This document shows, piece after piece, positions 1-32,000 of a stretch of DNA of 32,000 bases. The position numbers were made by a program, and so were the translations under genes. Location of the stretch: the NCBI RefSeq assembly GCF_037902255.1, contig NZ_CP147990.1, positions 30,001-62,000 on the forward strand. Reading direction: 5' to 3'. The stretch is from Candidatus Electrothrix sp. GW3-4 (GTDB taxonomy: Bacteria > Desulfobacterota > Desulfobulbia > Desulfobulbales > Desulfobulbaceae). The notes under the pieces were generated by a model. The model ran no database searches. It was not told where the DNA came from and saw only the letters and a program-made list of their open reading frames with translations. Positions within the stretch are counted from its first letter, which is position 1. Every line of letters starts with the position of its first letter.

Positions 1-273
1 TTGTCTGGTTTGTTGAAAAAACTCCCTGCAGCCTTTCAGGAACATCCAGATATTCATTCCCTTATGCTGAAGCAGGAGGCTACGATGCGTCCGATCTTTT
101 CCGCCCCGCCAATGCTCCGTTCCAGTTGGGACCGCATTGCCCAGGCCGTCGAGCAAAGAAAGGCGATCGTCCCTCCAGGAGCCTTGACAGCTCAGATTGC
201 TGGCGGCTTACTTGCCTCGTCTCTTTGGCTTGTCCATCGGCTGGACAGCCTGGAAGTGGAGAGAAGGCAGTAG
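1..273 (+). CDS. C-terminal fragment of a hypothetical protein (5' end outside window)
   Basis: Frame is open from the window edge to TAG at 271-273. I recognise no motif. Confidence 0.3.
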   Translation: MSGLLKKLPAAFQEHPDIHSLMLKQEATMRPIFSAPPMLRSSWDRIAQAVEQRKAIVPPGALTAQIAGGLLASSLWLVHRLDSLEVERRQ

Positions 274-420
274 GCTGGCTGATCAGGGAAGAGCAAACTT
301 ACCAAGCCCTGGGGAGATGCTCAGCTGATTGTGGCATACTTTAAAAATACGTTACGTTAGATTGCTTCCCGCCCCTTGGGGGTGAGAGAGCCCATTCGCA
401 AATGTTAGGAGGAGAGAACC

Positions 421-1890
421 ATGTCTGAGGAACAGGGGAAAGAAATCAATACAGGCATACAGGCATTCTATGAGAATCCTGTGGAATTCATGAACCGTAT
501 TCCACCTAAATATGACGGGGATAAACTGGATTCTTCAGGCACAAGTGTCTTTGACCAAGTAGGTATTGAACAGAACGCCCATGTGGAGGCCCGTGATGCC
601 TTGCGCCAGCAGGTCACAGAACGGGATGAGATCGCTGTGGGGCGGGCTGCTTTTGCTGATAATGATGAGGCAGACGGCTTTGTTGACGAATTCCGTTTCT
701 CAGGCGTGCAGAGCATGGAAGATAATGGGCTTATGCATGCCAGCCTGGGAGAGTCTCCTTGGTCTGATGATTACTGGGCCCTGTATCTCGGTTCTCTTGG
801 ACATCGCTACGCAGATCCTGATTTTCCGGCTTCTGCTAATTGGAAAGAGAACTTTGATTATATTCAAAGGCATCCGGCGGGTCAGATCGTAGCGCAAGGG
901 AATGCGGATGCGATCAATCGTCTTTCCCCGGCAGAAAAATACGATATCCTGGTCGGTGACAGCGATTATTCGTTGACCCGGAAGATGTGGGAGCAGGGAA
1001 AAAAGTATTATGTCCAGAGCGGACAGGTAGAGACCTGGATGGGCCTCTGTCATGGCTGGTCACCGGCTTCCTATATGCTCCCCCGCCCAACCGGGACTGC
1101 CACGGTTCTTGCTGCTGACGGAAGTACTTATCTCACCTTTTATCCGGCGGATGTCAAGGCATTGGCCACGTTGCTCTGGGCAAAGGTAAAGTATCGTTCC
1201 CGCTTTATCGGCGGGCGTTGTAATGACAAGAACCCGGCTAAAGACCCACAGACCGGTCGGATTCTTTCGCAGATCTGTTTTGATACGAATCCGGGAACCT
1301 GGCATCTGGCGATCGTGAACCAGATTGGAGCCTCCTGTCGGAGTATGGTGATGGATGCGACCTACGACTATCAGGTTTGGAATCAACCCGTCCTCTCTTA
1401 TAGTTATCGTTATTTTAACCCGAAAAGCATGTATTATGCTGATTCGTTGACTGAGGCCAAGGTTGCTGCTAGTGATTTTACCAATGATAAATTTGTCCAG
1501 TTTCGCAGCAATGACACAGAGAGTTTGGTCGGGATTGAGATGAAGGTCTCGTATATTGTTGAAAAAGTACCAGAGCACGCAGAGACGGATACTGCTGCCG
1601 ATGACCAGGTGAAGACGGTTGTGTATCTCTATGATCTCGAACTTGATTTTGCTGGAAATATTATCGGGGGAGAGTGGTATCAGAATGCGCATCCAGACTT
1701 CCTCTGGACCCCGGTCCAGGGCGAACGGATTATGACAGCAGCAGAACGGCATATCCCTCTGACTGATAACTGGCAGAGCGGCCAGCCTTTGGCGCAGCAG
1801 TGGCAACAGAGCGCCGCAATGGCTGCAGAGTATGAGGAGGCCCCGTTGGCTGTGATTGTGGAACAGTTGATTGCCTTTTCAAATAGTTGA
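421..1890 (+). CDS. Papain-fold / transglutaminase-elicitor-like protein (putative Cys enzyme), cytoplasmic
   Basis: 489-aa ORF with an AGGAGG RBS about 7 nt upstream of ATG 421. The motif WMGLCHGWSPASYM resembles the catalytic-Cys region of TGase-elicitor-like proteins (recollection, unverified). No N-terminal signal peptide. A strong terminator lies downstream. Confidence 0.6.
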   Translation: MSEEQGKEINTGIQAFYENPVEFMNRIPPKYDGDKLDSSGTSVFDQVGIEQNAHVEARDALRQQVTERDEIAVGRAAFADNDEADGFVDEFRFSGVQSMEDNGLMHASLGESPWSDDYWALYLGSLGHRYADPDFPASANWKENFDYIQRHPAGQIVAQGNADAINRLSPAEKYDILVGDSDYSLTRKMWEQGKKYYVQSGQVETWMGLCHGWSPASYMLPRPTGTATVLAADGSTYLTFYPADVKALATLLWAKVKYRSRFIGGRCNDKNPAKDPQTGRILSQICFDTNPGTWHLAIVNQIGASCRSMVMDATYDYQVWNQPVLSYSYRYFNPKSMYYADSLTEAKVAASDFTNDKFVQFRSNDTESLVGIEMKVSYIVEKVPEHAETDTAADDQVKTVVYLYDLELDFAGNIIGGEWYQNAHPDFLWTPVQGERIMTAAERHIPLTDNWQSGQPLAQQWQQSAAMAAEYEEAPLAVIVEQLIAFSNS

Positions 1891-1994
1891 TGATCTAGTA
1901 AAAAGTCAAAGAACGGCAAGTCGTTAACGTAAACTCAGTGAGTTGTAATACGATTTTTTGCAAAATTGAACTTTTTACGAAACCATCAATAGAT

Positions 1995-2025
1995 ACCCCG
2001 TCCCTTGGGGCGGGGTTATTTTTTT
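1995..2025 (+). terminator. Rho-independent terminator of the 421-1890 gene
   Basis: ACCCCGTCCC-TT-GGGGCGGGGT gives a roughly 10-bp GC stem with one G-U pair, followed by TATTTTTTT. Confidence 0.7.
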
Positions 2026-2115
2026 GGGAGGCAGCTTTCTCGAGATGAAGGAAGATTGGCTTTCTGCGGAGCTGGTAGATAGAAAAAACTGAAAAGGATT
2101 GAATTTGGCAAATCT

Positions 2116-2790
2116 GTGAGCACCTCTGATTTTTTATACAAAGCATCTCTTGCCGTGGTCCCTCGGCTGTATGTCTCTCTGACAGCGCTTTGGTTCGGGA
2201 CTTGCCCTGTCCAGATCCGGGGGCAGGAGAACCTGGACAAGGTCTTGGAACAAGGAGCAGCCGTGGTGCCGTTCTGGCATTATTCTGTCTTTTACATGCT
2301 CTACCATCTGCGCCAATATCCCGGCGTGGCTATGGTCAGCGCGAGTAAAGATGGCGAGTACATTGCCCGGGTGGCGGGACTTCTCGGTTTTGAGACCGTG
2401 CGTGGTTCTGCCAATCGTTTTGGCGTCAGGGCCTTGAAGGGCATGGTGGATCATGTCAAGCAGGGCAAGAATGCCGGGATCGTGGCAGACGGCTCTCAAG
2501 GTCCAGCCCTGAAGATGCAGCCTGGCGCCATCATGCTGGCTGCAAAGTCTGGTTCGCCCATTATGCCCGTTGTTTGGGCGACAAAACGCTATAAGGCCTT
2601 CAATTCCTGGGACCACTCGGTCATACCCAAGCCTTTCAGTCCTCTTATTCTCCAATACGGTGACCTGATCTATGTAGAGCCCAAATTGACCTCTGTGCGG
2701 GTGGAGGAGTATCGGCAGCAGGTGGAAACGGCCATGTATCGCATGTATCAGGACCTGTGGCAGGAGTTCGGTCGGGACGGGCATGTGTAA
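2116..2790 (+). CDS. DUF374 / lysophospholipid acyltransferase-like family protein
   Basis: 224-aa ORF with a GTG start. The core VSASKDGEYIARVAGLLGFETVRGSANRFG...GIVADGSQGPALKMQPGAIMLAAKSGSPIMPV matches the conserved DUF374 pattern as I recall it. Confidence 0.75.
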   Translation: MSTSDFLYKASLAVVPRLYVSLTALWFGTCPVQIRGQENLDKVLEQGAAVVPFWHYSVFYMLYHLRQYPGVAMVSASKDGEYIARVAGLLGFETVRGSANRFGVRALKGMVDHVKQGKNAGIVADGSQGPALKMQPGAIMLAAKSGSPIMPVVWATKRYKAFNSWDHSVIPKPFSPLILQYGDLIYVEPKLTSVRVEEYRQQVETAMYRMYQDLWQEFGRDGHV

Positions 2791-2982
2791 TCCGGCGCGA
2801 GCACGGTGCAGGGGGAACGTTTGCACGCATTGATCTACTGAGGACTCGTGTCGCGGATAGGGCCGAGTTTTTACTTGCTGTACGACCCCTCCTGTTTTTT
2901 CGAGGAGATGTCTCGCAGCGTATTGATACGCTGTCACAGGCAGAAAAAAGTTCAATAGCCCTTTGATGCACCTGGTCATTCA

Positions 2983-3264
2983 TCAAGATTCATCAAGCCA
3001 GAGCTGGATATTATAGCATTCTGGTATGTTGACAGACCTGATAAGGCAGATGACGTCCACATCCTGACCATCCAGGCCGATCGGCGAGGAGGCGTTGACA
3101 ATAAAGGTGGAGGGATGGGCGTATTCATCGACAGGGGGGACTGTGACGAAGGTGCGATAAAATCCTTGTTTCTCGTTCAGCTTGATGTGTTTGACGTCTG
3201 TTACGCACCCTTTGATCCTTGTTTTCAGAAAAAAATCAGAAGGGACAGTCTTTGTTACTGACAT
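2983..3264 (-). CDS. Small hypothetical protein (93 aa), divergent from the CI-type regulator
   Basis: GGAG RBS 8 nt upstream of the ATG. The locus is AT-rich. No family recognised; the mostly beta-strand-like pattern (FYRTFVTVPPVDEYAHPSTFIVNASSPIGLDGQDVDVICLI) could be OB-like, but that is a guess. Confidence 0.5.
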   Translation of the reverse strand: MSVTKTVPSDFFLKTRIKGCVTDVKHIKLNEKQGFYRTFVTVPPVDEYAHPSTFIVNASSPIGLDGQDVDVICLIRSVNIPECYNIQLWLDES

Positions 3265-3443
3265 ATTTTTTCTCCTAGAAATATTTTTTTCTGTATTTTG
3301 TTGGAGATACAGAGCTATATTTTAGGTGAGCAGGTTGTAAGGAAAATACCCGTCCACTTATGTTGTCCAGTTTGAAAAGTTGATTGTTGATGTACTATAT
3401 TTAAAAATAAATATCATATTTTCTATATTCCGAAAAGATAGAC

Positions 3444-3938
3444 ATGTCAATAAGGAAAAATATAAAAAAATATAAAAATAATTTCCTGGCTGCATGGGGG
3501 CGTATAAAGAAAGAGACGAGTATAAGCAATTTTAATAGGTTGGCTGAAGTGATTGGCAAGACGCAACCGAGTATATCTGCTCGAAAAAAAGCAGGAGATT
3601 TTCCTATTGAATGGGCGTACTTGGTCGCTAAGGAATATAATCTTTCCACAGAGTGGATCCTCACAGGAGAGGGTGAGAAATCACCAGTAATACGGAAAGA
3701 ACAAGAGGCGTATCAGTCTTCAGCTGTTGAGGGGCAACAAGATAATGAGGTCGCGGAGCCGCCGGAAAAATATGAGGAAATATTGCCCAGTGAGGAAGAG
3801 CGAGAGAGGTTTTTGGTTCTCTTAAAGGCGTGGTTGTTTGAGTTGGAACAGGCTGATCCTAAAAGGATATATTGGTTTGAATGTGCCTTTGAAGATAGTT
3901 TTCCGGAATTTAAAGAGTGGAAAAAGAATATTGATTGA
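3444..3938 (+). CDS. Phage CI-repressor-type HTH transcriptional regulator
   Basis: The N-terminus FNRLAEVIGKTQPSISARKKAGDFPIEWAYLVAKEYNLSTEWILTGEG fits the Phage_CI_repr HTH pattern. The C-terminal half is acidic and has no S24 peptidase motifs. Confidence 0.7.
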   Translation: MSIRKNIKKYKNNFLAAWGRIKKETSISNFNRLAEVIGKTQPSISARKKAGDFPIEWAYLVAKEYNLSTEWILTGEGEKSPVIRKEQEAYQSSAVEGQQDNEVAEPPEKYEEILPSEEERERFLVLLKAWLFELEQADPKRIYWFECAFEDSFPEFKEWKKNID

Positions 3939-4095
3939 TCGGAAAAGTTATATTAAGGGTCTGGTATAGAAATAGTGATTAAAAAGCGCTCTGAACAGTG
4001 TCCAACCTGCGTGAAGCAGGCCGCTTTGGTATGATTTGGCATACATTCGGGTGGAGGGGCATGTACCGAAAAAAGAGACGTGTAGGGACGGTGTT

Positions 4096-5043
4096 GTGCG
4101 AGTATTGATTTATGGTGGTGGTGCGGTCGGGCTGGGGCTTGCTGCCTGCCTGCTCAAGAGAGGCGAACAGGTCGATATTCTGGCCCGGGAAAATACACGA
4201 CACGCCCTGCAAGGGAACGGGCTGCGGCAGAGCGGTATCTTGGGTGCGTACCATGCCGAGCCTCAGGCCTTTGGCTGTTTTTCCGGCATTGATGAGCTGC
4301 CGGGAACACCCTATGACCACATCCTGGTTTGTACGAAGTCCTTTGATTCACCAGCAGTGGCCCGAGACATTGCTGCCCATCCTCTCCTCTTCCATGAGCA
4401 AAGCGCGATTGTCCTGGTTCAGAACGGCTGGGGCAATGCAGAGATCTTTGCCGAGCATCTGCCCGCAAAGCGTATTTTCAATGCCCGGGTGATCACCGGG
4501 TTTTGCAGGCCGCAGGCAAATCAGGTGGAGATTACTGCCCATGTCCAGCCCATCCATATCGGGAGCCTGTTCGGGGCAGGACTTGCTCCCATAGAGGAAC
4601 TTTGTCGAACGATCAACCAAGGGGGGATCCCCTGTGCGGCTGCACCGGATATTGCCCGTGATCTCTGGGCCAAGATGCTCTTCAACTGCGCCCTGAATCC
4701 TCTGGGCGCGATTTTTAATGTGCCCTATGGTGCCCTGGCAGAACAGGAAAATTCTCGTCAGATCATGGCTGCGGTGATCCATGAGGTGTTCCTGGTGATG
4801 GAGGGGGCGGGCTACAGCACCCATTGGGCCAGTGCAGGGGAGTACCTGGAGGCCTTTTACGGGACCATCGTTCCCCTTGCAGCCAGACATCGCTCATCCA
4901 CCTTGCAGGATATCCAGGCCGGGAAAAAGACCGAGATTGATGCCTTGAGCGGGGCGGTTATTCTCTTGGGCAAGGAGTTGGGAATCGCGGTGCCGTGTAA
5001 TCGGATGCTTTATAATATGATTCGGTTTATGGAGTGGAGATGA
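4096..5043 (+). CDS. panE: 2-dehydropantoate 2-reductase (ApbA/PanE family)
   Basis: Rossmann motif VLIYGGGAVGLGLAACL. The C-terminal STLQDIQAGKKTEIDALSGAVILLGKELGIAVPCNRMLYNMI is typical of ketopantoate reductases. The ORF is open from TTG 4036, but GTG 4096 puts GxGxxG at the N-terminus as usual, so the start is uncertain. Confidence 0.85.
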   Translation: MRVLIYGGGAVGLGLAACLLKRGEQVDILARENTRHALQGNGLRQSGILGAYHAEPQAFGCFSGIDELPGTPYDHILVCTKSFDSPAVARDIAAHPLLFHEQSAIVLVQNGWGNAEIFAEHLPAKRIFNARVITGFCRPQANQVEITAHVQPIHIGSLFGAGLAPIEELCRTINQGGIPCAAAPDIARDLWAKMLFNCALNPLGAIFNVPYGALAEQENSRQIMAAVIHEVFLVMEGAGYSTHWASAGEYLEAFYGTIVPLAARHRSSTLQDIQAGKKTEIDALSGAVILLGKELGIAVPCNRMLYNMIRFMEWR

Positions 5044-5189
5044 ACGATTACCCTTTGCTTGTTTCCGAAGAAAACTGGCAAGCTGTCCAGGAAACTTTTT
5101 GTTTGTTGTTTGTTCCGGGAATGCGGGAATCCATTAGAGAAGGACTGGCGACTCCTGTTGAGGAATGTGATTCAGAGATTGAGTGGTGA
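5040..5189 (+). pseudogene. Truncated Phd/YefM-family antitoxin remnant (C-terminal half only, 49 codons)
   Basis: ATG 5040 overlaps the panE stop (ATGA). The translation is MNDYPLLVSEENWQAVQETFCLLFVPGMRESIREGLATPVEECDSEIEW. This matches the C-terminal half of YefM-type antitoxins (...VLxSEEDWxAxQETLYLLSIPGMRESIxEG...). The frame is closed by TAA at 5013-5015, so the N-terminal ~40 aa are absent. No toxin gene follows. Confidence 0.55.
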
Positions 5190-5238
5190 TGTGAAAGTTG
5201 ATTATAGCAGAAATCGTAACCTCTATTAGGTTCTTACT

Positions 5239-8200
5239 TTGACAGCAAAAGAGGTGCATGTCAACCAAACGACCGGTGGGATTCCTGCGTTACGAGGCTT
5301 CCGCAAGCAATTCCTTCATACGCTGAACAGTATTCTTTCGTCAGAAACAGGGCAGTTCTGTCCTGAAAGTTTGGAAGATTTTGCAGCTCGCGATAGTGCA
5401 GGTAAACTAACTGAAATTGTACAAGTTAAAGATTATAAAGCCAAATTAATATTTTCTGAGCTGAAAACTTTTTTTGAACGTGCTGCCGATTATATCAAAC
5501 GTTACCCGGACGTTCAGATTGTTCTGGCAAGCTACGGTGAGCTGGGGCCAGAATTACAGAAGTATATAGGTGCTGATGAAGCAGTCCTGAAAAAAAGCAA
5601 GAAATTCAACACACCGGAACTGCTGAAGGTCTTTCAGCGTCTCAAGCATCGTCCTCTCAATGAAGAGAAAGAACTCAGCTCTATCAAAGAACAGCTTACG
5701 CAGTTTCCTTTAACAACTGGTGATCTGGAAACGACCTTTGATCTGCTGATGCAGGAGCTTTACCGTGGTGCGGAACAGGAAAAGGGCTATACCCGGCAGG
5801 ATTTGCTGGAACGCTTGCAGAAGATCGGTCAATATCTTGCCGCTCGTGGAGCACTTCACAGGGAATGGGGTACCTCCATCATCCCGTTACTGGATCAGGA
5901 AATTGATGACAGGGAACAACTGCGCAAAGCGTTTCATGAAGGTGTGTCGGTTGGCTGGCGGCATATCCTGTCTGATCTGGATGTTAAACGCCAGCAGCAC
6001 TTAAACACCATTCAAGAAGGGTTCAAAAAAACAAATATTGTCATTGTACATGGCGCATCTGGGCAGGGAAAATCTGCTCTGGCCTATCGATATCTGCACG
6101 ATTACTGTCCTGCCTCATCCCGTTATGAAATACGGGATTTAAGTACATCGAAAAGAGCTTTGGAAGTTGCTGCCGCTCTTGCCGGGTATGGTATTCCCGT
6201 AACCTTCTATGTTGATGCCAGCCATAATGACAAAGGACTTGCTGAATTTTTACGGAGCATCAGTGAAATGAAGCATATTAGCTGTCTTGTCTCCATTCGG
6301 GAGGAAGACTGGCGGCTGACCGACATAACTTCGGCTGACATCATATTTGCAGATGTGGAGCTTGTTTTTAATCGTGAAGAGGCGCAGGCACTTTATGCGG
6401 CATGGGAAGATGAGAGAGGCAGTCGTTTCCCTGATTTTGAACAGGCTTGGGCAAAATTTTTAGAAGATGGGCCGTTACTCGAATTTGTTCATTTGCTGAC
6501 GCACACAGAGAATTTACGTCACCGTTTGCAAAAGCAATATGATCAGATTGCCGATGAGGTTGATTGCCAACAAAGGTCGGAAAACGATCTGAAGTTAATC
6601 AGACAAGTTGCGGTGGCCGGAGCTTGCGGTGCCCGTATTGATTTAGCCAAGTTAGCTAAACTGCCCGGCAACACAACACTGAAACGGTCAATTGACCTTT
6701 TAGAAAAAGAATATTTGCTGCGACTTAGCGGCGATTCCCGCCATTTAACAGGATTACATCCTGTCCGTTCTGAAATCCTCGCCTCCATTATTGCAGACCC
6801 TGTTCTGTGCCCTTGGGAAACATTGGCCTTGGATTGCCTGCCCTTGCTGGAGGATGCAGATATAGAAATATTCCTTCTCCATATCTTTCGTTTCCACTCA
6901 AAGGCCACGAGTGCCGTTCTTGCATATTTGAACACGGCAAAATACGAGACTTGGCTTGCGGCAAATGGTGTATTGCGTGCCCTGCTATGGCTGGGGATAT
7001 ATGAATACATTCAGAATAATGCCAAACTGATCAAGCAAGTTTATGATAAGGTCGGTCATGGTTGGTTTGCTGTTTTAGATTTTGTGGACTTTGTTGGAGT
7101 GCTGGATAAACCATTAGGCATTCTGGATTCTATTGAGGAAGGAAGGAAACAGACAGAACAATGGCAAAGAGAGCAACTGCCTAAATCGCAAGTATTCACA
7201 AGAATTGATGAATGGCTGCAACAGGTCATGCTTCCGTCAATTCCTGATTATGGAAAAGAGAATGACTGGAATGAATTTGGACAGGTTACTTATTGGACGG
7301 GATTCAGGAAAATCAACAAACGGATAGAGAAACTTATAGATTGGAATGCACTTTGTCAAACTGTAGAAACGTTACCTATAGAAACGACAGCGGTTTTGCT
7401 TTATGGTTTATGGCAGGCTCTTTCAAATACGGATGCTTTTATTCAATGGTACGAAGGTATTCGTCCAACTTTGCTTGATCGTTATCGTAAGGAAACTAAC
7501 ACGCCATATATTGAAGAACAAGATGGAATTATTCGAGCGTATTTCATTGCTCCTTTAGATGATGAAAAGAGAGAGGAAGAAGCTGCTCAAGAACATTCTG
7601 TTGTTTATTTACATGATGATACAGGAGATTCAAGTTCTGATGAAACGGAACCTTTTCATGCGTTGGCAATGCACCATGTCGATCTTTTGGCGCAATTAGT
7701 TCCAGATTGCGCAGGATATGGTTGTCAAGGGTACGGACATCAAGTTCTTGACATTGAATATCCTTATGATGAAACAACGAAAACAAATATTTCAGCAAGT
7801 TACCTGAAGCCAAGCTGGGTGGTGTATGTCAATAATACTGCCCGCATCTTGGGCAGCCACAGGTTTAGACCTGCAACATGGCAGGATTACAGTAACCAGA
7901 TGTTTGCTGTACGGAATGATGTGGTTTCAACTCTTGATGAACTCCACAGGCATTTAGTAAAACATTTTCGCCGCAAGGATGTCGTTCAAGAACTCAGCAA
8001 ATTATCAGATACTGAAGAATGGAAAAAAACGGCTCGGCAAGTAATGAATCGACCATCTTTTCCCGTGGAATCGCTGGATCAATTCGGATATACAGAGGAA
8101 AGGCTGAAGGATATTTCGACAGCCAAAGATCACGAAAGCAGAAAAACAGAAACTATCATTTCTGCATACCTACAGCAGTATCAGCCATACCTCAAAGCAA

Positions 8201-9441
8201 CAAGGGAATATTTTAATAGCATACGGAACTTTTTAAATTTAGCTGCATCAGTGATGCTGGCAAATGCCTTTCTTGGCAAAGCTGATACTTCTCAGAGACG
8301 TTTTGTTAAGCACCAACTTCAAGAATCAAACATTAAAATCACCAAACCTCTACTTCCCGTATTCAATCTGGCAGATTCCATAAAAAATCTTCCGCAATTT
8401 CAAACCTCCTTCCGAAAGCATTTTTCTCGCCTGATAGACAGTGAAGCACTTTCTCAGCTGGAACAGAAAGAGCGTGCAACGCTCCATTCCTTATGGCCTT
8501 TGTGGTTTTGCTTTGAGACAACCCCAAGCCGCCGAATGGCTGTTCCAGGAAAGACTGCATCAGATCAACTGGAACGGCGAAAAAAGGCTCTTCGGAGCAA
8601 GCTGTTCAAAGCGTTGGAAAAGGCTTCAACAGAGAGTCTTCAGTTCAATATTCTGGGCGATTCTGTTGAATTCGACAGCAAACCTGCGCTGTGGATAACG
8701 ATAGACGGTGAGAATCCATTTGAAGTCTATACGCAAACAGAGCAGCTTTATAAGCTGCTACGAAGTTCTTGGGGTGAGATCAAACTGCACTCACTTGATC
8801 ATTTTTCCTTGGAATTTCAATGGCGGAAGATTATTCTTGTGCCGATGTGCAAAGGAAAGCTCCTGGAAGCTCAGGCATGGATTATCTCAATCTATAAATT
8901 CATCAACGAGTTGGGCGGTGACCAGGGTTTGGCTGCTTACAACTTGATTCCTCAGCAAATTGAGCAGGAGGCTCTGGAGGCTTTAGGACTGAAAGTCTGG
9001 GAACCAGCATTGCTCAATGATGCGAAGCTGTTCCTTCAAAGTGCAGCAACATTGCAGGTGCGCCTTCGGCATTTGGTGCAAATGGGAGATATGCCGGATT
9101 CGGATGATACCGGAAGCGAGATCGTGCAGTCTTGGTTTGAGAAAACACAGGGAGCTGGAAGTCAGGAGTTGCAGCAACTATTTGATAAATCCAACCTGCT
9201 TATATCGGCGCATAATCAGCTCGTAAATGGAGAGGAAGAAACATATGCAAACGAATATTTACAGGTTGCTTATGAACAGTTAATGGAGGTTTACAATCAA
9301 TTTTTTCCTGAAGAACTGGAAGATGGCAAAGTTCATCTGACTCATGAAGCTATGAAAAAGTGGCAGGTACAGCTTTTGTCTGTTCAAGGTACTGTGTTCG
9401 TTATCTATTTATACTGGTGCGGATATGCTATTAATCGCTAA
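5239..9441 (+). CDS. Cap4/DUF4297-like PD-(D/E)xK nuclease + STAND-type P-loop NTPase + ~950-aa C-terminal region with no recognised motif (Avs/NLR-like)
   Basis: 1400-aa ORF starting at TTG 5239 or in-frame GTG 5254. The N-terminus reads TGGIPALRGFRKQF...ESLEDFAARDSAGKLTEIVQVKDY (GF..Q, ED, QxK). Walker A is GASGQGKS (aa 272-279, nt 6052-6075). Walker B is VTFYVDAS (D326). CLVSIRE fits an hhhSxR STAND motif. Confidence 0.85.
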   Translation: MTAKEVHVNQTTGGIPALRGFRKQFLHTLNSILSSETGQFCPESLEDFAARDSAGKLTEIVQVKDYKAKLIFSELKTFFERAADYIKRYPDVQIVLASYGELGPELQKYIGADEAVLKKSKKFNTPELLKVFQRLKHRPLNEEKELSSIKEQLTQFPLTTGDLETTFDLLMQELYRGAEQEKGYTRQDLLERLQKIGQYLAARGALHREWGTSIIPLLDQEIDDREQLRKAFHEGVSVGWRHILSDLDVKRQQHLNTIQEGFKKTNIVIVHGASGQGKSALAYRYLHDYCPASSRYEIRDLSTSKRALEVAAALAGYGIPVTFYVDASHNDKGLAEFLRSISEMKHISCLVSIREEDWRLTDITSADIIFADVELVFNREEAQALYAAWEDERGSRFPDFEQAWAKFLEDGPLLEFVHLLTHTENLRHRLQKQYDQIADEVDCQQRSENDLKLIRQVAVAGACGARIDLAKLAKLPGNTTLKRSIDLLEKEYLLRLSGDSRHLTGLHPVRSEILASIIADPVLCPWETLALDCLPLLEDADIEIFLLHIFRFHSKATSAVLAYLNTAKYETWLAANGVLRALLWLGIYEYIQNNAKLIKQVYDKVGHGWFAVLDFVDFVGVLDKPLGILDSIEEGRKQTEQWQREQLPKSQVFTRIDEWLQQVMLPSIPDYGKENDWNEFGQVTYWTGFRKINKRIEKLIDWNALCQTVETLPIETTAVLLYGLWQALSNTDAFIQWYEGIRPTLLDRYRKETNTPYIEEQDGIIRAYFIAPLDDEKREEEAAQEHSVVYLHDDTGDSSSDETEPFHALAMHHVDLLAQLVPDCAGYGCQGYGHQVLDIEYPYDETTKTNISASYLKPSWVVYVNNTARILGSHRFRPATWQDYSNQMFAVRNDVVSTLDELHRHLVKHFRRKDVVQELSKLSDTEEWKKTARQVMNRPSFPVESLDQFGYTEERLKDISTAKDHESRKTETIISAYLQQYQPYLKATREYFNSIRNFLNLAASVMLANAFLGKADTSQRRFVKHQLQESNIKITKPLLPVFNLADSIKNLPQFQTSFRKHFSRLIDSEALSQLEQKERATLHSLWPLWFCFETTPSRRMAVPGKTASDQLERRKKALRSKLFKALEKASTESLQFNILGDSVEFDSKPALWITIDGENPFEVYTQTEQLYKLLRSSWGEIKLHSLDHFSLEFQWRKIILVPMCKGKLLEAQAWIISIYKFINELGGDQGLAAYNLIPQQIEQEALEALGLKVWEPALLNDAKLFLQSAATLQVRLRHLVQMGDMPDSDDTGSEIVQSWFEKTQGAGSQELQQLFDKSNLLISAHNQLVNGEEETYANEYLQVAYEQLMEVYNQFFPEELEDGKVHLTHEAMKKWQVQLLSVQGTVFVIYLYWCGYAINR

Positions 9442-9483
9442 GATTATAGAGCCCATCAGGTTCGAAAAAAGGAGGAAATCAAC

Positions 9484-9525
9484 ATGAAATGTTCCTTAAA
9501 AACACCGAAAGGAGTAGTGCTATGA
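9484..9525 (+). CDS. 13-codon upstream ORF (MKCSLKTPKGVVL) coupled to the cytochrome c start
   Basis: GGAGGA at 9471-9476 lies 7 nt upstream of ATG 9484. Its TGA (9523-9525) overlaps ATG 9522 of the cytochrome gene as ATGA. Confidence 0.3.
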   Translation: MKCSLKTPKGVVL

Positions 9526-9899
9526 AAAAAGTTATTCCAATCTGTTTGTTTTCTCTTTTCTTCCTGAACAGCGCTCAGGCAGAGGAGTCCCTGGAAAGAG
9601 GCAAGAAAATTGTTGAGTCTCAGTGCGTTGTTTGTCATGATCTGACACCGGCAAAGAAAAACAATGTCGGGCCGTACCTGTTCGGTGTTGTCGGGCGGGT
9701 AGCCGGAACAGCTGAAGAGTATATTTACTCAAATGAGTTTGAGAAAGAAACGCAGCGTGCTGTCTGGGATAAGGAACAACTTGATACGTATCTCAAAAAC
9801 CCCAAAGAGTTCATTCCCGGAACAAAGATGGAATTTATCGGCGTGAAAAACGATCAGGATCGGGTTGACATTATCAGTTATCTGTCCACATTGAAATAA
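9522..9899 (+). CDS. Class I (mitochondrial/c2-type) cytochrome c, secreted
   Basis: Signal peptide MKKVIPICLFSLFFLNSAQA. Haem-binding motif CVVCH. GPYLFGVVGR and NPKEFIPGTKMEFIG (Met ligand) are classic cytochrome c/c2 motifs. GGAG lies 7 nt upstream of ATG 9522; the frame is also open from ATG 9489. Confidence 0.85.
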   Translation: MKKVIPICLFSLFFLNSAQAEESLERGKKIVESQCVVCHDLTPAKKNNVGPYLFGVVGRVAGTAEEYIYSNEFEKETQRAVWDKEQLDTYLKNPKEFIPGTKMEFIGVKNDQDRVDIISYLSTLK

Positions 9900-9954
9900 A
9901 AGGAAGGGAAACAGATGAGACAAGCATGCCTGGAAATCCACCCGACCTTGTCCA

Positions 9955-11457
9955 GTGAGTAAGCAATCCCAGACACCGCAATACCTGGCCGCCGTCGATC
10001 TCGGCTCTAACAGCTTCCACATGGTCGTGGCCCGGATCGAAGACGGTCATATCCACATCCTGGACAAGCTGAAGGAGATGGTGCGCCTTGGTGCCGGACT
10101 TGATAAGCAGAATCGGCTCTCCAAAGAGGCCCGTCAACGCGCCCTTGCCTGTCTTCACCGCTTTGGCGAGCGGGTGCGCAATTTTCCTCCGGGAACCGTG
10201 GCTGCTGTGGGCACCAAGACCCTGCGCCAGGCCAGAAAGTCCCGCCGCTTTGTGGAAAAGGCCAGTCAGGCCCTGGGACACCCTATTTCCGTTATCGGCG
10301 GTAAAGAGGAAGCCCGTTTAGTCTATCTCGGGGTTTCCCATTCCCTGGTTGCCGAAGAGGGAAGACGTTTTGTCATGGATATCGGCGGCGGCAGTACCGA
10401 GCTGATTCTCGGCGAAAATTTTGAGCCCCTGCACCTGCGCAGCCTCAATATGGGCTGTGTCAGTATGAGTCTCAAGGTTTTTCGCAACGGGGATTTGAGC
10501 AAGAACGCCTGGGCCCAGGCCAAGACCGCTGCCCATCTGGAGCTCCGTCCGGTCCGGCGGTATTTTCAAAGAGCGGATTGGGCCTCAGCTGCCGGGGCCT
10601 CGGGCACCATCAAGACGGTGGGGAGTATTGTTCAGGCCCTGGAGCTCAGCCCCTATCATATCACCTTGGACAGTCTCTACGAAATACGGGAGCGAATGAT
10701 TGCCGCAGGCCATCTGGATAAGCTGGATTTGCCCGGTCTGAAGGCGGAACGAAAACCGGTGATCGCTGGCGGCCTGGCAGTGCTTATGGCCACCTTTGAG
10801 GCCCTGCGCATCAAGACCATGCAGGTCTCTGATGGGGCCCTGCGGGAAGGCCTGCTCTATGAACGGCTGGGCCGGAGCCAGAGTGAAGACACCCGCCTGA
10901 AGACCATCGCAACGGTACAGCAGCGTTTTCAGATCAGCACCAGGCATGCAAAACGGATTAATCGGACAGCCCATCACCTGTTCAGCGTCTGTGAAGAGGC
11001 CTGGGAGCTCCAACCCGAGGATGCAGAGCTCCTCTACTGGGCTGGCAGTCTTCACGAGATTGGCCTTGCTGTCTCCCTGAGCGGCTACCAGAAGCACGGG
11101 GCCTACCTGCTGGACCATGCCGACCTGCCCGGATTTTCCTATGAAGAGCAGGATGGGATGAGTGTGCTGGTGCGCTGTCATCGCAAGAAGATAGCAAAGG
11201 GGCTCTTGCGCAAGATACCGGCAGCCAAGCGGGCAACTCTCCTGCGCCTTGCCGTCCTGCTGCGCCTTGCCACCCTGCTCCACCGTTCCCGTAAGGATGA
11301 GACCGCCATCATCAAGGAGGTCGTTGCCCAGGCAGATGGTCTCTCTCTTTGTTTTGCCGAGGGTGAGCTGGACCGCCATCCCCTCCAGCTTGTTAGTCTC
11401 CAGCAAGAGGCGATCTATTTACAGAATGTGCATTTTATCCTGAGATTTTCTTCATGA
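9955..11457 (+). CDS. ppx: Exopolyphosphatase / guanosine pentaphosphate phosphohydrolase (Ppx/GppA family)
   Basis: AAVDLGSNSFHMVVARI and DIGGGSTEL are ASKHA-fold phosphate motifs. A C-terminal helical HD-like region is present (LHEIGLAVS). 500 aa, the typical length. Confidence 0.9.
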   Translation: MSKQSQTPQYLAAVDLGSNSFHMVVARIEDGHIHILDKLKEMVRLGAGLDKQNRLSKEARQRALACLHRFGERVRNFPPGTVAAVGTKTLRQARKSRRFVEKASQALGHPISVIGGKEEARLVYLGVSHSLVAEEGRRFVMDIGGGSTELILGENFEPLHLRSLNMGCVSMSLKVFRNGDLSKNAWAQAKTAAHLELRPVRRYFQRADWASAAGASGTIKTVGSIVQALELSPYHITLDSLYEIRERMIAAGHLDKLDLPGLKAERKPVIAGGLAVLMATFEALRIKTMQVSDGALREGLLYERLGRSQSEDTRLKTIATVQQRFQISTRHAKRINRTAHHLFSVCEEAWELQPEDAELLYWAGSLHEIGLAVSLSGYQKHGAYLLDHADLPGFSYEEQDGMSVLVRCHRKKIAKGLLRKIPAAKRATLLRLAVLLRLATLLHRSRKDETAIIKEVVAQADGLSLCFAEGELDRHPLQLVSLQQEAIYLQNVHFILRFSS

Positions 11458-12881
11458 CAGTGTTAGATGAACAAGAAGTGAGTGTGGTAACCCGAAACGA
11501 GAAGGCTGCAACCGGCTGCCTTGTCATTGCCGGGTTGAGCGGCGGCTCTGGGAAATCCGTGGCCTCTGTGGCCCTGACCGCGGCCCTGCGGCGCCGTGGA
11601 TATGCTGTGGTGCCCTTTAAAAAAGGACCGGATTATATCGATGCGGGCTGGATGACCACCGCAGCCGGGCGTCCTTGCTATAACCTGGATCCTTACCTTA
11701 TGTCTGAGGAGGCTATTGTTCATTCTTTTCAGCAACAGGCTATTGGTGCTGATTTTGCCCTGATTGAGGGGAACCGGGGCCTCTATGACGGGGTGACCGC
11801 AGAGGGCGGCTTCTCCACCGCTGAGCTGGCTGTGCAGTTGGATCTGCCGGTCCTGTTGGTGGTGAATTGCAGCAAGACCACCCGGACCGTTGCGGCCCTG
11901 GTGCTGGGGTGTCGGGAGCTGGATAAACGGGTGCGCATTGCCGGGGTCATCCTTAACCAGATCGCCACCCCTCGTCATGAGCGGATTATCACCGAGTCGG
12001 TGGAGAAATATACCGGTGTCCCGGTGGTGGGCATTATCCCACGTATGAAGACGGATATCTTTCCCATGCGTCATCTCGGGGTCACCCCGCAGCAGGAGTA
12101 CGGAGCAGCAGAGACTGATGCGGCTGTGGACCGCTTGGCAGCTCTTGCGGAGGAGCATTTTGCTCTGGAGCGGATCTCCGCTCTGATGGAGCGAAGAAAT
12201 TTGAGCACCACCCCTTCAGCTCAACAGCCCGGAGGAGCAGGGAAAGTTGAACCGGTCAAGATAGGTGTCCTGCGGGATGCAGCCTTTCAGTTTTATTACC
12301 AGGAAAACCTGGATGCCCTGCAAGAGGGCGGGGCGGAGCTGGTCATGATCAACGCCCTGACCGCTGAGGCCCTGCCTGCTGATCTGGATGCCCTGTACAT
12401 TGGCGGTGGTTTCCCGGAGACCAGTGCCCGGCAGCTGGCCGATAATGTCTCCTTCCGGGATTCCGTGCGTCAGGCAGCAGAACAAGGGCTGCCCATGTAC
12501 GCGGAATGCGGTGGTCTGATCTTTCTTGGTCGCTCCATTATTCTTGAGGGTGATGAATATCCCCTTGCCGGGGTCTTCCCGGTGACCTTCAGTATGTCAA
12601 GCAAGCCCCAGGCCCATGGGTATTCTACTTTTATCGTTGATCGAGAAAACCCGTTTTACTCGCTGGGTACAGAGGTGAAGGGACATGAGTTTCGCTATTC
12701 GGTGGTGAAAAGCTGGGATGGCGGGCCTGAAGAGCTGGCCTTGCGGATGGAGCGGGGCACTGGTTTTCAGGGGAAGCGCGATGGCCTGGTGAAGAAGAAT
12801 GTCCTGGCCCTGTACACTCATGTCCTTGCGCCGGGGACCCCGGAGTGGGCAGCGGGGCTGCTGCGGGCGGCAGCCGGATAG
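11454..12881 (+). CDS. cbiA: Cobyrinate a,c-diamide synthase family amidase (CbiA/CobB; a DsrN-type siroheme amidase paralogue is not excluded)
   Basis: GLSGGSGKSVASVAL and KKGPDYIDAGW form the N-terminal ATP-binding domain. YAECGGLIFLG is the C-terminal glutamine amidotransferase nucleophile region. The start overlaps the ppx stop (ATGA). Confidence 0.85.
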   Translation: MTVLDEQEVSVVTRNEKAATGCLVIAGLSGGSGKSVASVALTAALRRRGYAVVPFKKGPDYIDAGWMTTAAGRPCYNLDPYLMSEEAIVHSFQQQAIGADFALIEGNRGLYDGVTAEGGFSTAELAVQLDLPVLLVVNCSKTTRTVAALVLGCRELDKRVRIAGVILNQIATPRHERIITESVEKYTGVPVVGIIPRMKTDIFPMRHLGVTPQQEYGAAETDAAVDRLAALAEEHFALERISALMERRNLSTTPSAQQPGGAGKVEPVKIGVLRDAAFQFYYQENLDALQEGGAELVMINALTAEALPADLDALYIGGGFPETSARQLADNVSFRDSVRQAAEQGLPMYAECGGLIFLGRSIILEGDEYPLAGVFPVTFSMSSKPQAHGYSTFIVDRENPFYSLGTEVKGHEFRYSVVKSWDGGPEELALRMERGTGFQGKRDGLVKKNVLALYTHVLAPGTPEWAAGLLRAAAG

Positions 12882-13017
12882 ACAAGGCTGTCAAAGTCAG
12901 AAGAGAAAGAAAAATAAATCTGTCCTCCTTTTCCCTTACGCCGGTAGCGCAGCCCAAAATTCTGTTCAAGGAACAGCTTCCAACGCACCTTTTACAGGGA
13001 CAACTCCCGCGGAGGCG

Positions 13018-13041
13018 ACCGGCAACAACCTTTTTGCCGGT
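13018..13041 (+). terminator. Hairpin downstream of cbiA (weak terminator candidate)
   Basis: ACCGGCAA-CAACCTTT-TTGCCGGT forms an 8-bp stem. It is followed by AT-rich sequence rather than a clean T-run, and it directly abuts the 21-bp repeat array. Confidence 0.3.
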
Positions 13042-13052
13042 TCAATTAAAGC

Positions 13053-13325
13053 GATTCACACTTCAATCAGGACGATTTCAATTTAAATCAGGTCAATTGA
13101 AACTTCAATCAAGGCGATTTAAATTGAAATCAGACCAATTTAAATTTGAATCAGAGTGATTTAAACTTAAATCAAGACGATTCACACTTCAATCAAGGCA
13201 ATTTCAATTGAAATTGGATCAATTCACACTTCAATCGAGCCGATTTAAATATGAATCAGGGCAATTTAAATGTAAATCATCCCGATTCGCACTTCAATCA
13301 GGACGATTTAAATATACATTTATTG
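13053..13325. repeat. Tandem array of 12 full + 1 partial 21-bp units, each a 16-bp imperfect palindrome plus 5-bp spacer
   Basis: Unit starts are at 13053+21n with no phase slip. Consensus RATTYAAAYTTRAATCAGGRC, with invariant ATT...AATC half-sites. Examples: GATTCACACTTCAATCAGGAC, GATTTAAATTGAAATCAGACC. Confidence 0.9.
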
Positions 13326-13463
13326 AAGGAAAATTAATAAATATTGAATAGATGCTTGTGTCGAAACGCCTGTAGGCCGCAGCTCAGACATAAAAACAAA
13401 CATCAGAGCAAGGAGGGTTTTTTCCTGCAAAACCGGACCTGAAGAATAAAGGGACTTCTTGTC

Positions 13464-16250
13464 TTAAAAAGGCCTCCGGTTGTCCGAGTTGCCTATCTCA
13501 CCAAAGGAGCTTGCCATCGCTTTGAAGTGCTGAATGTCCTTTCCTTTATTTCCTTTGATATCGTTCGTCTTTAAAAAGATGTCTGAGAGCGTTTCGTGCG
13601 GATAACCAACAACCGTACCGCCACTTCTGCTCCTTTCGGATTTGTTGTTATTGGTTATAATATTTCCTTGGCTGATAAGGCCATTTTTATGAAGAGAGGA
13701 AATAAATATGCCGGATTGCTGGTTACTGTGTATCGAATTATTGCTGATACGAATCTTGCTCTCCTCTTCGGCATAGACCGCGTTGGCGGTGCCAGGATTA
13801 ATAGCAATGCCCACCGTGTTGTCACGTATTTCGTTGTTTTCGATTTGTGGATACGCCTCTTCCCTGATGCCTATGCCCACATAGTTATTGTATATGGTGT
13901 TCCCCCTGAGGGTTGGCTTGGAAAGGCCGCGGACGCCAATACCTGTTACCTTATTATTGTATATTTCATTGTCATAGATCTCCCCATAGGTGCCCAGGCC
14001 GTGACTGACGCCGATCCCGTTATTAAAGATGAAATTATTGTGGATCTTGGCCTTTTCTGTAAAGCGTTTATGGCCATGGATGCCGATCCCCACATGTTTA
14101 TTGCCGCGAATTTTATTATTGAAAATCTCTGGACTGGAGTTCAGGATTTGCAGGCCGTGACCGAAGATGCCCGTTCCTCCCCCGGTGACAACAAAGCCCT
14201 CCATTTTTCCTGAGGTCATATTGTCGAGATAACAGATGAACACGGTGGCATCGTTATTATCTTCTCCGCCTCCATCAATAACTGGCCAACCTACGCCGAT
14301 GAGGTCGACCACCTTGTCAACGATGATCTTTTCTTTATATACCCCGGCATTGACGATGATTTGATCATGGGGCTCCGCAGTATCAAGAGCACTTTGGATG
14401 GTTGGATATTCATCCGGGACGATCCGTTGCCCGATAAAGCGGGTTTGTTGGGAACAGATATGGGCTGTATCGGCCTCGCTGTACTTCTTGCCGTTGTACA
14501 CCTGAAGCTGCACTGTATAGCAGCCAGGAGCGTCCAGCATAAAGTTCGGTCTTGCTGCATAGGCATCGGCAAGGCGTGTTTGGCTCGCAGCGGGCTTGCG
14601 AATGATTTTCCAGAAAAAGTTGAGTTCATTGCCGTTCTGTTTCTTTTTATCATAGGCAGAGAGCTTGACCGTGTCTCCGACGTTCACCTGCCCCATCTGT
14701 TTGCTTATTTTGGCCGTTGGTGGTTTGTCTGGATCAACTTGCAGGGTAACTCGTTTGGGACTGCTGTGGAGTCCCCAGCGGTCAGTCACATCCAGTCGTA
14801 CCCGATAGGTGCCGCCTTTATCAAAGGCGAGCTTGGTCTTTCCCTTTGTTGCAGCCGATAAGGTTGCTGTGCTCCCTGGGGGTTTGTTCTCCAGGGACCA
14901 GGCATAAGAGATCTCGTCCCCGTTGGGATCCCTGCTCACTTCCCCGTTGAGGATGATTTTTTTTCCTACGTATAAGCGTTGGTCAGGAAAAACGATATCC
15001 GCTATAGGGGTCAAGTTGGCAGGCCGTTCTTCTTGTAAGGTGGAAGGACCGCCATAGACACCCATATCATTTCTGTCAGCGCCCAGGGACGGTCCAAAGT
15101 TTTTATCGTTAAAACTGACGTCAGGATCTCCGCTATCAATGGCCGGGGAACCGGGCTGGAGATGGTAGTTGTGTTGGGCTGGGTTGACAAAGAGGGGGTC
15201 ATTCAGGATGTTTTTGCTCTTTTCCAGACTGACGATATCTTCATGTCCTCCAAACTGAAGGCGAGTGTACCAGAGGAAATCAGGATGGAAACCATTGATC
15301 TTATTATTGGCAAAGAGAAGGTTATGGGAATAGCCTGAGCCGTTGGAGTGAATACCTGCCTCTCCGTTATGGGTGATGATGTTGTTTTTTATTTCCGGAA
15401 CCTGTACTTCAGCAGTGGTTTCGTCAACAAGGGGCTCACCAATGGAGATTCCGGCAAGTTCGTTGTTGGTGACTGTGTTATTGGCAATGAGCATCGGTGT
15501 GGCCGCAGCGCGTATACCGGCATAGCCGTTTTCATAGATAATGTTATTACGGATGACGCCTGTTGCCCAGCTTGCATTGATTCCTGCTCTCTTATTATTG
15601 TTGAGGGTGTTGTTGGATATGTTTATTGTCGACAGTTCAGTGCCACCGATATTGATGCCAGCTGTCAGATTATAGCTGATTTTATTGCCTTGAAGAGTAA
15701 GGGAGCTGTTCTTTTCCAGAAAGATACCTGCCTGCCCGTTACCAGCAATGGTATTATTAAGAATTGTGGCATTGCAGGTGCGGAGGAAAATACCTGCGGC
15801 ATTATTTCCTGTAATAAAGTTGTTTTTTATGGTGATAGTGATGGAGTCCGCATAGATGCCTGGTCCGATGAGCGCATTTGGGGCAATCATCGGCGCCTTG
15901 CCACCGGTGATGATAAAGCCGTCTATCACCGTATTCTCCGCACCGAAGACAGAAAATCCGCCCATGGGACTCCCCCCTAATATGGTGGAATGTGCCATGA
16001 GATCACGTTTTGTGAAATTACTGTCCCAGCTGCCTTCCAGGGTAATGCCCGGACGCAGGCTGATGCGCTCGAGATATTTTCCTGCCGCAACCCGGATGGT
16101 ATCCTTTTCCTGCGCAGCTTGAATGGCCGCACTTACGGACGGGTAATCATTGGGCACGTAAATAATCTTTGCCTGTGCAGGTGAGGAGAAGAAGGCAGCA
16201 AGGCATGTTGCTGCAATGATAAAAAAAAGATGTCGTACGAAGAGAGTCAT
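13464..16250 (-). CDS. Secreted right-handed parallel beta-helix (PbH1/NosD-like) repeat protein with central PKD-like domains
   Basis: Signal peptide MTLFVRHLFFIIAATCLAAFFSSPAQA. Many N-x-I-x-x-N-x-x-x-G-I beta-helix turns occur in both the N- and C-terminal thirds. Two Ig/PKD-like modules are present (e.g. GDEISYAWSLENKPPGSTATL...GTYRVRLDVTDRWG). Confidence 0.85.
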   Translation of the reverse strand: MTLFVRHLFFIIAATCLAAFFSSPAQAKIIYVPNDYPSVSAAIQAAQEKDTIRVAAGKYLERISLRPGITLEGSWDSNFTKRDLMAHSTILGGSPMGGFSVFGAENTVIDGFIITGGKAPMIAPNALIGPGIYADSITITIKNNFITGNNAAGIFLRTCNATILNNTIAGNGQAGIFLEKNSSLTLQGNKISYNLTAGINIGGTELSTINISNNTLNNNKRAGINASWATGVIRNNIIYENGYAGIRAAATPMLIANNTVTNNELAGISIGEPLVDETTAEVQVPEIKNNIITHNGEAGIHSNGSGYSHNLLFANNKINGFHPDFLWYTRLQFGGHEDIVSLEKSKNILNDPLFVNPAQHNYHLQPGSPAIDSGDPDVSFNDKNFGPSLGADRNDMGVYGGPSTLQEERPANLTPIADIVFPDQRLYVGKKIILNGEVSRDPNGDEISYAWSLENKPPGSTATLSAATKGKTKLAFDKGGTYRVRLDVTDRWGLHSSPKRVTLQVDPDKPPTAKISKQMGQVNVGDTVKLSAYDKKKQNGNELNFFWKIIRKPAASQTRLADAYAARPNFMLDAPGCYTVQLQVYNGKKYSEADTAHICSQQTRFIGQRIVPDEYPTIQSALDTAEPHDQIIVNAGVYKEKIIVDKVVDLIGVGWPVIDGGGEDNNDATVFICYLDNMTSGKMEGFVVTGGGTGIFGHGLQILNSSPEIFNNKIRGNKHVGIGIHGHKRFTEKAKIHNNFIFNNGIGVSHGLGTYGEIYDNEIYNNKVTGIGVRGLSKPTLRGNTIYNNYVGIGIREEAYPQIENNEIRDNTVGIAINPGTANAVYAEEESKIRISNNSIHSNQQSGIFISSLHKNGLISQGNIITNNNKSERSRSGGTVVGYPHETLSDIFLKTNDIKGNKGKDIQHFKAMASSFGEIGNSDNRRPF

Positions 16251-16470
16251 CGGAAGATCGGATAGCTGATAATTCAGTTCAACGTATTCGTATTGAAGTG
16301 AAGGGGGTTATTAAGATATACAGAATTCAGAGCCGATAGGTAGAGGCATATGGCGATGAAATAAGGAACGTACTGGATATCGGCATTTGGGATTTGTTGA
16401 GAACGTGCTTGGCAAACACAGGCTGTGGTGCAAAGGATGTTTTTTCAGGATGGCGTCTCTTTGCCCTCTC

Positions 16471-16506
16471 GAAACTCGAAACAGAGCCTGACCCTACATG
16501 GCTCTG
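16471..16506 (-). terminator. Candidate Rho-independent terminator of the 16626-17069 gene
   Basis: Read on the minus strand: CAGAGCC-11 nt-GGCTCTG followed by TTTCGAGTTTC. Confidence 0.4.
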
Positions 16507-16625
16507 TTCTATAATGCGGCATAGACTTTGTCTCAGCGGTAGGAAAGAAAGCATACCCGGATGCAAGGTCCTCTGCTCAGGATGTTGTGCAGAGCAGGTC
16601 AACAGATTCGACTCGGAATCCAAGA

Positions 16626-17069
16626 TTACAACGAGAATGACGTGCTGAACAGGTCAAAACGCCATGTTGATTCTTCCAGATCCTTATCAAACTCCTGCCG
16701 AGGAATAATTTTGCCAGGGCTTATGGCCAGGATGTTGTCATCTGTGCTGAAGTGGAGCAGGCCCTTAGGTTGTCCGTTATTCAGGTACCTCTGTCCGTAG
16801 TAAGGCGGTGGGTAATGAAAGAGACCGTACAGTAAGCCGCCTAATGCGCCCACACCCATGCCCTTTGCCATGTAGTCGGAAAAGATTTCGTCTTCATCAT
16901 TTTCACTCAGCAGGCCGATAGACAGTCCGGCAATACCACCGACAGCTGCTCCCCAAAGGCTGTCAATAAAGATAACATCGAGTGGTTGGCTACGTCCCTG
17001 TGTTGTTCCGCCTAAGATCAGAACAGCAGACAGTACGGCAATGCTTGCAGCTCTTGTCAACCAGTTCAT
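16626..17069 (-). CDS. Small secreted/membrane glycine-zipper protein (hypothetical)
   Basis: GAGGAGG RBS. N-terminal signal-like segment. Gly-zipper stretches GAAVGGIAGLSIGLL and GMGVGALGGLLYGL. Confidence 0.6.
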   Translation of the reverse strand: MNWLTRAASIAVLSAVLILGGTTQGRSQPLDVIFIDSLWGAAVGGIAGLSIGLLSENDEDEIFSDYMAKGMGVGALGGLLYGLFHYPPPYYGQRYLNNGQPKGLLHFSTDDNILAISPGKIIPRQEFDKDLEESTWRFDLFSTSFSL

Positions 17070-17494
17070 TCAAACCTCCTCTTTTGCAGCATAAGTTAAT
17101 TGAAGCTTTTCTTGCTCAGGAAAAATATTACCCCTTAAAAGCGCTCTCTCCGGGACCAAACTTCCAAATAACAACAATATAAATGTGTTGTTACTTAGAA
17201 GATATCAGGCTGATCGGCTCGCTGTGAAAGACCATCCTTTTTGTCTAGGGTCAAAACAAAAAATGGTACCACAGAAGAGATAGGCCGATAGGTGGGTAAA
17301 ATTTTATATTCCCTTATCCCTCATGTTTTAAAATAAAGCAAATTGCCACAAAATGATACTCTTTTATGCTGAAAAAAAAATTTCAGATGAGCTGTCTTCC
17401 CCTGAATATGGGCGTTGGCAAGGAGATCATGCGATAATCGGATAGATGTATAATTTTTTTTACCTGCATTTTTCTCTGTTGTTTCTTTTATGCG

Positions 17495-18049
17495 TTAGGT
17501 TAATTTTTTGGGCGGTTCTTTTTCGCCCGTCCTGGGAGAGAGTTTGGGAAGAGGAGATTCTCCGCGGCGAAAAAGGGTTTCCTGCTTTACACGGGCCAAG
17601 TAGCCAAGAAGACCTCCCCCGCCAGCGGTAAGCAACATGGAGCCAAAGGTGATAAACTGGGTGTAGAGGAGTACGCCGCCGCCCAGCACAACAAGGCCAG
17701 TGACAACGGTTCCTGTCTTGATATTTGCCATTGCATAGGCCCGCTTTGTCTCTTTCAGCATCTCCTTATTCTTTTTATTGGCAAGCCTGTTTTTCTGCCG
17801 CTCCGCATTGACCCGGAGTTTTTCCCGCTCCTTGGCATGGGCCTCTTTGAGCGATTCCATGGCCGCAAAGTTATGTTGGCGGGCAAGGGCGGAAAACCAG
17901 AGGGCCATCAGGAGAATAAAGGCGATATCCAGGGCGATCAGGGCAAAGAGGAGATGGTTTTCGCTGGAGGGACTCCCTGTGATGACAAGGTATGCAAGTC
18001 CTGCTGTCACTACCTGGAGGATAATGATTCCAGGAAGAAATTTAATCAT
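17495..18049 (-). CDS. Hypothetical integral membrane protein (about 4 TM segments with a central basic coiled-coil-like stretch)
   Basis: Hydrophobic segments are FLPGIIILQVVTAGLAYLVI, LLFALIALDIAFILLMALWF, VVTGLVVLGGGVLLY and MLLTAGGGGLLGYL. The central segment is KEREKLRVNAERQKNRLANKKNKEM. No clear RBS. Confidence 0.55.
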   Translation of the reverse strand: MIKFLPGIIILQVVTAGLAYLVITGSPSSENHLLFALIALDIAFILLMALWFSALARQHNFAAMESLKEAHAKEREKLRVNAERQKNRLANKKNKEMLKETKRAYAMANIKTGTVVTGLVVLGGGVLLYTQFITFGSMLLTAGGGGLLGYLARVKQETLFRRGESPLPKLSPRTGEKEPPKKLT

Positions 18050-18132
18050 AGCAAAATATGAACGTTTATTGCAAAGCTCCAGAGCTGCTCCTCCGCGGCT
18101 TGCGGTGTCCTTGGGAAATCCTTCAGTCTACT

Positions 18133-18310
18133 CTCCCGTCCCTTGGAACGGGAGTTTTTATATGGAAGTACCGACGACTCCTTGGAGTCGTCCGATCAAC
18201 TTTCATGCTTTGTTGTCCCTTCCCAGAGGGGAGGGCGTTATATGAAAATAGTCGGCGAAGCCTGATCAGGCTTCCATCTGGTCCTGTTGTCTTGTCCCGG
18301 CTCGCCGGGA
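18133..18310. repeat. Cluster of five GC-rich hairpins/palindromes in one intergenic region
   Basis: Five elements:
- CTCCCGT-N8-ACGGGAG+TTTTTA (18133-18160)
- GACGACTCC-TT-GGAGTCGTC (18173-18192)
- CCCTTCCC-AGA-GGGGAGGG (18217-18235)
- perfect 18-bp palindrome GAAGCCTGATCAGGCTTC (18257-18274)
- TCCCGGC-TC-GCCGGGA (18295-18310). Confidence 0.7.
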
Positions 18311-18316
18311 TGTGAA

Positions 18317-20053
18317 TTATTGTGCAACCAACAGCTCAATCGCCTCAACAAGCCGTATGAACTCTGCCCGATAGCCTTCTTCGTCCTTGTCTTTTGCACC
18401 CTTGGCCTGGGTCAGGATCTGGGGCCAGCTGATGCCGTCAGCATGCTTGGAGTCGCTGAGCAGCATCCCGAAACCGGCAACAGCGGCGGCAAAACGAAAA
18501 TCATTGCTGGTCTCCTCCAGAGTGATGTCGTTATCCTTGACCACCCTGCTGAGCAGGACAGATTCGGTTGCCTGGAGTGGTTTATAACGGAGTTTGATGG
18601 TCATCAACTCATCAGCATATTGGCTCTCTGAGGTTTGCTTCGTCTTCTGATATTTGAGGGGGTCTACCGTTGGTTGGCCTGTAGCGCCAACCGGAATCAA
18701 TTCGTACAGGGCCGTGACCGTGTGTCCCACCCCGATCTCACCGGCGTCCTTTTGGTCGTCGTTAAAGTCTTCATCAGCAAGGGCCCGGTTTTCATAGCCA
18801 ATGAGCCTGTAGGCATCGACCTGTGCCGGGTTGAATTCCACCTGGATTTTGACATCCTTGGCCAAGGCAAAGAGCGTGCCACTCATCTCCTTGACCATGA
18901 CTTTTTTTGCCTCCAACAGGTTGTCGATATAGGCATAGTTGCCGTTGCCCTTATCGGCCAGGATCTCCATGGTGTCATCATGATAGTTGCCCATGCCGAA
19001 GCCGAGGACTGTCAGGTAGACGCCAGATTTCCTCTTCTCCTCAACCAGTTTCTGCAGTTCGCCACGACTGGTGATGCCCACATTGAAGTCGCCGTCTGAG
19101 GCAAGGATGATCCGGTTATTGCCGTTGGGAAGAAAGGATTGTGCTGCCAATTGGTAGGCCGTGAGAATGCCGCTGGAGGCGTGGGTTGAGCCACCGGCAC
19201 CGAGTGCATCAATGGCAGCGGTGATTTTCTGCTGTTCGGAACCGGGGGTCGGGGGCAGCATGACCTGGTCATGGCCAGCATAGACCACCAGGGCAATCCG
19301 ATCGTTCTTGCCCAGTTGTTTGACCAGCATCTTCATGGATTTTTGCAGGAGAGGAAGCTTGTTGGGCGAGGACATGGATCCTGAGACGTCGATCAAAAAG
19401 ACGAGGTTCGATGGGGGCAGATCTTTTTTGTCCATATCCTTTGCCTTCAGGCCGATGCGAACCAGTTTGTGGCTGTCATTCCAGGGACAGGGGCCAAGCT
19501 CTGGGGTCACCGAAAAAGGATGCTCATTATCCGGTTGGGGATAGGTGTAAGAAAAATAGTTGATCAGCTCCTCAATGCGGACAGCACCCTTGGGTGGAAT
19601 TCTTCCCTCATTGATAAAACGGCGTACATTGCTGTAGGAGGCGGTATCCACGTCAATGGAGAAGGTGGACAGGGGATCGTTGGTCGTGTTGATGAATCCG
19701 TTCTCGTTCTGTGCGTTATATGATTCTGTGTTCCACTTAGGTGTGGGCTGGCTGGTTATGGAGGGGGATGGGGGGCTTGGGAGAGCAGCAGAAGAAAAAC
19801 GGTTGAGTCCTTTTCCGTTGCTCGCAGAGGTTCTCATCTCTTGCAGTCGAGCTTTTTCGCGCGGCCTGTTGTCCTGCGGTGATAGCGTTGATTCGTCATG
19901 TATTCCAATTGCCTCATCCTCTGTCGTGTCAAGATCAACACTCGTTTCCTGCCGTACTATATCCTTTTTCGGGGATTTTTTTTGGGGAGGTTCAGAAGAA
20001 CAGGCGATTAGGGTAAGCAAGAGGATAACCGGAGTGGCTTTTTTAATATTCAT
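18317..20053 (-). CDS. YfbK-like von Willebrand factor type A (vWA) domain lipoprotein
   Basis: Lipobox LLTLIAC. DPLSTFSIDVDTASYSNVRRFINEGRIPPKGAVRIEELINYF is the typical N-terminal module of YfbK-type proteins. The vWA MIDAS motif is LIDVSGSMS. GGAG RBS. Confidence 0.9.
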   Translation of the reverse strand: MNIKKATPVILLLTLIACSSEPPQKKSPKKDIVRQETSVDLDTTEDEAIGIHDESTLSPQDNRPREKARLQEMRTSASNGKGLNRFSSAALPSPPSPSITSQPTPKWNTESYNAQNENGFINTTNDPLSTFSIDVDTASYSNVRRFINEGRIPPKGAVRIEELINYFSYTYPQPDNEHPFSVTPELGPCPWNDSHKLVRIGLKAKDMDKKDLPPSNLVFLIDVSGSMSSPNKLPLLQKSMKMLVKQLGKNDRIALVVYAGHDQVMLPPTPGSEQQKITAAIDALGAGGSTHASSGILTAYQLAAQSFLPNGNNRIILASDGDFNVGITSRGELQKLVEEKRKSGVYLTVLGFGMGNYHDDTMEILADKGNGNYAYIDNLLEAKKVMVKEMSGTLFALAKDVKIQVEFNPAQVDAYRLIGYENRALADEDFNDDQKDAGEIGVGHTVTALYELIPVGATGQPTVDPLKYQKTKQTSESQYADELMTIKLRYKPLQATESVLLSRVVKDNDITLEETSNDFRFAAAVAGFGMLLSDSKHADGISWPQILTQAKGAKDKDEEGYRAEFIRLVEAIELLVAQ

Positions 20054-20277
20054 GACAAGCTCCTGTTTGTTTTCCTGATGGCAGCGAAAATGTTTGTCGG
20101 TTTCTTTGCTTTTCGGTTTTGGAAGTGTAGAATGATATATTATGCATTAAATTTCCCCCTATTTATTACACGATGAGAAAAGAAACGGCAATACATTTGG
20201 ATATATTCCCCTGCTCGTCCTTTATAACGATGGGCTGGGAGTGCTGTGGAGGCAGGTGGGGATGAAGATAGCGCTGC

Positions 20278-23200
20278 ATGTTCAAGGCAGACATGAAGGA
20301 GAAGCATAGAGGCATGAAGCAGAAGAGAGAGAAGGGTGCTGTGGCGGGGATGCTTCCCCAGGGAGTCTATGCTATTAAAAAAGATATATTTTGCTATATC
20401 CTGGCTGGAATGACCTTGCTGGGGTTGGTCTATCTCTTCTCGATTTTTTGGATGTATCGACAGCAGGATGCAGCCCGTTATCAGGAATGGAAACAAACCG
20501 TTGATGATATTTATTCCAACCGCCTCAGCGAAGCAGAGAAAAATCTGAAAGCACTTCTCTTCGTACTGCGTGAAAATCCTGTTCTTCAGCAGCAGTTTAT
20601 GGCCAGGGATCGGGAAAAACTTCTGGAGACGAGTCGTTATCTGGAGCAGAGCCTGCATCAGGACTATCATATTACCCATTTCTATTTTCATACACCGGAC
20701 AGGGTTAATTTTCTTCGGGTCCATCAACCCAAACGTCATGGAGATAAGATTGATCGTTTAACAATACGGCAGGCAGAGGAGACCGGTGACGTTGCTTCAG
20801 GGGTGGAAATCGGTCCATTGGGAACCTTGACATTGCGAGCAGTTATGCCTTGGTATGCCGGAAAACAGTTGGTCGGTTATCTGGAATTGGGCAGGGAATT
20901 GGCTTCAATTGTCTCGGCCTTCCGGCAGTCCGAGACCGTTGACGGTTATTTGCTGACGGTGAATAAACAATTTGTTGAACGGCAGGGCTGGGCCCTTGGC
21001 ATGGCCATGTTGGACCGGCCAGCTAACTGGTCTGCGTTTTCAGATAGAGTGGTCATGATAAACACCCTGCCTGAGCGGTTTGCCTATCTTGGGAGTGAAC
21101 AGGTGGAACAGCATCGGATTCAGACCTTTCTGCACCGCTTTATTTTTCCGAAAAATATGTTCTACATGATCCATGATCGACCGCTGATCGATGTTTCCGG
21201 CAGACAGTTGGGCAGCCTGATTTTTGTTCATGATGAACTCAAAGAGCTTTTGCTCGCCCGGCGGATGAATAATTTTTTTCTTCTTACCCTGCTGGGCTTA
21301 GCGGCCTTACTCCTGATTATTTATTACCATGTGTTACGCAGAACAGAACTCCAGTTGGCAGAATCCGGTGCTGTTCTGGAAGAGAGCCGTCAACAGTTGG
21401 CCCTTGCTCTGGAAGTGGCGGACCTGGGAATGTGGGATTGGCGACCGCAGCATGGTGATGTTGTCTATACGAATGATATCTTTTTTACCATGCTGGGGTA
21501 CTCCTCTGAGAAGTTATCCTTTACCATGGAACGATGGATTGAATTGATCCATCCTGATGATCTTGGCGGGACCTTGACTGTGCGTCAGCTCTTTCTCGAT
21601 AGCGATGATAGCTGTTATTGTACCGAATATAGGGTGCGTACGGTTAGTGGGCAATGGAAATGGATTAGGGATGTGGGGCGTGTGGTCAGCCGTGATCGTC
21701 TGGGACAGGCGGAGCGTTTTATGGGGGTCCATATCGATATCACCCAGAGAAAAGAGGCTGAGGCCCAGATGCAGGGAAATTATGAGCGTCTGATCACCTT
21801 TATGGAGACCTTGCCTGATGCAGCTTTTCTCAAGGACGGAGATGGCCGTTGGCAGCTGACCAATCAAACGGCAAGAGATCTTTTTGGCATGAAAGAATTT
21901 CCCTGGCAGGGACGAACGGATGTTGAGCTTGCCGAATTACGGCCTGATTGGGAACAGGCCCATCTTGCCTGTATTGTGAGTGACCAGAGGGCCTGGCAGG
22001 CCAAGGAGATGTTTTTTGACTATGAGAAAGTCCGGGGAGAAGATGAACAGGAGCGGATTTTTGAGGTCAGAAGGATGCCGTTATTTTTTCCAGATGGACA
22101 GCGTAAGGCGCTGGTTATCATTGGGCGTGATATTACCACGGAGAGGTTGGCAGAGAAAGAGCTGAAAAAGAGTGAACAATTCCTGGCTCAGACTCAGCAA
22201 ATTGCCGGGCTCGGCAGTTGGCGGCAGATTTTTTTGGATAATGAGCAGGAATGGTCGCCAGAGATGTATCGTATCCTTGAGCTTGATCCCGCAAGCACCG
22301 AGTCTTCATTGACCTCGTTTCTTGACCTCGTGCACCCCGATGACCGGCAGCAGGTCAGTGATGCCTATACGCAGTCCGTGCTCAGCAGGAGCTCTTTTTG
22401 TGTTGAACACAGGTTGTTGATGGAGGATGGGCGGATAAAATATGTGCTTGAACGGGGCGAGACGGAGTACGATGAGAACGGTAGTCCTGTGCAGTCCATC
22501 GGTTCGGTGCTTGATATTACTGCGCGGAAGAAGATAGAGCAGGAGCTTATTGAAGCACAGCAGCATGCTGAGGCCGCCAGTCAGGCGAAGTCAAAATTTC
22601 TTGCCAATATGAGCCATGAGCTTCGCACCCCGATGAACGCCATTATCGGGATGTCGAAGCTTGCCCTTGAGACAGAGCTGACAGAAGAGCAGAGGAACTA
22701 TATTGAGAAGGCCCATCTCTCTGCGGAGTTGCTGCTCGGTATCCTTAACGATATTTTGGACTTTTCCAAGATTGAAGCCGGAAAGATGAGCTTGGAAATT
22801 ATTCATTATCAGCTCCATGCTGTATTTGAAAATCTGCACAATCTCATCGGCTTGAAGGCCGCTGAAAAGGGCCTGCTCTTGCATATTGATATTGCCGATA
22901 ATGTTCCTGATGCCCTCCAGGGAGATCCCCTGCGCCTTGGCCAGATTCTGGTTAATCTGGTCAATAATGCGATTAAGTTTACGGATAAGGGGAGTGTCGC
23001 TGTCTGCGTTGAACTGATGGAGCGGGAAGAAAGTCAGGTGGTTCTCCATTTCAGTGTCACAGATACCGGCATCGGTATGAGCTCGGAGCAGCAGAAAAGG
23101 CTGTTTCAGCTTTTTAGTCAGGCAGATAGTTCAATTACCCGGAAGTATGGTGGGACTGGCTTGGGTCTTTCCATTTGCAAACGTTTGGTCAAAATGATGG

Positions 23201-24120
23201 GAGGAAAGATCTGGGCCGAGAGTGCGCAAGGTCAAGGATCTTGTTTTCATTTTATTTTGCCCCAAAAGATTGGTAATCCCCGTGCTCATCATGAGGAGTC
23301 AGCCAATATTGCAGAGGATATCAGCCGACTGCACGGGGCCAGGATTCTGCTGGTAGAAGATAATCAGATCAATCAGGAGCTTGCCGAACTTATGCTGACC
23401 CGCCAAGGTATGGAGGTGACCCTTGCCAGCAACGGTGAAGAGGCCCTAGCCGTCCTTGCTCAGCAAGAGTTTGATGGTGTGCTCATGGATATTCAGATGC
23501 CGGTGATGGACGGTTATACGGCCTGTGTAGAGATAAGAAAGGATCCCAGTTATAAAGAGCTTCCAATTATCGCCTTGACAGCAAATGTCATGGCCGGAGA
23601 TCAAGAGAAAAGCAGAAAGGCGGGGATGAATGGGCATATCGGTAAACCCTTTCGAGAAGAGGAGATGTTTGCCACTATGCTGCGTTTGATCCGACCAGCA
23701 GATTCGTTGTCCGTAAGGGAGCAGATAGAGAAAGAGCCAGAGGAGAAAACAGTCAGGAAGGAGCCTGTGAGCCTTTTTGGTCTTGCAGGTATTGAGGCTG
23801 GCAAGGGCATGAAGAACACCATGAACGATCCAGAGATTTATCGCCAGGTCTTGCAGCTCTTTCGTAAGGATCAGGGGGAGTTCTCTCAGAAGTTTCAGGC
23901 GGCGCAGGCAGGAGAGGAGCCAGATGTGCCGATCCGCTTAGCCCATACCCTGAAGGGGATCGCCGGAACCATCGGGGCAACTCAGCTGCAGGAGGAAGCC
24001 TTGCTGTTGGAGATGCTGTGTCGGGAGGATGGGGCGGGGGAGGAGAAAGAAGAGCAGTTCCGCAGGGTCAGCAGGGAATTGGATACGGTGTTTGCGGAAC
24101 TGGATCGTTTTTTTGGGTGA
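20278..24120 (+). CDS. Hybrid sensor histidine kinase/response regulator with Hpt domain
   Basis: TM helix, then a roughly 270-aa extracytoplasmic Cache-like region, then a second TM helix. Three PAS-like modules follow. The H-box is [11 protein letters not shown] (His780), with HATPase N/G boxes ([24 protein letters not shown]). REC domain is [12 protein letters not shown]...[12 protein letters not shown] (Asp1071). Hpt motif is [12 protein letters not shown] (His1223). The exact start is uncertain. Confidence 0.9.
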
Positions 24121-24135
24121 CAGATGTGGCGTTCT

Positions 24136-24163
24136 GTAGGGACACGGCATGCCGTGTCCCTAC
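24136..24163. terminator. Perfect 28-bp palindrome between convergent genes (putative bidirectional terminator)
   Basis: GTAGGGACACGGCA|TGCCGTGTCCCTAC lies between the kinase stop (24120) and the ilvD stop (24176). There is no T-run on either side. Confidence 0.5.
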
Positions 24164-24175
24164 GCGATACGCAAT

Positions 24176-26008
24176 CTACAGCATCCGCACCGCCCCTTTG
24201 TCGGCTGAGGCCGCGAAACGGGCATAGACCTGTAGGGATTTGGGAACCTCCCGTTCTCGATTCGGGGTAAAGGCAGCTTCTCCGCGCGCTTCTTCCTCCT
24301 GACGACGCTGGGCAAGCTCTTCTGCACTGATCTGGAGAGAAATGGTCCGTTCCGGTATATTAATATCAATGGGGTCTCCATCCCGAACCAGGCCAATGGC
24401 GCCGCCGTCTGCTGCTTCCGGGGAAACATGACCGATGGACAGGCCAGCTGTACCGCCGGAAAAACGTCCGTCCGTGACCAGAGCGCATTCTGCACCCAGG
24501 TGCATGGATTTCAGGTAGGAGGTAGGGTAGAGCATTTCCTGCATACCCGGCCCACCTTTGGGACCCTCATAGAGGATAAAGACCACATCGCCTGCCGTGA
24601 TTGCCCCGGCCAGAATACCTTCACAGGCCGCCTCCTGCGAATGAAAGACCTTGGCCTTGCCCTGAAAATGGAGGATGGACGGGTCCACACCTGCGGTTTT
24701 CACGATGCAGCCGTTCTCGGCAATGTTGCCGTACAGCACGGCCAGTCCGCCGTCTTTGGAGTAGGCATGATCCGCACCCCGGATGCAGCCCTTTTCTCGA
24801 TCTGTATCCAGTGCTTCGTACATGGTGTTCTGTGAGCCCATCACCAGGTTGCGTCCCGTATTGCCTGGCGCACTGGCGTAGAGGCTGCGGGCCGTCTCTG
24901 TGGCGGTCTCTCGTGCAATATCAAGCTGATCCAGGGCCTGGGCCAAGGTCAGGCCGTCGGCCCGGCTCACAGCCGTGTCCAGGAGTCCGGCCCGGTCCAA
25001 CTCACCGAGAATTCCCAGGATACCGCCTGCCCGATTCACGTCCTCCACATGATATGGGGAAGAGGGGGCCACCTTGCAGAGGTTGGGTACCTTGCGGGAA
25101 AGGGCGTCGATGTCCTGCATGGTGAAATCCACTCCGGCCTCATGAGCGACCGCCAGGATATGGAGCACGGTGTTGGTGGATCCACCCATAGCGATATCCA
25201 GGGCCATTGCGTTGTTGAAGGCCGCCTTGGTGGCGATGGAGCGGGGCAGGACAGAGGCGTCTTCCTTGTCGTACCAGGCCTCGCACATGGCCACGATGCG
25301 GGCGGCTGCCTGCTCGAACAGGGAGCGGCGGTTTATATGGGTCGCTACTATGGTGCCGTTGCCGGGCAGGGACAGGCCCAGGGCCTCGGTAAGGCAGTTC
25401 ATGGAGTTGGCTGTGAACATGCCGGAACAGGAACCGCAGGTGGGACAGGCTGCCCGCTCCACCTCAGCGATTTCCTCATCCGAGACCGCCTGGTCGCCTG
25501 CCATGACCATTGCATCGATCAGGTCGTAGCCACGTTCCTGTCCTTTGACCCGCCCCGCCTCCATAGGCCCGCCGGAAACAAAGATGGCCGGGATATTCAG
25601 GCGCATGGCGGCCATGAGCATACCCGGTGTGATCTTGTCGCAGTTGCTGATGCAGATCATGGCATCCACCTTGTGGGCGTTGCACATGTACTCCACAGAG
25701 TCAGCGATCAGCTCGCGGGAGGGCAGGGAGTAGAGCATACCGTCGTGGCCCATGGCAATGCCGTCGTCAATGGCGATGGTGTTAAACTCAGCAGCAAAGC
25801 AGCCCTGTGCTTCGATCTGTCGCTTCACCTGCTGGCCGATCTCGTGCAGATGCACATGCCCCGGCACCATCTGGGTGAAGGAGTTGACCACCGCGATAAT
25901 AGGTTTGCCGATCTGTTCTTCGGTCATGCCGTTGGCCCGCCACAGGGCGCGCGCTCCGGCCATTCTTCTGCCTTGGGTTGTTTCATTGCTGCGAAGGGGG
26001 ATTGCCAT
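24176..26008 (-). CDS. ilvD: Dihydroxy-acid dehydratase
   Basis: The N-terminus [28 protein letters not shown] is the canonical IlvD start. Further matches: [12 protein letters not shown], the Fe-S ligand region [15 protein letters not shown], and the C-terminal [14 protein letters not shown]. GGAG RBS before ATG 26008. The longer ORF reaching 26086 is not supported. Confidence 0.95.
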
Positions 26009-26091
26009 GATTGTTCTCCTGTTATTTACAATAGCATTCTTTGCATTATTTTTCGGGTACAGGCAGTGCCTTCTCTCGGCGGTCAAAGGTG

Positions 26092-26120
26092 TTGACAGCG
26101 ATATGAAGCTGCATCATAAT
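26092..26120 (+). promoter_or_regulatory. Sigma70-like promoter P1 with embedded near-palindromic operator, upstream of the RHH-MazF pair
   Basis: TTGACA-17 nt-CATAAT. The spacer contains ATGAAGCTGCAT, which is palindromic at 10 of 12 positions around AGCT. Confidence 0.55.
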
Positions 26121-26161
26121 AAGAACAAGCATAGTAATACGATCTTATGAGGAAAGAAAGT

Positions 26162-26419
26162 ATGTCCGGGATAAAAACAGCGATTTCCTTGGATGAACAT
26201 CTGTTCAATGAAGTCAAAGAGACGGCTCGTGACCTGAATACGTCCAGAAGCGGTGTGATCAGGCAGGCATTGCTTGAATTTATGGAAAGACGGAAGAATC
26301 AACGTCTGCTTGAGCAACTGAATGAAGCATATAAGGACGGGCCGACAGGGGAAGAAGAGAATATTGCCCGATCAATGCGGAATGCGCAGCAGGGGATAAC
26401 AGAGCAGGAGCCGTGGTGA
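26162..26419 (+). CDS. Ribbon-helix-helix (CopG/MazE-like) antitoxin
   Basis: MSGIKTAISLDEHLFNEVKETARDLNTSRSGVIRQALLEFM is an RHH beta-strand/helix/helix pattern. The RBS AGGAAAGAAAG lies before ATG 26162. The gene overlaps the toxin start. Confidence 0.8.
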   Translation: MSGIKTAISLDEHLFNEVKETARDLNTSRSGVIRQALLEFMERRKNQRLLEQLNEAYKDGPTGEEENIARSMRNAQQGITEQEPW

Positions 26420-26769
26420 TTCGGCAGGGGGAAATCTACTGGCTTGATGTTGGCAAGCCGAGAGGTTCTGAGCCGGGCTATCGGCATCCGTATCTCGTTG
26501 TTCAGAATAATCTCTTCAATGCGAGTCTGATCAACACGGTTGTTGTCTGTTCGTTAACGTCCAATCTTCGCCGGGCCGCAGCTCCGGGTAATGTTCTGCT
26601 TCGTAAAGGGGAGGCGAATTTGCCGAAAAAGAGCGTGGTCAATGTTTCGCAGATATTCACGGTGAATAAATCTGACCTGACAGAAAAGATCGGGCAGATT
26701 TCCAAGCAGCGGTTCCTGGAGATACTGGAAGGGATCAGGTTGCTTACGGAGCCGAGAGAACTCTCCTGA
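26413..26769 (+). CDS. mazF: MazF/PemK-family endoribonuclease toxin
   Basis: RQGEIYWLDVGKPRGSEPGYRHPYLVVQNNLFN...VVVCSLTSN...VVNVSQIFTVNKSDL is the typical PemK/MazF SH3-like fold signature. GTG start overlapping the antitoxin stop. Confidence 0.85.
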   Translation: MVIRQGEIYWLDVGKPRGSEPGYRHPYLVVQNNLFNASLINTVVVCSLTSNLRRAAAPGNVLLRKGEANLPKKSVVNVSQIFTVNKSDLTEKIGQISKQRFLEILEGIRLLTEPRELS

Positions 26770-26879
26770 TTGAGGCTGGCTTCGCCTTCCTCCGAGGGGA
26801 GTTTCACAGAAAGTCACGGGTGAGTTCTTTGTAAAGTTACAGGTGTGTTCAGATTTATATCTATTACAGGCACATTGCT

Positions 26880-27275
26880 CTAAGTTAAAGCGTCTAACAT
26901 CAAGAGTGCTGTTCCAACAAGTAAAGATAATGCACATGTAATTGCCGAACTAGGAGATACTTGAGACGCATTCGAGAAGAAAGAGACAAGAATTGGTAAT
27001 CCTATCCCCAAGAATCCCCCTCCAACTGGTCCATATAGTTTCTTCTTCCAGTTTCTTCGCTCAATCGAACGAAGCCTTTTCTTTGCTTCTTCTACATGGA
27101 TACAGCTTATCTGCTGTACACCATCCCGTGCTGCAACCCGTGCAGCTTCCAAGACTAATTCTGCTCCATACTCAGTAGAGAAGTCTTCTATCTTTGTCTT
27201 TGCTTCTGGAGAATGAGGTTCACCTTCTGTATCAAGCATTTTTTTTACAACATTATAGGGTGCAGTATTACTCAT
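26880..27275 (-). CDS. 131-aa membrane protein: N-terminal histone-fold-like domain + two C-terminal TM helices; translationally coupled to the ROCO gene
   Basis: ATG 27275 is preceded by AAGGGGGA. It overlaps the ROCO stop codon by 8 nt (ATGAGTAA). TM segments are LYGPVGGGFLGIGLPILVSFF and AITCALSLLVGTALLMLDAL. The fold call for the N-terminal ~70 aa is explained in the findings. Confidence 0.7.
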   Translation of the reverse strand: MSNTAPYNVVKKMLDTEGEPHSPEAKTKIEDFSTEYGAELVLEAARVAARDGVQQISCIHVEEAKKRLRSIERRNWKKKLYGPVGGGFLGIGLPILVSFFSNASQVSPSSAITCALSLLVGTALLMLDALT

Positions 27276-29781
27276 GCTTATCCCCCTTTTGTGGATCATC
27301 AAGAACTCTAGCTCGGACTTTAGATTTTATTCCTTCAAAGAGACTATTAAGATTGATACCGACACCAAAAGCATTCGGCTTTAACTCAAGATTTATGTTG
27401 CTTGCCTCCGTTGCCGCCTCCTTGTGCTCAAGCTCCGCCTGAAGTTTCTGCATCGTTCTTAGTATCTCATCTTCCTTGCTTGGTTCTACTAAGCCCAGCA
27501 GTTCCTTCACGCTGTACCGCTTCTTTGAGCCATCTGGAATGAAAATGTCCGCACCAGCCTCAGCAAAATTGATTAAAGTTTCATAGTCGGCACTGCGCTG
27601 CGGGTCGTCAGGCATTGGAATGCGTTCGCTAACCTCAAGCTTTTCGAAGCTATTGTTTATTTCTCTTAGTGTGAACCAGAGGAAGCTGAGATACTCCTTG
27701 CGGCGCGGACCATGCACCCAGAGGTAGATACGCCGGGCCTCATGATCCGCCTTGACCACGGCATTGGTGCCGCTTGCCTTGTCCTCAAGTACAACCCCTG
27801 TACGCCAGCATAGACCCGATTTGATATTTTGATGCACCTTGACCATGAAGCGGGAAAAGACCGAGGGCGGCAGGAAGTCCTGATACTGAAGAATGAAGCC
27901 CAATGAGCCGCTATAGTCAAAGGTAAATTCCGGTTCATCAATAGGAAAGAACTGGGGGAGGAGAACGGCCTCCTCACCGACACCCCAGCATAGCTGAAAC
28001 TTCTTCATCAGCTCCAGAATAAATACATGTGTATGTATCGGCCAAGAGTGCTTTTCCTCTTCTTCATGCTGCAGAATTTTCTTAAGGCTTTCCAATTGCA
28101 GAAGACCGTTGCTGTCCGCCATCTCCTTAGCCGTGATGATTTTATATACCGCTTGCGTTATCCAGACCGGATCAAGTACATGCATGGCATTTAGAATGTA
28201 GTCATCGAAATGTATGGCTGCACCTAGGTCATGAAGAAAGCTAAGTAGAGTTTTCTGATTTTTTTCCTCGGAGATGCCTGCTTTTTTACAGATAGTTTCA
28301 TACTCCTCACAGCTAATGTAGGGCTTGCCCATTTGTCCGATACGCTGCTTGACCGCAAACCAGCTTTTCGGCCAAGGAGTATCCAGAAGCGGCATTTGTC
28401 GCAGCTCTTTGAGTAGTGCAACCCGGAACTCCTCAATACCTACATTGTTTTTGCATGAGGTGGGATAGAAGCCAGTTATGGTCGGATACTTACGTTGCAG
28501 ATGCACACAGTTGAGCCCAAACCCGCAACTCTCATCCTGCTTGTTGAGTACGACCAGCACGGGCGAGTCCCCGCCAAAGCTCTCAATATGCTGAAGCCAG
28601 TATTCGGGTCGCTCCTCCTTACGCCCATCAAGCACTAAGATATACAGGCTGCGTTTGGAAAGGAAGAATTGGTGGGTGGTGTGCTGGATAACTTGGCCAC
28701 CAAAGTCCCAAATGTTGATTCTGATCTTTCTGTCGCCGATATCCTGTTGCCAGCCATTAATATTGATACCATGCGTAGTGTCCTCGTGATGGTCAAAGGA
28801 CAAGCCGAGTAGCCGCTTGACTAAGGAAGTCTTGCCTGCCGCACCGTCGCCGACGACGAGAACTTTTACCTCGCTGAGGGACTGATCTTTTGACGGGAGG
28901 AGAACAGGATCAGAAACCACTCCTATTGAGGTGTTGGGTTTAAAGGCAGCGAAATACTGACAGATGGCATCAATGCCCCGAGTGGCTATTTCATACGGCG
29001 GAGAGGTGAGGGGATTGCGACCGAAGTAAAGTTCCTTCAGGTTCTTGAGCTTACAGATTTCTCGCGGCAGGCTGCTGAGATGGTTGTTGCTGAGGTTAAG
29101 CACCATCAGCTTTGTTAGCTGGCAGATTTCTGGTGGCAGAGTGGTGAGTTCATTATCCAGGAGGAAAAGTTTTTTCAGACTCGTAAGCTTGCAAATTTCC
29201 AATGGCAGTACATTGAGCCGATTGTTGCTGAGGTTAAGCTCTGTCAAATTCGTGAGCTGTCCGATTTTCGGCGGCAGGTTGCTGAACTGGTTATGGCGGA
29301 GGTCAAGTACCGTCAGCGTCGTGAGCTGGTAGATTTCCGGCGGTAAACTTCTGAGATGGTTGTGGCCAAGATTAAGTCCCGTCAGCTGCTTGAGCTGACC
29401 GATTTCCGATGGAGGGTTGTCGATATAGTTGCTGTAGAGGTCAAGCTCCTTTAGTTTTGTAAGCTTGAGAATTCCTGACGGCAGATTTCTGAGTTGGTTG
29501 TTACGGAGGTCAAGAACCGTCAGATTCGTGAGCTGGCTAATTTCCGGCGGCAGAGTGGTGAGTTTATTATTCCAGAGCCTGAGTTTTTGTAGATTCGTGA
29601 GTTTGCGGATTTCCGGCGGCAGGCTACTGAACTGGTTATTGCAGAGGTCAAGCTCCGTCAGATTCGTGAGCTGACCTATTTCCGACGGTAATTCTTTCAA
29701 CCCTTGTCCGCTCAAGCGAAGCGTTGTTGTCCCGCTTGCCTTGGCCTCTTCTATCTTCTGCAACACTCTTTCATTCGTCAT
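27268..29781 (-). CDS. ROCO-family GTPase: 11 x 23-aa leucine-rich repeats + Roc (Ras-of-complex) GTPase + COR domain + short C-terminal tail
   Basis: LRR units follow LTNLTELDLxNNxLxxLPPEIxQ (aa ~15-270). Roc motifs: G1 GDGAAGKT (aa 311-318, nt 28828-28851), G3 WDFGGQ (aa 358-363), G4 NKQD (aa 413-416), and TSCK. A long COR-like region reaches ~aa 780 (…IPMPDDPQRSADYETLINFAEAGADIFIP…). Confidence 0.9.
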   Translation of the reverse strand: MTNERVLQKIEEAKASGTTTLRLSGQGLKELPSEIGQLTNLTELDLCNNQFSSLPPEIRKLTNLQKLRLWNNKLTTLPPEISQLTNLTVLDLRNNQLRNLPSGILKLTKLKELDLYSNYIDNPPSEIGQLKQLTGLNLGHNHLRSLPPEIYQLTTLTVLDLRHNQFSNLPPKIGQLTNLTELNLSNNRLNVLPLEICKLTSLKKLFLLDNELTTLPPEICQLTKLMVLNLSNNHLSSLPREICKLKNLKELYFGRNPLTSPPYEIATRGIDAICQYFAAFKPNTSIGVVSDPVLLPSKDQSLSEVKVLVVGDGAAGKTSLVKRLLGLSFDHHEDTTHGININGWQQDIGDRKIRINIWDFGGQVIQHTTHQFFLSKRSLYILVLDGRKEERPEYWLQHIESFGGDSPVLVVLNKQDESCGFGLNCVHLQRKYPTITGFYPTSCKNNVGIEEFRVALLKELRQMPLLDTPWPKSWFAVKQRIGQMGKPYISCEEYETICKKAGISEEKNQKTLLSFLHDLGAAIHFDDYILNAMHVLDPVWITQAVYKIITAKEMADSNGLLQLESLKKILQHEEEEKHSWPIHTHVFILELMKKFQLCWGVGEEAVLLPQFFPIDEPEFTFDYSGSLGFILQYQDFLPPSVFSRFMVKVHQNIKSGLCWRTGVVLEDKASGTNAVVKADHEARRIYLWVHGPRRKEYLSFLWFTLREINNSFEKLEVSERIPMPDDPQRSADYETLINFAEAGADIFIPDGSKKRYSVKELLGLVEPSKEDEILRTMQKLQAELEHKEAATEASNINLELKPNAFGVGINLNSLFEGIKSKVRARVLDDPQKGDKHE

Positions 29782-29873
29782 CGCCTGCGCACCTCATACA
29801 TTGATAAAGAAGACTGAATTGCCCTGCATCCCGCCCCGCTATAAATCACGGGGCTATTCCCCGCTGCCCCACT

Positions 29874-30140
29874 GGGGATTGCCCTTCGCCCCTTGGGAAT
29901 CATCATGCGTCACAGGGGGATTACCCTTCGCCCCTTGGTAATCATCGTCCGTCACAAGGGGATTGCCTTACGCCCCTTGGGGATCATCTTTCGTCACAAG
30001 GGGATTGCCTTCCACCCCTTGGGAATCATCATACGTCACAAGGGGATTGCCTTGCGCCTCTTGGTAATCATCGTTCGTCACAAGGGGATTATCTTCCTTC
30101 CCTTGGGGATCATCATGCGTCACAAGGGGATTGCTCTTCA
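29874..30140. repeat. Tandem array of 6 full + 1 partial 42-bp units, each with an internal 7-bp inverted repeat
   Basis: Unit starts at 29874, 29916, 29958, 30000, 30042, 30084 and 30126. Consensus GGGGATTGCCTTNCGCCCCTTGGRAATCATCNTNCGTCACAA. The hairpin is CAAGGGG-N11-CCCCTTG. A degenerate copy (GGGGCTATTCCCC) lies at about 29850. Confidence 0.9.
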
Positions 30141-30198
30141 GTCCAAAAAAGATATCCCGGAGGGACGCAACGTTAACAGTGGAACGAATCGCAACACC

Positions 30199-30921
30199 TC
30201 AACGATTTGCAAACCAGATCGCATAATCTTTTACTGGCTGATAGTTGTCTGAGGATTTATCCAGGACTTCTAAATCACATAAGGGAAACTCATACTTCTC
30301 GCGTCCATGCCGTAACGACACCAGTATTCCATAGATATCCTCAATATCATCATCAAAAACATCATATTCTTCATCATCATCTTCATAAATACCCACTACC
30401 GTTACCTGATCTCCTTCTTGTAACGGCCCCTCCTCTTGACACTCAAAGATCTCTGCCTCAAAGGGAAATTCCAACTCATCCTCAAGATACTCCTGCCATA
30501 CCTCAAAGGCCGCCTCTTCACTCTCATCTTCAGCGTTGTCTAAGACGGCCTGTATTCTCCTGTCTATTTCCTCTGATTCTTCAGGATCTTCATCTGTCCA
30601 AGTAAAATCATGCTTGCTTTCAATATCTTCAATTGCTTTTACGACATCGTCCACACTATCTCTGGCCGTTGTCTGTTCAACATCTTCTGGTGCAAGATAC
30701 ACTCTGGCCCAGTCCAACCCTTCTACTTCACAGTAGACAATCGTCTTATCAGATAGCTGCTTGAGACTCAGGCTATCCCAATCTATGCCAATCAAACCGT
30801 CTTCTTCCTCAATTTCAGCGACCCGTCCCTGCCATCCGCCGATGTTGATATTTAAATCAAGTTCTTCAACATTCGGTTTTACAATGACAGAATCACCGAG
30901 CTGGAGTTTGCCTTGTGCCAT
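30199..30921 (-). CDS. Hyperacidic protein with CcbP-like (calcium-binding) C-terminal half
   Basis: GAGGA RBS before ATG 30921 (MAQGKLQLGD...). The stretch AAFEVWQEYLEDELEFPFEAE...YGILVSLRHGREKYEFPLCDLEVLDKSSDNYQPVKDYAIWFANR resembles my recollection of cyanobacterial CcbP (WYYYLDDTLEFPF...DWLYW). Long D/E runs are present. Confidence 0.7.
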   Translation of the reverse strand: MAQGKLQLGDSVIVKPNVEELDLNINIGGWQGRVAEIEEEDGLIGIDWDSLSLKQLSDKTIVYCEVEGLDWARVYLAPEDVEQTTARDSVDDVVKAIEDIESKHDFTWTDEDPEESEEIDRRIQAVLDNAEDESEEAAFEVWQEYLEDELEFPFEAEIFECQEEGPLQEGDQVTVVGIYEDDDEEYDVFDDDIEDIYGILVSLRHGREKYEFPLCDLEVLDKSSDNYQPVKDYAIWFANR

Positions 30922-31040
30922 AATAATCCTCAATAAATACTATTTCCAAGCTGATACAATCTTCGATTGATGTTACCTCCCTACCCGGCTGTTCCTTCAG
31001 GACAAGGAATACATCCCAGAGGCACGGGGTGCCAAACATA

Positions 31041-31069
31041 TTGACATCACCATGAAGCTACACCATAAT
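31041..31069 (+). promoter_or_regulatory. Sigma70-like promoter P2, near-copy of P1, upstream of the AAA ATPase gene
   Basis: TTGACA-17 nt-CATAAT. It shares with P1 the spacer core ATGAAGCTNCA and the extended CATAATAAG. Confidence 0.5.
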
Positions 31070-31128
31070 AAGGCGCAATCTTAATAAAATATCAGCGGGA
31101 AAGAAAGGCTGTTTTGCCGGAGAGCGTC

Positions 31129-32000
31129 ATGAAACTAAAAGAAGTGCATATAAAGGGATACAAATCTATTGACGGGCGGGTCGGTCAACGCATCCCCTTC
31201 GGCGACCTGACAGTCTTGCTCGGAGCCAACGGTTCTGGCAAAAGCAATCTGGTTTCATTCTTCAAGATGCTCAACTTCATGACAAGCGGAGCCTTGCAGC
31301 AATACGTGGGTAAATACGGGGTAAGCCATCTGCTTTTTTACGGCCCAAAACACACCGAATCCATCTCCTTTGAGCTTGCCCTTGCATCTGAATCCTCCCA
31401 TGATACCTATGAGGTGAGACTCGCGCACGGCTTGCCGGATCGCTTATTCATCAGCGGCGAAAAGATTACCTATCAGAAGATCAGCCCTCCTTCTCCACGA
31501 CCACAGGAGTATTTTCTTGACGCAGGTGGAAGTGAATCAGGGTTGGCAAGCGACCAAAGGAAAACCAGTGCAGTCTTGTGTCGCCTTTTGTCGGGGGTAC
31601 GGAGTTATCAGTTTCATGACACCTCAGACACAGCCAAGATGAAAGATCGCGGCTATATTGATGATGCCAAATATCTCCGCAGCGATGCAGGAAATTTGGC
31701 GGCTTTCCTGAATATGCTTAAACAAACGAAAGCGTATCAAAGGTATTATGATCGAATAGTTCGGCATGTGCAGCGCGTTATGCCGCAATTTCATGACTTC
31801 GACTTGGAACCGATTCCCGGCAATAAAGATTATGTTCGGCTGAACTGGCAAGATGCATCAGACAGTGATTATTTATTCGGTCCCGATCAGATATCAGACG
31901 GTTCCCTCCGTTTTATGGCCCTGGCAACTCTGCTGCTTCAGCCTCCTGAACTCCTGCCGACCTTTATCGTTCTGGATGAACCCGAGCTGGGGCTTCATCC
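31129..32000 (+). CDS. AAA/ABC-type ATPase (COG4637-like, AAA_21-type), 3' end outside window
   Basis: This ORF is absent from the supplied ORF track; I translated it by hand. The start is MKLKEVHIKGYKSIDG. Walker A is GANGSGKSN. The ABC-signature-like segment is ISDGSLRFMALATLLL. Walker B is FIVLDEPELGLH, at the window edge. GGAGAG RBS. Confidence 0.85.
   Translation, partial: MKLKEVHIKGYKSIDGRVGQRIPFGDLTVLLGANGSGKSNLVSFFKMLNFMTSGALQQYVGKYGVSHLLFYGPKHTESISFELALASESSHDTYEVRLAHGLPDRLFISGEKITYQKISPPSPRPQEYFLDAGGSESGLASDQRKTSAVLCRLLSGVRSYQFHDTSDTAKMKDRGYIDDAKYLRSDAGNLAAFLNMLKQTKAYQRYYDRIVRHVQRVMPQFHDFDLEPIPGNKDYVRLNWQDASDSDYLFGPDQISDGSLRFMALATLLLQPPELLPTFIVLDEPELGLH

Follow-up and report, generated by a model that had tools for sequence, protein, structure and literature searches.

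A nuclease-STAND protein of cable bacteria as a probable single-protein Avs-type sensor of an uncharacterised family

A gene encoding a protein of 1400 residues lies in the genome of a cable bacterium, Candidatus Electrothrix sp. GW3-4, and raises the question of which signal such a protein answers and what it does in response. The initial annotation had taken it for an Avs-like (antiviral STAND) single-gene immunity candidate. In the window (the whole 32,000-nucleotide stretch of DNA analysed here), all 1400 codons of the frame are translated uninterrupted, and homologues at 88-30% identity span 99-100% of the protein, confirming that the gene is real and intact. Its TTG start is kept in four Electrothrix orthologues. 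The features are collected in Table 1.

Table 1. Features of the gene and of its upstream region (positions in the window)
Feature	Position	Strand	Basis or detail
Complete nuclease-STAND-sensor gene	5239..9441	+	1400 aa; TTG start; stop 9439-9441
Cap4/DUF4297-like PD-(D/E)xK nuclease core, aa ~12-150	5272..5688	+	Motifs, profile, Foldseek
Candidate catalytic residues D47; E59/Q62/K64	5377-5379; 5413-5430	+	Within nuclease core
Helical linker / N-terminal arm of NTPase, aa 151-250	5689..5988	+	AF2 secondary structure, conservation
STAND nucleotide-binding domain, aa 251-378	5989..6372	+	Pfam, conservation, AF2 alpha/beta pattern
Walker A	6052-6075	+	G272ASGQGKS279
Walker B	6205-6216	+	FYVD326
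Sensor-1 region SIREED	6292-6309	+	S352IREED357
STAND module, helical and winged-helix domains, aa 379-520 (putative boundaries)	6373..6798	+	AF2, conservation, Foldseek
All-helical arm, STAND core to C-terminal module, aa 521-756	6799..7506	+	Both AF2 models
C-terminal non-repeat alpha/beta and long-helix module, presumed sensor, aa 757-1400	7507..9438	+	
GYGH, aa 831-834	7729-7740	+	Conserved polar cluster of C-terminal module
DETTK (D844/K848)	7768-7782	+	Conserved polar cluster
P942..D947..G950..E954	8062-8100	+	Conserved polar cluster
49-aa ORF, remnant of Phd/YefM-type antitoxin C-terminal half	5040..5189	+	tblastn

The N-terminal region had been assigned to the Cap4-type PD-(D/E)xK nucleases. 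Its motifs (G13G..R19GF..Q24F, E43SLED47 and E59IVQ62VK64), as well as the Walker A, Walker B and SIRE motifs claimed for the ATPase, were all read where they had been placed, and they are invariant or nearly so in homologues. Among 109 full-length homologues, reaching down to about 30% identity, Q62 and K64 of the nuclease and K278, D326 and R354 of the NTPase did not vary, and E43, E46, D47 and E59 were conserved at 96-98%. When PDB sequences were searched with the N-terminal family profile, the top match was a DUF4297 chain (9c1m_A), in an alignment that takes in the catalytic motifs GF.YQ, E..ED and QxK. Pfam Cap4_nuclease matched four of nine family members weakly, with an Acaryochloris relative above threshold; the 1400-residue query itself reached no score with this model. 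The fold is Cap4-like in the AF2 model of residues 1-620 (pLDDT 90.9), and Foldseek listed LmuA and HerA-DUF4297 among its matches, which upholds the assignment. CBASS Cap4, Lamassu LmuA and HerA-DUF4297 are alike in motifs or fold; however, they are run by SAVED, SMC-like LmuB or the HerA helicase, whereas the nuclease described here is fused to a STAND NTPase. In a close relative (P0037), a CHAT protease replaces the nuclease core, while the remaining protein is 49% identical and still includes the segment of residues 151-250. This swap placed the boundary of the nuclease domain, and the effector module is exchangeable between nuclease and CHAT protease.

The helical linker carries the invariant residues E179, W210, G235, D248 and R251 and leads into the NTPase, where Pfam nSTAND_NTPase5 (PF25199) matched residues 231-360 with 36.5 bits (cut-off 34); many family members also gave a faint second match to nSTAND3. 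A Foldseek comparison of the model of residues 1-620 with the PDB returned Avs3 (8dgc) first (E=1.5e-13), alongside Avs4 (8dgf), followed by SAMD9, HerA-DUF4297, EfAvs5, MalT, LmuA and CED-4, and archaeal ATPases were also among the matches. Since its closest structural matches are STAND proteins and not housekeeping AAA+, and nSTAND_NTPase5 scored above threshold, the NTPase is of the STAND type, as had been proposed. The STAND module appears to reach about residue 520, beyond the motifs first noted, judging from modelled domain boundaries. Within it, GLHPxR (6751-6768), whose H507 and R510 are invariant, would belong to the winged-helix domain, with His507 as a putative MHD-like histidine. 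For the arm of residues 521-756, a family, repeat or fold match was looked for and none was found. Structure, profile and family data together uphold the order of effector, STAND NTPase and large C-terminal domain that the initial annotation had suggested.

This order recalls several known systems. Avs3 comprises a Cap4-like nuclease, a STAND NTPase and a TPR sensor that recognises the large terminase of phages. With it (SeAvs3, 8dgc) the protein shares the single-polypeptide order, the Cap4-type PD-(D/E)xK N-terminus and a standalone gene in defence islands; it differs in that its NTPase falls in another Pfam STAND family, nSTAND5, and its C-terminal 800 residues are structurally unlike the Avs3 TPR sensor and showed no detectable repeats. 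None of the PADLOC models for Avs1-5 and PD-lambda-4 (Avs8) matched it. In Avs7 (SeAvs7), a Cap4 nuclease and a STAND domain are joined to a TPR sensor with two lobes, which recognises the major capsid protein with the help of EF-Tu (Lee et al. 2026, PMC13581612). The nuclease effector and the tripartite logic are the same, and the Avs7 sensor family swaps the effectors at its N-terminus, much as P0037 carries CHAT; in contrast, a TPR sensor has been described for Avs7, and the C-terminus studied here combines alpha and beta elements in which no repeat was detected, a distinction drawn from the description. The Avs5/Avs6/Avs9/SAMD9 group combines an nSTAND3-type NTPase with SIR2, PNP or AlbA_2 effectors and TPR and OB sensors (PMC12680541). 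The NTPase region matches SAMD9 and EfAvs5 significantly in structure, but the effector here is Cap4-like and the C-terminus is unlike the SAMD9 or EfAvs5 structures. Membership in Avs1-5, Avs8 and the SAMD9-like Avs6/9 was rejected on PADLOC models, effector type and C-terminal structure. The protein therefore lies outside the described Avs families that were compared, namely Avs1-5, Avs8 and Avs6/9.

The family is rare, being present in 121 of 185,579 species genomes (0.07%). Several copies are broken into at least two ORFs and are pseudogenised, some loci have a relaxase or plasmid context, and the Electronema copy occupies a different locus from those of Electrothrix. The gene had been described as AT-rich, at 25-40% GC against about 60%; the contrast is real but was overstated, with 43.7% GC in the gene (GC3 39.8%) against 49.4% in the window, 56% in panE and 58% in ppx. 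In 48 of 53 loci, the gene was lower in GC than its surroundings (p=1.6e-9). The sparse distribution, split ORFs, relaxase or plasmid context, low GC and shifted Electronema locus are signs of horizontal flux. No conserved partner gene was found in the 53 loci, where the largest common neighbour cluster covered three loci, and the gene organisation is standalone. The decayed antitoxin gene reported upstream was recovered in part: tblastn against plasmids showed the 49-aa ORF to be 37-68% identical to the 3′ half of annotated Phd/YefM antitoxin genes, but only this C-terminal half matched, an HMM search gave no match and the ORF is not conserved at the orthologous E. aarhusensis locus. It has no accompanying toxin gene, and a distant homologue (L096) has an intact Phd/YefM gene immediately upstream. 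The ORF is probably a scar outside the nuclease-STAND system.

The homologues often adjoin restriction-modification (RM), CBASS, Gabija, other Avs, Lamassu, toxin-antitoxin and NACHT/caspase genes, in agreement with the proposed defence context, in a survey that had no matched control. PADLOC tallies, which pool 40 loci rather than counting by locus, included type I methyltransferase and specificity subunits, Avs2, PtuA, the SIR2 model 'Aga_SIR2-PNTD1-PNTD2', GajA with GajB, Hhe, Avs1a, LmuA, AbiEii, Mokosh, AriA and NsnB, with unspecific models (PD-T4-6 kinases, MkoA helicases, mads) also among the matches. By locus, one copy (L009) is flanked by type I RM, an AAA_15 ATPase, CBASS and IS66, another lies near MmeI, and further neighbours were PIN_12 with NACHT and caspase, HicAB with Phd and another STAND gene, and TIR. 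In the window, the neighbours are instead the housekeeping genes panE, cytochrome c, ppx and cobB. The locus is syntenic in four Electrothrix species (the window, L001, L012 and L014), and the gene (79% identity to E. aarhusensis) has diverged about equally to its neighbours (79-88%); it is steadier than a typical defence gene. Such surroundings, and the presence of MalT and archaeal ATPases among the structural matches, would suit a STAND protein with a housekeeping or regulatory role, for instance a DNA-repair or MalT-like ATPase that merely resembles an immune sensor. We regard this as highly improbable, as the protein lacks both a DNA-binding HTH and any other output domain of a regulatory kind, its output domain being a conserved nuclease that a CHAT protease can replace, and the rarity, pseudogenised copies, low GC and defence-island neighbours of the family argue against it.

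The stable, syntenic retention beside housekeeping genes in Electrothrix also bears on a second alternative, in which the protein is an NLR that serves programmed cell death or self/non-self 'conflict' in multicellular bacteria. Its trigger would then be cell damage, a cue for kin discrimination or stress inside the cell, not a phage protein, and individual cells of a filament would be sacrificed. Many carriers, namely cable bacteria, Microcoleus, Lyngbya, Calothrix, Thiomargarita, Parabeggiatoa, Anaerolineae, Caldilineaceae, Ktedonobacteraceae and Sorangium, belong to lineages that we take to be filamentous or multicellular. However, Bacteroides, Arcobacter, Pseudoalteromonas and Deinococcus, presumably unicellular, carry members of the family as well, and RM, CBASS, Gabija and Lamassu, all classical anti-phage systems, are often found nearby. 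NACHT with caspase and TIR genes are found among the neighbours elsewhere, and published analyses have tied STAND conflict systems to multicellular prokaryotes (PMC8195603). On balance this role seems unlikely, and it can hold together with an anti-phage one.

The initial annotation could place no motif in the last ~950 residues. For the C-terminal region this stood against Pfam, NCBIfam, PADLOC and, with the family profile, PDB sequences, none of which gave a match; it did not hold throughout, as the STAND module appears to reach about residue 520 and family-invariant motifs are present. The last 800 residues were modelled confidently (AF2 pLDDT 89.2, pTM 0.86). Foldseek found no match for them in the PDB (best E=0.11) or, for the C-terminal module, in BFVD, no internal repeats were detectable in the module, and it bears no resemblance to the solved Avs3, Avs4, Avs5 and SAMD9 sensor structures. 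Most characterised Avs sensors are TPR-like, and this module is not. Its family profile matched 840 library representatives at E<=1e-3, of which the best 150 all had the ~1400-residue architecture or were shorter sequences matching in register, and therefore read as fragments of it; among these 150, the module was seen only behind the same nuclease-ATPase module.

The combination of a nuclease, a STAND switch ATPase and a C-terminal domain with no detectable outside relatives most likely makes a single-protein anti-phage sensor. We conclude that the gene probably encodes an Avs-type (bacterial NLR-like) abortive-infection sensor of a so far uncharacterised family. The housekeeping neighbours in the window, the synteny within Electrothrix and the non-TPR C-terminus count against this reading. 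By analogy with Avs3, Avs4 and Avs7, a phage-protein trigger, oligomerisation, DNA cleavage and abortive infection would be expected. The resting protein would be an autoinhibited monomer, presumably ADP-bound, in which winged-helix His507 and sensor-1 Arg354 may help retain the nucleotide. Upon infection or entry of a mobile element, the C-terminal alpha/beta module of ~650-800 residues would bind the trigger, by analogy a conserved phage protein, and the nSTAND5 NTPase, once freed by this binding, would take up ATP and form oligomers. The oligomer would gather the Cap4-like PD-(D/E)xK domains into an active nuclease (D47, E59/Q62, K64), whose degradation of DNA would halt the replication of the phage and sacrifice the cell.

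The nature of the trigger is where a third alternative arises, in which the C-terminal module recognises a ligand other than a protein (a nucleotide, a nucleic-acid end or a metabolite) or is itself an enzyme. The module is compact, non-repeat and mixed alpha/beta, and can be aligned over its whole length between phyla (24-30% identity), domain swaps being absent. The invariant residues H834, D844, K848, N865, R877, R892, D947 and E954 are clustered in sequence, and the polar cluster lies on or beside two strands of a small predicted beta-sheet, so that it might form a ligand or catalytic site instead of a sensor surface. However, these residues could equally form an autoinhibitory interface with the NTPase, distant relatives lose GYGH and retain the fold, and the module resembles no enzyme or ligand-binding fold in the PDB, Pfam or PDB sequences. 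We hold this alternative to be improbable, although Lee et al. note that the sensing of non-protein triggers remains possible (PMC13581612). If it were true, the family would represent an Avs-like switch with an input logic unlike that of the fold-recognising Avs sensors.

The STAND gene is a single uninterrupted ORF, and its TTG start codon is kept in the orthologues of four Electrothrix species. When the translation was checked, every motif listed in the initial annotation was found at its assigned residue: G13G..R19GF..Q24F, E43SLED47 and E59IVQ62VK64 in the nuclease region, and Walker A G272ASGQGKS, Walker B FYVD326 and S352IREED in the NTPase. Among 109 aligned full-length homologues, the most distant at about 30% identity, Q62, K64, K278, D326 and R354 were invariant and E43, E46, D47 and E59 were conserved in 96-98% (96% for both D47 and E59). 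Judged from this alignment, the motifs are not chance strings. The protein displays the architecture of the antiviral STAND (Avs) proteins: one polypeptide begins with the effector, continues with the STAND NTPase and ends in a presumed sensor of at least 400 aa.

The Pfam model for Cap4/DUF4297 nucleases (Cap4_nuclease, PF14130) did not match the protein even at E<=1. Weak matches to this model appeared in 4 of 9 family members (best E=0.008), the Acaryochloris relative scored 29.2 bits (cut-off 26.2) and the relative on MT836892 reached E=7.5e-4. Its tie to Cap4/DUF4297 is therefore that of a divergent relative, connected through these intermediates. A profile of the first 230 aa matched DUF4297 chain 9c1m_A best among PDB sequences (E=0.055), with an alignment falling exactly on GF.YQ, E..ED and QxK; both the D...(E/Q)xK catalytic signature and the N-terminal GF.YQ helix of Cap4/DUF4297 nucleases are present. 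Foldseek searches with the whole aa 1-620 model also recovered HerA-DUF4297 (9c1m_G, E=7.9e-8) and the Lamassu protein LmuA (9hr5, E=8.8e-6). The 9c1m_A alignment and the Cap4_nuclease matches of the relatives indicate that the N-terminal ~150 aa are a divergent Cap4/DUF4297-type PD-(D/E)xK nuclease of predicted activity, and motif conservation, profile match and structural matches all bear out this initial assignment. The effector also appears exchangeable. In the close homologue P0037 (1501 aa, from a 6-kb NCBI contig), which is 49% identical to our protein over 89% of the length, a CHAT protease (Pfam E=5e-9) replaces the nuclease core while the linker, NTPase and C-terminus are retained. 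Judged from where the exchange occurs, the effector ends near aa 150.

The only significant Pfam match of the protein was nSTAND_NTPase5 (PF25199) over aa 231-360 (36.5 bits against a cut-off of 34, E=5.3e-9), and most homologues carry the same precomputed match. NCBIfam returned nothing meaningful, and full-length phmmer matches among PDB sequences did not rise above noise. With 88 homologues as input, AlphaFold2 modelled aa 1-620 at a pLDDT of 90.9, and Foldseek found the best PDB matches of this model in Avs3 (8dgc, E=1.5e-13) and Avs4 (8dgf), further ones being SAMD9, EfAvs5, MalT, CED-4 and Dark besides the HerA-DUF4297 (9c1m) and LmuA (9hr5) structures. Classical AAA+ unfoldases occurred only lower in the list, which speaks against placing the NTPase with housekeeping AAA+ proteins. 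Walker A, Walker B and the sensor-1 Arg, together with the above-threshold PF25199 match and these structural neighbours, confirmed the proposed STAND NTPase. The module runs through helical and winged-helix domains to about aa 520, and H507 within GLHPxR, invariant in the 109 homologues, would be the MHD-like histidine of STAND proteins, presumably contacting the nucleotide. No paper on nSTAND5 or PF25199 turned up in the literature searched; those mentioning nSTAND cover nSTAND1-3 only.

The C-terminal module was modelled with similar quality (aa 601-1400, pLDDT 89.2, pTM 0.86). A helical arm leads into a small beta-sheet subdomain; then come long helices, another alpha/beta subdomain and, at the end, a bundle of helices. 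Foldseek gave no convincing match in the PDB (best E=0.11, probability 0.09) and none among the viral models of BFVD, a C-terminal family profile matched neither PDB sequences nor Pfam, and five C-terminal segments compared with themselves by hhalign showed neither internal duplication nor repeats. As far as model and profiles indicate, this is a confidently predicted module without a detectable relative outside its own family. The initial annotation had found no placeable motif here, which holds for Pfam and the PDB, but the module is not featureless: GYGH831-834, D844/K848, N865, R877, R892 and P942..D947..G950..E954 are invariant or nearly so in the family. At aa 768, the cable-bacterium protein carries Tyr where 94% of family members have His in an HF motif (..RAHFIV..).

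A profile search of 1.84 billion representatives (clusters at 50% identity) yielded 840 relatives, 482 of them at E<=1e-30. The best 150 of the 840 showed either the ~1400-aa architecture or shorter sequences matching in register, which we read as fragments. Distant relatives, such as a 1325-aa protein from a Hymenobacter plasmid and a 1110-aa protein from a faecal 'phage' contig, retain only the first ~400-500 positions of the C-terminal region and have lost GYGH. Relative to distant homologues, the C-terminus is 24-30% identical and the N-terminal half 36-40%, and this faster divergence of the C-terminus would fit a sensor role. An alternative reading of the invariant polar cluster (H834, D844, K848, N865, R877, R892, D947 and E954) is that it binds a non-protein ligand or has an enzymatic role. 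We consider it rather improbable that the cluster forms a pocket for a non-protein signal, or that the module recognises a phage component new as an Avs trigger, so as to define a new class of input; the signal could then be a nucleotide, a nucleic-acid structure or a metabolite.

We next compared the protein to the described Avs families. A scan with PADLOC-DB 2.0 at E<=1 gave no Avs, AVAST or PD-lambda-4 match, the only matches being PDC-S73 (P-loop only, E=0.002) and PDC-S05 (E=0.027). This database presumably contains the PD-lambda-4 models, and the protein thus differs from Avs1-5 (AVAST I-V) and Avs8 (PD-lambda-4) in lacking a match to their family HMMs. The sensors of Avs3, Avs4, Avs5 and SAMD9 are represented in the PDB (8dgc, 8dgf, 9jap and 9zjw), and none was matched by aa 601-1400 in Foldseek; the solved Avs3/4/5 and SAMD9-like sensors are built of TPR or TPR plus OB, whereas our module is structurally dissimilar. 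Membership in the SAMD9-like Avs6 and Avs9, suggested by the SAMD9 structural match, was rejected because both effectors and sensor differ, the PNP and AlbA_2/SIR2 effectors of those families being absent here. The protein therefore lies outside Avs1-5 and Avs8 by PADLOC and outside Avs6/9 by effector and sensor, while sharing the domain plan of Cap4 nuclease, STAND and sensor with Avs3 and Avs7. The catalogue of Lee et al. (Nature 2026, PMC13581612) comprises 589 STAND clades and, for the sensors, 684 structural clusters; the authors characterised Avs7, 8 and 10-24, mostly enterobacterial and mostly with TPR-like sensors. STANDs with Cap4 were among their seeds, and their tree labels nSTAND clades, so the family may already be an unnamed cluster in that catalogue.

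Relatives were encoded in 121 of 185,579 species (one genome per species). The best 80 of these 121 carrier loci included 15 from cyanobacteria, 15 from Chloroflexota and 18 from Desulfobacterota, cable bacteria among them, as well as the large sulfur bacteria Thiomargarita and Parabeggiatoa, methanotrophs, Sorangium and isolated carriers (Bacteroides, Arcobacter, Pseudoalteromonas, Tumebacillus and Methanosarcina). Cyanobacteria, Chloroflexota, Desulfobacterota and large sulfur bacteria thus predominate among the carriers, and many of these lineages are filamentous or multicellular. Enterobacterales contributed one MAG to the best 80 of the 121 carrier genomes, megablast found the gene in none of the complete E. 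coli genomes, and a search of 72,556 plasmids found two full-length family copies and no match on plasmids of Enterobacteriaceae. The nearest named relatives are Candidatus Electrothrix proteins (69-83% identity). The locus is syntenic with those of E. aarhusensis, E. gigas and Electrothrix sp. YB6, where panE likewise precedes the gene and ppx or cobB follows it; the STAND protein is 79% identical to its E. aarhusensis orthologue and the neighbours 79-88%, and the Electronema copy lies at a different locus. Retention in Electrothrix is therefore unusually stable. A role in cell death or kin conflict specific to multicellular bacteria is a rival to an antiviral function; the frequent filamentous or multicellular carriers and the stable presence of the gene in cable bacteria would be in keeping with the sacrifice of single cells of a filament.

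Elsewhere in the family, eight copies are split into at least two ORFs, apparently by frameshifts or insertions (L018, L020, L026, L047, L066, L072, L081 and L089, from Microcoleus, Lyngbya, Vecturithrix, Thiocapsa, an acidobacterium, Methylobacter and Methylovulum), and the relative on the Acaryochloris plasmid pREB4 (L094) is interrupted by IS1. The relative on the faecal 'phage' contig combines a Cap4 nuclease, STAND and a truncated C-terminal module and adjoins an AAA_15/AAA_21 ATPase; it may represent a defence cassette on a mobile element. The STAND gene itself is indeed AT-richer than its surroundings: its GC content is 43.7% (GC3 39.8%), whereas the window as a whole has 49.4%, and panE, ppx and cobB have 56-58%. 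The contrast of 25-40% versus 60% estimated initially was overstated. Across loci L001-L090, GC was below that of the gene's own flanks in 48 of 53 cases (median difference -5.7 points, Wilcoxon p=1.6e-9), making AT-richness a property of the whole family. Neither direct nor inverted repeats that could mark an insertion were detected on either side of the gene, and promoter and terminator scans around it remained at chance level.

Coordinates of the features discussed, in the window and at homologue loci
Sequence	Position (nt)	Strand	Feature
Window	421-1890	+	Transglutaminase-elicitor-like gene
Window	2116-2790	+	DUF374 gene (E=1.6e-24)
Window	2134-2979	-	281-aa ORF, no family match
Window	3444-3938	+	Phage CI-repressor-like HTH protein, low GC (40%), two genes upstream of the STAND gene
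Window	5040-5189	+	49-aa ORF just upstream of the STAND gene
Window	5239-9441	+	STAND gene, 1400 aa
Window	7540-7542		Codon of aa 768
Window	26413-26769	+	MazF/PemK-type toxin gene (Pfam E=1.3e-27)
Window	27268-29781	-	837-aa bacterial ROCO protein (LRR repeats, Roc GTPase, COR-A, COR-B)
L001 (E. aarhusensis)	1404-6970		Caspase-like Peptidase_C14 gene between two transglutaminase-elicitor-like genes, ~6 kb upstream of the STAND orthologue
L093 (MT836892.1, 'Bacteriophage sp.', human faeces; unverified 8.7-kb 'phage' contig)	1882-8412		1110-aa relative
L095	12227-13369	+	PIN_12 gene overlapping the STAND-gene stop codon
L096 (distant homologue P0094)	7470-7760	-	Intact Phd/YefM gene directly upstream

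Neighbour clustering in 53 loci revealed no conserved neighbour gene, the biggest shared cluster comprising 3 loci; a conserved partner gene or operon was thus rejected, which points to a single-gene system. Pfam-annotated gene tables were examined for 12 homologue loci (L001-L003, L005-L010 and L095-L097). Type I RM, an AAA_15 ATPase, CBASS (SMODS + S_4TM) and IS66 neighbour the gene in L009, and a large helicase, an Eco57I-like gene and a methyltransferase in the plasmid-borne L002. Other neighbours were a PIN toxin-antitoxin pair (L006), AbiEii (L007), a relaxase (L010), HTH-M78 (L003 and L097) and a TIR-pentapeptide protein (L097); HicAB and other STAND/TPR genes occur in L096. The overlap of PIN_12 with the STAND gene in L095, where NACHT and caspase-like genes lie within 6 kb, suggests co-transcription of the two. 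MmeI was found in L091. In 40 further loci, the 324 ORFs called within 5 kb were scanned with PADLOC at E<=1e-8. The raw tallies, pooled over the 40 loci with no matched control, comprised type I methyltransferase (E=0) and specificity subunits, GajA (1e-285) with GajB (1e-255), Hhe (1e-273), Avs2 (3e-168), Avs1a (9e-106), LmuA (8e-94), AbiEii (1e-90), PtuA, SIR2 ('Aga_SIR2-PNTD1-PNTD2'), Mokosh MkoA/MkoC, AriA and NsnB; PD-T4-6 kinases, MkoA and mads are unspecific models among the matches. In qualitative terms, defence and conflict genes often surround members of the family, the locus in our window being an exception, and homologues adjoin RM, CBASS, Gabija, Avs1a/Avs2, LmuA and AbiEii genes among others. 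Neighbours are mostly housekeeping genes in L001, L005 and L008. A housekeeping STAND protein is an unlikely interpretation.

The 49-aa ORF had been taken for a decayed antitoxin. By tblastn it matches only the C-terminal half of Phd/YefM antitoxins; it had no HMM match, is not conserved at the orthologous E. aarhusensis locus and has no accompanying toxin gene. The presence of Phd/YefM sequences upstream of the STAND gene both here and in L096 may point to a recurrent association, or may be mere coincidence within defence/TA islands. Further upstream, the CI-repressor-like gene occupies the same place in E. aarhusensis (79% identity) and is therefore not a recent prophage scar. The 281-aa ORF is probably spurious because the overlapping plus-strand ORF is the DUF374 gene, syntenic with E. 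aarhusensis. Transglutaminase-elicitor-like genes occur both in the window and in E. aarhusensis, and the window also encodes a MazF/PemK-type toxin and a ROCO protein of signalling-NTPase architecture, a type linked to conflict systems of multicellular bacteria.

Altogether, the protein is a credible candidate for an uncharacterised single-protein immune receptor of the Avs kind. The domains, the conserved catalytic residues, the standalone gene, the effector modularity and the neighbours support the initial interpretation of an Avs-like nuclease-STAND receptor, and an Avs-type receptor is the best-supported reading. Association with defence islands or mobile elements and the exchange of nuclease for CHAT in P0037 are Avs-type traits seen in the family. 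Given that descriptions of at least 90 sensor types already exist, a further family comes as little surprise; its distinguishing traits are the C-terminal module without relatives, the carrier range and the stable retention in Electrothrix. Functional details of Avs3 and Avs4 provide the analogy for a mechanism. An autoinhibited monomer would bind its trigger through the C-terminal module, the nSTAND5 NTPase would then exchange nucleotide and oligomerise, and the clustered Cap4-like domains would cut DNA and abort infection. We infer trigger, oligomerisation and nuclease activity by analogy with Avs3/Avs4 (8dgc, 8dgf) and Avs7 (PMC13581612).

The point of real interest is what the non-TPR C-terminal module senses. 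Avs/NLR-like receptors are now seen as comprising many families, each of which responds to a single conserved component of phages, and nearly all those tested are enterobacterial with TPR-like sensors, whereas here a Cap4-like nuclease is combined with a sensor that has no detectable structural relative. Identification of the trigger would widen the map of what bacterial pattern-recognition receptors can see, and could test whether non-protein sensing exists among them. For cable bacteria, the gene represents a conserved candidate for suicide defence in an organism whose filaments need every cell intact.

Follow-up and report, generated by a model that had tools for sequence, protein, structure and literature searches.

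A ROCO GTPase gene translationally coupled to a predicted histone-fold, two-TM membrane protein in Candidatus Electrothrix and other Desulfobulbaceae

The window, a 32,000-nucleotide stretch of the Candidatus Electrothrix sp. GW3-4 genome (contig NZ_CP147990.1, positions 30,001 to 62,000), carries a gene for a ROCO protein followed by a small gene whose product combines a predicted histone fold with two transmembrane (TM) helices. The two genes are a conserved, translationally coupled module, and a functional or physical coupling of their products is highly probable. Both ORFs are real genes and not chance reading frames, in view of the strong domain E-values and of the 34 invariant columns among the 16 close homologues of the small protein. 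The histone-fold/TM identity of the small protein, the seven conserved loci, the sister partners other than ROCO and the C-terminal motif that these partners share are new, while ROCO-centred conflict systems are already known as predictions, from the conflict-system section of Kaur et al. 2021 (PMC8195603). The features of the pair, in window coordinates, are as follows.

27268..29781, minus strand: ROCO gene, 837 aa, with 11 LRRs, Roc, COR-A, COR-B and a C-terminal tail (ORF and Pfam)
28912..29781, minus strand: LRR region, aa 1-290, eleven 23-residue repeats (Pfam LRR families, repeats counted in the translation)
28402..28866, minus strand: Roc G domain, aa 306-460 (Pfam Roc 4e-29, Ras 2e-11)
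27949..28371, minus strand: COR-A, aa 471-611 (Pfam PF16095, 5.4e-37)
27496..27906, minus strand: COR-B, aa 626-762 (Pfam PF25497, 7.8e-29)
27271..27495, minus strand: ROCO C-terminal tail, aa 763-837, the 75 aa after COR-B (tail comparison)
27304..27333, minus strand: candidate docking motif GIKSKVRARV, aa 817-826 (pattern search)
27268..27288, minus strand: coupling junction, with the SD-like AAGGGGGA (27288-27281), the small-gene ATG (27275-27273) and the ROCO stop TAA (27270-27268) (sequence)
26880..27275, minus strand: small gene, 131 aa, encoding a histone-fold domain, a basic juxtamembrane helix and a two-TM hairpin (homologues, profile search, AF2 model)
27051..27257, minus strand: histone-fold domain, aa ~7-75, with alpha1 at 7-14, alpha2 at 23-50 and alpha3 from 58 (profile and model)
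26886..27032, minus strand: TM hairpin, with TM1 at aa 82-101 (Gly-rich GPVGGGFLGIGL), the loop NASQVSP and TM2 at aa 108-130 (hydropathy, charge, model)

The first-pass annotation had described an 837-aa ROCO protein with 11 LRRs, complete Roc G motifs and a COR region, and the ORF, Pfam and the translation confirm it. LRR_8 is matched at 1e-34. The G motifs of Roc are intact, with GDGAAGKT at aa 311 (K317 is the P-loop Lys, as proposed), DFGGQ at 359 and NKQD at 413; and COR-A and COR-B come directly after Roc in the Pfam matches, the domain order that defines a ROCO protein. Orthologues present 80% (locus L012) and 63% (L001) identity. The LRRs are the most divergent part, with 69% identity to the L012 orthologue vs 81-93% for Roc and COR, and by this sequence comparison they are the fastest-evolving domain of the protein. 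Pfam revealed no effector or EAD adaptor domain after COR-B, where there is only the 75-aa tail with its short motif. This tail presents, in order, the family segment ELKPNAFGVGINLNSLF, the partner-linked motif and an acidic end.

The stop codon of the ROCO gene overlaps the start of the small gene by 8 nt (ATGAGTAA), in a junction that reads ...AAAAGGGGGATAAGCATGAGTAA, and GGGGGA is located 5 nt upstream of the ATG; the SD-preceded start claimed earlier was thus verified. The same 8-nt overlap is found in L001, L002, L012, L013 and L010, and a 4-nt overlap in L007-9 and L018. Translational coupling of the two genes implies a fixed stoichiometry of their products.

The start Met of the 131-aa protein is shared with its homologues, and the exhaustive profile search placed the protein in a family of at least 321 clusters, which is without annotation. 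Its two C-terminal TM helices, already noted in the first pass, correspond to hydrophobic segments at ~aa 82-101 and 108-130; the histone fold had been overlooked there. The AF2 model of the monomer (pLDDT 88.3) has helices at 7-14, 23-50, 58-101 and 108-130. Compared with the PDB, the family profile retrieved the archaeal histones HMfA/HMfB/HPhA at E 3e-4, and also H2B. The Foldseek (PDB) top 50 for the model were histones or NF-Y throughout (prob 1.0, rmsd 2.2-3.5 A over 62-64 columns), hits that are consistent with one another at weak E-values (~0.1). In Pfam searches of 118 individual members, CBFD_NFYB_HMF was matched by 25, Histone by 14 and the AAA-lid families by 53 and 22. The cytoplasmic part of the small protein is a histone fold as judged from profile and model together. 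A weak similarity to AAA+ lid domains, which have a helix-strand-helix motif in common with the histone fold, was also observed.

The stretch that precedes the hairpin (aa 64-81) has a charge of +8, which indicates an N-in/C-in topology, and G85, G86, G90 and G121 are nearly invariant in the 118 family members. In the profile alignment, the basic DNA-contact residues of loop L2 are absent: the archaeal GRKTIK, with its R-T pair and K, is aligned to GVQQIS, and the family consensus is 'adtvs'. SLATT is absent from the Pfam hits of the small protein and from the 25 families most matched by the 118 members (of 141, at E<=1), and at E<=0.5 it matched none of the small 2-TM proteins encoded upstream. 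No gasdermin, CHAT or caspase domain occurs in the ROCO-small pair.

The pair, with a 4- or 8-nt overlap, is present at seven distinct loci (the window, L001, L002/3, L012, L013, L007-9 and L017), which belong to cable bacteria and other Desulfobulbaceae. The earlier expectation that homologues of the small protein would lie beside Roc-COR genes holds for these near relatives, at 31-90% small-protein identity, and fails for distant members, which stand alone or have, in metabolic contexts, a second small 2-TM protein as their sole partner. The neighbourhoods of the pair are of at least three kinds (ilvD/HK; CCA-adding enzyme/HTH; leuA/TerC/glmS), with housekeeping neighbours at L002 and L013. 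At two related loci the partner is kept by short ROCOs of 630 aa with 1-2 LRRs, and in one contig LRRs are fused directly to the histone-fold-2TM part (P0167). Other family members are preceded by proteins that are not ROCOs: an ACT/weak-TIR protein at L010 and helical-repeat proteins at L016/L018. In a sister clade the gene order is helical-repeat protein, histone-fold-2TM and TIR_2, and another sister member is located 97 nt upstream of a defence-type reverse transcriptase, RT_UG21 (3e-86). No homologue was found on plasmids or in phages.

The upstream partners share the C-terminal pattern G-[IV]-[RK]-S-x-[IV]-R-x-[RK]-h, which was defined post hoc from few sequences and matched 13 times in 88,736 aa of six-frame ORFs, with zero background elsewhere. 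Each of the 13 lies 4-12 aa before the end of a protein whose ORF immediately precedes a histone-fold/2-TM gene, and the carriers are non-homologous: ROCO, the ACT/TIR-like protein of L010 and the helical-repeat proteins of L016/L018. The motif is missing from 54 of the 55 C-termini of the cable-bacterial set of ROCO paralogues. Two ROCO paralogues lie 1.6 kb apart at L001, and the motif was not found in the partnerless one. Most of the 55 C-termini have in common a KPNxFGxGxNLNxLF segment, and 54 end in an amphipathic and polybasic stretch (...NLNELFxRIxxxKKQKR). Where the organism is named, almost all of them are from Ca. Electrothrix, Ca. Electronema or Desulfobulbus sp. F1; cable bacteria are filamentous. 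The '~60-aa charged/amphipathic tail' of the first-pass annotation is present, with 75 aa, and the candidate coupling element is the specific C-terminal motif and not the tail as a whole.

We propose that the two genes encode one machine, in which the LRR-Roc-COR protein would be the cytoplasmic sensor and GTP switch, a sensor, switch and membrane-partner logic that was put forward earlier and is compatible with the data. The motif GIKSKVRARV, within ~20 residues of the ROCO C-terminus, would dock onto the histone-fold domain that the 131-aa protein presents in the cytoplasm. This small protein probably dimerises, like all histone folds, and would so form a four-helix, Gly-rich TM bundle in the inner membrane. 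In CtRoco of Chlorobium tepidum, GTP drives monomerisation and the C-terminal residues of COR-B turn flexible (PMC11052575). The window ROCO has the same LRR-Roc-COR-A-COR-B core with intact G motifs and, by analogy, probably shares this GTP-driven dimer-to-monomer cycle (PMC11052575). Binding of a ligand to the LRRs, or of GTP, would open and monomerise the protein and free the region just after COR-B, and the freed region may alter the grip of the tail on the histone-fold dimer; the inferred direction of signalling is from the switch to the membrane.

The membrane output of such a machine would most likely be a loss of membrane integrity or potential, as for the TM effectors of abortive infection; the assembly of a membrane-bound signalling platform is the alternative output. 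That the small protein is itself a membrane-damaging effector we regard as doubtful, and where a TIR is present, the TIR could be the effector rather than the TM hairpin. The module may be one of the conflict systems centred on ROCO (AP-GTPase) proteins that have been predicted for multicellular bacteria, with its effector or adaptor in trans. Taken as a whole, the reading in which a GTP-switched LRR sensor docks through its motif on a dimeric histone-fold membrane protein, as the output of a conflict-type system, is tentative, and we place it a little under an even chance.

The following features flank the pair.

26147-26769, plus strand: MazE/MazF (Pfam RHH_1 and PemK, 1e-27)
29874-30134: 42-bp tandem repeat, between the ROCO gene and the ATPase gene
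30199-30933, minus strand: CcbP-like gene, between the ROCO gene and the ATPase gene
from 31129, extending beyond the window, plus strand: AAA_21 (COG4637-type) ATPase

The MazF and ATPase flanks named in the first-pass annotation are both there, with the CcbP-like gene and the tandem repeat intervening before the ATPase. Its 'AT-richer block' applies to the small gene (GC 0.414) and the CcbP-like gene (0.431), and not to the ROCO gene (0.486, against a window mean of 0.494); ilvD is an outlier at 0.594. In three Electrothrix genomes the pair is fixed beside ilvD, a constant chromosomal position that looks like vertical inheritance. Between genomes, the pair presents 56-80% identity vs 90-91% for the flanking ilvD. 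The ilvD-to-T2SSE interval is variable and includes MazEF, DUF6883/DUF4926, a second ROCO and an ATPase, which matches the PADLOC candidate HEC-01A (4e-89 and 7e-127) and is a gene separate from the pair. This variable interval, the divergence of the pair relative to ilvD, the fast-evolving LRRs and the TIR_2 and RT_UG21 neighbours of sister members speak for a conflict system; the lack of homologues found on plasmids or in phages speaks against one. The evidence for the defence setting suggested earlier is circumstantial: MazEF is a strain-specific insertion, the ilvD position is fixed and the neighbours at two loci are housekeeping genes. The proposed PADLOC check matched neither gene: PADLOC-DB v2 returned no system match for the ROCO protein (only mad8, E 1.3e-3) and zero matches for the small protein and its relatives. 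Given the absence of a PADLOC match for the pair and its conserved chromosomal position, a role in conflict or defence is plausible and unproven, and we set its probability slightly below one half.

A more modest explanation is that the histone-fold/2-TM protein is a dedicated inner-membrane receptor that only localises the ROCO switch (or other proteins, in the sister clades), in a non-immune, lineage-specific signalling of cable bacteria free of membrane damage. LRRK2 itself is recruited to membranes by partner proteins. The amphipathic and polybasic ends of 54/55 related ROCOs are typical of direct membrane binding, and the partner-linked version could be another way of reaching the membrane; such ends point to plain membrane targeting, in which case the small protein may serve as an anchor and nothing more. 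The constant chromosomal position, the housekeeping neighbours and the lack of a PADLOC match agree with this. An anchor, however, would leave the system without an output, since the ROCO protein itself lacks an enzymatic domain for output, and the Gly-rich TM1 and the G121 of TM2, conserved family-wide, point to helices that assemble in a specific way and not to a passive anchor. The TIR and UG21-RT associations of the family, the fast evolution of the LRRs and the variable surrounding interval also argue against anchoring alone, which we judge rather unlikely. The small protein might instead act on the ROCO protein from the membrane, and not downstream of it, as a regulator of the GTPase cycle (e.g. 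by dimer/monomer stabilisation, or GDI/GAP/GEF-like). The candidate docking motif comes directly after the COR-B dimerisation region, which is nucleotide-dependent in CtRoco (PMC11052575), and translational coupling, hence fixed stoichiometry, would suit a regulator. But the GTPase-free partners, ACT/TIR-like and helical-repeat, use the same small-protein family and motif, so the conserved function cannot be GTPase-specific, and this role is improbable.

The histone fold, with the strongly basic juxtamembrane helix (+8) behind it, could also bind DNA, and the ROCO protein would then control the attachment of chromosomal or invading DNA to the membrane. We consider this very improbable: the archaeal L2 contacts GRKTIK are replaced by the non-basic GVQQIS (family 'adtvs'), the positive-inside rule accounts for the basic stretch, and in their treatment of TM histones Schwab et al. 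2024 (PMC11390915) judged DNA binding by these proteins unlikely. Short overlaps are frequent in compact bacterial operons, and the overlap of the two genes could be incidental, with products that do not cooperate. Such an arrangement of unrelated neighbours is strongly disfavoured and has a minimal probability, since the genes stay adjacent and overlapping at seven loci, in at least three neighbourhoods and at identities as low as 31%, the tail motif specific to such partners is never missing from them, and a natural LRR fusion exists.

For the preferred reading, a sensor switch acting on a membrane partner, the closest precedents are predictions. In the conflict-system section and Fig. 6D of Kaur, Iyer, Burroughs and Aravind 2021 (PMC8195603), LRR-AP-GTPase(Roc)-COR systems with variable effectors/adaptors are described, with many paralogues in filamentous bacteria; these are computational predictions, with no experimental proof given in that section. 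As described there, they resemble the window protein in the N-terminal fast-evolving LRRs, in Roc and COR, in the variable C-terminal output position and in the several paralogues in filamentous/multicellular bacteria, as in the lineage of the window. They differ in that an effector (TIR, caspase, trypsin, GT4, FGS...) or EAD is fused in cis, whereas the window protein presents a short linear motif and a candidate output in trans; that section does not name the histone-fold/2-TM type as one of the C-terminal domains. In the Runella gasdermin system (Johnson et al., bioRxiv 10.1101/2021.06.07.447441), a Roc-COR protein is likewise encoded beside a membrane-acting protein, but there a Roc-COR-CHAT protease proteolytically activates a gasdermin pore, and the window pair has neither protease nor gasdermin. 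In view of these predictions (PMC8195603, conflict-system section) and of the Runella system, the first-pass statement that no ROCO + membrane partner system had been described was too strong. CtRoco, in turn, has a C-terminal region of ~150 residues of undefined structure, and no partner or output is reported for it in the literature covered, while in the window ROCO the tail is 75 aa long and carries a specific motif, and the gene is coupled to that of a membrane partner with a histone fold. The pair thus offers a concrete, testable partner and a ~10-residue candidate docking motif for bacterial ROCOs, the main structural models for LRRK2, the Parkinson's-disease protein of which the window ROCO is a bacterial relative.

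The pair resembles an immune-type sensor with a membrane output. SLATT and other 2-TM effectors (CBASS, UG/Abi-RT) are also small 2-TM proteins beside sensor/enzyme modules, including TIR and UG-class reverse transcriptases, but the window small protein has a histone-fold cytoplasmic domain and no SLATT Pfam match, and pore formation is a candidate property. If the docking of the motif on the histone fold is real, it would be a new adaptor principle for modular immune systems, like EAD/Death-like domains but with a short linear motif. In a broader and similarly doubtful extension, histone-fold/2-TM proteins would be a previously unrecognised membrane hub/effector class, in which unrelated sensors plug into the histone-fold dimer via the shared C-terminal motif and the Gly-rich TM bundle kills or arrests the cell. 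These sensors would be LRR-Roc-COR GTPases, ACT/TIR-like proteins, helical-repeat proteins with TIR and possibly UG21 reverse transcriptases. Were this true, a prokaryotic ROCO would for the first time have a physiological output, and the histone fold would have a function in membrane signalling, outside chromatin.

'TM histones' were categorised from structure prediction only, with ~18 entries in the Suppl. Table and Fig. 7 of Schwab et al. 2024 (PMC11390915). Compared by that category description, they share with the small protein of the window a histone fold, a C-terminal TM domain and the lack of the usual DNA-binding residues; alpha1, 'often missing' there, is present in the small protein. 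The Schwab text on this category proposes no function, operon partner or ROCO/TIR/RT link. The loci described here give the type, until now a structural curiosity, its first operon context and a functional hypothesis, and link it to TIR- and RT-containing operons. The Rab-GTPase histones of Lokiarchaeota and the histone-fold domain of SOS, which binds membrane lipids and regulates signalling, are discussed in the same work (PMC11390915), and in both a Ras-superfamily GTPase is functionally joined to a histone fold. As presented there, these are single-polypeptide fusions without TM helices, and the likeness drawn here is one of function, not a claim of sequence relationship; the window pair would bring to three the cases in which a Ras-superfamily GTPase and a histone fold work together.

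The 837-aa protein is, from its translation and domain matches, a bona fide ROCO (LRR-Roc-COR) GTPase. Several LRR families are matched in Pfam, eleven 23-residue LRR units are readable in the translation, and the G motifs GDGAAGKT (with the P-loop lysine at K317), DFGGQ and NKQD are complete. The two genes of the pair are:

Window 27268-29781, minus strand: ROCO ORF, 837 aa; Pfam LRR_8 (1e-34), Roc (4e-29), COR-A (5e-37) and COR-B (8e-29)
Window 27275-27273 (ATG) to 26880 (end), minus strand: small ORF, 131 aa; ROCO stop at 27270-27268, overlap of 8 nt

The junction reads, on the coding strand, AAAAGGGGGATAAGCATGAGTAA, with GGGGGA located 5 nt upstream of the small-gene ATG. Both the domain architecture and the 8-nt overlap with a start codon preceded by a Shine-Dalgarno sequence, as described in the first-pass annotation, are thus borne out. 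A fusion of the two products by frameshifting was rejected, since the small gene lies in the +1 frame and no slippery site is visible in the junction sequence. The scan for promoters and terminators gave background level only, and Rfam returned no match across window positions 26700-31200.

The small protein had no Pfam or PADLOC match at standard thresholds. Sixteen close homologues came from a word-indexed search, one of them under the name Ca. Electrothrix, and repeating it with a broad family alignment brought in few more proteins; an exhaustive profile search returned at least 321 representative clusters (E<=1e-3), nearly all of 110-170 aa and with the layout of the window protein. Compared with the PDB, the profile of 118 family sequences matched H2B and, at E 3e-4, HMfA, HMfB and HPhA, which are archaeal histones. 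Taken individually, 25 of the 118 members matched the Pfam family CBFD_NFYB_HMF and 14 matched Histone, while the related helix-strand-helix AAA+ lid families were matched by 53 and 22 members. An AlphaFold2 model from the 118-sequence alignment (pLDDT 88.3) replaced a poor one from a shallow alignment of 17 sequences (pLDDT 60) and presents helices at residues 7-14, 23-50 (28 residues), 58-101 and 108-130. The predicted structure is a histone fold in which alpha3 runs on into the first transmembrane helix. The top Foldseek matches in the PDB were all histones or NF-Y (probability 1.0, rmsd 2.2-3.5 Å over 62-64 columns, at E-values of only about 0.1), and the viral structure library gave weak matches only, headed by giant-virus histones.

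The two C-terminal transmembrane helices expected for this protein are recovered as hydrophobic segments at aa 82-101 and 108-130. The stretch before them carries a net charge of +8, so the N-terminal domain is predicted to be cytoplasmic and the hairpin to adopt an N-in/C-in topology. Glycines G85, G86 and G90 in the first helix and G121 in the second are nearly invariant across the family. A DNA-binding histone was considered and rejected because the archaeal DNA-contact residues are absent, the loop-2 contacts GRKTIK being GVQQIS here; membership of SLATT was also rejected, as no SLATT family occurs among the Pfam matches listed. By architecture, the protein fits the definition of the transmembrane histones of Schwab et al. 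(2024, PMC11390915), a category which that paper characterises only by a C-terminal transmembrane domain and a probable lack of DNA binding.

The pairing of the ROCO and small genes is real for the near family, clade A of the BLAST clustering. Its loci include L012, taken from a MAG of Ca. Electrothrix marina (80% identity to the window for the ROCO protein and 70% for the small one), and L001, a JGI contig of 88 kb (63% and 56%). In L007-9 a small protein with 39% identity follows an LRR-Roc-COR protein, and in L017 one with 31% identity follows a COR-B C-terminus. The partner is also present in L013 (a Desulfobulbaceae MAG) and L002/L003, where the ROCO proteins have 630 aa and only 1-2 LRRs. 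In clade A the small gene lies directly downstream with an overlap of 8 or 4 nt, except in L017, where the called overlap of about 50 nt depends on a TTG start that is doubtful. Common neighbours in the window, L001 and L012 are ilvD and a hybrid histidine kinase; in L002 the neighbours are a CCA-adding/DHH enzyme and an HTH_5 protein, and in L013 leuA, TerC and glmS. A scan of genome contigs gave two loci only, two scans of metagenome contigs with separate alignments detected no relative, and tblastn of the small protein against plasmids and phages gave no match. The first-pass annotation had asked whether homologues of the small protein always adjoin Roc-COR genes; the answer is positive for clade A, and the more distant members are not linked to ROCO genes. 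We consider a functional coupling between the two proteins probable.

P0167, a 285-aa single ORF on an ENA contig of 1011 bp, has 4-5 LRRs and a C-terminal cap fused to the histone-fold/2-TM domain, without Roc-COR; it could be a natural deletion/fusion variant or an assembly artefact, being known from this one contig only. At L001:3430-10008, a distance of 1.6 kb with a DUF6883/DUF4926 gene pair separates two ROCO paralogues (828 and 838 aa), and only the second has the small partner and the C-terminal motif described below.

A short motif ends the proteins encoded upstream of the small gene. In ROCO proteins it reads GIKSKVRARV in the window, GIRSNVRGRV in L001, GIQSKVRDRV in L002, GVRTAIRSKL in L007-9 and GVKSTIRDKY in L017. 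It is not confined to ROCO proteins. In L010, where the small protein is 40% identical to that of the window and the overlap is again 8 nt, the upstream protein contains ACT domains, matches TIR_2 weakly and ends in GIRSRIRSRL. In clade B the upstream gene encodes a helical-repeat protein, ending in QVRSEIRQFI (L011), QIRSDIDAKI (L016) or RIQSAIKQRV (L018). The motif is thus common to mutually non-homologous proteins. A pattern built from it was run over the long six-frame ORFs of the window and 18 loci, 88,736 residues in total, and matched 13 times. In every case the matching ORF immediately precedes a histone-fold/2-TM gene and the match is 4-12 residues away from its C-terminus, a result of limited weight because the pattern was defined post hoc.

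Two observations strengthen the link between motif and partner: the motif is absent from the L001 paralogue with no adjacent partner and from 54 of 55 related ROCO C-termini, whose named sources are almost all cable bacteria; the sole bearer is a fragment from Desulfobulbus sp. F1 (GIRSKVRDRV). Most of the 54 end in ELKPNxFGxGxNLNELFxRIxxxKKQKR, which is amphipathic and polybasic. This set (P0171-P0225; named sources almost all Ca. Electrothrix, Ca. Electronema and Desulfobulbus sp. F1) includes many short gene calls that could be contig ends or pseudogenes, and its polybasic terminus looks like a direct membrane-targeting peptide. The tail is therefore bipartite, with a KPNxFGxGxNLNxLF segment of the ROCO family followed by the partner-linked motif. 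The whole tail was therefore rejected as the coupling element, since the first segment is general in the family and only the following motif tracks the partner. We infer that this motif may serve as a peptide that docks onto the histone-fold domain.

The largest group of the family, clade C, is not linked to ROCO genes. In L014, L015 and L004 the overlapping upstream gene encodes another small 2-TM protein, and in L005 the small gene stands alone, adjoining an AraC regulator. In L014, a reverse transcriptase of 620 aa (PADLOC RT_UG21, 3e-86) is encoded 97 nt downstream of the small gene. The order at L014:3691-6442, an overlapping gene for a 129-aa 2-TM protein, the histone-fold/2-TM protein P0040 and the RT_UG21-type enzyme, followed by two integrase genes, looks like a three-gene arrangement. 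UG21 belongs to the Class 1 UG/Abi reverse transcriptases; Mestre et al. (2022) came to no conclusion on whether it acts in defence, and they describe other UG/Abi enzymes paired with SLATT effectors of 2-3 TM helices. In clade B, a 151-aa TIR_2 protein is encoded 6 nt after the small gene of L016. The operons at L016:1-2161 and in L018 have the order helical-repeat protein with the tail motif, histone-fold/2-TM protein and short TIR_2 protein, with intergenic gaps of 5-6 nt; the TIR_2 protein has weak SAVED_TIR/ThsB-like matches in PADLOC.

In the Chlorobium tepidum protein CtRoco, the nucleotide-free form dimerises into a compact particle whose LRRs fold back on COR, and GTP converts it to an open monomer in which C-terminal COR-B residues of the dimer interface become flexible (PMC11052575). 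The candidate docking motif lies about 55 residues after COR-B in the window ROCO. At rest, a ROCO dimer could be bound to a dimer of the histone-fold protein in a 2:2 complex at the membrane. If ligand or GTP then opened the ROCO protein, its hold on the histone-fold dimer would be altered or released, and the glycine-rich hairpins might then rearrange or oligomerise. The outcome might be membrane depolarisation, an abortive response that would make sense where cells are joined in a filament. Alternatively, a membrane platform might be assembled. We estimate it as rather unlikely that the small protein is a membrane-damaging effector. The main rival, that it is only a receptor at the membrane, is favoured by the polybasic, membrane-binding-like ends of other ROCO paralogues and is rated about equally likely.

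The neighbourhood of the pair bears on its possible role and comprises:

Window 26147-26769, plus strand: MazE (RHH)/MazF (PemK), from Pfam
Window 29874-30134: 42-bp tandem repeat, 6.2 copies, 84% matches, in the 417-bp gap from the CcbP-like gene to the ROCO start
Window 30199-30933, minus strand: CcbP-like gene, 244 aa, acidic; C-terminal CcbP-type calcium-binding domain (6e-19)
Window 31129-32000, plus strand, cut by the window end: AAA_21 (COG4637-type) ATPase; PADLOC candidate HEC-01A (4e-89)

The pair had been placed between the MazF module and the ATPase in an AT-richer block. Both flanking elements are present, but the CcbP-like gene and the repeat separate the ROCO gene from the ATPase; low GC is confined to the small gene, at 0.414, and the CcbP-like gene, at 0.431, and does not extend to the ROCO gene (0.486 against 0.494 for the window).

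A role of the pair in conflict or defence is a possibility that we put slightly short of even. In its favour, orthologues differ most in their LRRs (69% identity against 81-93% for Roc/COR), and identity across the pair is 56-80% in genomes that share 90-91% in the flanking ilvD. The interval from ilvD to a T2SSE ATPase also varies in content: MazEF, the pair, the 42-bp repeat, the CcbP-like gene and the AAA_21 ATPase in the window; the pair and the AAA_21 ATPase in L012; the pair, DUF4926/DUF6883, the second ROCO gene and a CcbP-like gene in L001. The AAA_21 ATPase matches the HEC-01A candidate in the window and L012, and TIR and UG-class reverse transcriptase occur in sister operons. Kaur et al. 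(2021, PMC8195603) predicted that LRR-AP-GTPase-COR proteins are counter-invader systems whose C-terminal effectors or EAD adaptors come in at least 24 alternatives and whose paralogues are numerous in filamentous bacteria, and a gasdermin system of Runella employs a Roc-COR-CHAT protease (bioRxiv 10.1101/2021.06.07.447441). Against it, PADLOC matched neither the ROCO nor the small protein, tblastn found no plasmid or phage copy of the latter, and the pair keeps a fixed position beside ilvD in three genomes, with MazEF in that of the window alone. Housekeeping genes adjoin the pair in L002 and L013, the surroundings of many family members are ordinary, and the literature searched gave no experimental tie of ROCO proteins or of histone folds with TM helices to phage defence.

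The window ROCO agrees with the predicted AP-GTPase conflict systems except in one defining feature, the C-terminal effector or adaptor domain, which the window protein lacks in Pfam. The logic of an NTPase sensor with a transmembrane output, and bacterial ROCO proteins as immune-type switches, are already published as predictions. In the literature searched we found no description of the ROCO-histone-fold/2-TM pairing, of a C-terminal motif common to unrelated partners, or of the TIR and UG21 contexts of the small-protein family.

MazEF is inserted between ilvD and the small gene in the window only, the gaps from the small gene to ilvD being about 160-240 bp in L001 and L012; it was rejected as a component of the system because it is absent from these syntenic loci. 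The AAA_21 ATPase of L012 (4142-5260, minus strand; HEC-01A, 7e-127) is encoded next to the ROCO gene in divergent orientation. For the ATPase of the window, any partner gene is located past the window end. The CcbP-like protein has a copy with 87% identity beside the ROCO genes of L001 and is absent from L012. The 42-bp array occurs once in the window, has no counterpart in any of the 18 fetched loci and is without Rfam match; with a short palindrome in each unit (CCCCTTG...CAAGGGG), it could fold into successive hairpins as transcript or as DNA.

L013:239-1882, 4 kb from the short ROCO/small pair, encodes a fusion of a caspase (Peptidase_C14) with an FGE-sulfatase domain, an architecture typical of the conflict systems predicted by Kaur et al. 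(2021). Another large conflict-type NTPase is encoded at window 5239-9441 (plus strand), a 1400-aa protein with a novel STAND NTPase 5 domain (PF25199, 5e-9), and a CI-repressor-like gene lies upstream of it at 3444-3938. The window also encodes a transglutaminase-elicitor-like protein (421-1890, plus strand; 1.5e-40) and a vWA/YfbK protein (18317-20053, minus strand).

Follow-up and report, generated by a model that had tools for sequence, protein, structure and literature searches.

Structural and biochemical work on the Parkinson's disease kinase LRRK2 uses bacterial Roco proteins as its standard model, and the Roco protein of Chlorobium tepidum serves as the biochemical model of the bacterial group; to our knowledge, neither the biology of these bacterial proteins nor their binding partners are known. 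For bacterial LRR-AP-GTPase(Roc)-COR proteins, a role as counter-invader systems has been predicted, the C-terminal effector domain being variable (at least 24 were reported) and several paralogues occurring in filamentous bacteria (Kaur, Burroughs, Iyer and Aravind, 2021, eLife 10:e70394, PMC8195603). Schwab et al. (2024, Nat Commun 15:7950, PMC11390915) divided prokaryotic histones into 17 categories, one of which comprises the transmembrane (TM) histones; they took A0A1F9E2M1 as the model protein of this category, published its AF2 dimer, obtained low ipTM values (0.39-0.46) for TM-histone dimer predictions and judged DNA binding by these proteins unlikely. A membrane-related, non-chromatin role of a histone fold is known from SOS, the lipid-binding histone domain of which regulates Ras signalling (PMC11390915).

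In the window (the whole stretch of 32,000 nt analysed here), a ROCO gene of 837 aa (27268-29781, minus strand) is followed on the same strand by the gene of a 131-aa transmembrane-histone protein, TMH (26880-27275, stop codon included), as determined from the open reading frame and its translation, the homologues and hhalign. The ROCO protein consists of LRRs (aa 1-290), a Roc GTPase domain (about aa 300-460), COR-A (aa 471-611), COR-B (aa 626-762) and a tail of 75 aa, and the Pfam E-values were 5e-37 for COR-A, 1e-34 for LRR_8, 4e-29 for Roc and 8e-29 for COR-B. The Roc domain directly precedes COR-A and COR-B, and the G1, G3 and G4 motifs are intact and readable in the translation (GDGAAGKT, DFGGQ and NKQD), which places the protein in the ROCO family. 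No C-terminal effector domain was detected by Pfam in the 837 residues. The C-terminal tail was also compared with the conserved C-terminal helix of a two-helix membrane protein of ~100 aa that accompanies TMH in other clades, and the two were not similar enough for a relationship to be inferred.

The 131-aa reading frame of TMH lies where the original prediction had placed it, according to the list of open reading frames and the translation. Its start codon is the ATG at 27275 and its stop codon is at 26880-26882; a longer reading from a TTG at 27302 is possible, but the homologues begin at the ATG instead. The ROCO stop codon (27268-27270) runs 8 nt into the TMH start (ATGAGTAA, 27268-27275, minus strand, by direct reading), and a Shine-Dalgarno-like GGGGGA (27281-27286, minus strand) is still part of the ROCO gene, near its end, and lies 5 nt upstream of the TMH ATG. 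Such a stop/start overlap implies that translation of the two genes is coupled. The ROCO gene ends on the TMH start with the identical 8-nt overlap in loci L001, L002, L003, L009 (Ca. Electrothrix marina) and L010, and a 4-nt ATGA overlap joins the two genes in L011 and L012. At the junctions of seven loci, a purine-rich run (GGAGA, GGGGA or GAGGA) was found at the same place before the TMH start; overlap and internal Shine-Dalgarno-like run are thus kept in seven loci from two clades that are 39% identical.

Within the Electrothrix clade, a ROCO gene stands upstream in all members for which upstream sequence was recovered, and the pairing is kept among cable-bacterial relatives down to 55% (ROCO) and 57% (TMH) identity. 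The P0019 clade (39% identical) has an LRR-Roc-COR-A-COR-B gene upstream in L011-L013, and one contig from sample ERZ23486241 carries an in-frame LRR-TMH fusion without Roc-COR. A ROCO paralogue without TMH behind it is also present in L001. The sample of TMH genomic contexts is small (about 15 independent loci). A related-locus scan of genomes with TMH found only two loci, two metagenome scans for related TMH loci found none, and a protein search with the intermediate TMH clades returned four proteins. We consider a real functional partnership between ROCO and TMH likely.

The TMH family has at least 321 representatives. The close homologues (n = 16, 56-90% identity) align essentially gap-free with TMH, and the Electrothrix clade is 23-31% identical to the main family of 139-aa proteins. 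One family member, A0A450S484 (P0192), is listed as 'Transmembrane histone' in the source data of Schwab et al. (PMC11390915), and the family that includes it was matched by the Electrothrix clade in hhalign (probability 98.8%, E = 4e-17) along the fold as well as the membrane hairpin; two family members carry the JGI name 'histone H3/H4'. Based on this homology and on the membrane domain C-terminal to its histone fold, TMH is a TM histone. The comparison with published catalogues that had been proposed thus returned a homologue under that very name, and since A0A450S484 was already listed, the architecture is known. What had been called an unusual architecture is therefore not new as a histone fold joined to a membrane domain, but its coupling to ROCO appears undescribed: literature searches on ROCO with a histone fold or membrane histone, and on bacterial histones with anti-phage functions, turned up no earlier account of this pairing. 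The value accordingly lies in the ROCO association and not in the fold; the conserved coupling to ROCO and other immune-type switch proteins appears to be the new element and suggests a function for both partners.

The original prediction had aligned aa 3-68 of the small protein, without gaps, to a sequence of HMfB. That sequence proved identical to residues 2-67 of PDB 1a7w, and the 14 identities were reproduced, together with 27 positives and a BLOSUM62 score of 39. The register was the best among all possible ungapped offsets, and its score was reached by none of 5000 fixed-register and none of 1000 best-offset shuffles (z about 5.4). Pairwise BLASTP of TMH against HMfB was not significant (E = 0.18) and aligned another local segment, so that significance comes from profiles only. 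Single-sequence searches with TMH (Pfam, NCBIfam, PADLOC and PDB) yielded nothing significant, the best match being a LonB lid (E = 0.019), and a profile of the 17-member clade matched HMfA (E = 0.14) and HMfB (E = 0.54) weakly, in the register of the original prediction. With a profile of 145 family members, PDB matches were obtained to H2B (1.1e-6), HMfA (4.7e-5), HMfB (5.8e-5) and HPhA (9e-5), as well as to NF-YB, NC2-beta and H3; all significant matches (E = 1e-6 to 1e-4) were histones, aligned in the register of the original prediction as well, and the best 60 matches were all histone-fold proteins. Similarity to bona fide histones is thus significant with the family profile, but not with the single protein or the 17-member clade. 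In per-member Pfam searches, CBFD_NFYB_HMF was found in 33 and Histone in 16 of the 145 members, and the 25 commonest families included no SLATT-type or other known membrane effector family. Among the positions that had been stressed as helix-defining, S22, A25, E43, A44, A48, I/V56, V61, A64 and L68 are conserved in the family, but the glycine in the middle of alpha2 (10% G) and G52 (22%) are not.

The predicted structure agrees with the profile. The cytoplasmic histone-fold domain (aa 1-70; 27066-27275, minus strand) was delimited by AF2, Foldseek and the family profile, and its elements in the AF2 model are alpha1 (7-15), L1 (16-22), alpha2 (23-50), L2 (51-57) and alpha3 (from 58). The monomer model built from an alignment of 52 sequences (A3) had an overall pLDDT of 80.8, with 83-93 over aa 21-70 and about 90 in alpha2, and it shows the histone-fold topology around one long central helix, a continuous alpha2 of 28 residues, followed by helices 58-101 and 108-130. 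The best 50 Foldseek matches in the PDB were all histone folds, with a TM-score of 0.71 for HMfB and an rmsd of 3.7 Å over 62 columns for H2B; the E-values were weak (0.09-0.4), as expected for a helical domain of 60 residues. The histone-fold reading put forward earlier is thus borne out by the family profile, the 52-sequence model, Foldseek and the published catalogue, and TMH very probably belongs to the transmembrane-histone family and has a histone fold.

Both the basic linker and the two TM helices that had been claimed behind the fold were recovered by charge count, hydropathy and the AF2 model. The basic juxtamembrane segment KRLRSIERRNWKKKL (aa 66-80; 27036-27080, minus strand) has a net charge of +7, is nearly invariant within the Electrothrix clade and is modelled as the helical continuation of alpha3 in an unbroken helix 58-101. 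Membrane helix 1 (aa 81-101; 26973-27035, minus strand) was assigned from a hydropathy peak and the AF2 helix and carries a glycine zipper, G82-x3-G86-x3-G90; glycine is found family-wide in 70% at position 82, 94% at 85, 94% at 86 and 99% at 90. Membrane helix 2 (aa 108-130; 26886-26954, minus strand), likewise with a hydropathy peak near residue 121 and an AF2 helix, contains G121, which is conserved in at least 90% of the family members. As modelled, TMH is an N-terminal cytoplasmic histone fold whose alpha3 leads through the basic segment into a two-helix membrane hairpin.

The mapping of the loop-2 RKT of HMfB onto VQQ, from which a dimerisation rather than a DNA-binding role had been suspected, was correct. 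All DNA-contact residues of HMfB are replaced in TMH (R19 by P20, R52-K53-T54 by V-Q-Q, and D59 by H60), the family consensus in L2 is A-D-T, with Asp at the K53 position, and the net charge of the fold is -3 versus +3 for HMfB. TMH thus lacks R19, R52-K53-T54, the D59 clamp and the basic surface of DNA-binding (nucleosomal) histones. From its sequence, we infer that TMH would be a non-DNA-binding, membrane-embedded partner of ROCO.

Outside the ROCO-linked clades, the TMH gene is flanked by genes for a MalT-like TPR protein and for a TIR protein, or it follows the gene of the two-helix membrane protein mentioned above; some TMH genes adjoin integrase or AbiJ-type genes, and the divergent member P0124 stands alone beside ordinary genes. 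TIR is the obvious effector in the TPR-TMH-TIR loci, and TMH may therefore be an adaptor there and not an effector. The dN/dS values for the pair formed by the window and L009 were 0.56 for TMH and 0.215 for ROCO, and ilvD gave 0.065 for the pair formed by the window and L001; by this measure, TMH is fast-evolving. PADLOC returned no matches beyond noise for TMH or the ROCO protein of the window, and, apart from a MazEF-like pair, no obvious defence island was found in the window. When the main-family member P0192 was searched by tblastn against phage and plasmid collections, no match was obtained, so there is no sign that the family is phage- or plasmid-borne.

The architecture of the ROCO protein fits the AP-GTPase systems, and TMH is a separate gene at the effector position. 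The histone folds of TMH would form a handshake homodimer, as their fold suggests, against the inner face of the membrane, and this dimer would be the membrane-embedded partner through which the ROCO switch gives its output, at the position that fused effectors occupy in related bacterial ROCO proteins. A signal sensed by the LRRs would change the nucleotide and dimer state of ROCO, and this change would be passed on to TMH, the glycine-zipper hairpins of which could then pack into higher oligomers, perturb the membrane and give an abortive-infection-type output. This membrane-effector mechanism, taken by itself, is tentative, and we rate its chances as somewhat short of even. Fold, partnership and mechanism blended together, a conflict-type ROCO switch with TMH as its output is the best overall explanation, and we give it a probability of roughly 0.55.

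As to the nature of the N-terminal domain, a compact helix-strand-helix bundle that stays monomeric and resembles the C-terminal lid of AAA+ ATPases, and not a handshake dimer, would be suggested by a shallow AF2 model from 17 sequences, in which alpha2 is interrupted at residues 32-36, a 21/56 bridge is formed and the domain superposes on RuvBL1 lids (2.5 Å over 63 columns). RuvBL1 was also the top PDB match of the clade profile (E = 0.07), and the sub-threshold per-member matches to lid families (LonB_AAA-LID in 62 and Cdc6_lid in 31 of 145 members) outnumber those to histone families. Moreover, the AAA+ C-terminal-lid-type fold is the proposed precursor from which histones are thought to have derived by domain swapping (PMC1847821), and with such a link residue contacts cannot separate the two folds. 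The shallow model, however, had a pLDDT of only 60 and was set aside as superseded by the 52-sequence model, in which the deeper alignment gave a continuous alpha2 and after which no lid was found among the best 50 Foldseek matches. The lid matches either are limited to the second half of the domain or require an insertion of four residues in the middle of alpha2, whereas the 30 columns of alpha2 (24-53) are free of gaps and of Pro in the 145 members; every significant profile match is a histone; and, contrary to an AAA+ lid with a P-loop core before it and an intramolecular strand pair in a compact four-helix bundle, the protein begins with the domain. We therefore regard a lid as improbable. 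That TMH is a true DNA-binding histone and acts as a membrane tether for the chromosome or for incoming DNA is less probable by far, although a histone fold with an adjacent segment of net charge +7 could in principle touch DNA: every canonical L1/L2 contact residue is replaced, with Asp at the K53 position in the family, the fold is acidic, the basic segment is where the positive-inside rule would put it, at the membrane interface, and the judgement of Schwab et al. (PMC11390915) points the same way.

As to the role of TMH beside ROCO, the adjacency might be meaningless, a self-contained small membrane protein having landed behind ROCO in one lineage, either as a partner of the two-helix membrane protein of other clades or as a housekeeping membrane factor. 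Most family members indeed have the ~100-aa two-helix protein and not ROCO encoded upstream, one member has no obvious partner and the ROCO paralogue of L001 has no TMH behind it. Against this, the overlap and the Shine-Dalgarno-like run are conserved across the seven loci of two clades that are 39% identical, an LRR-TMH fusion exists and TMH is tied in different clades to a large switch-type protein each time, be it ROCO or a TPR protein accompanied by TIR, and we consider a chance association unlikely. A partnership of another kind would see TMH as a passive membrane anchor or receptor, whose dimer and basic helix dock ROCO on the inner face of the membrane, raise its local concentration there and favour its dimeric state, with the real output elsewhere; comparable cases would be Rab29, which recruits LRRK2 to membranes, and the lipid-binding histone domain of SOS in Ras signalling. 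In favour of this, conservation within the clade is highest in the cytoplasmic juxtamembrane RLRSIERRNWKKKL, the membrane helices diverge quickly except at their glycines, and the TPR-TMH-TIR loci have a separate TIR effector. Roco proteins cycle between monomer and dimer, the membrane-bound form of LRRK2 being dimeric (PMC6337361), and with Rab-GTPase histones and SOS there are known cases of a histone fold associated with a small GTPase (PMC11390915). Nevertheless, the ROCO protein has no effector domain of its own, no other conserved neighbour suited as output was found across the loci, and the conserved glycine zipper exceeds the needs of a simple anchor; a purely anchoring role thus appears a possible but rather unlikely account, and the ROCO switch with TMH as membrane output is preferred.

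The coupled membrane partner offers a concrete handle on bacterial Roco biology. TM histones were catalogued in 2024 from predicted structures, without function or context, and the links to ROCO, TPR-type and TIR proteins point them towards conflict or signalling systems. It is conceivable, if doubtful, that TM histones serve bacterial NLR-like immune switches in general, as a module that executes the response at the membrane or acts as an adaptor and that is wired, depending on the clade, to ROCO, to a TPR/STAND-type protein with a TIR effector or to the two-helix membrane protein. In that case, the ROCO pairing would provide the first physiological partner and output of a bacterial Roco protein and the first function of TM histones, with a histone-fold dimer at the membrane that reads the monomer-dimer cycle of the Roc-COR GTPase. 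TMH also extends the short list of non-chromatin histone folds beside Ras-superfamily GTPases (SOS and the Lokiarchaeal Rab-histones).

Compared with HMfA and HMfB (PDB 1b67, 1a7w and 5t5k), TMH has the same helix-loop-helix-loop-helix order with elements of equal length, a gapless alignment over 66 residues, the S..A cap and EA..A of alpha2, I/V in L2 and V-E-x-A-x-x-x-L in alpha3, but it lacks the R-T pair, the RKT loop and the R-D clamp, its fold is acidic instead of basic, and its alpha3 extends into the membrane hairpin. With the AAA+ lids of RuvBL1, LonB and Cdc6 it shares a helix-strand-helix motif and weak sequence similarity; unlike them, it has no ATPase core, and its alpha2 runs without a break in the better model and shows no indels family-wide. 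SOS and the Rab-GTPase histones likewise place a histone fold beside a Ras-superfamily GTPase (PMC11390915), although they are single-polypeptide fusions without membrane-spanning helices, and no specific sequence relationship between them and the TMH family was detectable. The TM histones of Schwab et al. (PMC11390915) have the same N-terminal histone fold, C-terminal membrane domain and lack of conventional DNA-binding residues; alpha1, which is 'often missing' in them, is present in TMH, and whereas no function or genomic partner is named for them, the TMH gene is coupled to LRR-Roc-COR in two clades. The systems of Kaur et al. (PMC8195603) are similar in their LRR-Roc-COR-A-COR-B order with intact G motifs, in their occurrence with paralogues in a filamentous multicellular bacterium and in the variable module after COR. 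Whereas that module is a fused C-terminal effector in their proteins (TIR, caspase, trypsin, GT4 or EADs), and a membrane histone is not mentioned there, at this locus a separate, overlapping gene encodes a membrane histone-fold protein.

The gene for the transmembrane-histone protein (TMH) runs on the minus strand of the window from an ATG at 27275 to a stop at 26880-26882, and the translated ORF has 131 amino acid residues. The upstream gene on the same strand (ROCO, 27268-29781) encodes a protein of 837 residues, in which LRR, Roc, COR-A and COR-B domains were identified with Pfam (E-values 1e-29 to 1e-37). The ROCO stop and the TMH start share an 8-nt overlap (ATGAGTAA), and a Shine-Dalgarno-like run (GGGGGA) is present 5 nt 5' of the TMH ATG, within the end of the ROCO gene. 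Only a 75-residue tail follows COR-B, Pfam detected no C-terminal effector domain of the described kinds in this ROCO, and TMH is a separate, coupled gene in the position equivalent to such an effector.

Residues 3-68 of TMH had originally been aligned, without gaps, to a sequence of the archaeal histone HMfB. The HMfB sequence used was identical to that of PDB 1a7w, and the alignment (HMfB 2-67) was reproduced: 14 positions are identical, 27 are positives, and the BLOSUM62 score is 39. Its register was the best among all ungapped offsets, and the score was reached by none of 5000 fixed-register and none of 1000 best-offset shuffles (z about 5.4). The likeness is thus real, but pairwise BLASTP between the two proteins was not significant, so that profile evidence was needed. 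With the single TMH sequence, nothing above threshold was found in Pfam, NCBIfam, PADLOC or PDB searches. A profile of the Electrothrix-type clade, which has 16 close homologues (56-90% identity; named source organism, Candidatus Electrothrix), gave borderline PDB matches to the AAA+ lid of RuvBL1 (E = 0.07), HMfA (0.14) and HMfB (0.54), the histone matches being exactly in the register described. Pfam matches of the clade members were sub-threshold and divided between AAA+ lid and histone families.

An exhaustive HMM search placed the clade in a family of at least 321 representatives (E <= 1e-3), almost all of 110-170 residues and with a two-part layout in common. When the profile of 145 members was compared with the PDB, significant matches were obtained with H2B (1.1e-6), HMfA (4.7e-5), HMfB (5.8e-5) and HPhA (9e-5), followed by NF-YB, NC2-beta and H3; histone-fold proteins made up all of the best 60 matches, and the alignments with histones ran without gaps from the end of alpha1 to alpha3. 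The AF2 model built on a 52-sequence alignment had a pLDDT of 80.8 overall and 83-93 across the fold, with helices at residues 7-15, 23-50, 58-101 and 108-130 arranged as alpha1-L1-alpha2-L2-alpha3, where alpha3 is continuous with the first membrane helix. The top 50 Foldseek matches of this model in the PDB were all histone-fold proteins (HMfB, TM-score 0.71 normalised on the histone; H2B, rmsd 3.7 A over 62 columns), at weak E-values (0.09-0.4), which a helical domain of 60 residues would be expected to give.

A lid-like monomer was considered as an alternative for the N-terminal domain, given that the AF2 model from 17 clade sequences, although poor (pLDDT 60), was a compact lid-like bundle that superposed on the RuvBL1 lids. 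Cross-matches to AAA+ lids are, however, expected, because the histone fold is thought to have come from the AAA+ helix-strand-helix lid domain via domain swapping (PMC1847821). Across 145 sequences, the 30 alpha2-equivalent columns (positions 24-53) were free of gaps and of proline, a pattern more in keeping with one long helix than with a lid helix-turn-helix. The lid-like monomer therefore appears improbable; based on the family profile, the alpha2 columns, the 52-sequence model and Foldseek, the fold was settled as that of a histone, as originally predicted, and we assign this identity and fold a probability of about 0.85. A DNA-tethering histone is far less probable still. The RKT of HMfB, whose replacement had been noted, corresponds to V53-Q54-Q55 (R52-K53-T54 in HMfB), the other contact or clamp residues R19 and D59 are replaced by P20 and H60, and the L2 consensus of the family is A-D-T. 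The fold (aa 1-70) is also acidic, with a net charge of -3 vs +3 for HMfB.

The predicted basic linker and two membrane helices were likewise recovered. The juxtamembrane segment KRLRSIERRNWKKKL (aa 66-80) is near-invariant in the clade and has a net charge of +7, and in the 52-sequence model the membrane helices lie at the end of helix 58-101 and at 108-130. Helix 1 carries G82-x3-G86-x3-G90, with family conservation of 70%, 94% and 99% (G85, 94%), and helix 2 carries the conserved G121. According to the positive-inside rule, the basic segment places the fold in the cytoplasm, and an N-in/C-in topology is predicted from the short, neutral inter-helix loop and the short C-terminus.

The ROCO gene ended on the TMH start in every Electrothrix-type locus with upstream sequence recovered, namely the window, L001, L002/L003, L009 (Ca. 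Electrothrix marina) and L010 (a Desulfobulbaceae MAG), with identities to the window of 55%-80% for ROCO and 57%-70% for TMH. In a second clade, 39% identical (protein P0019; loci L011-L013), TMH immediately follows an LRR-Roc-COR-A-COR-B gene, which it overlaps by ATGA. The analysis thus shows that TMH combines a non-canonical histone fold with a membrane anchor and that, in two divergent clades, it is coupled translationally to ROCO. On a 1011-bp contig (L021:51-908, protein P0197), an LRR domain of the ROCO type, complete with its C-terminal cap, was fused in-frame to TMH without Roc-COR, and the fusion point bears a short duplicate of the alpha1 motif (NDVVKTVLL / YDVVKRML); this could be a genuine deletion variant or an assembly chimera and, coming from one contig of one sample, is weak evidence.

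TMH is evidently a coding gene, and its length is conserved. Its dN/dS between the window and L009 was 0.56 (fold 0.38, membrane part 0.75), vs 0.215 for ROCO in the same pair; that of ilvD, from a different pair (window and L001), was 0.065. At window 27066-27495, dS against L009 was 0.11 in the ROCO tail and 0.19 in the TMH fold region, much lower than the 0.25-0.85 of the rest of ROCO, possibly owing to recent recombination or to mRNA constraint around the coupled junction.

The flanking order of a hybrid sensor histidine kinase (20278-24120, plus strand, 1280 aa; PAS, HisKA, receiver and Hpt domains by L001 synteny), ilvD (dihydroxy-acid dehydratase, 24176-26086, minus) and a gene (30199-30933, minus) whose 244-aa product has a calcium-binding domain of the CcbP type is common to the window and L001. 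Between ilvD and TMH, the window carries overlapping plus-strand genes (26147-26769) for a 90-aa antitoxin of the ribbon-helix-helix kind and a 118-aa toxin of the PemK/MazF type; since ilvD directly follows TMH in L001, this pair is a lineage-specific insertion. In the intergenic region directly upstream of the ROCO start, before the CcbP-like gene, a 42-bp unit with the core GGGGATTGCCTTNCGCCCCTTGG is tandemly repeated (29874-30134; 6.2 copies, 84% matches); the array was found nowhere else in the window and in none of the 16 related loci searched. The window carries a single ROCO. L001 has a second paralogue (L001:1430-3916, 828 aa, 55% identical) with no TMH gene behind it and without the C-terminal ending SKVRxRVxDDPxxGDKxE conserved in TMH-coupled ROCOs.

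Other partners were found elsewhere in the family. In a more distant part of the family (P0025 and P0034), TMH stands between the gene of a large MalT-like TPR protein, upstream, and that of a TIR_2 protein, downstream (L015:1-2161, L016:3-2794; TPRs 32% identical to each other, their N-termini cut by contig ends), which looks like a three-gene defence-type module. In the main 139-aa clade, the TMH start is always overlapped by the gene of a roughly 100-aa two-helix membrane protein (L004:5691-6008, L006:5678-6004, L007:5699-5992, L008:2891-3181, L019:4667-4987) that matched no Pfam or PADLOC family and whose C-terminal helix, LK..I..AYL.AL..S.(L/F)NPER, is conserved in the first four copies. 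These loci often adjoin phage-type integrases or AbiJ-like genes. A roughly 230-aa uncharacterised protein is often encoded downstream. In Roseivirga, the gene upstream of TMH encodes a two-helix membrane protein of 140 aa whose C-terminal region is long, charged and, as read from the sequence, probably helical. The divergent member P0124 stands alone. PADLOC has no model for the family, and no member was found in phage or plasmid collections.

A true ROCO-TMH partnership is likely, and with the overlap recurring in two clades, a meaningless adjacency appears improbable. Roco proteins alternate between a monomeric, GTP-bound form and a dimer, and LRRK2, once Rab proteins have recruited it to membranes, is an active dimer there (PMC6337361). 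Tentatively, we propose that TMH histone folds pair as a handshake dimer beneath the membrane and that this dimer would act, embedded in the membrane, as the output partner of the ROCO switch: LRR sensing would change the ROCO state, the TMH hairpins would oligomerise through their glycine zippers, and the oligomers might damage the membrane. The main rival, in which TMH serves ROCO as a passive receptor or scaffold at the membrane, is only a little less probable; the fast evolution of TMH would suit a component of a conflict system, or else an anchor under loose constraint.

Two TMH family members are labelled 'histone H3/H4' by JGI. P0192 is UniProt A0A450S484, which the source data of Schwab et al. 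(2024), who defined 17 categories of prokaryotic histones, list as 'Transmembrane histone' (monomer pLDDT 86, dimer ipTM 0.43; PMC11390915). As hhalign matched the Electrothrix clade to the A0A450S484 sub-family across the fold and membrane hairpin (probability 98.8%, E = 4e-17, 112 columns), the window TMH is a divergent member of this category. The original observation and interpretation are supported, except that the membrane-tethered histone fold, then called unusual, was already known; its coupling to ROCO and the wider TPR/TIR module link appear undescribed and are testable, and literature searches returned no description of a ROCO-transmembrane-histone pair. Histone folds beside Ras-superfamily GTPases are known from SOS and Lokiarchaeal Rab-histones (PMC11390915). 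Bacterial LRR-AP-GTPase(Roc)-COR proteins, of which filamentous bacteria have multiple paralogues, were predicted to be counter-invader switches whose C-terminal effector domain comes in at least 24 alternatives, including TIR, caspase, trypsin, GT4 and EADs, and a histone fold is not mentioned alongside them (Kaur, Burroughs, Iyer and Aravind 2021; PMC8195603). Whereas those systems carry the effector as a C-terminal domain, the window ROCO is coupled to a separate TMH gene; and whereas the published category was given neither function nor genomic partner, the TMH of the window is coupled to ROCO.
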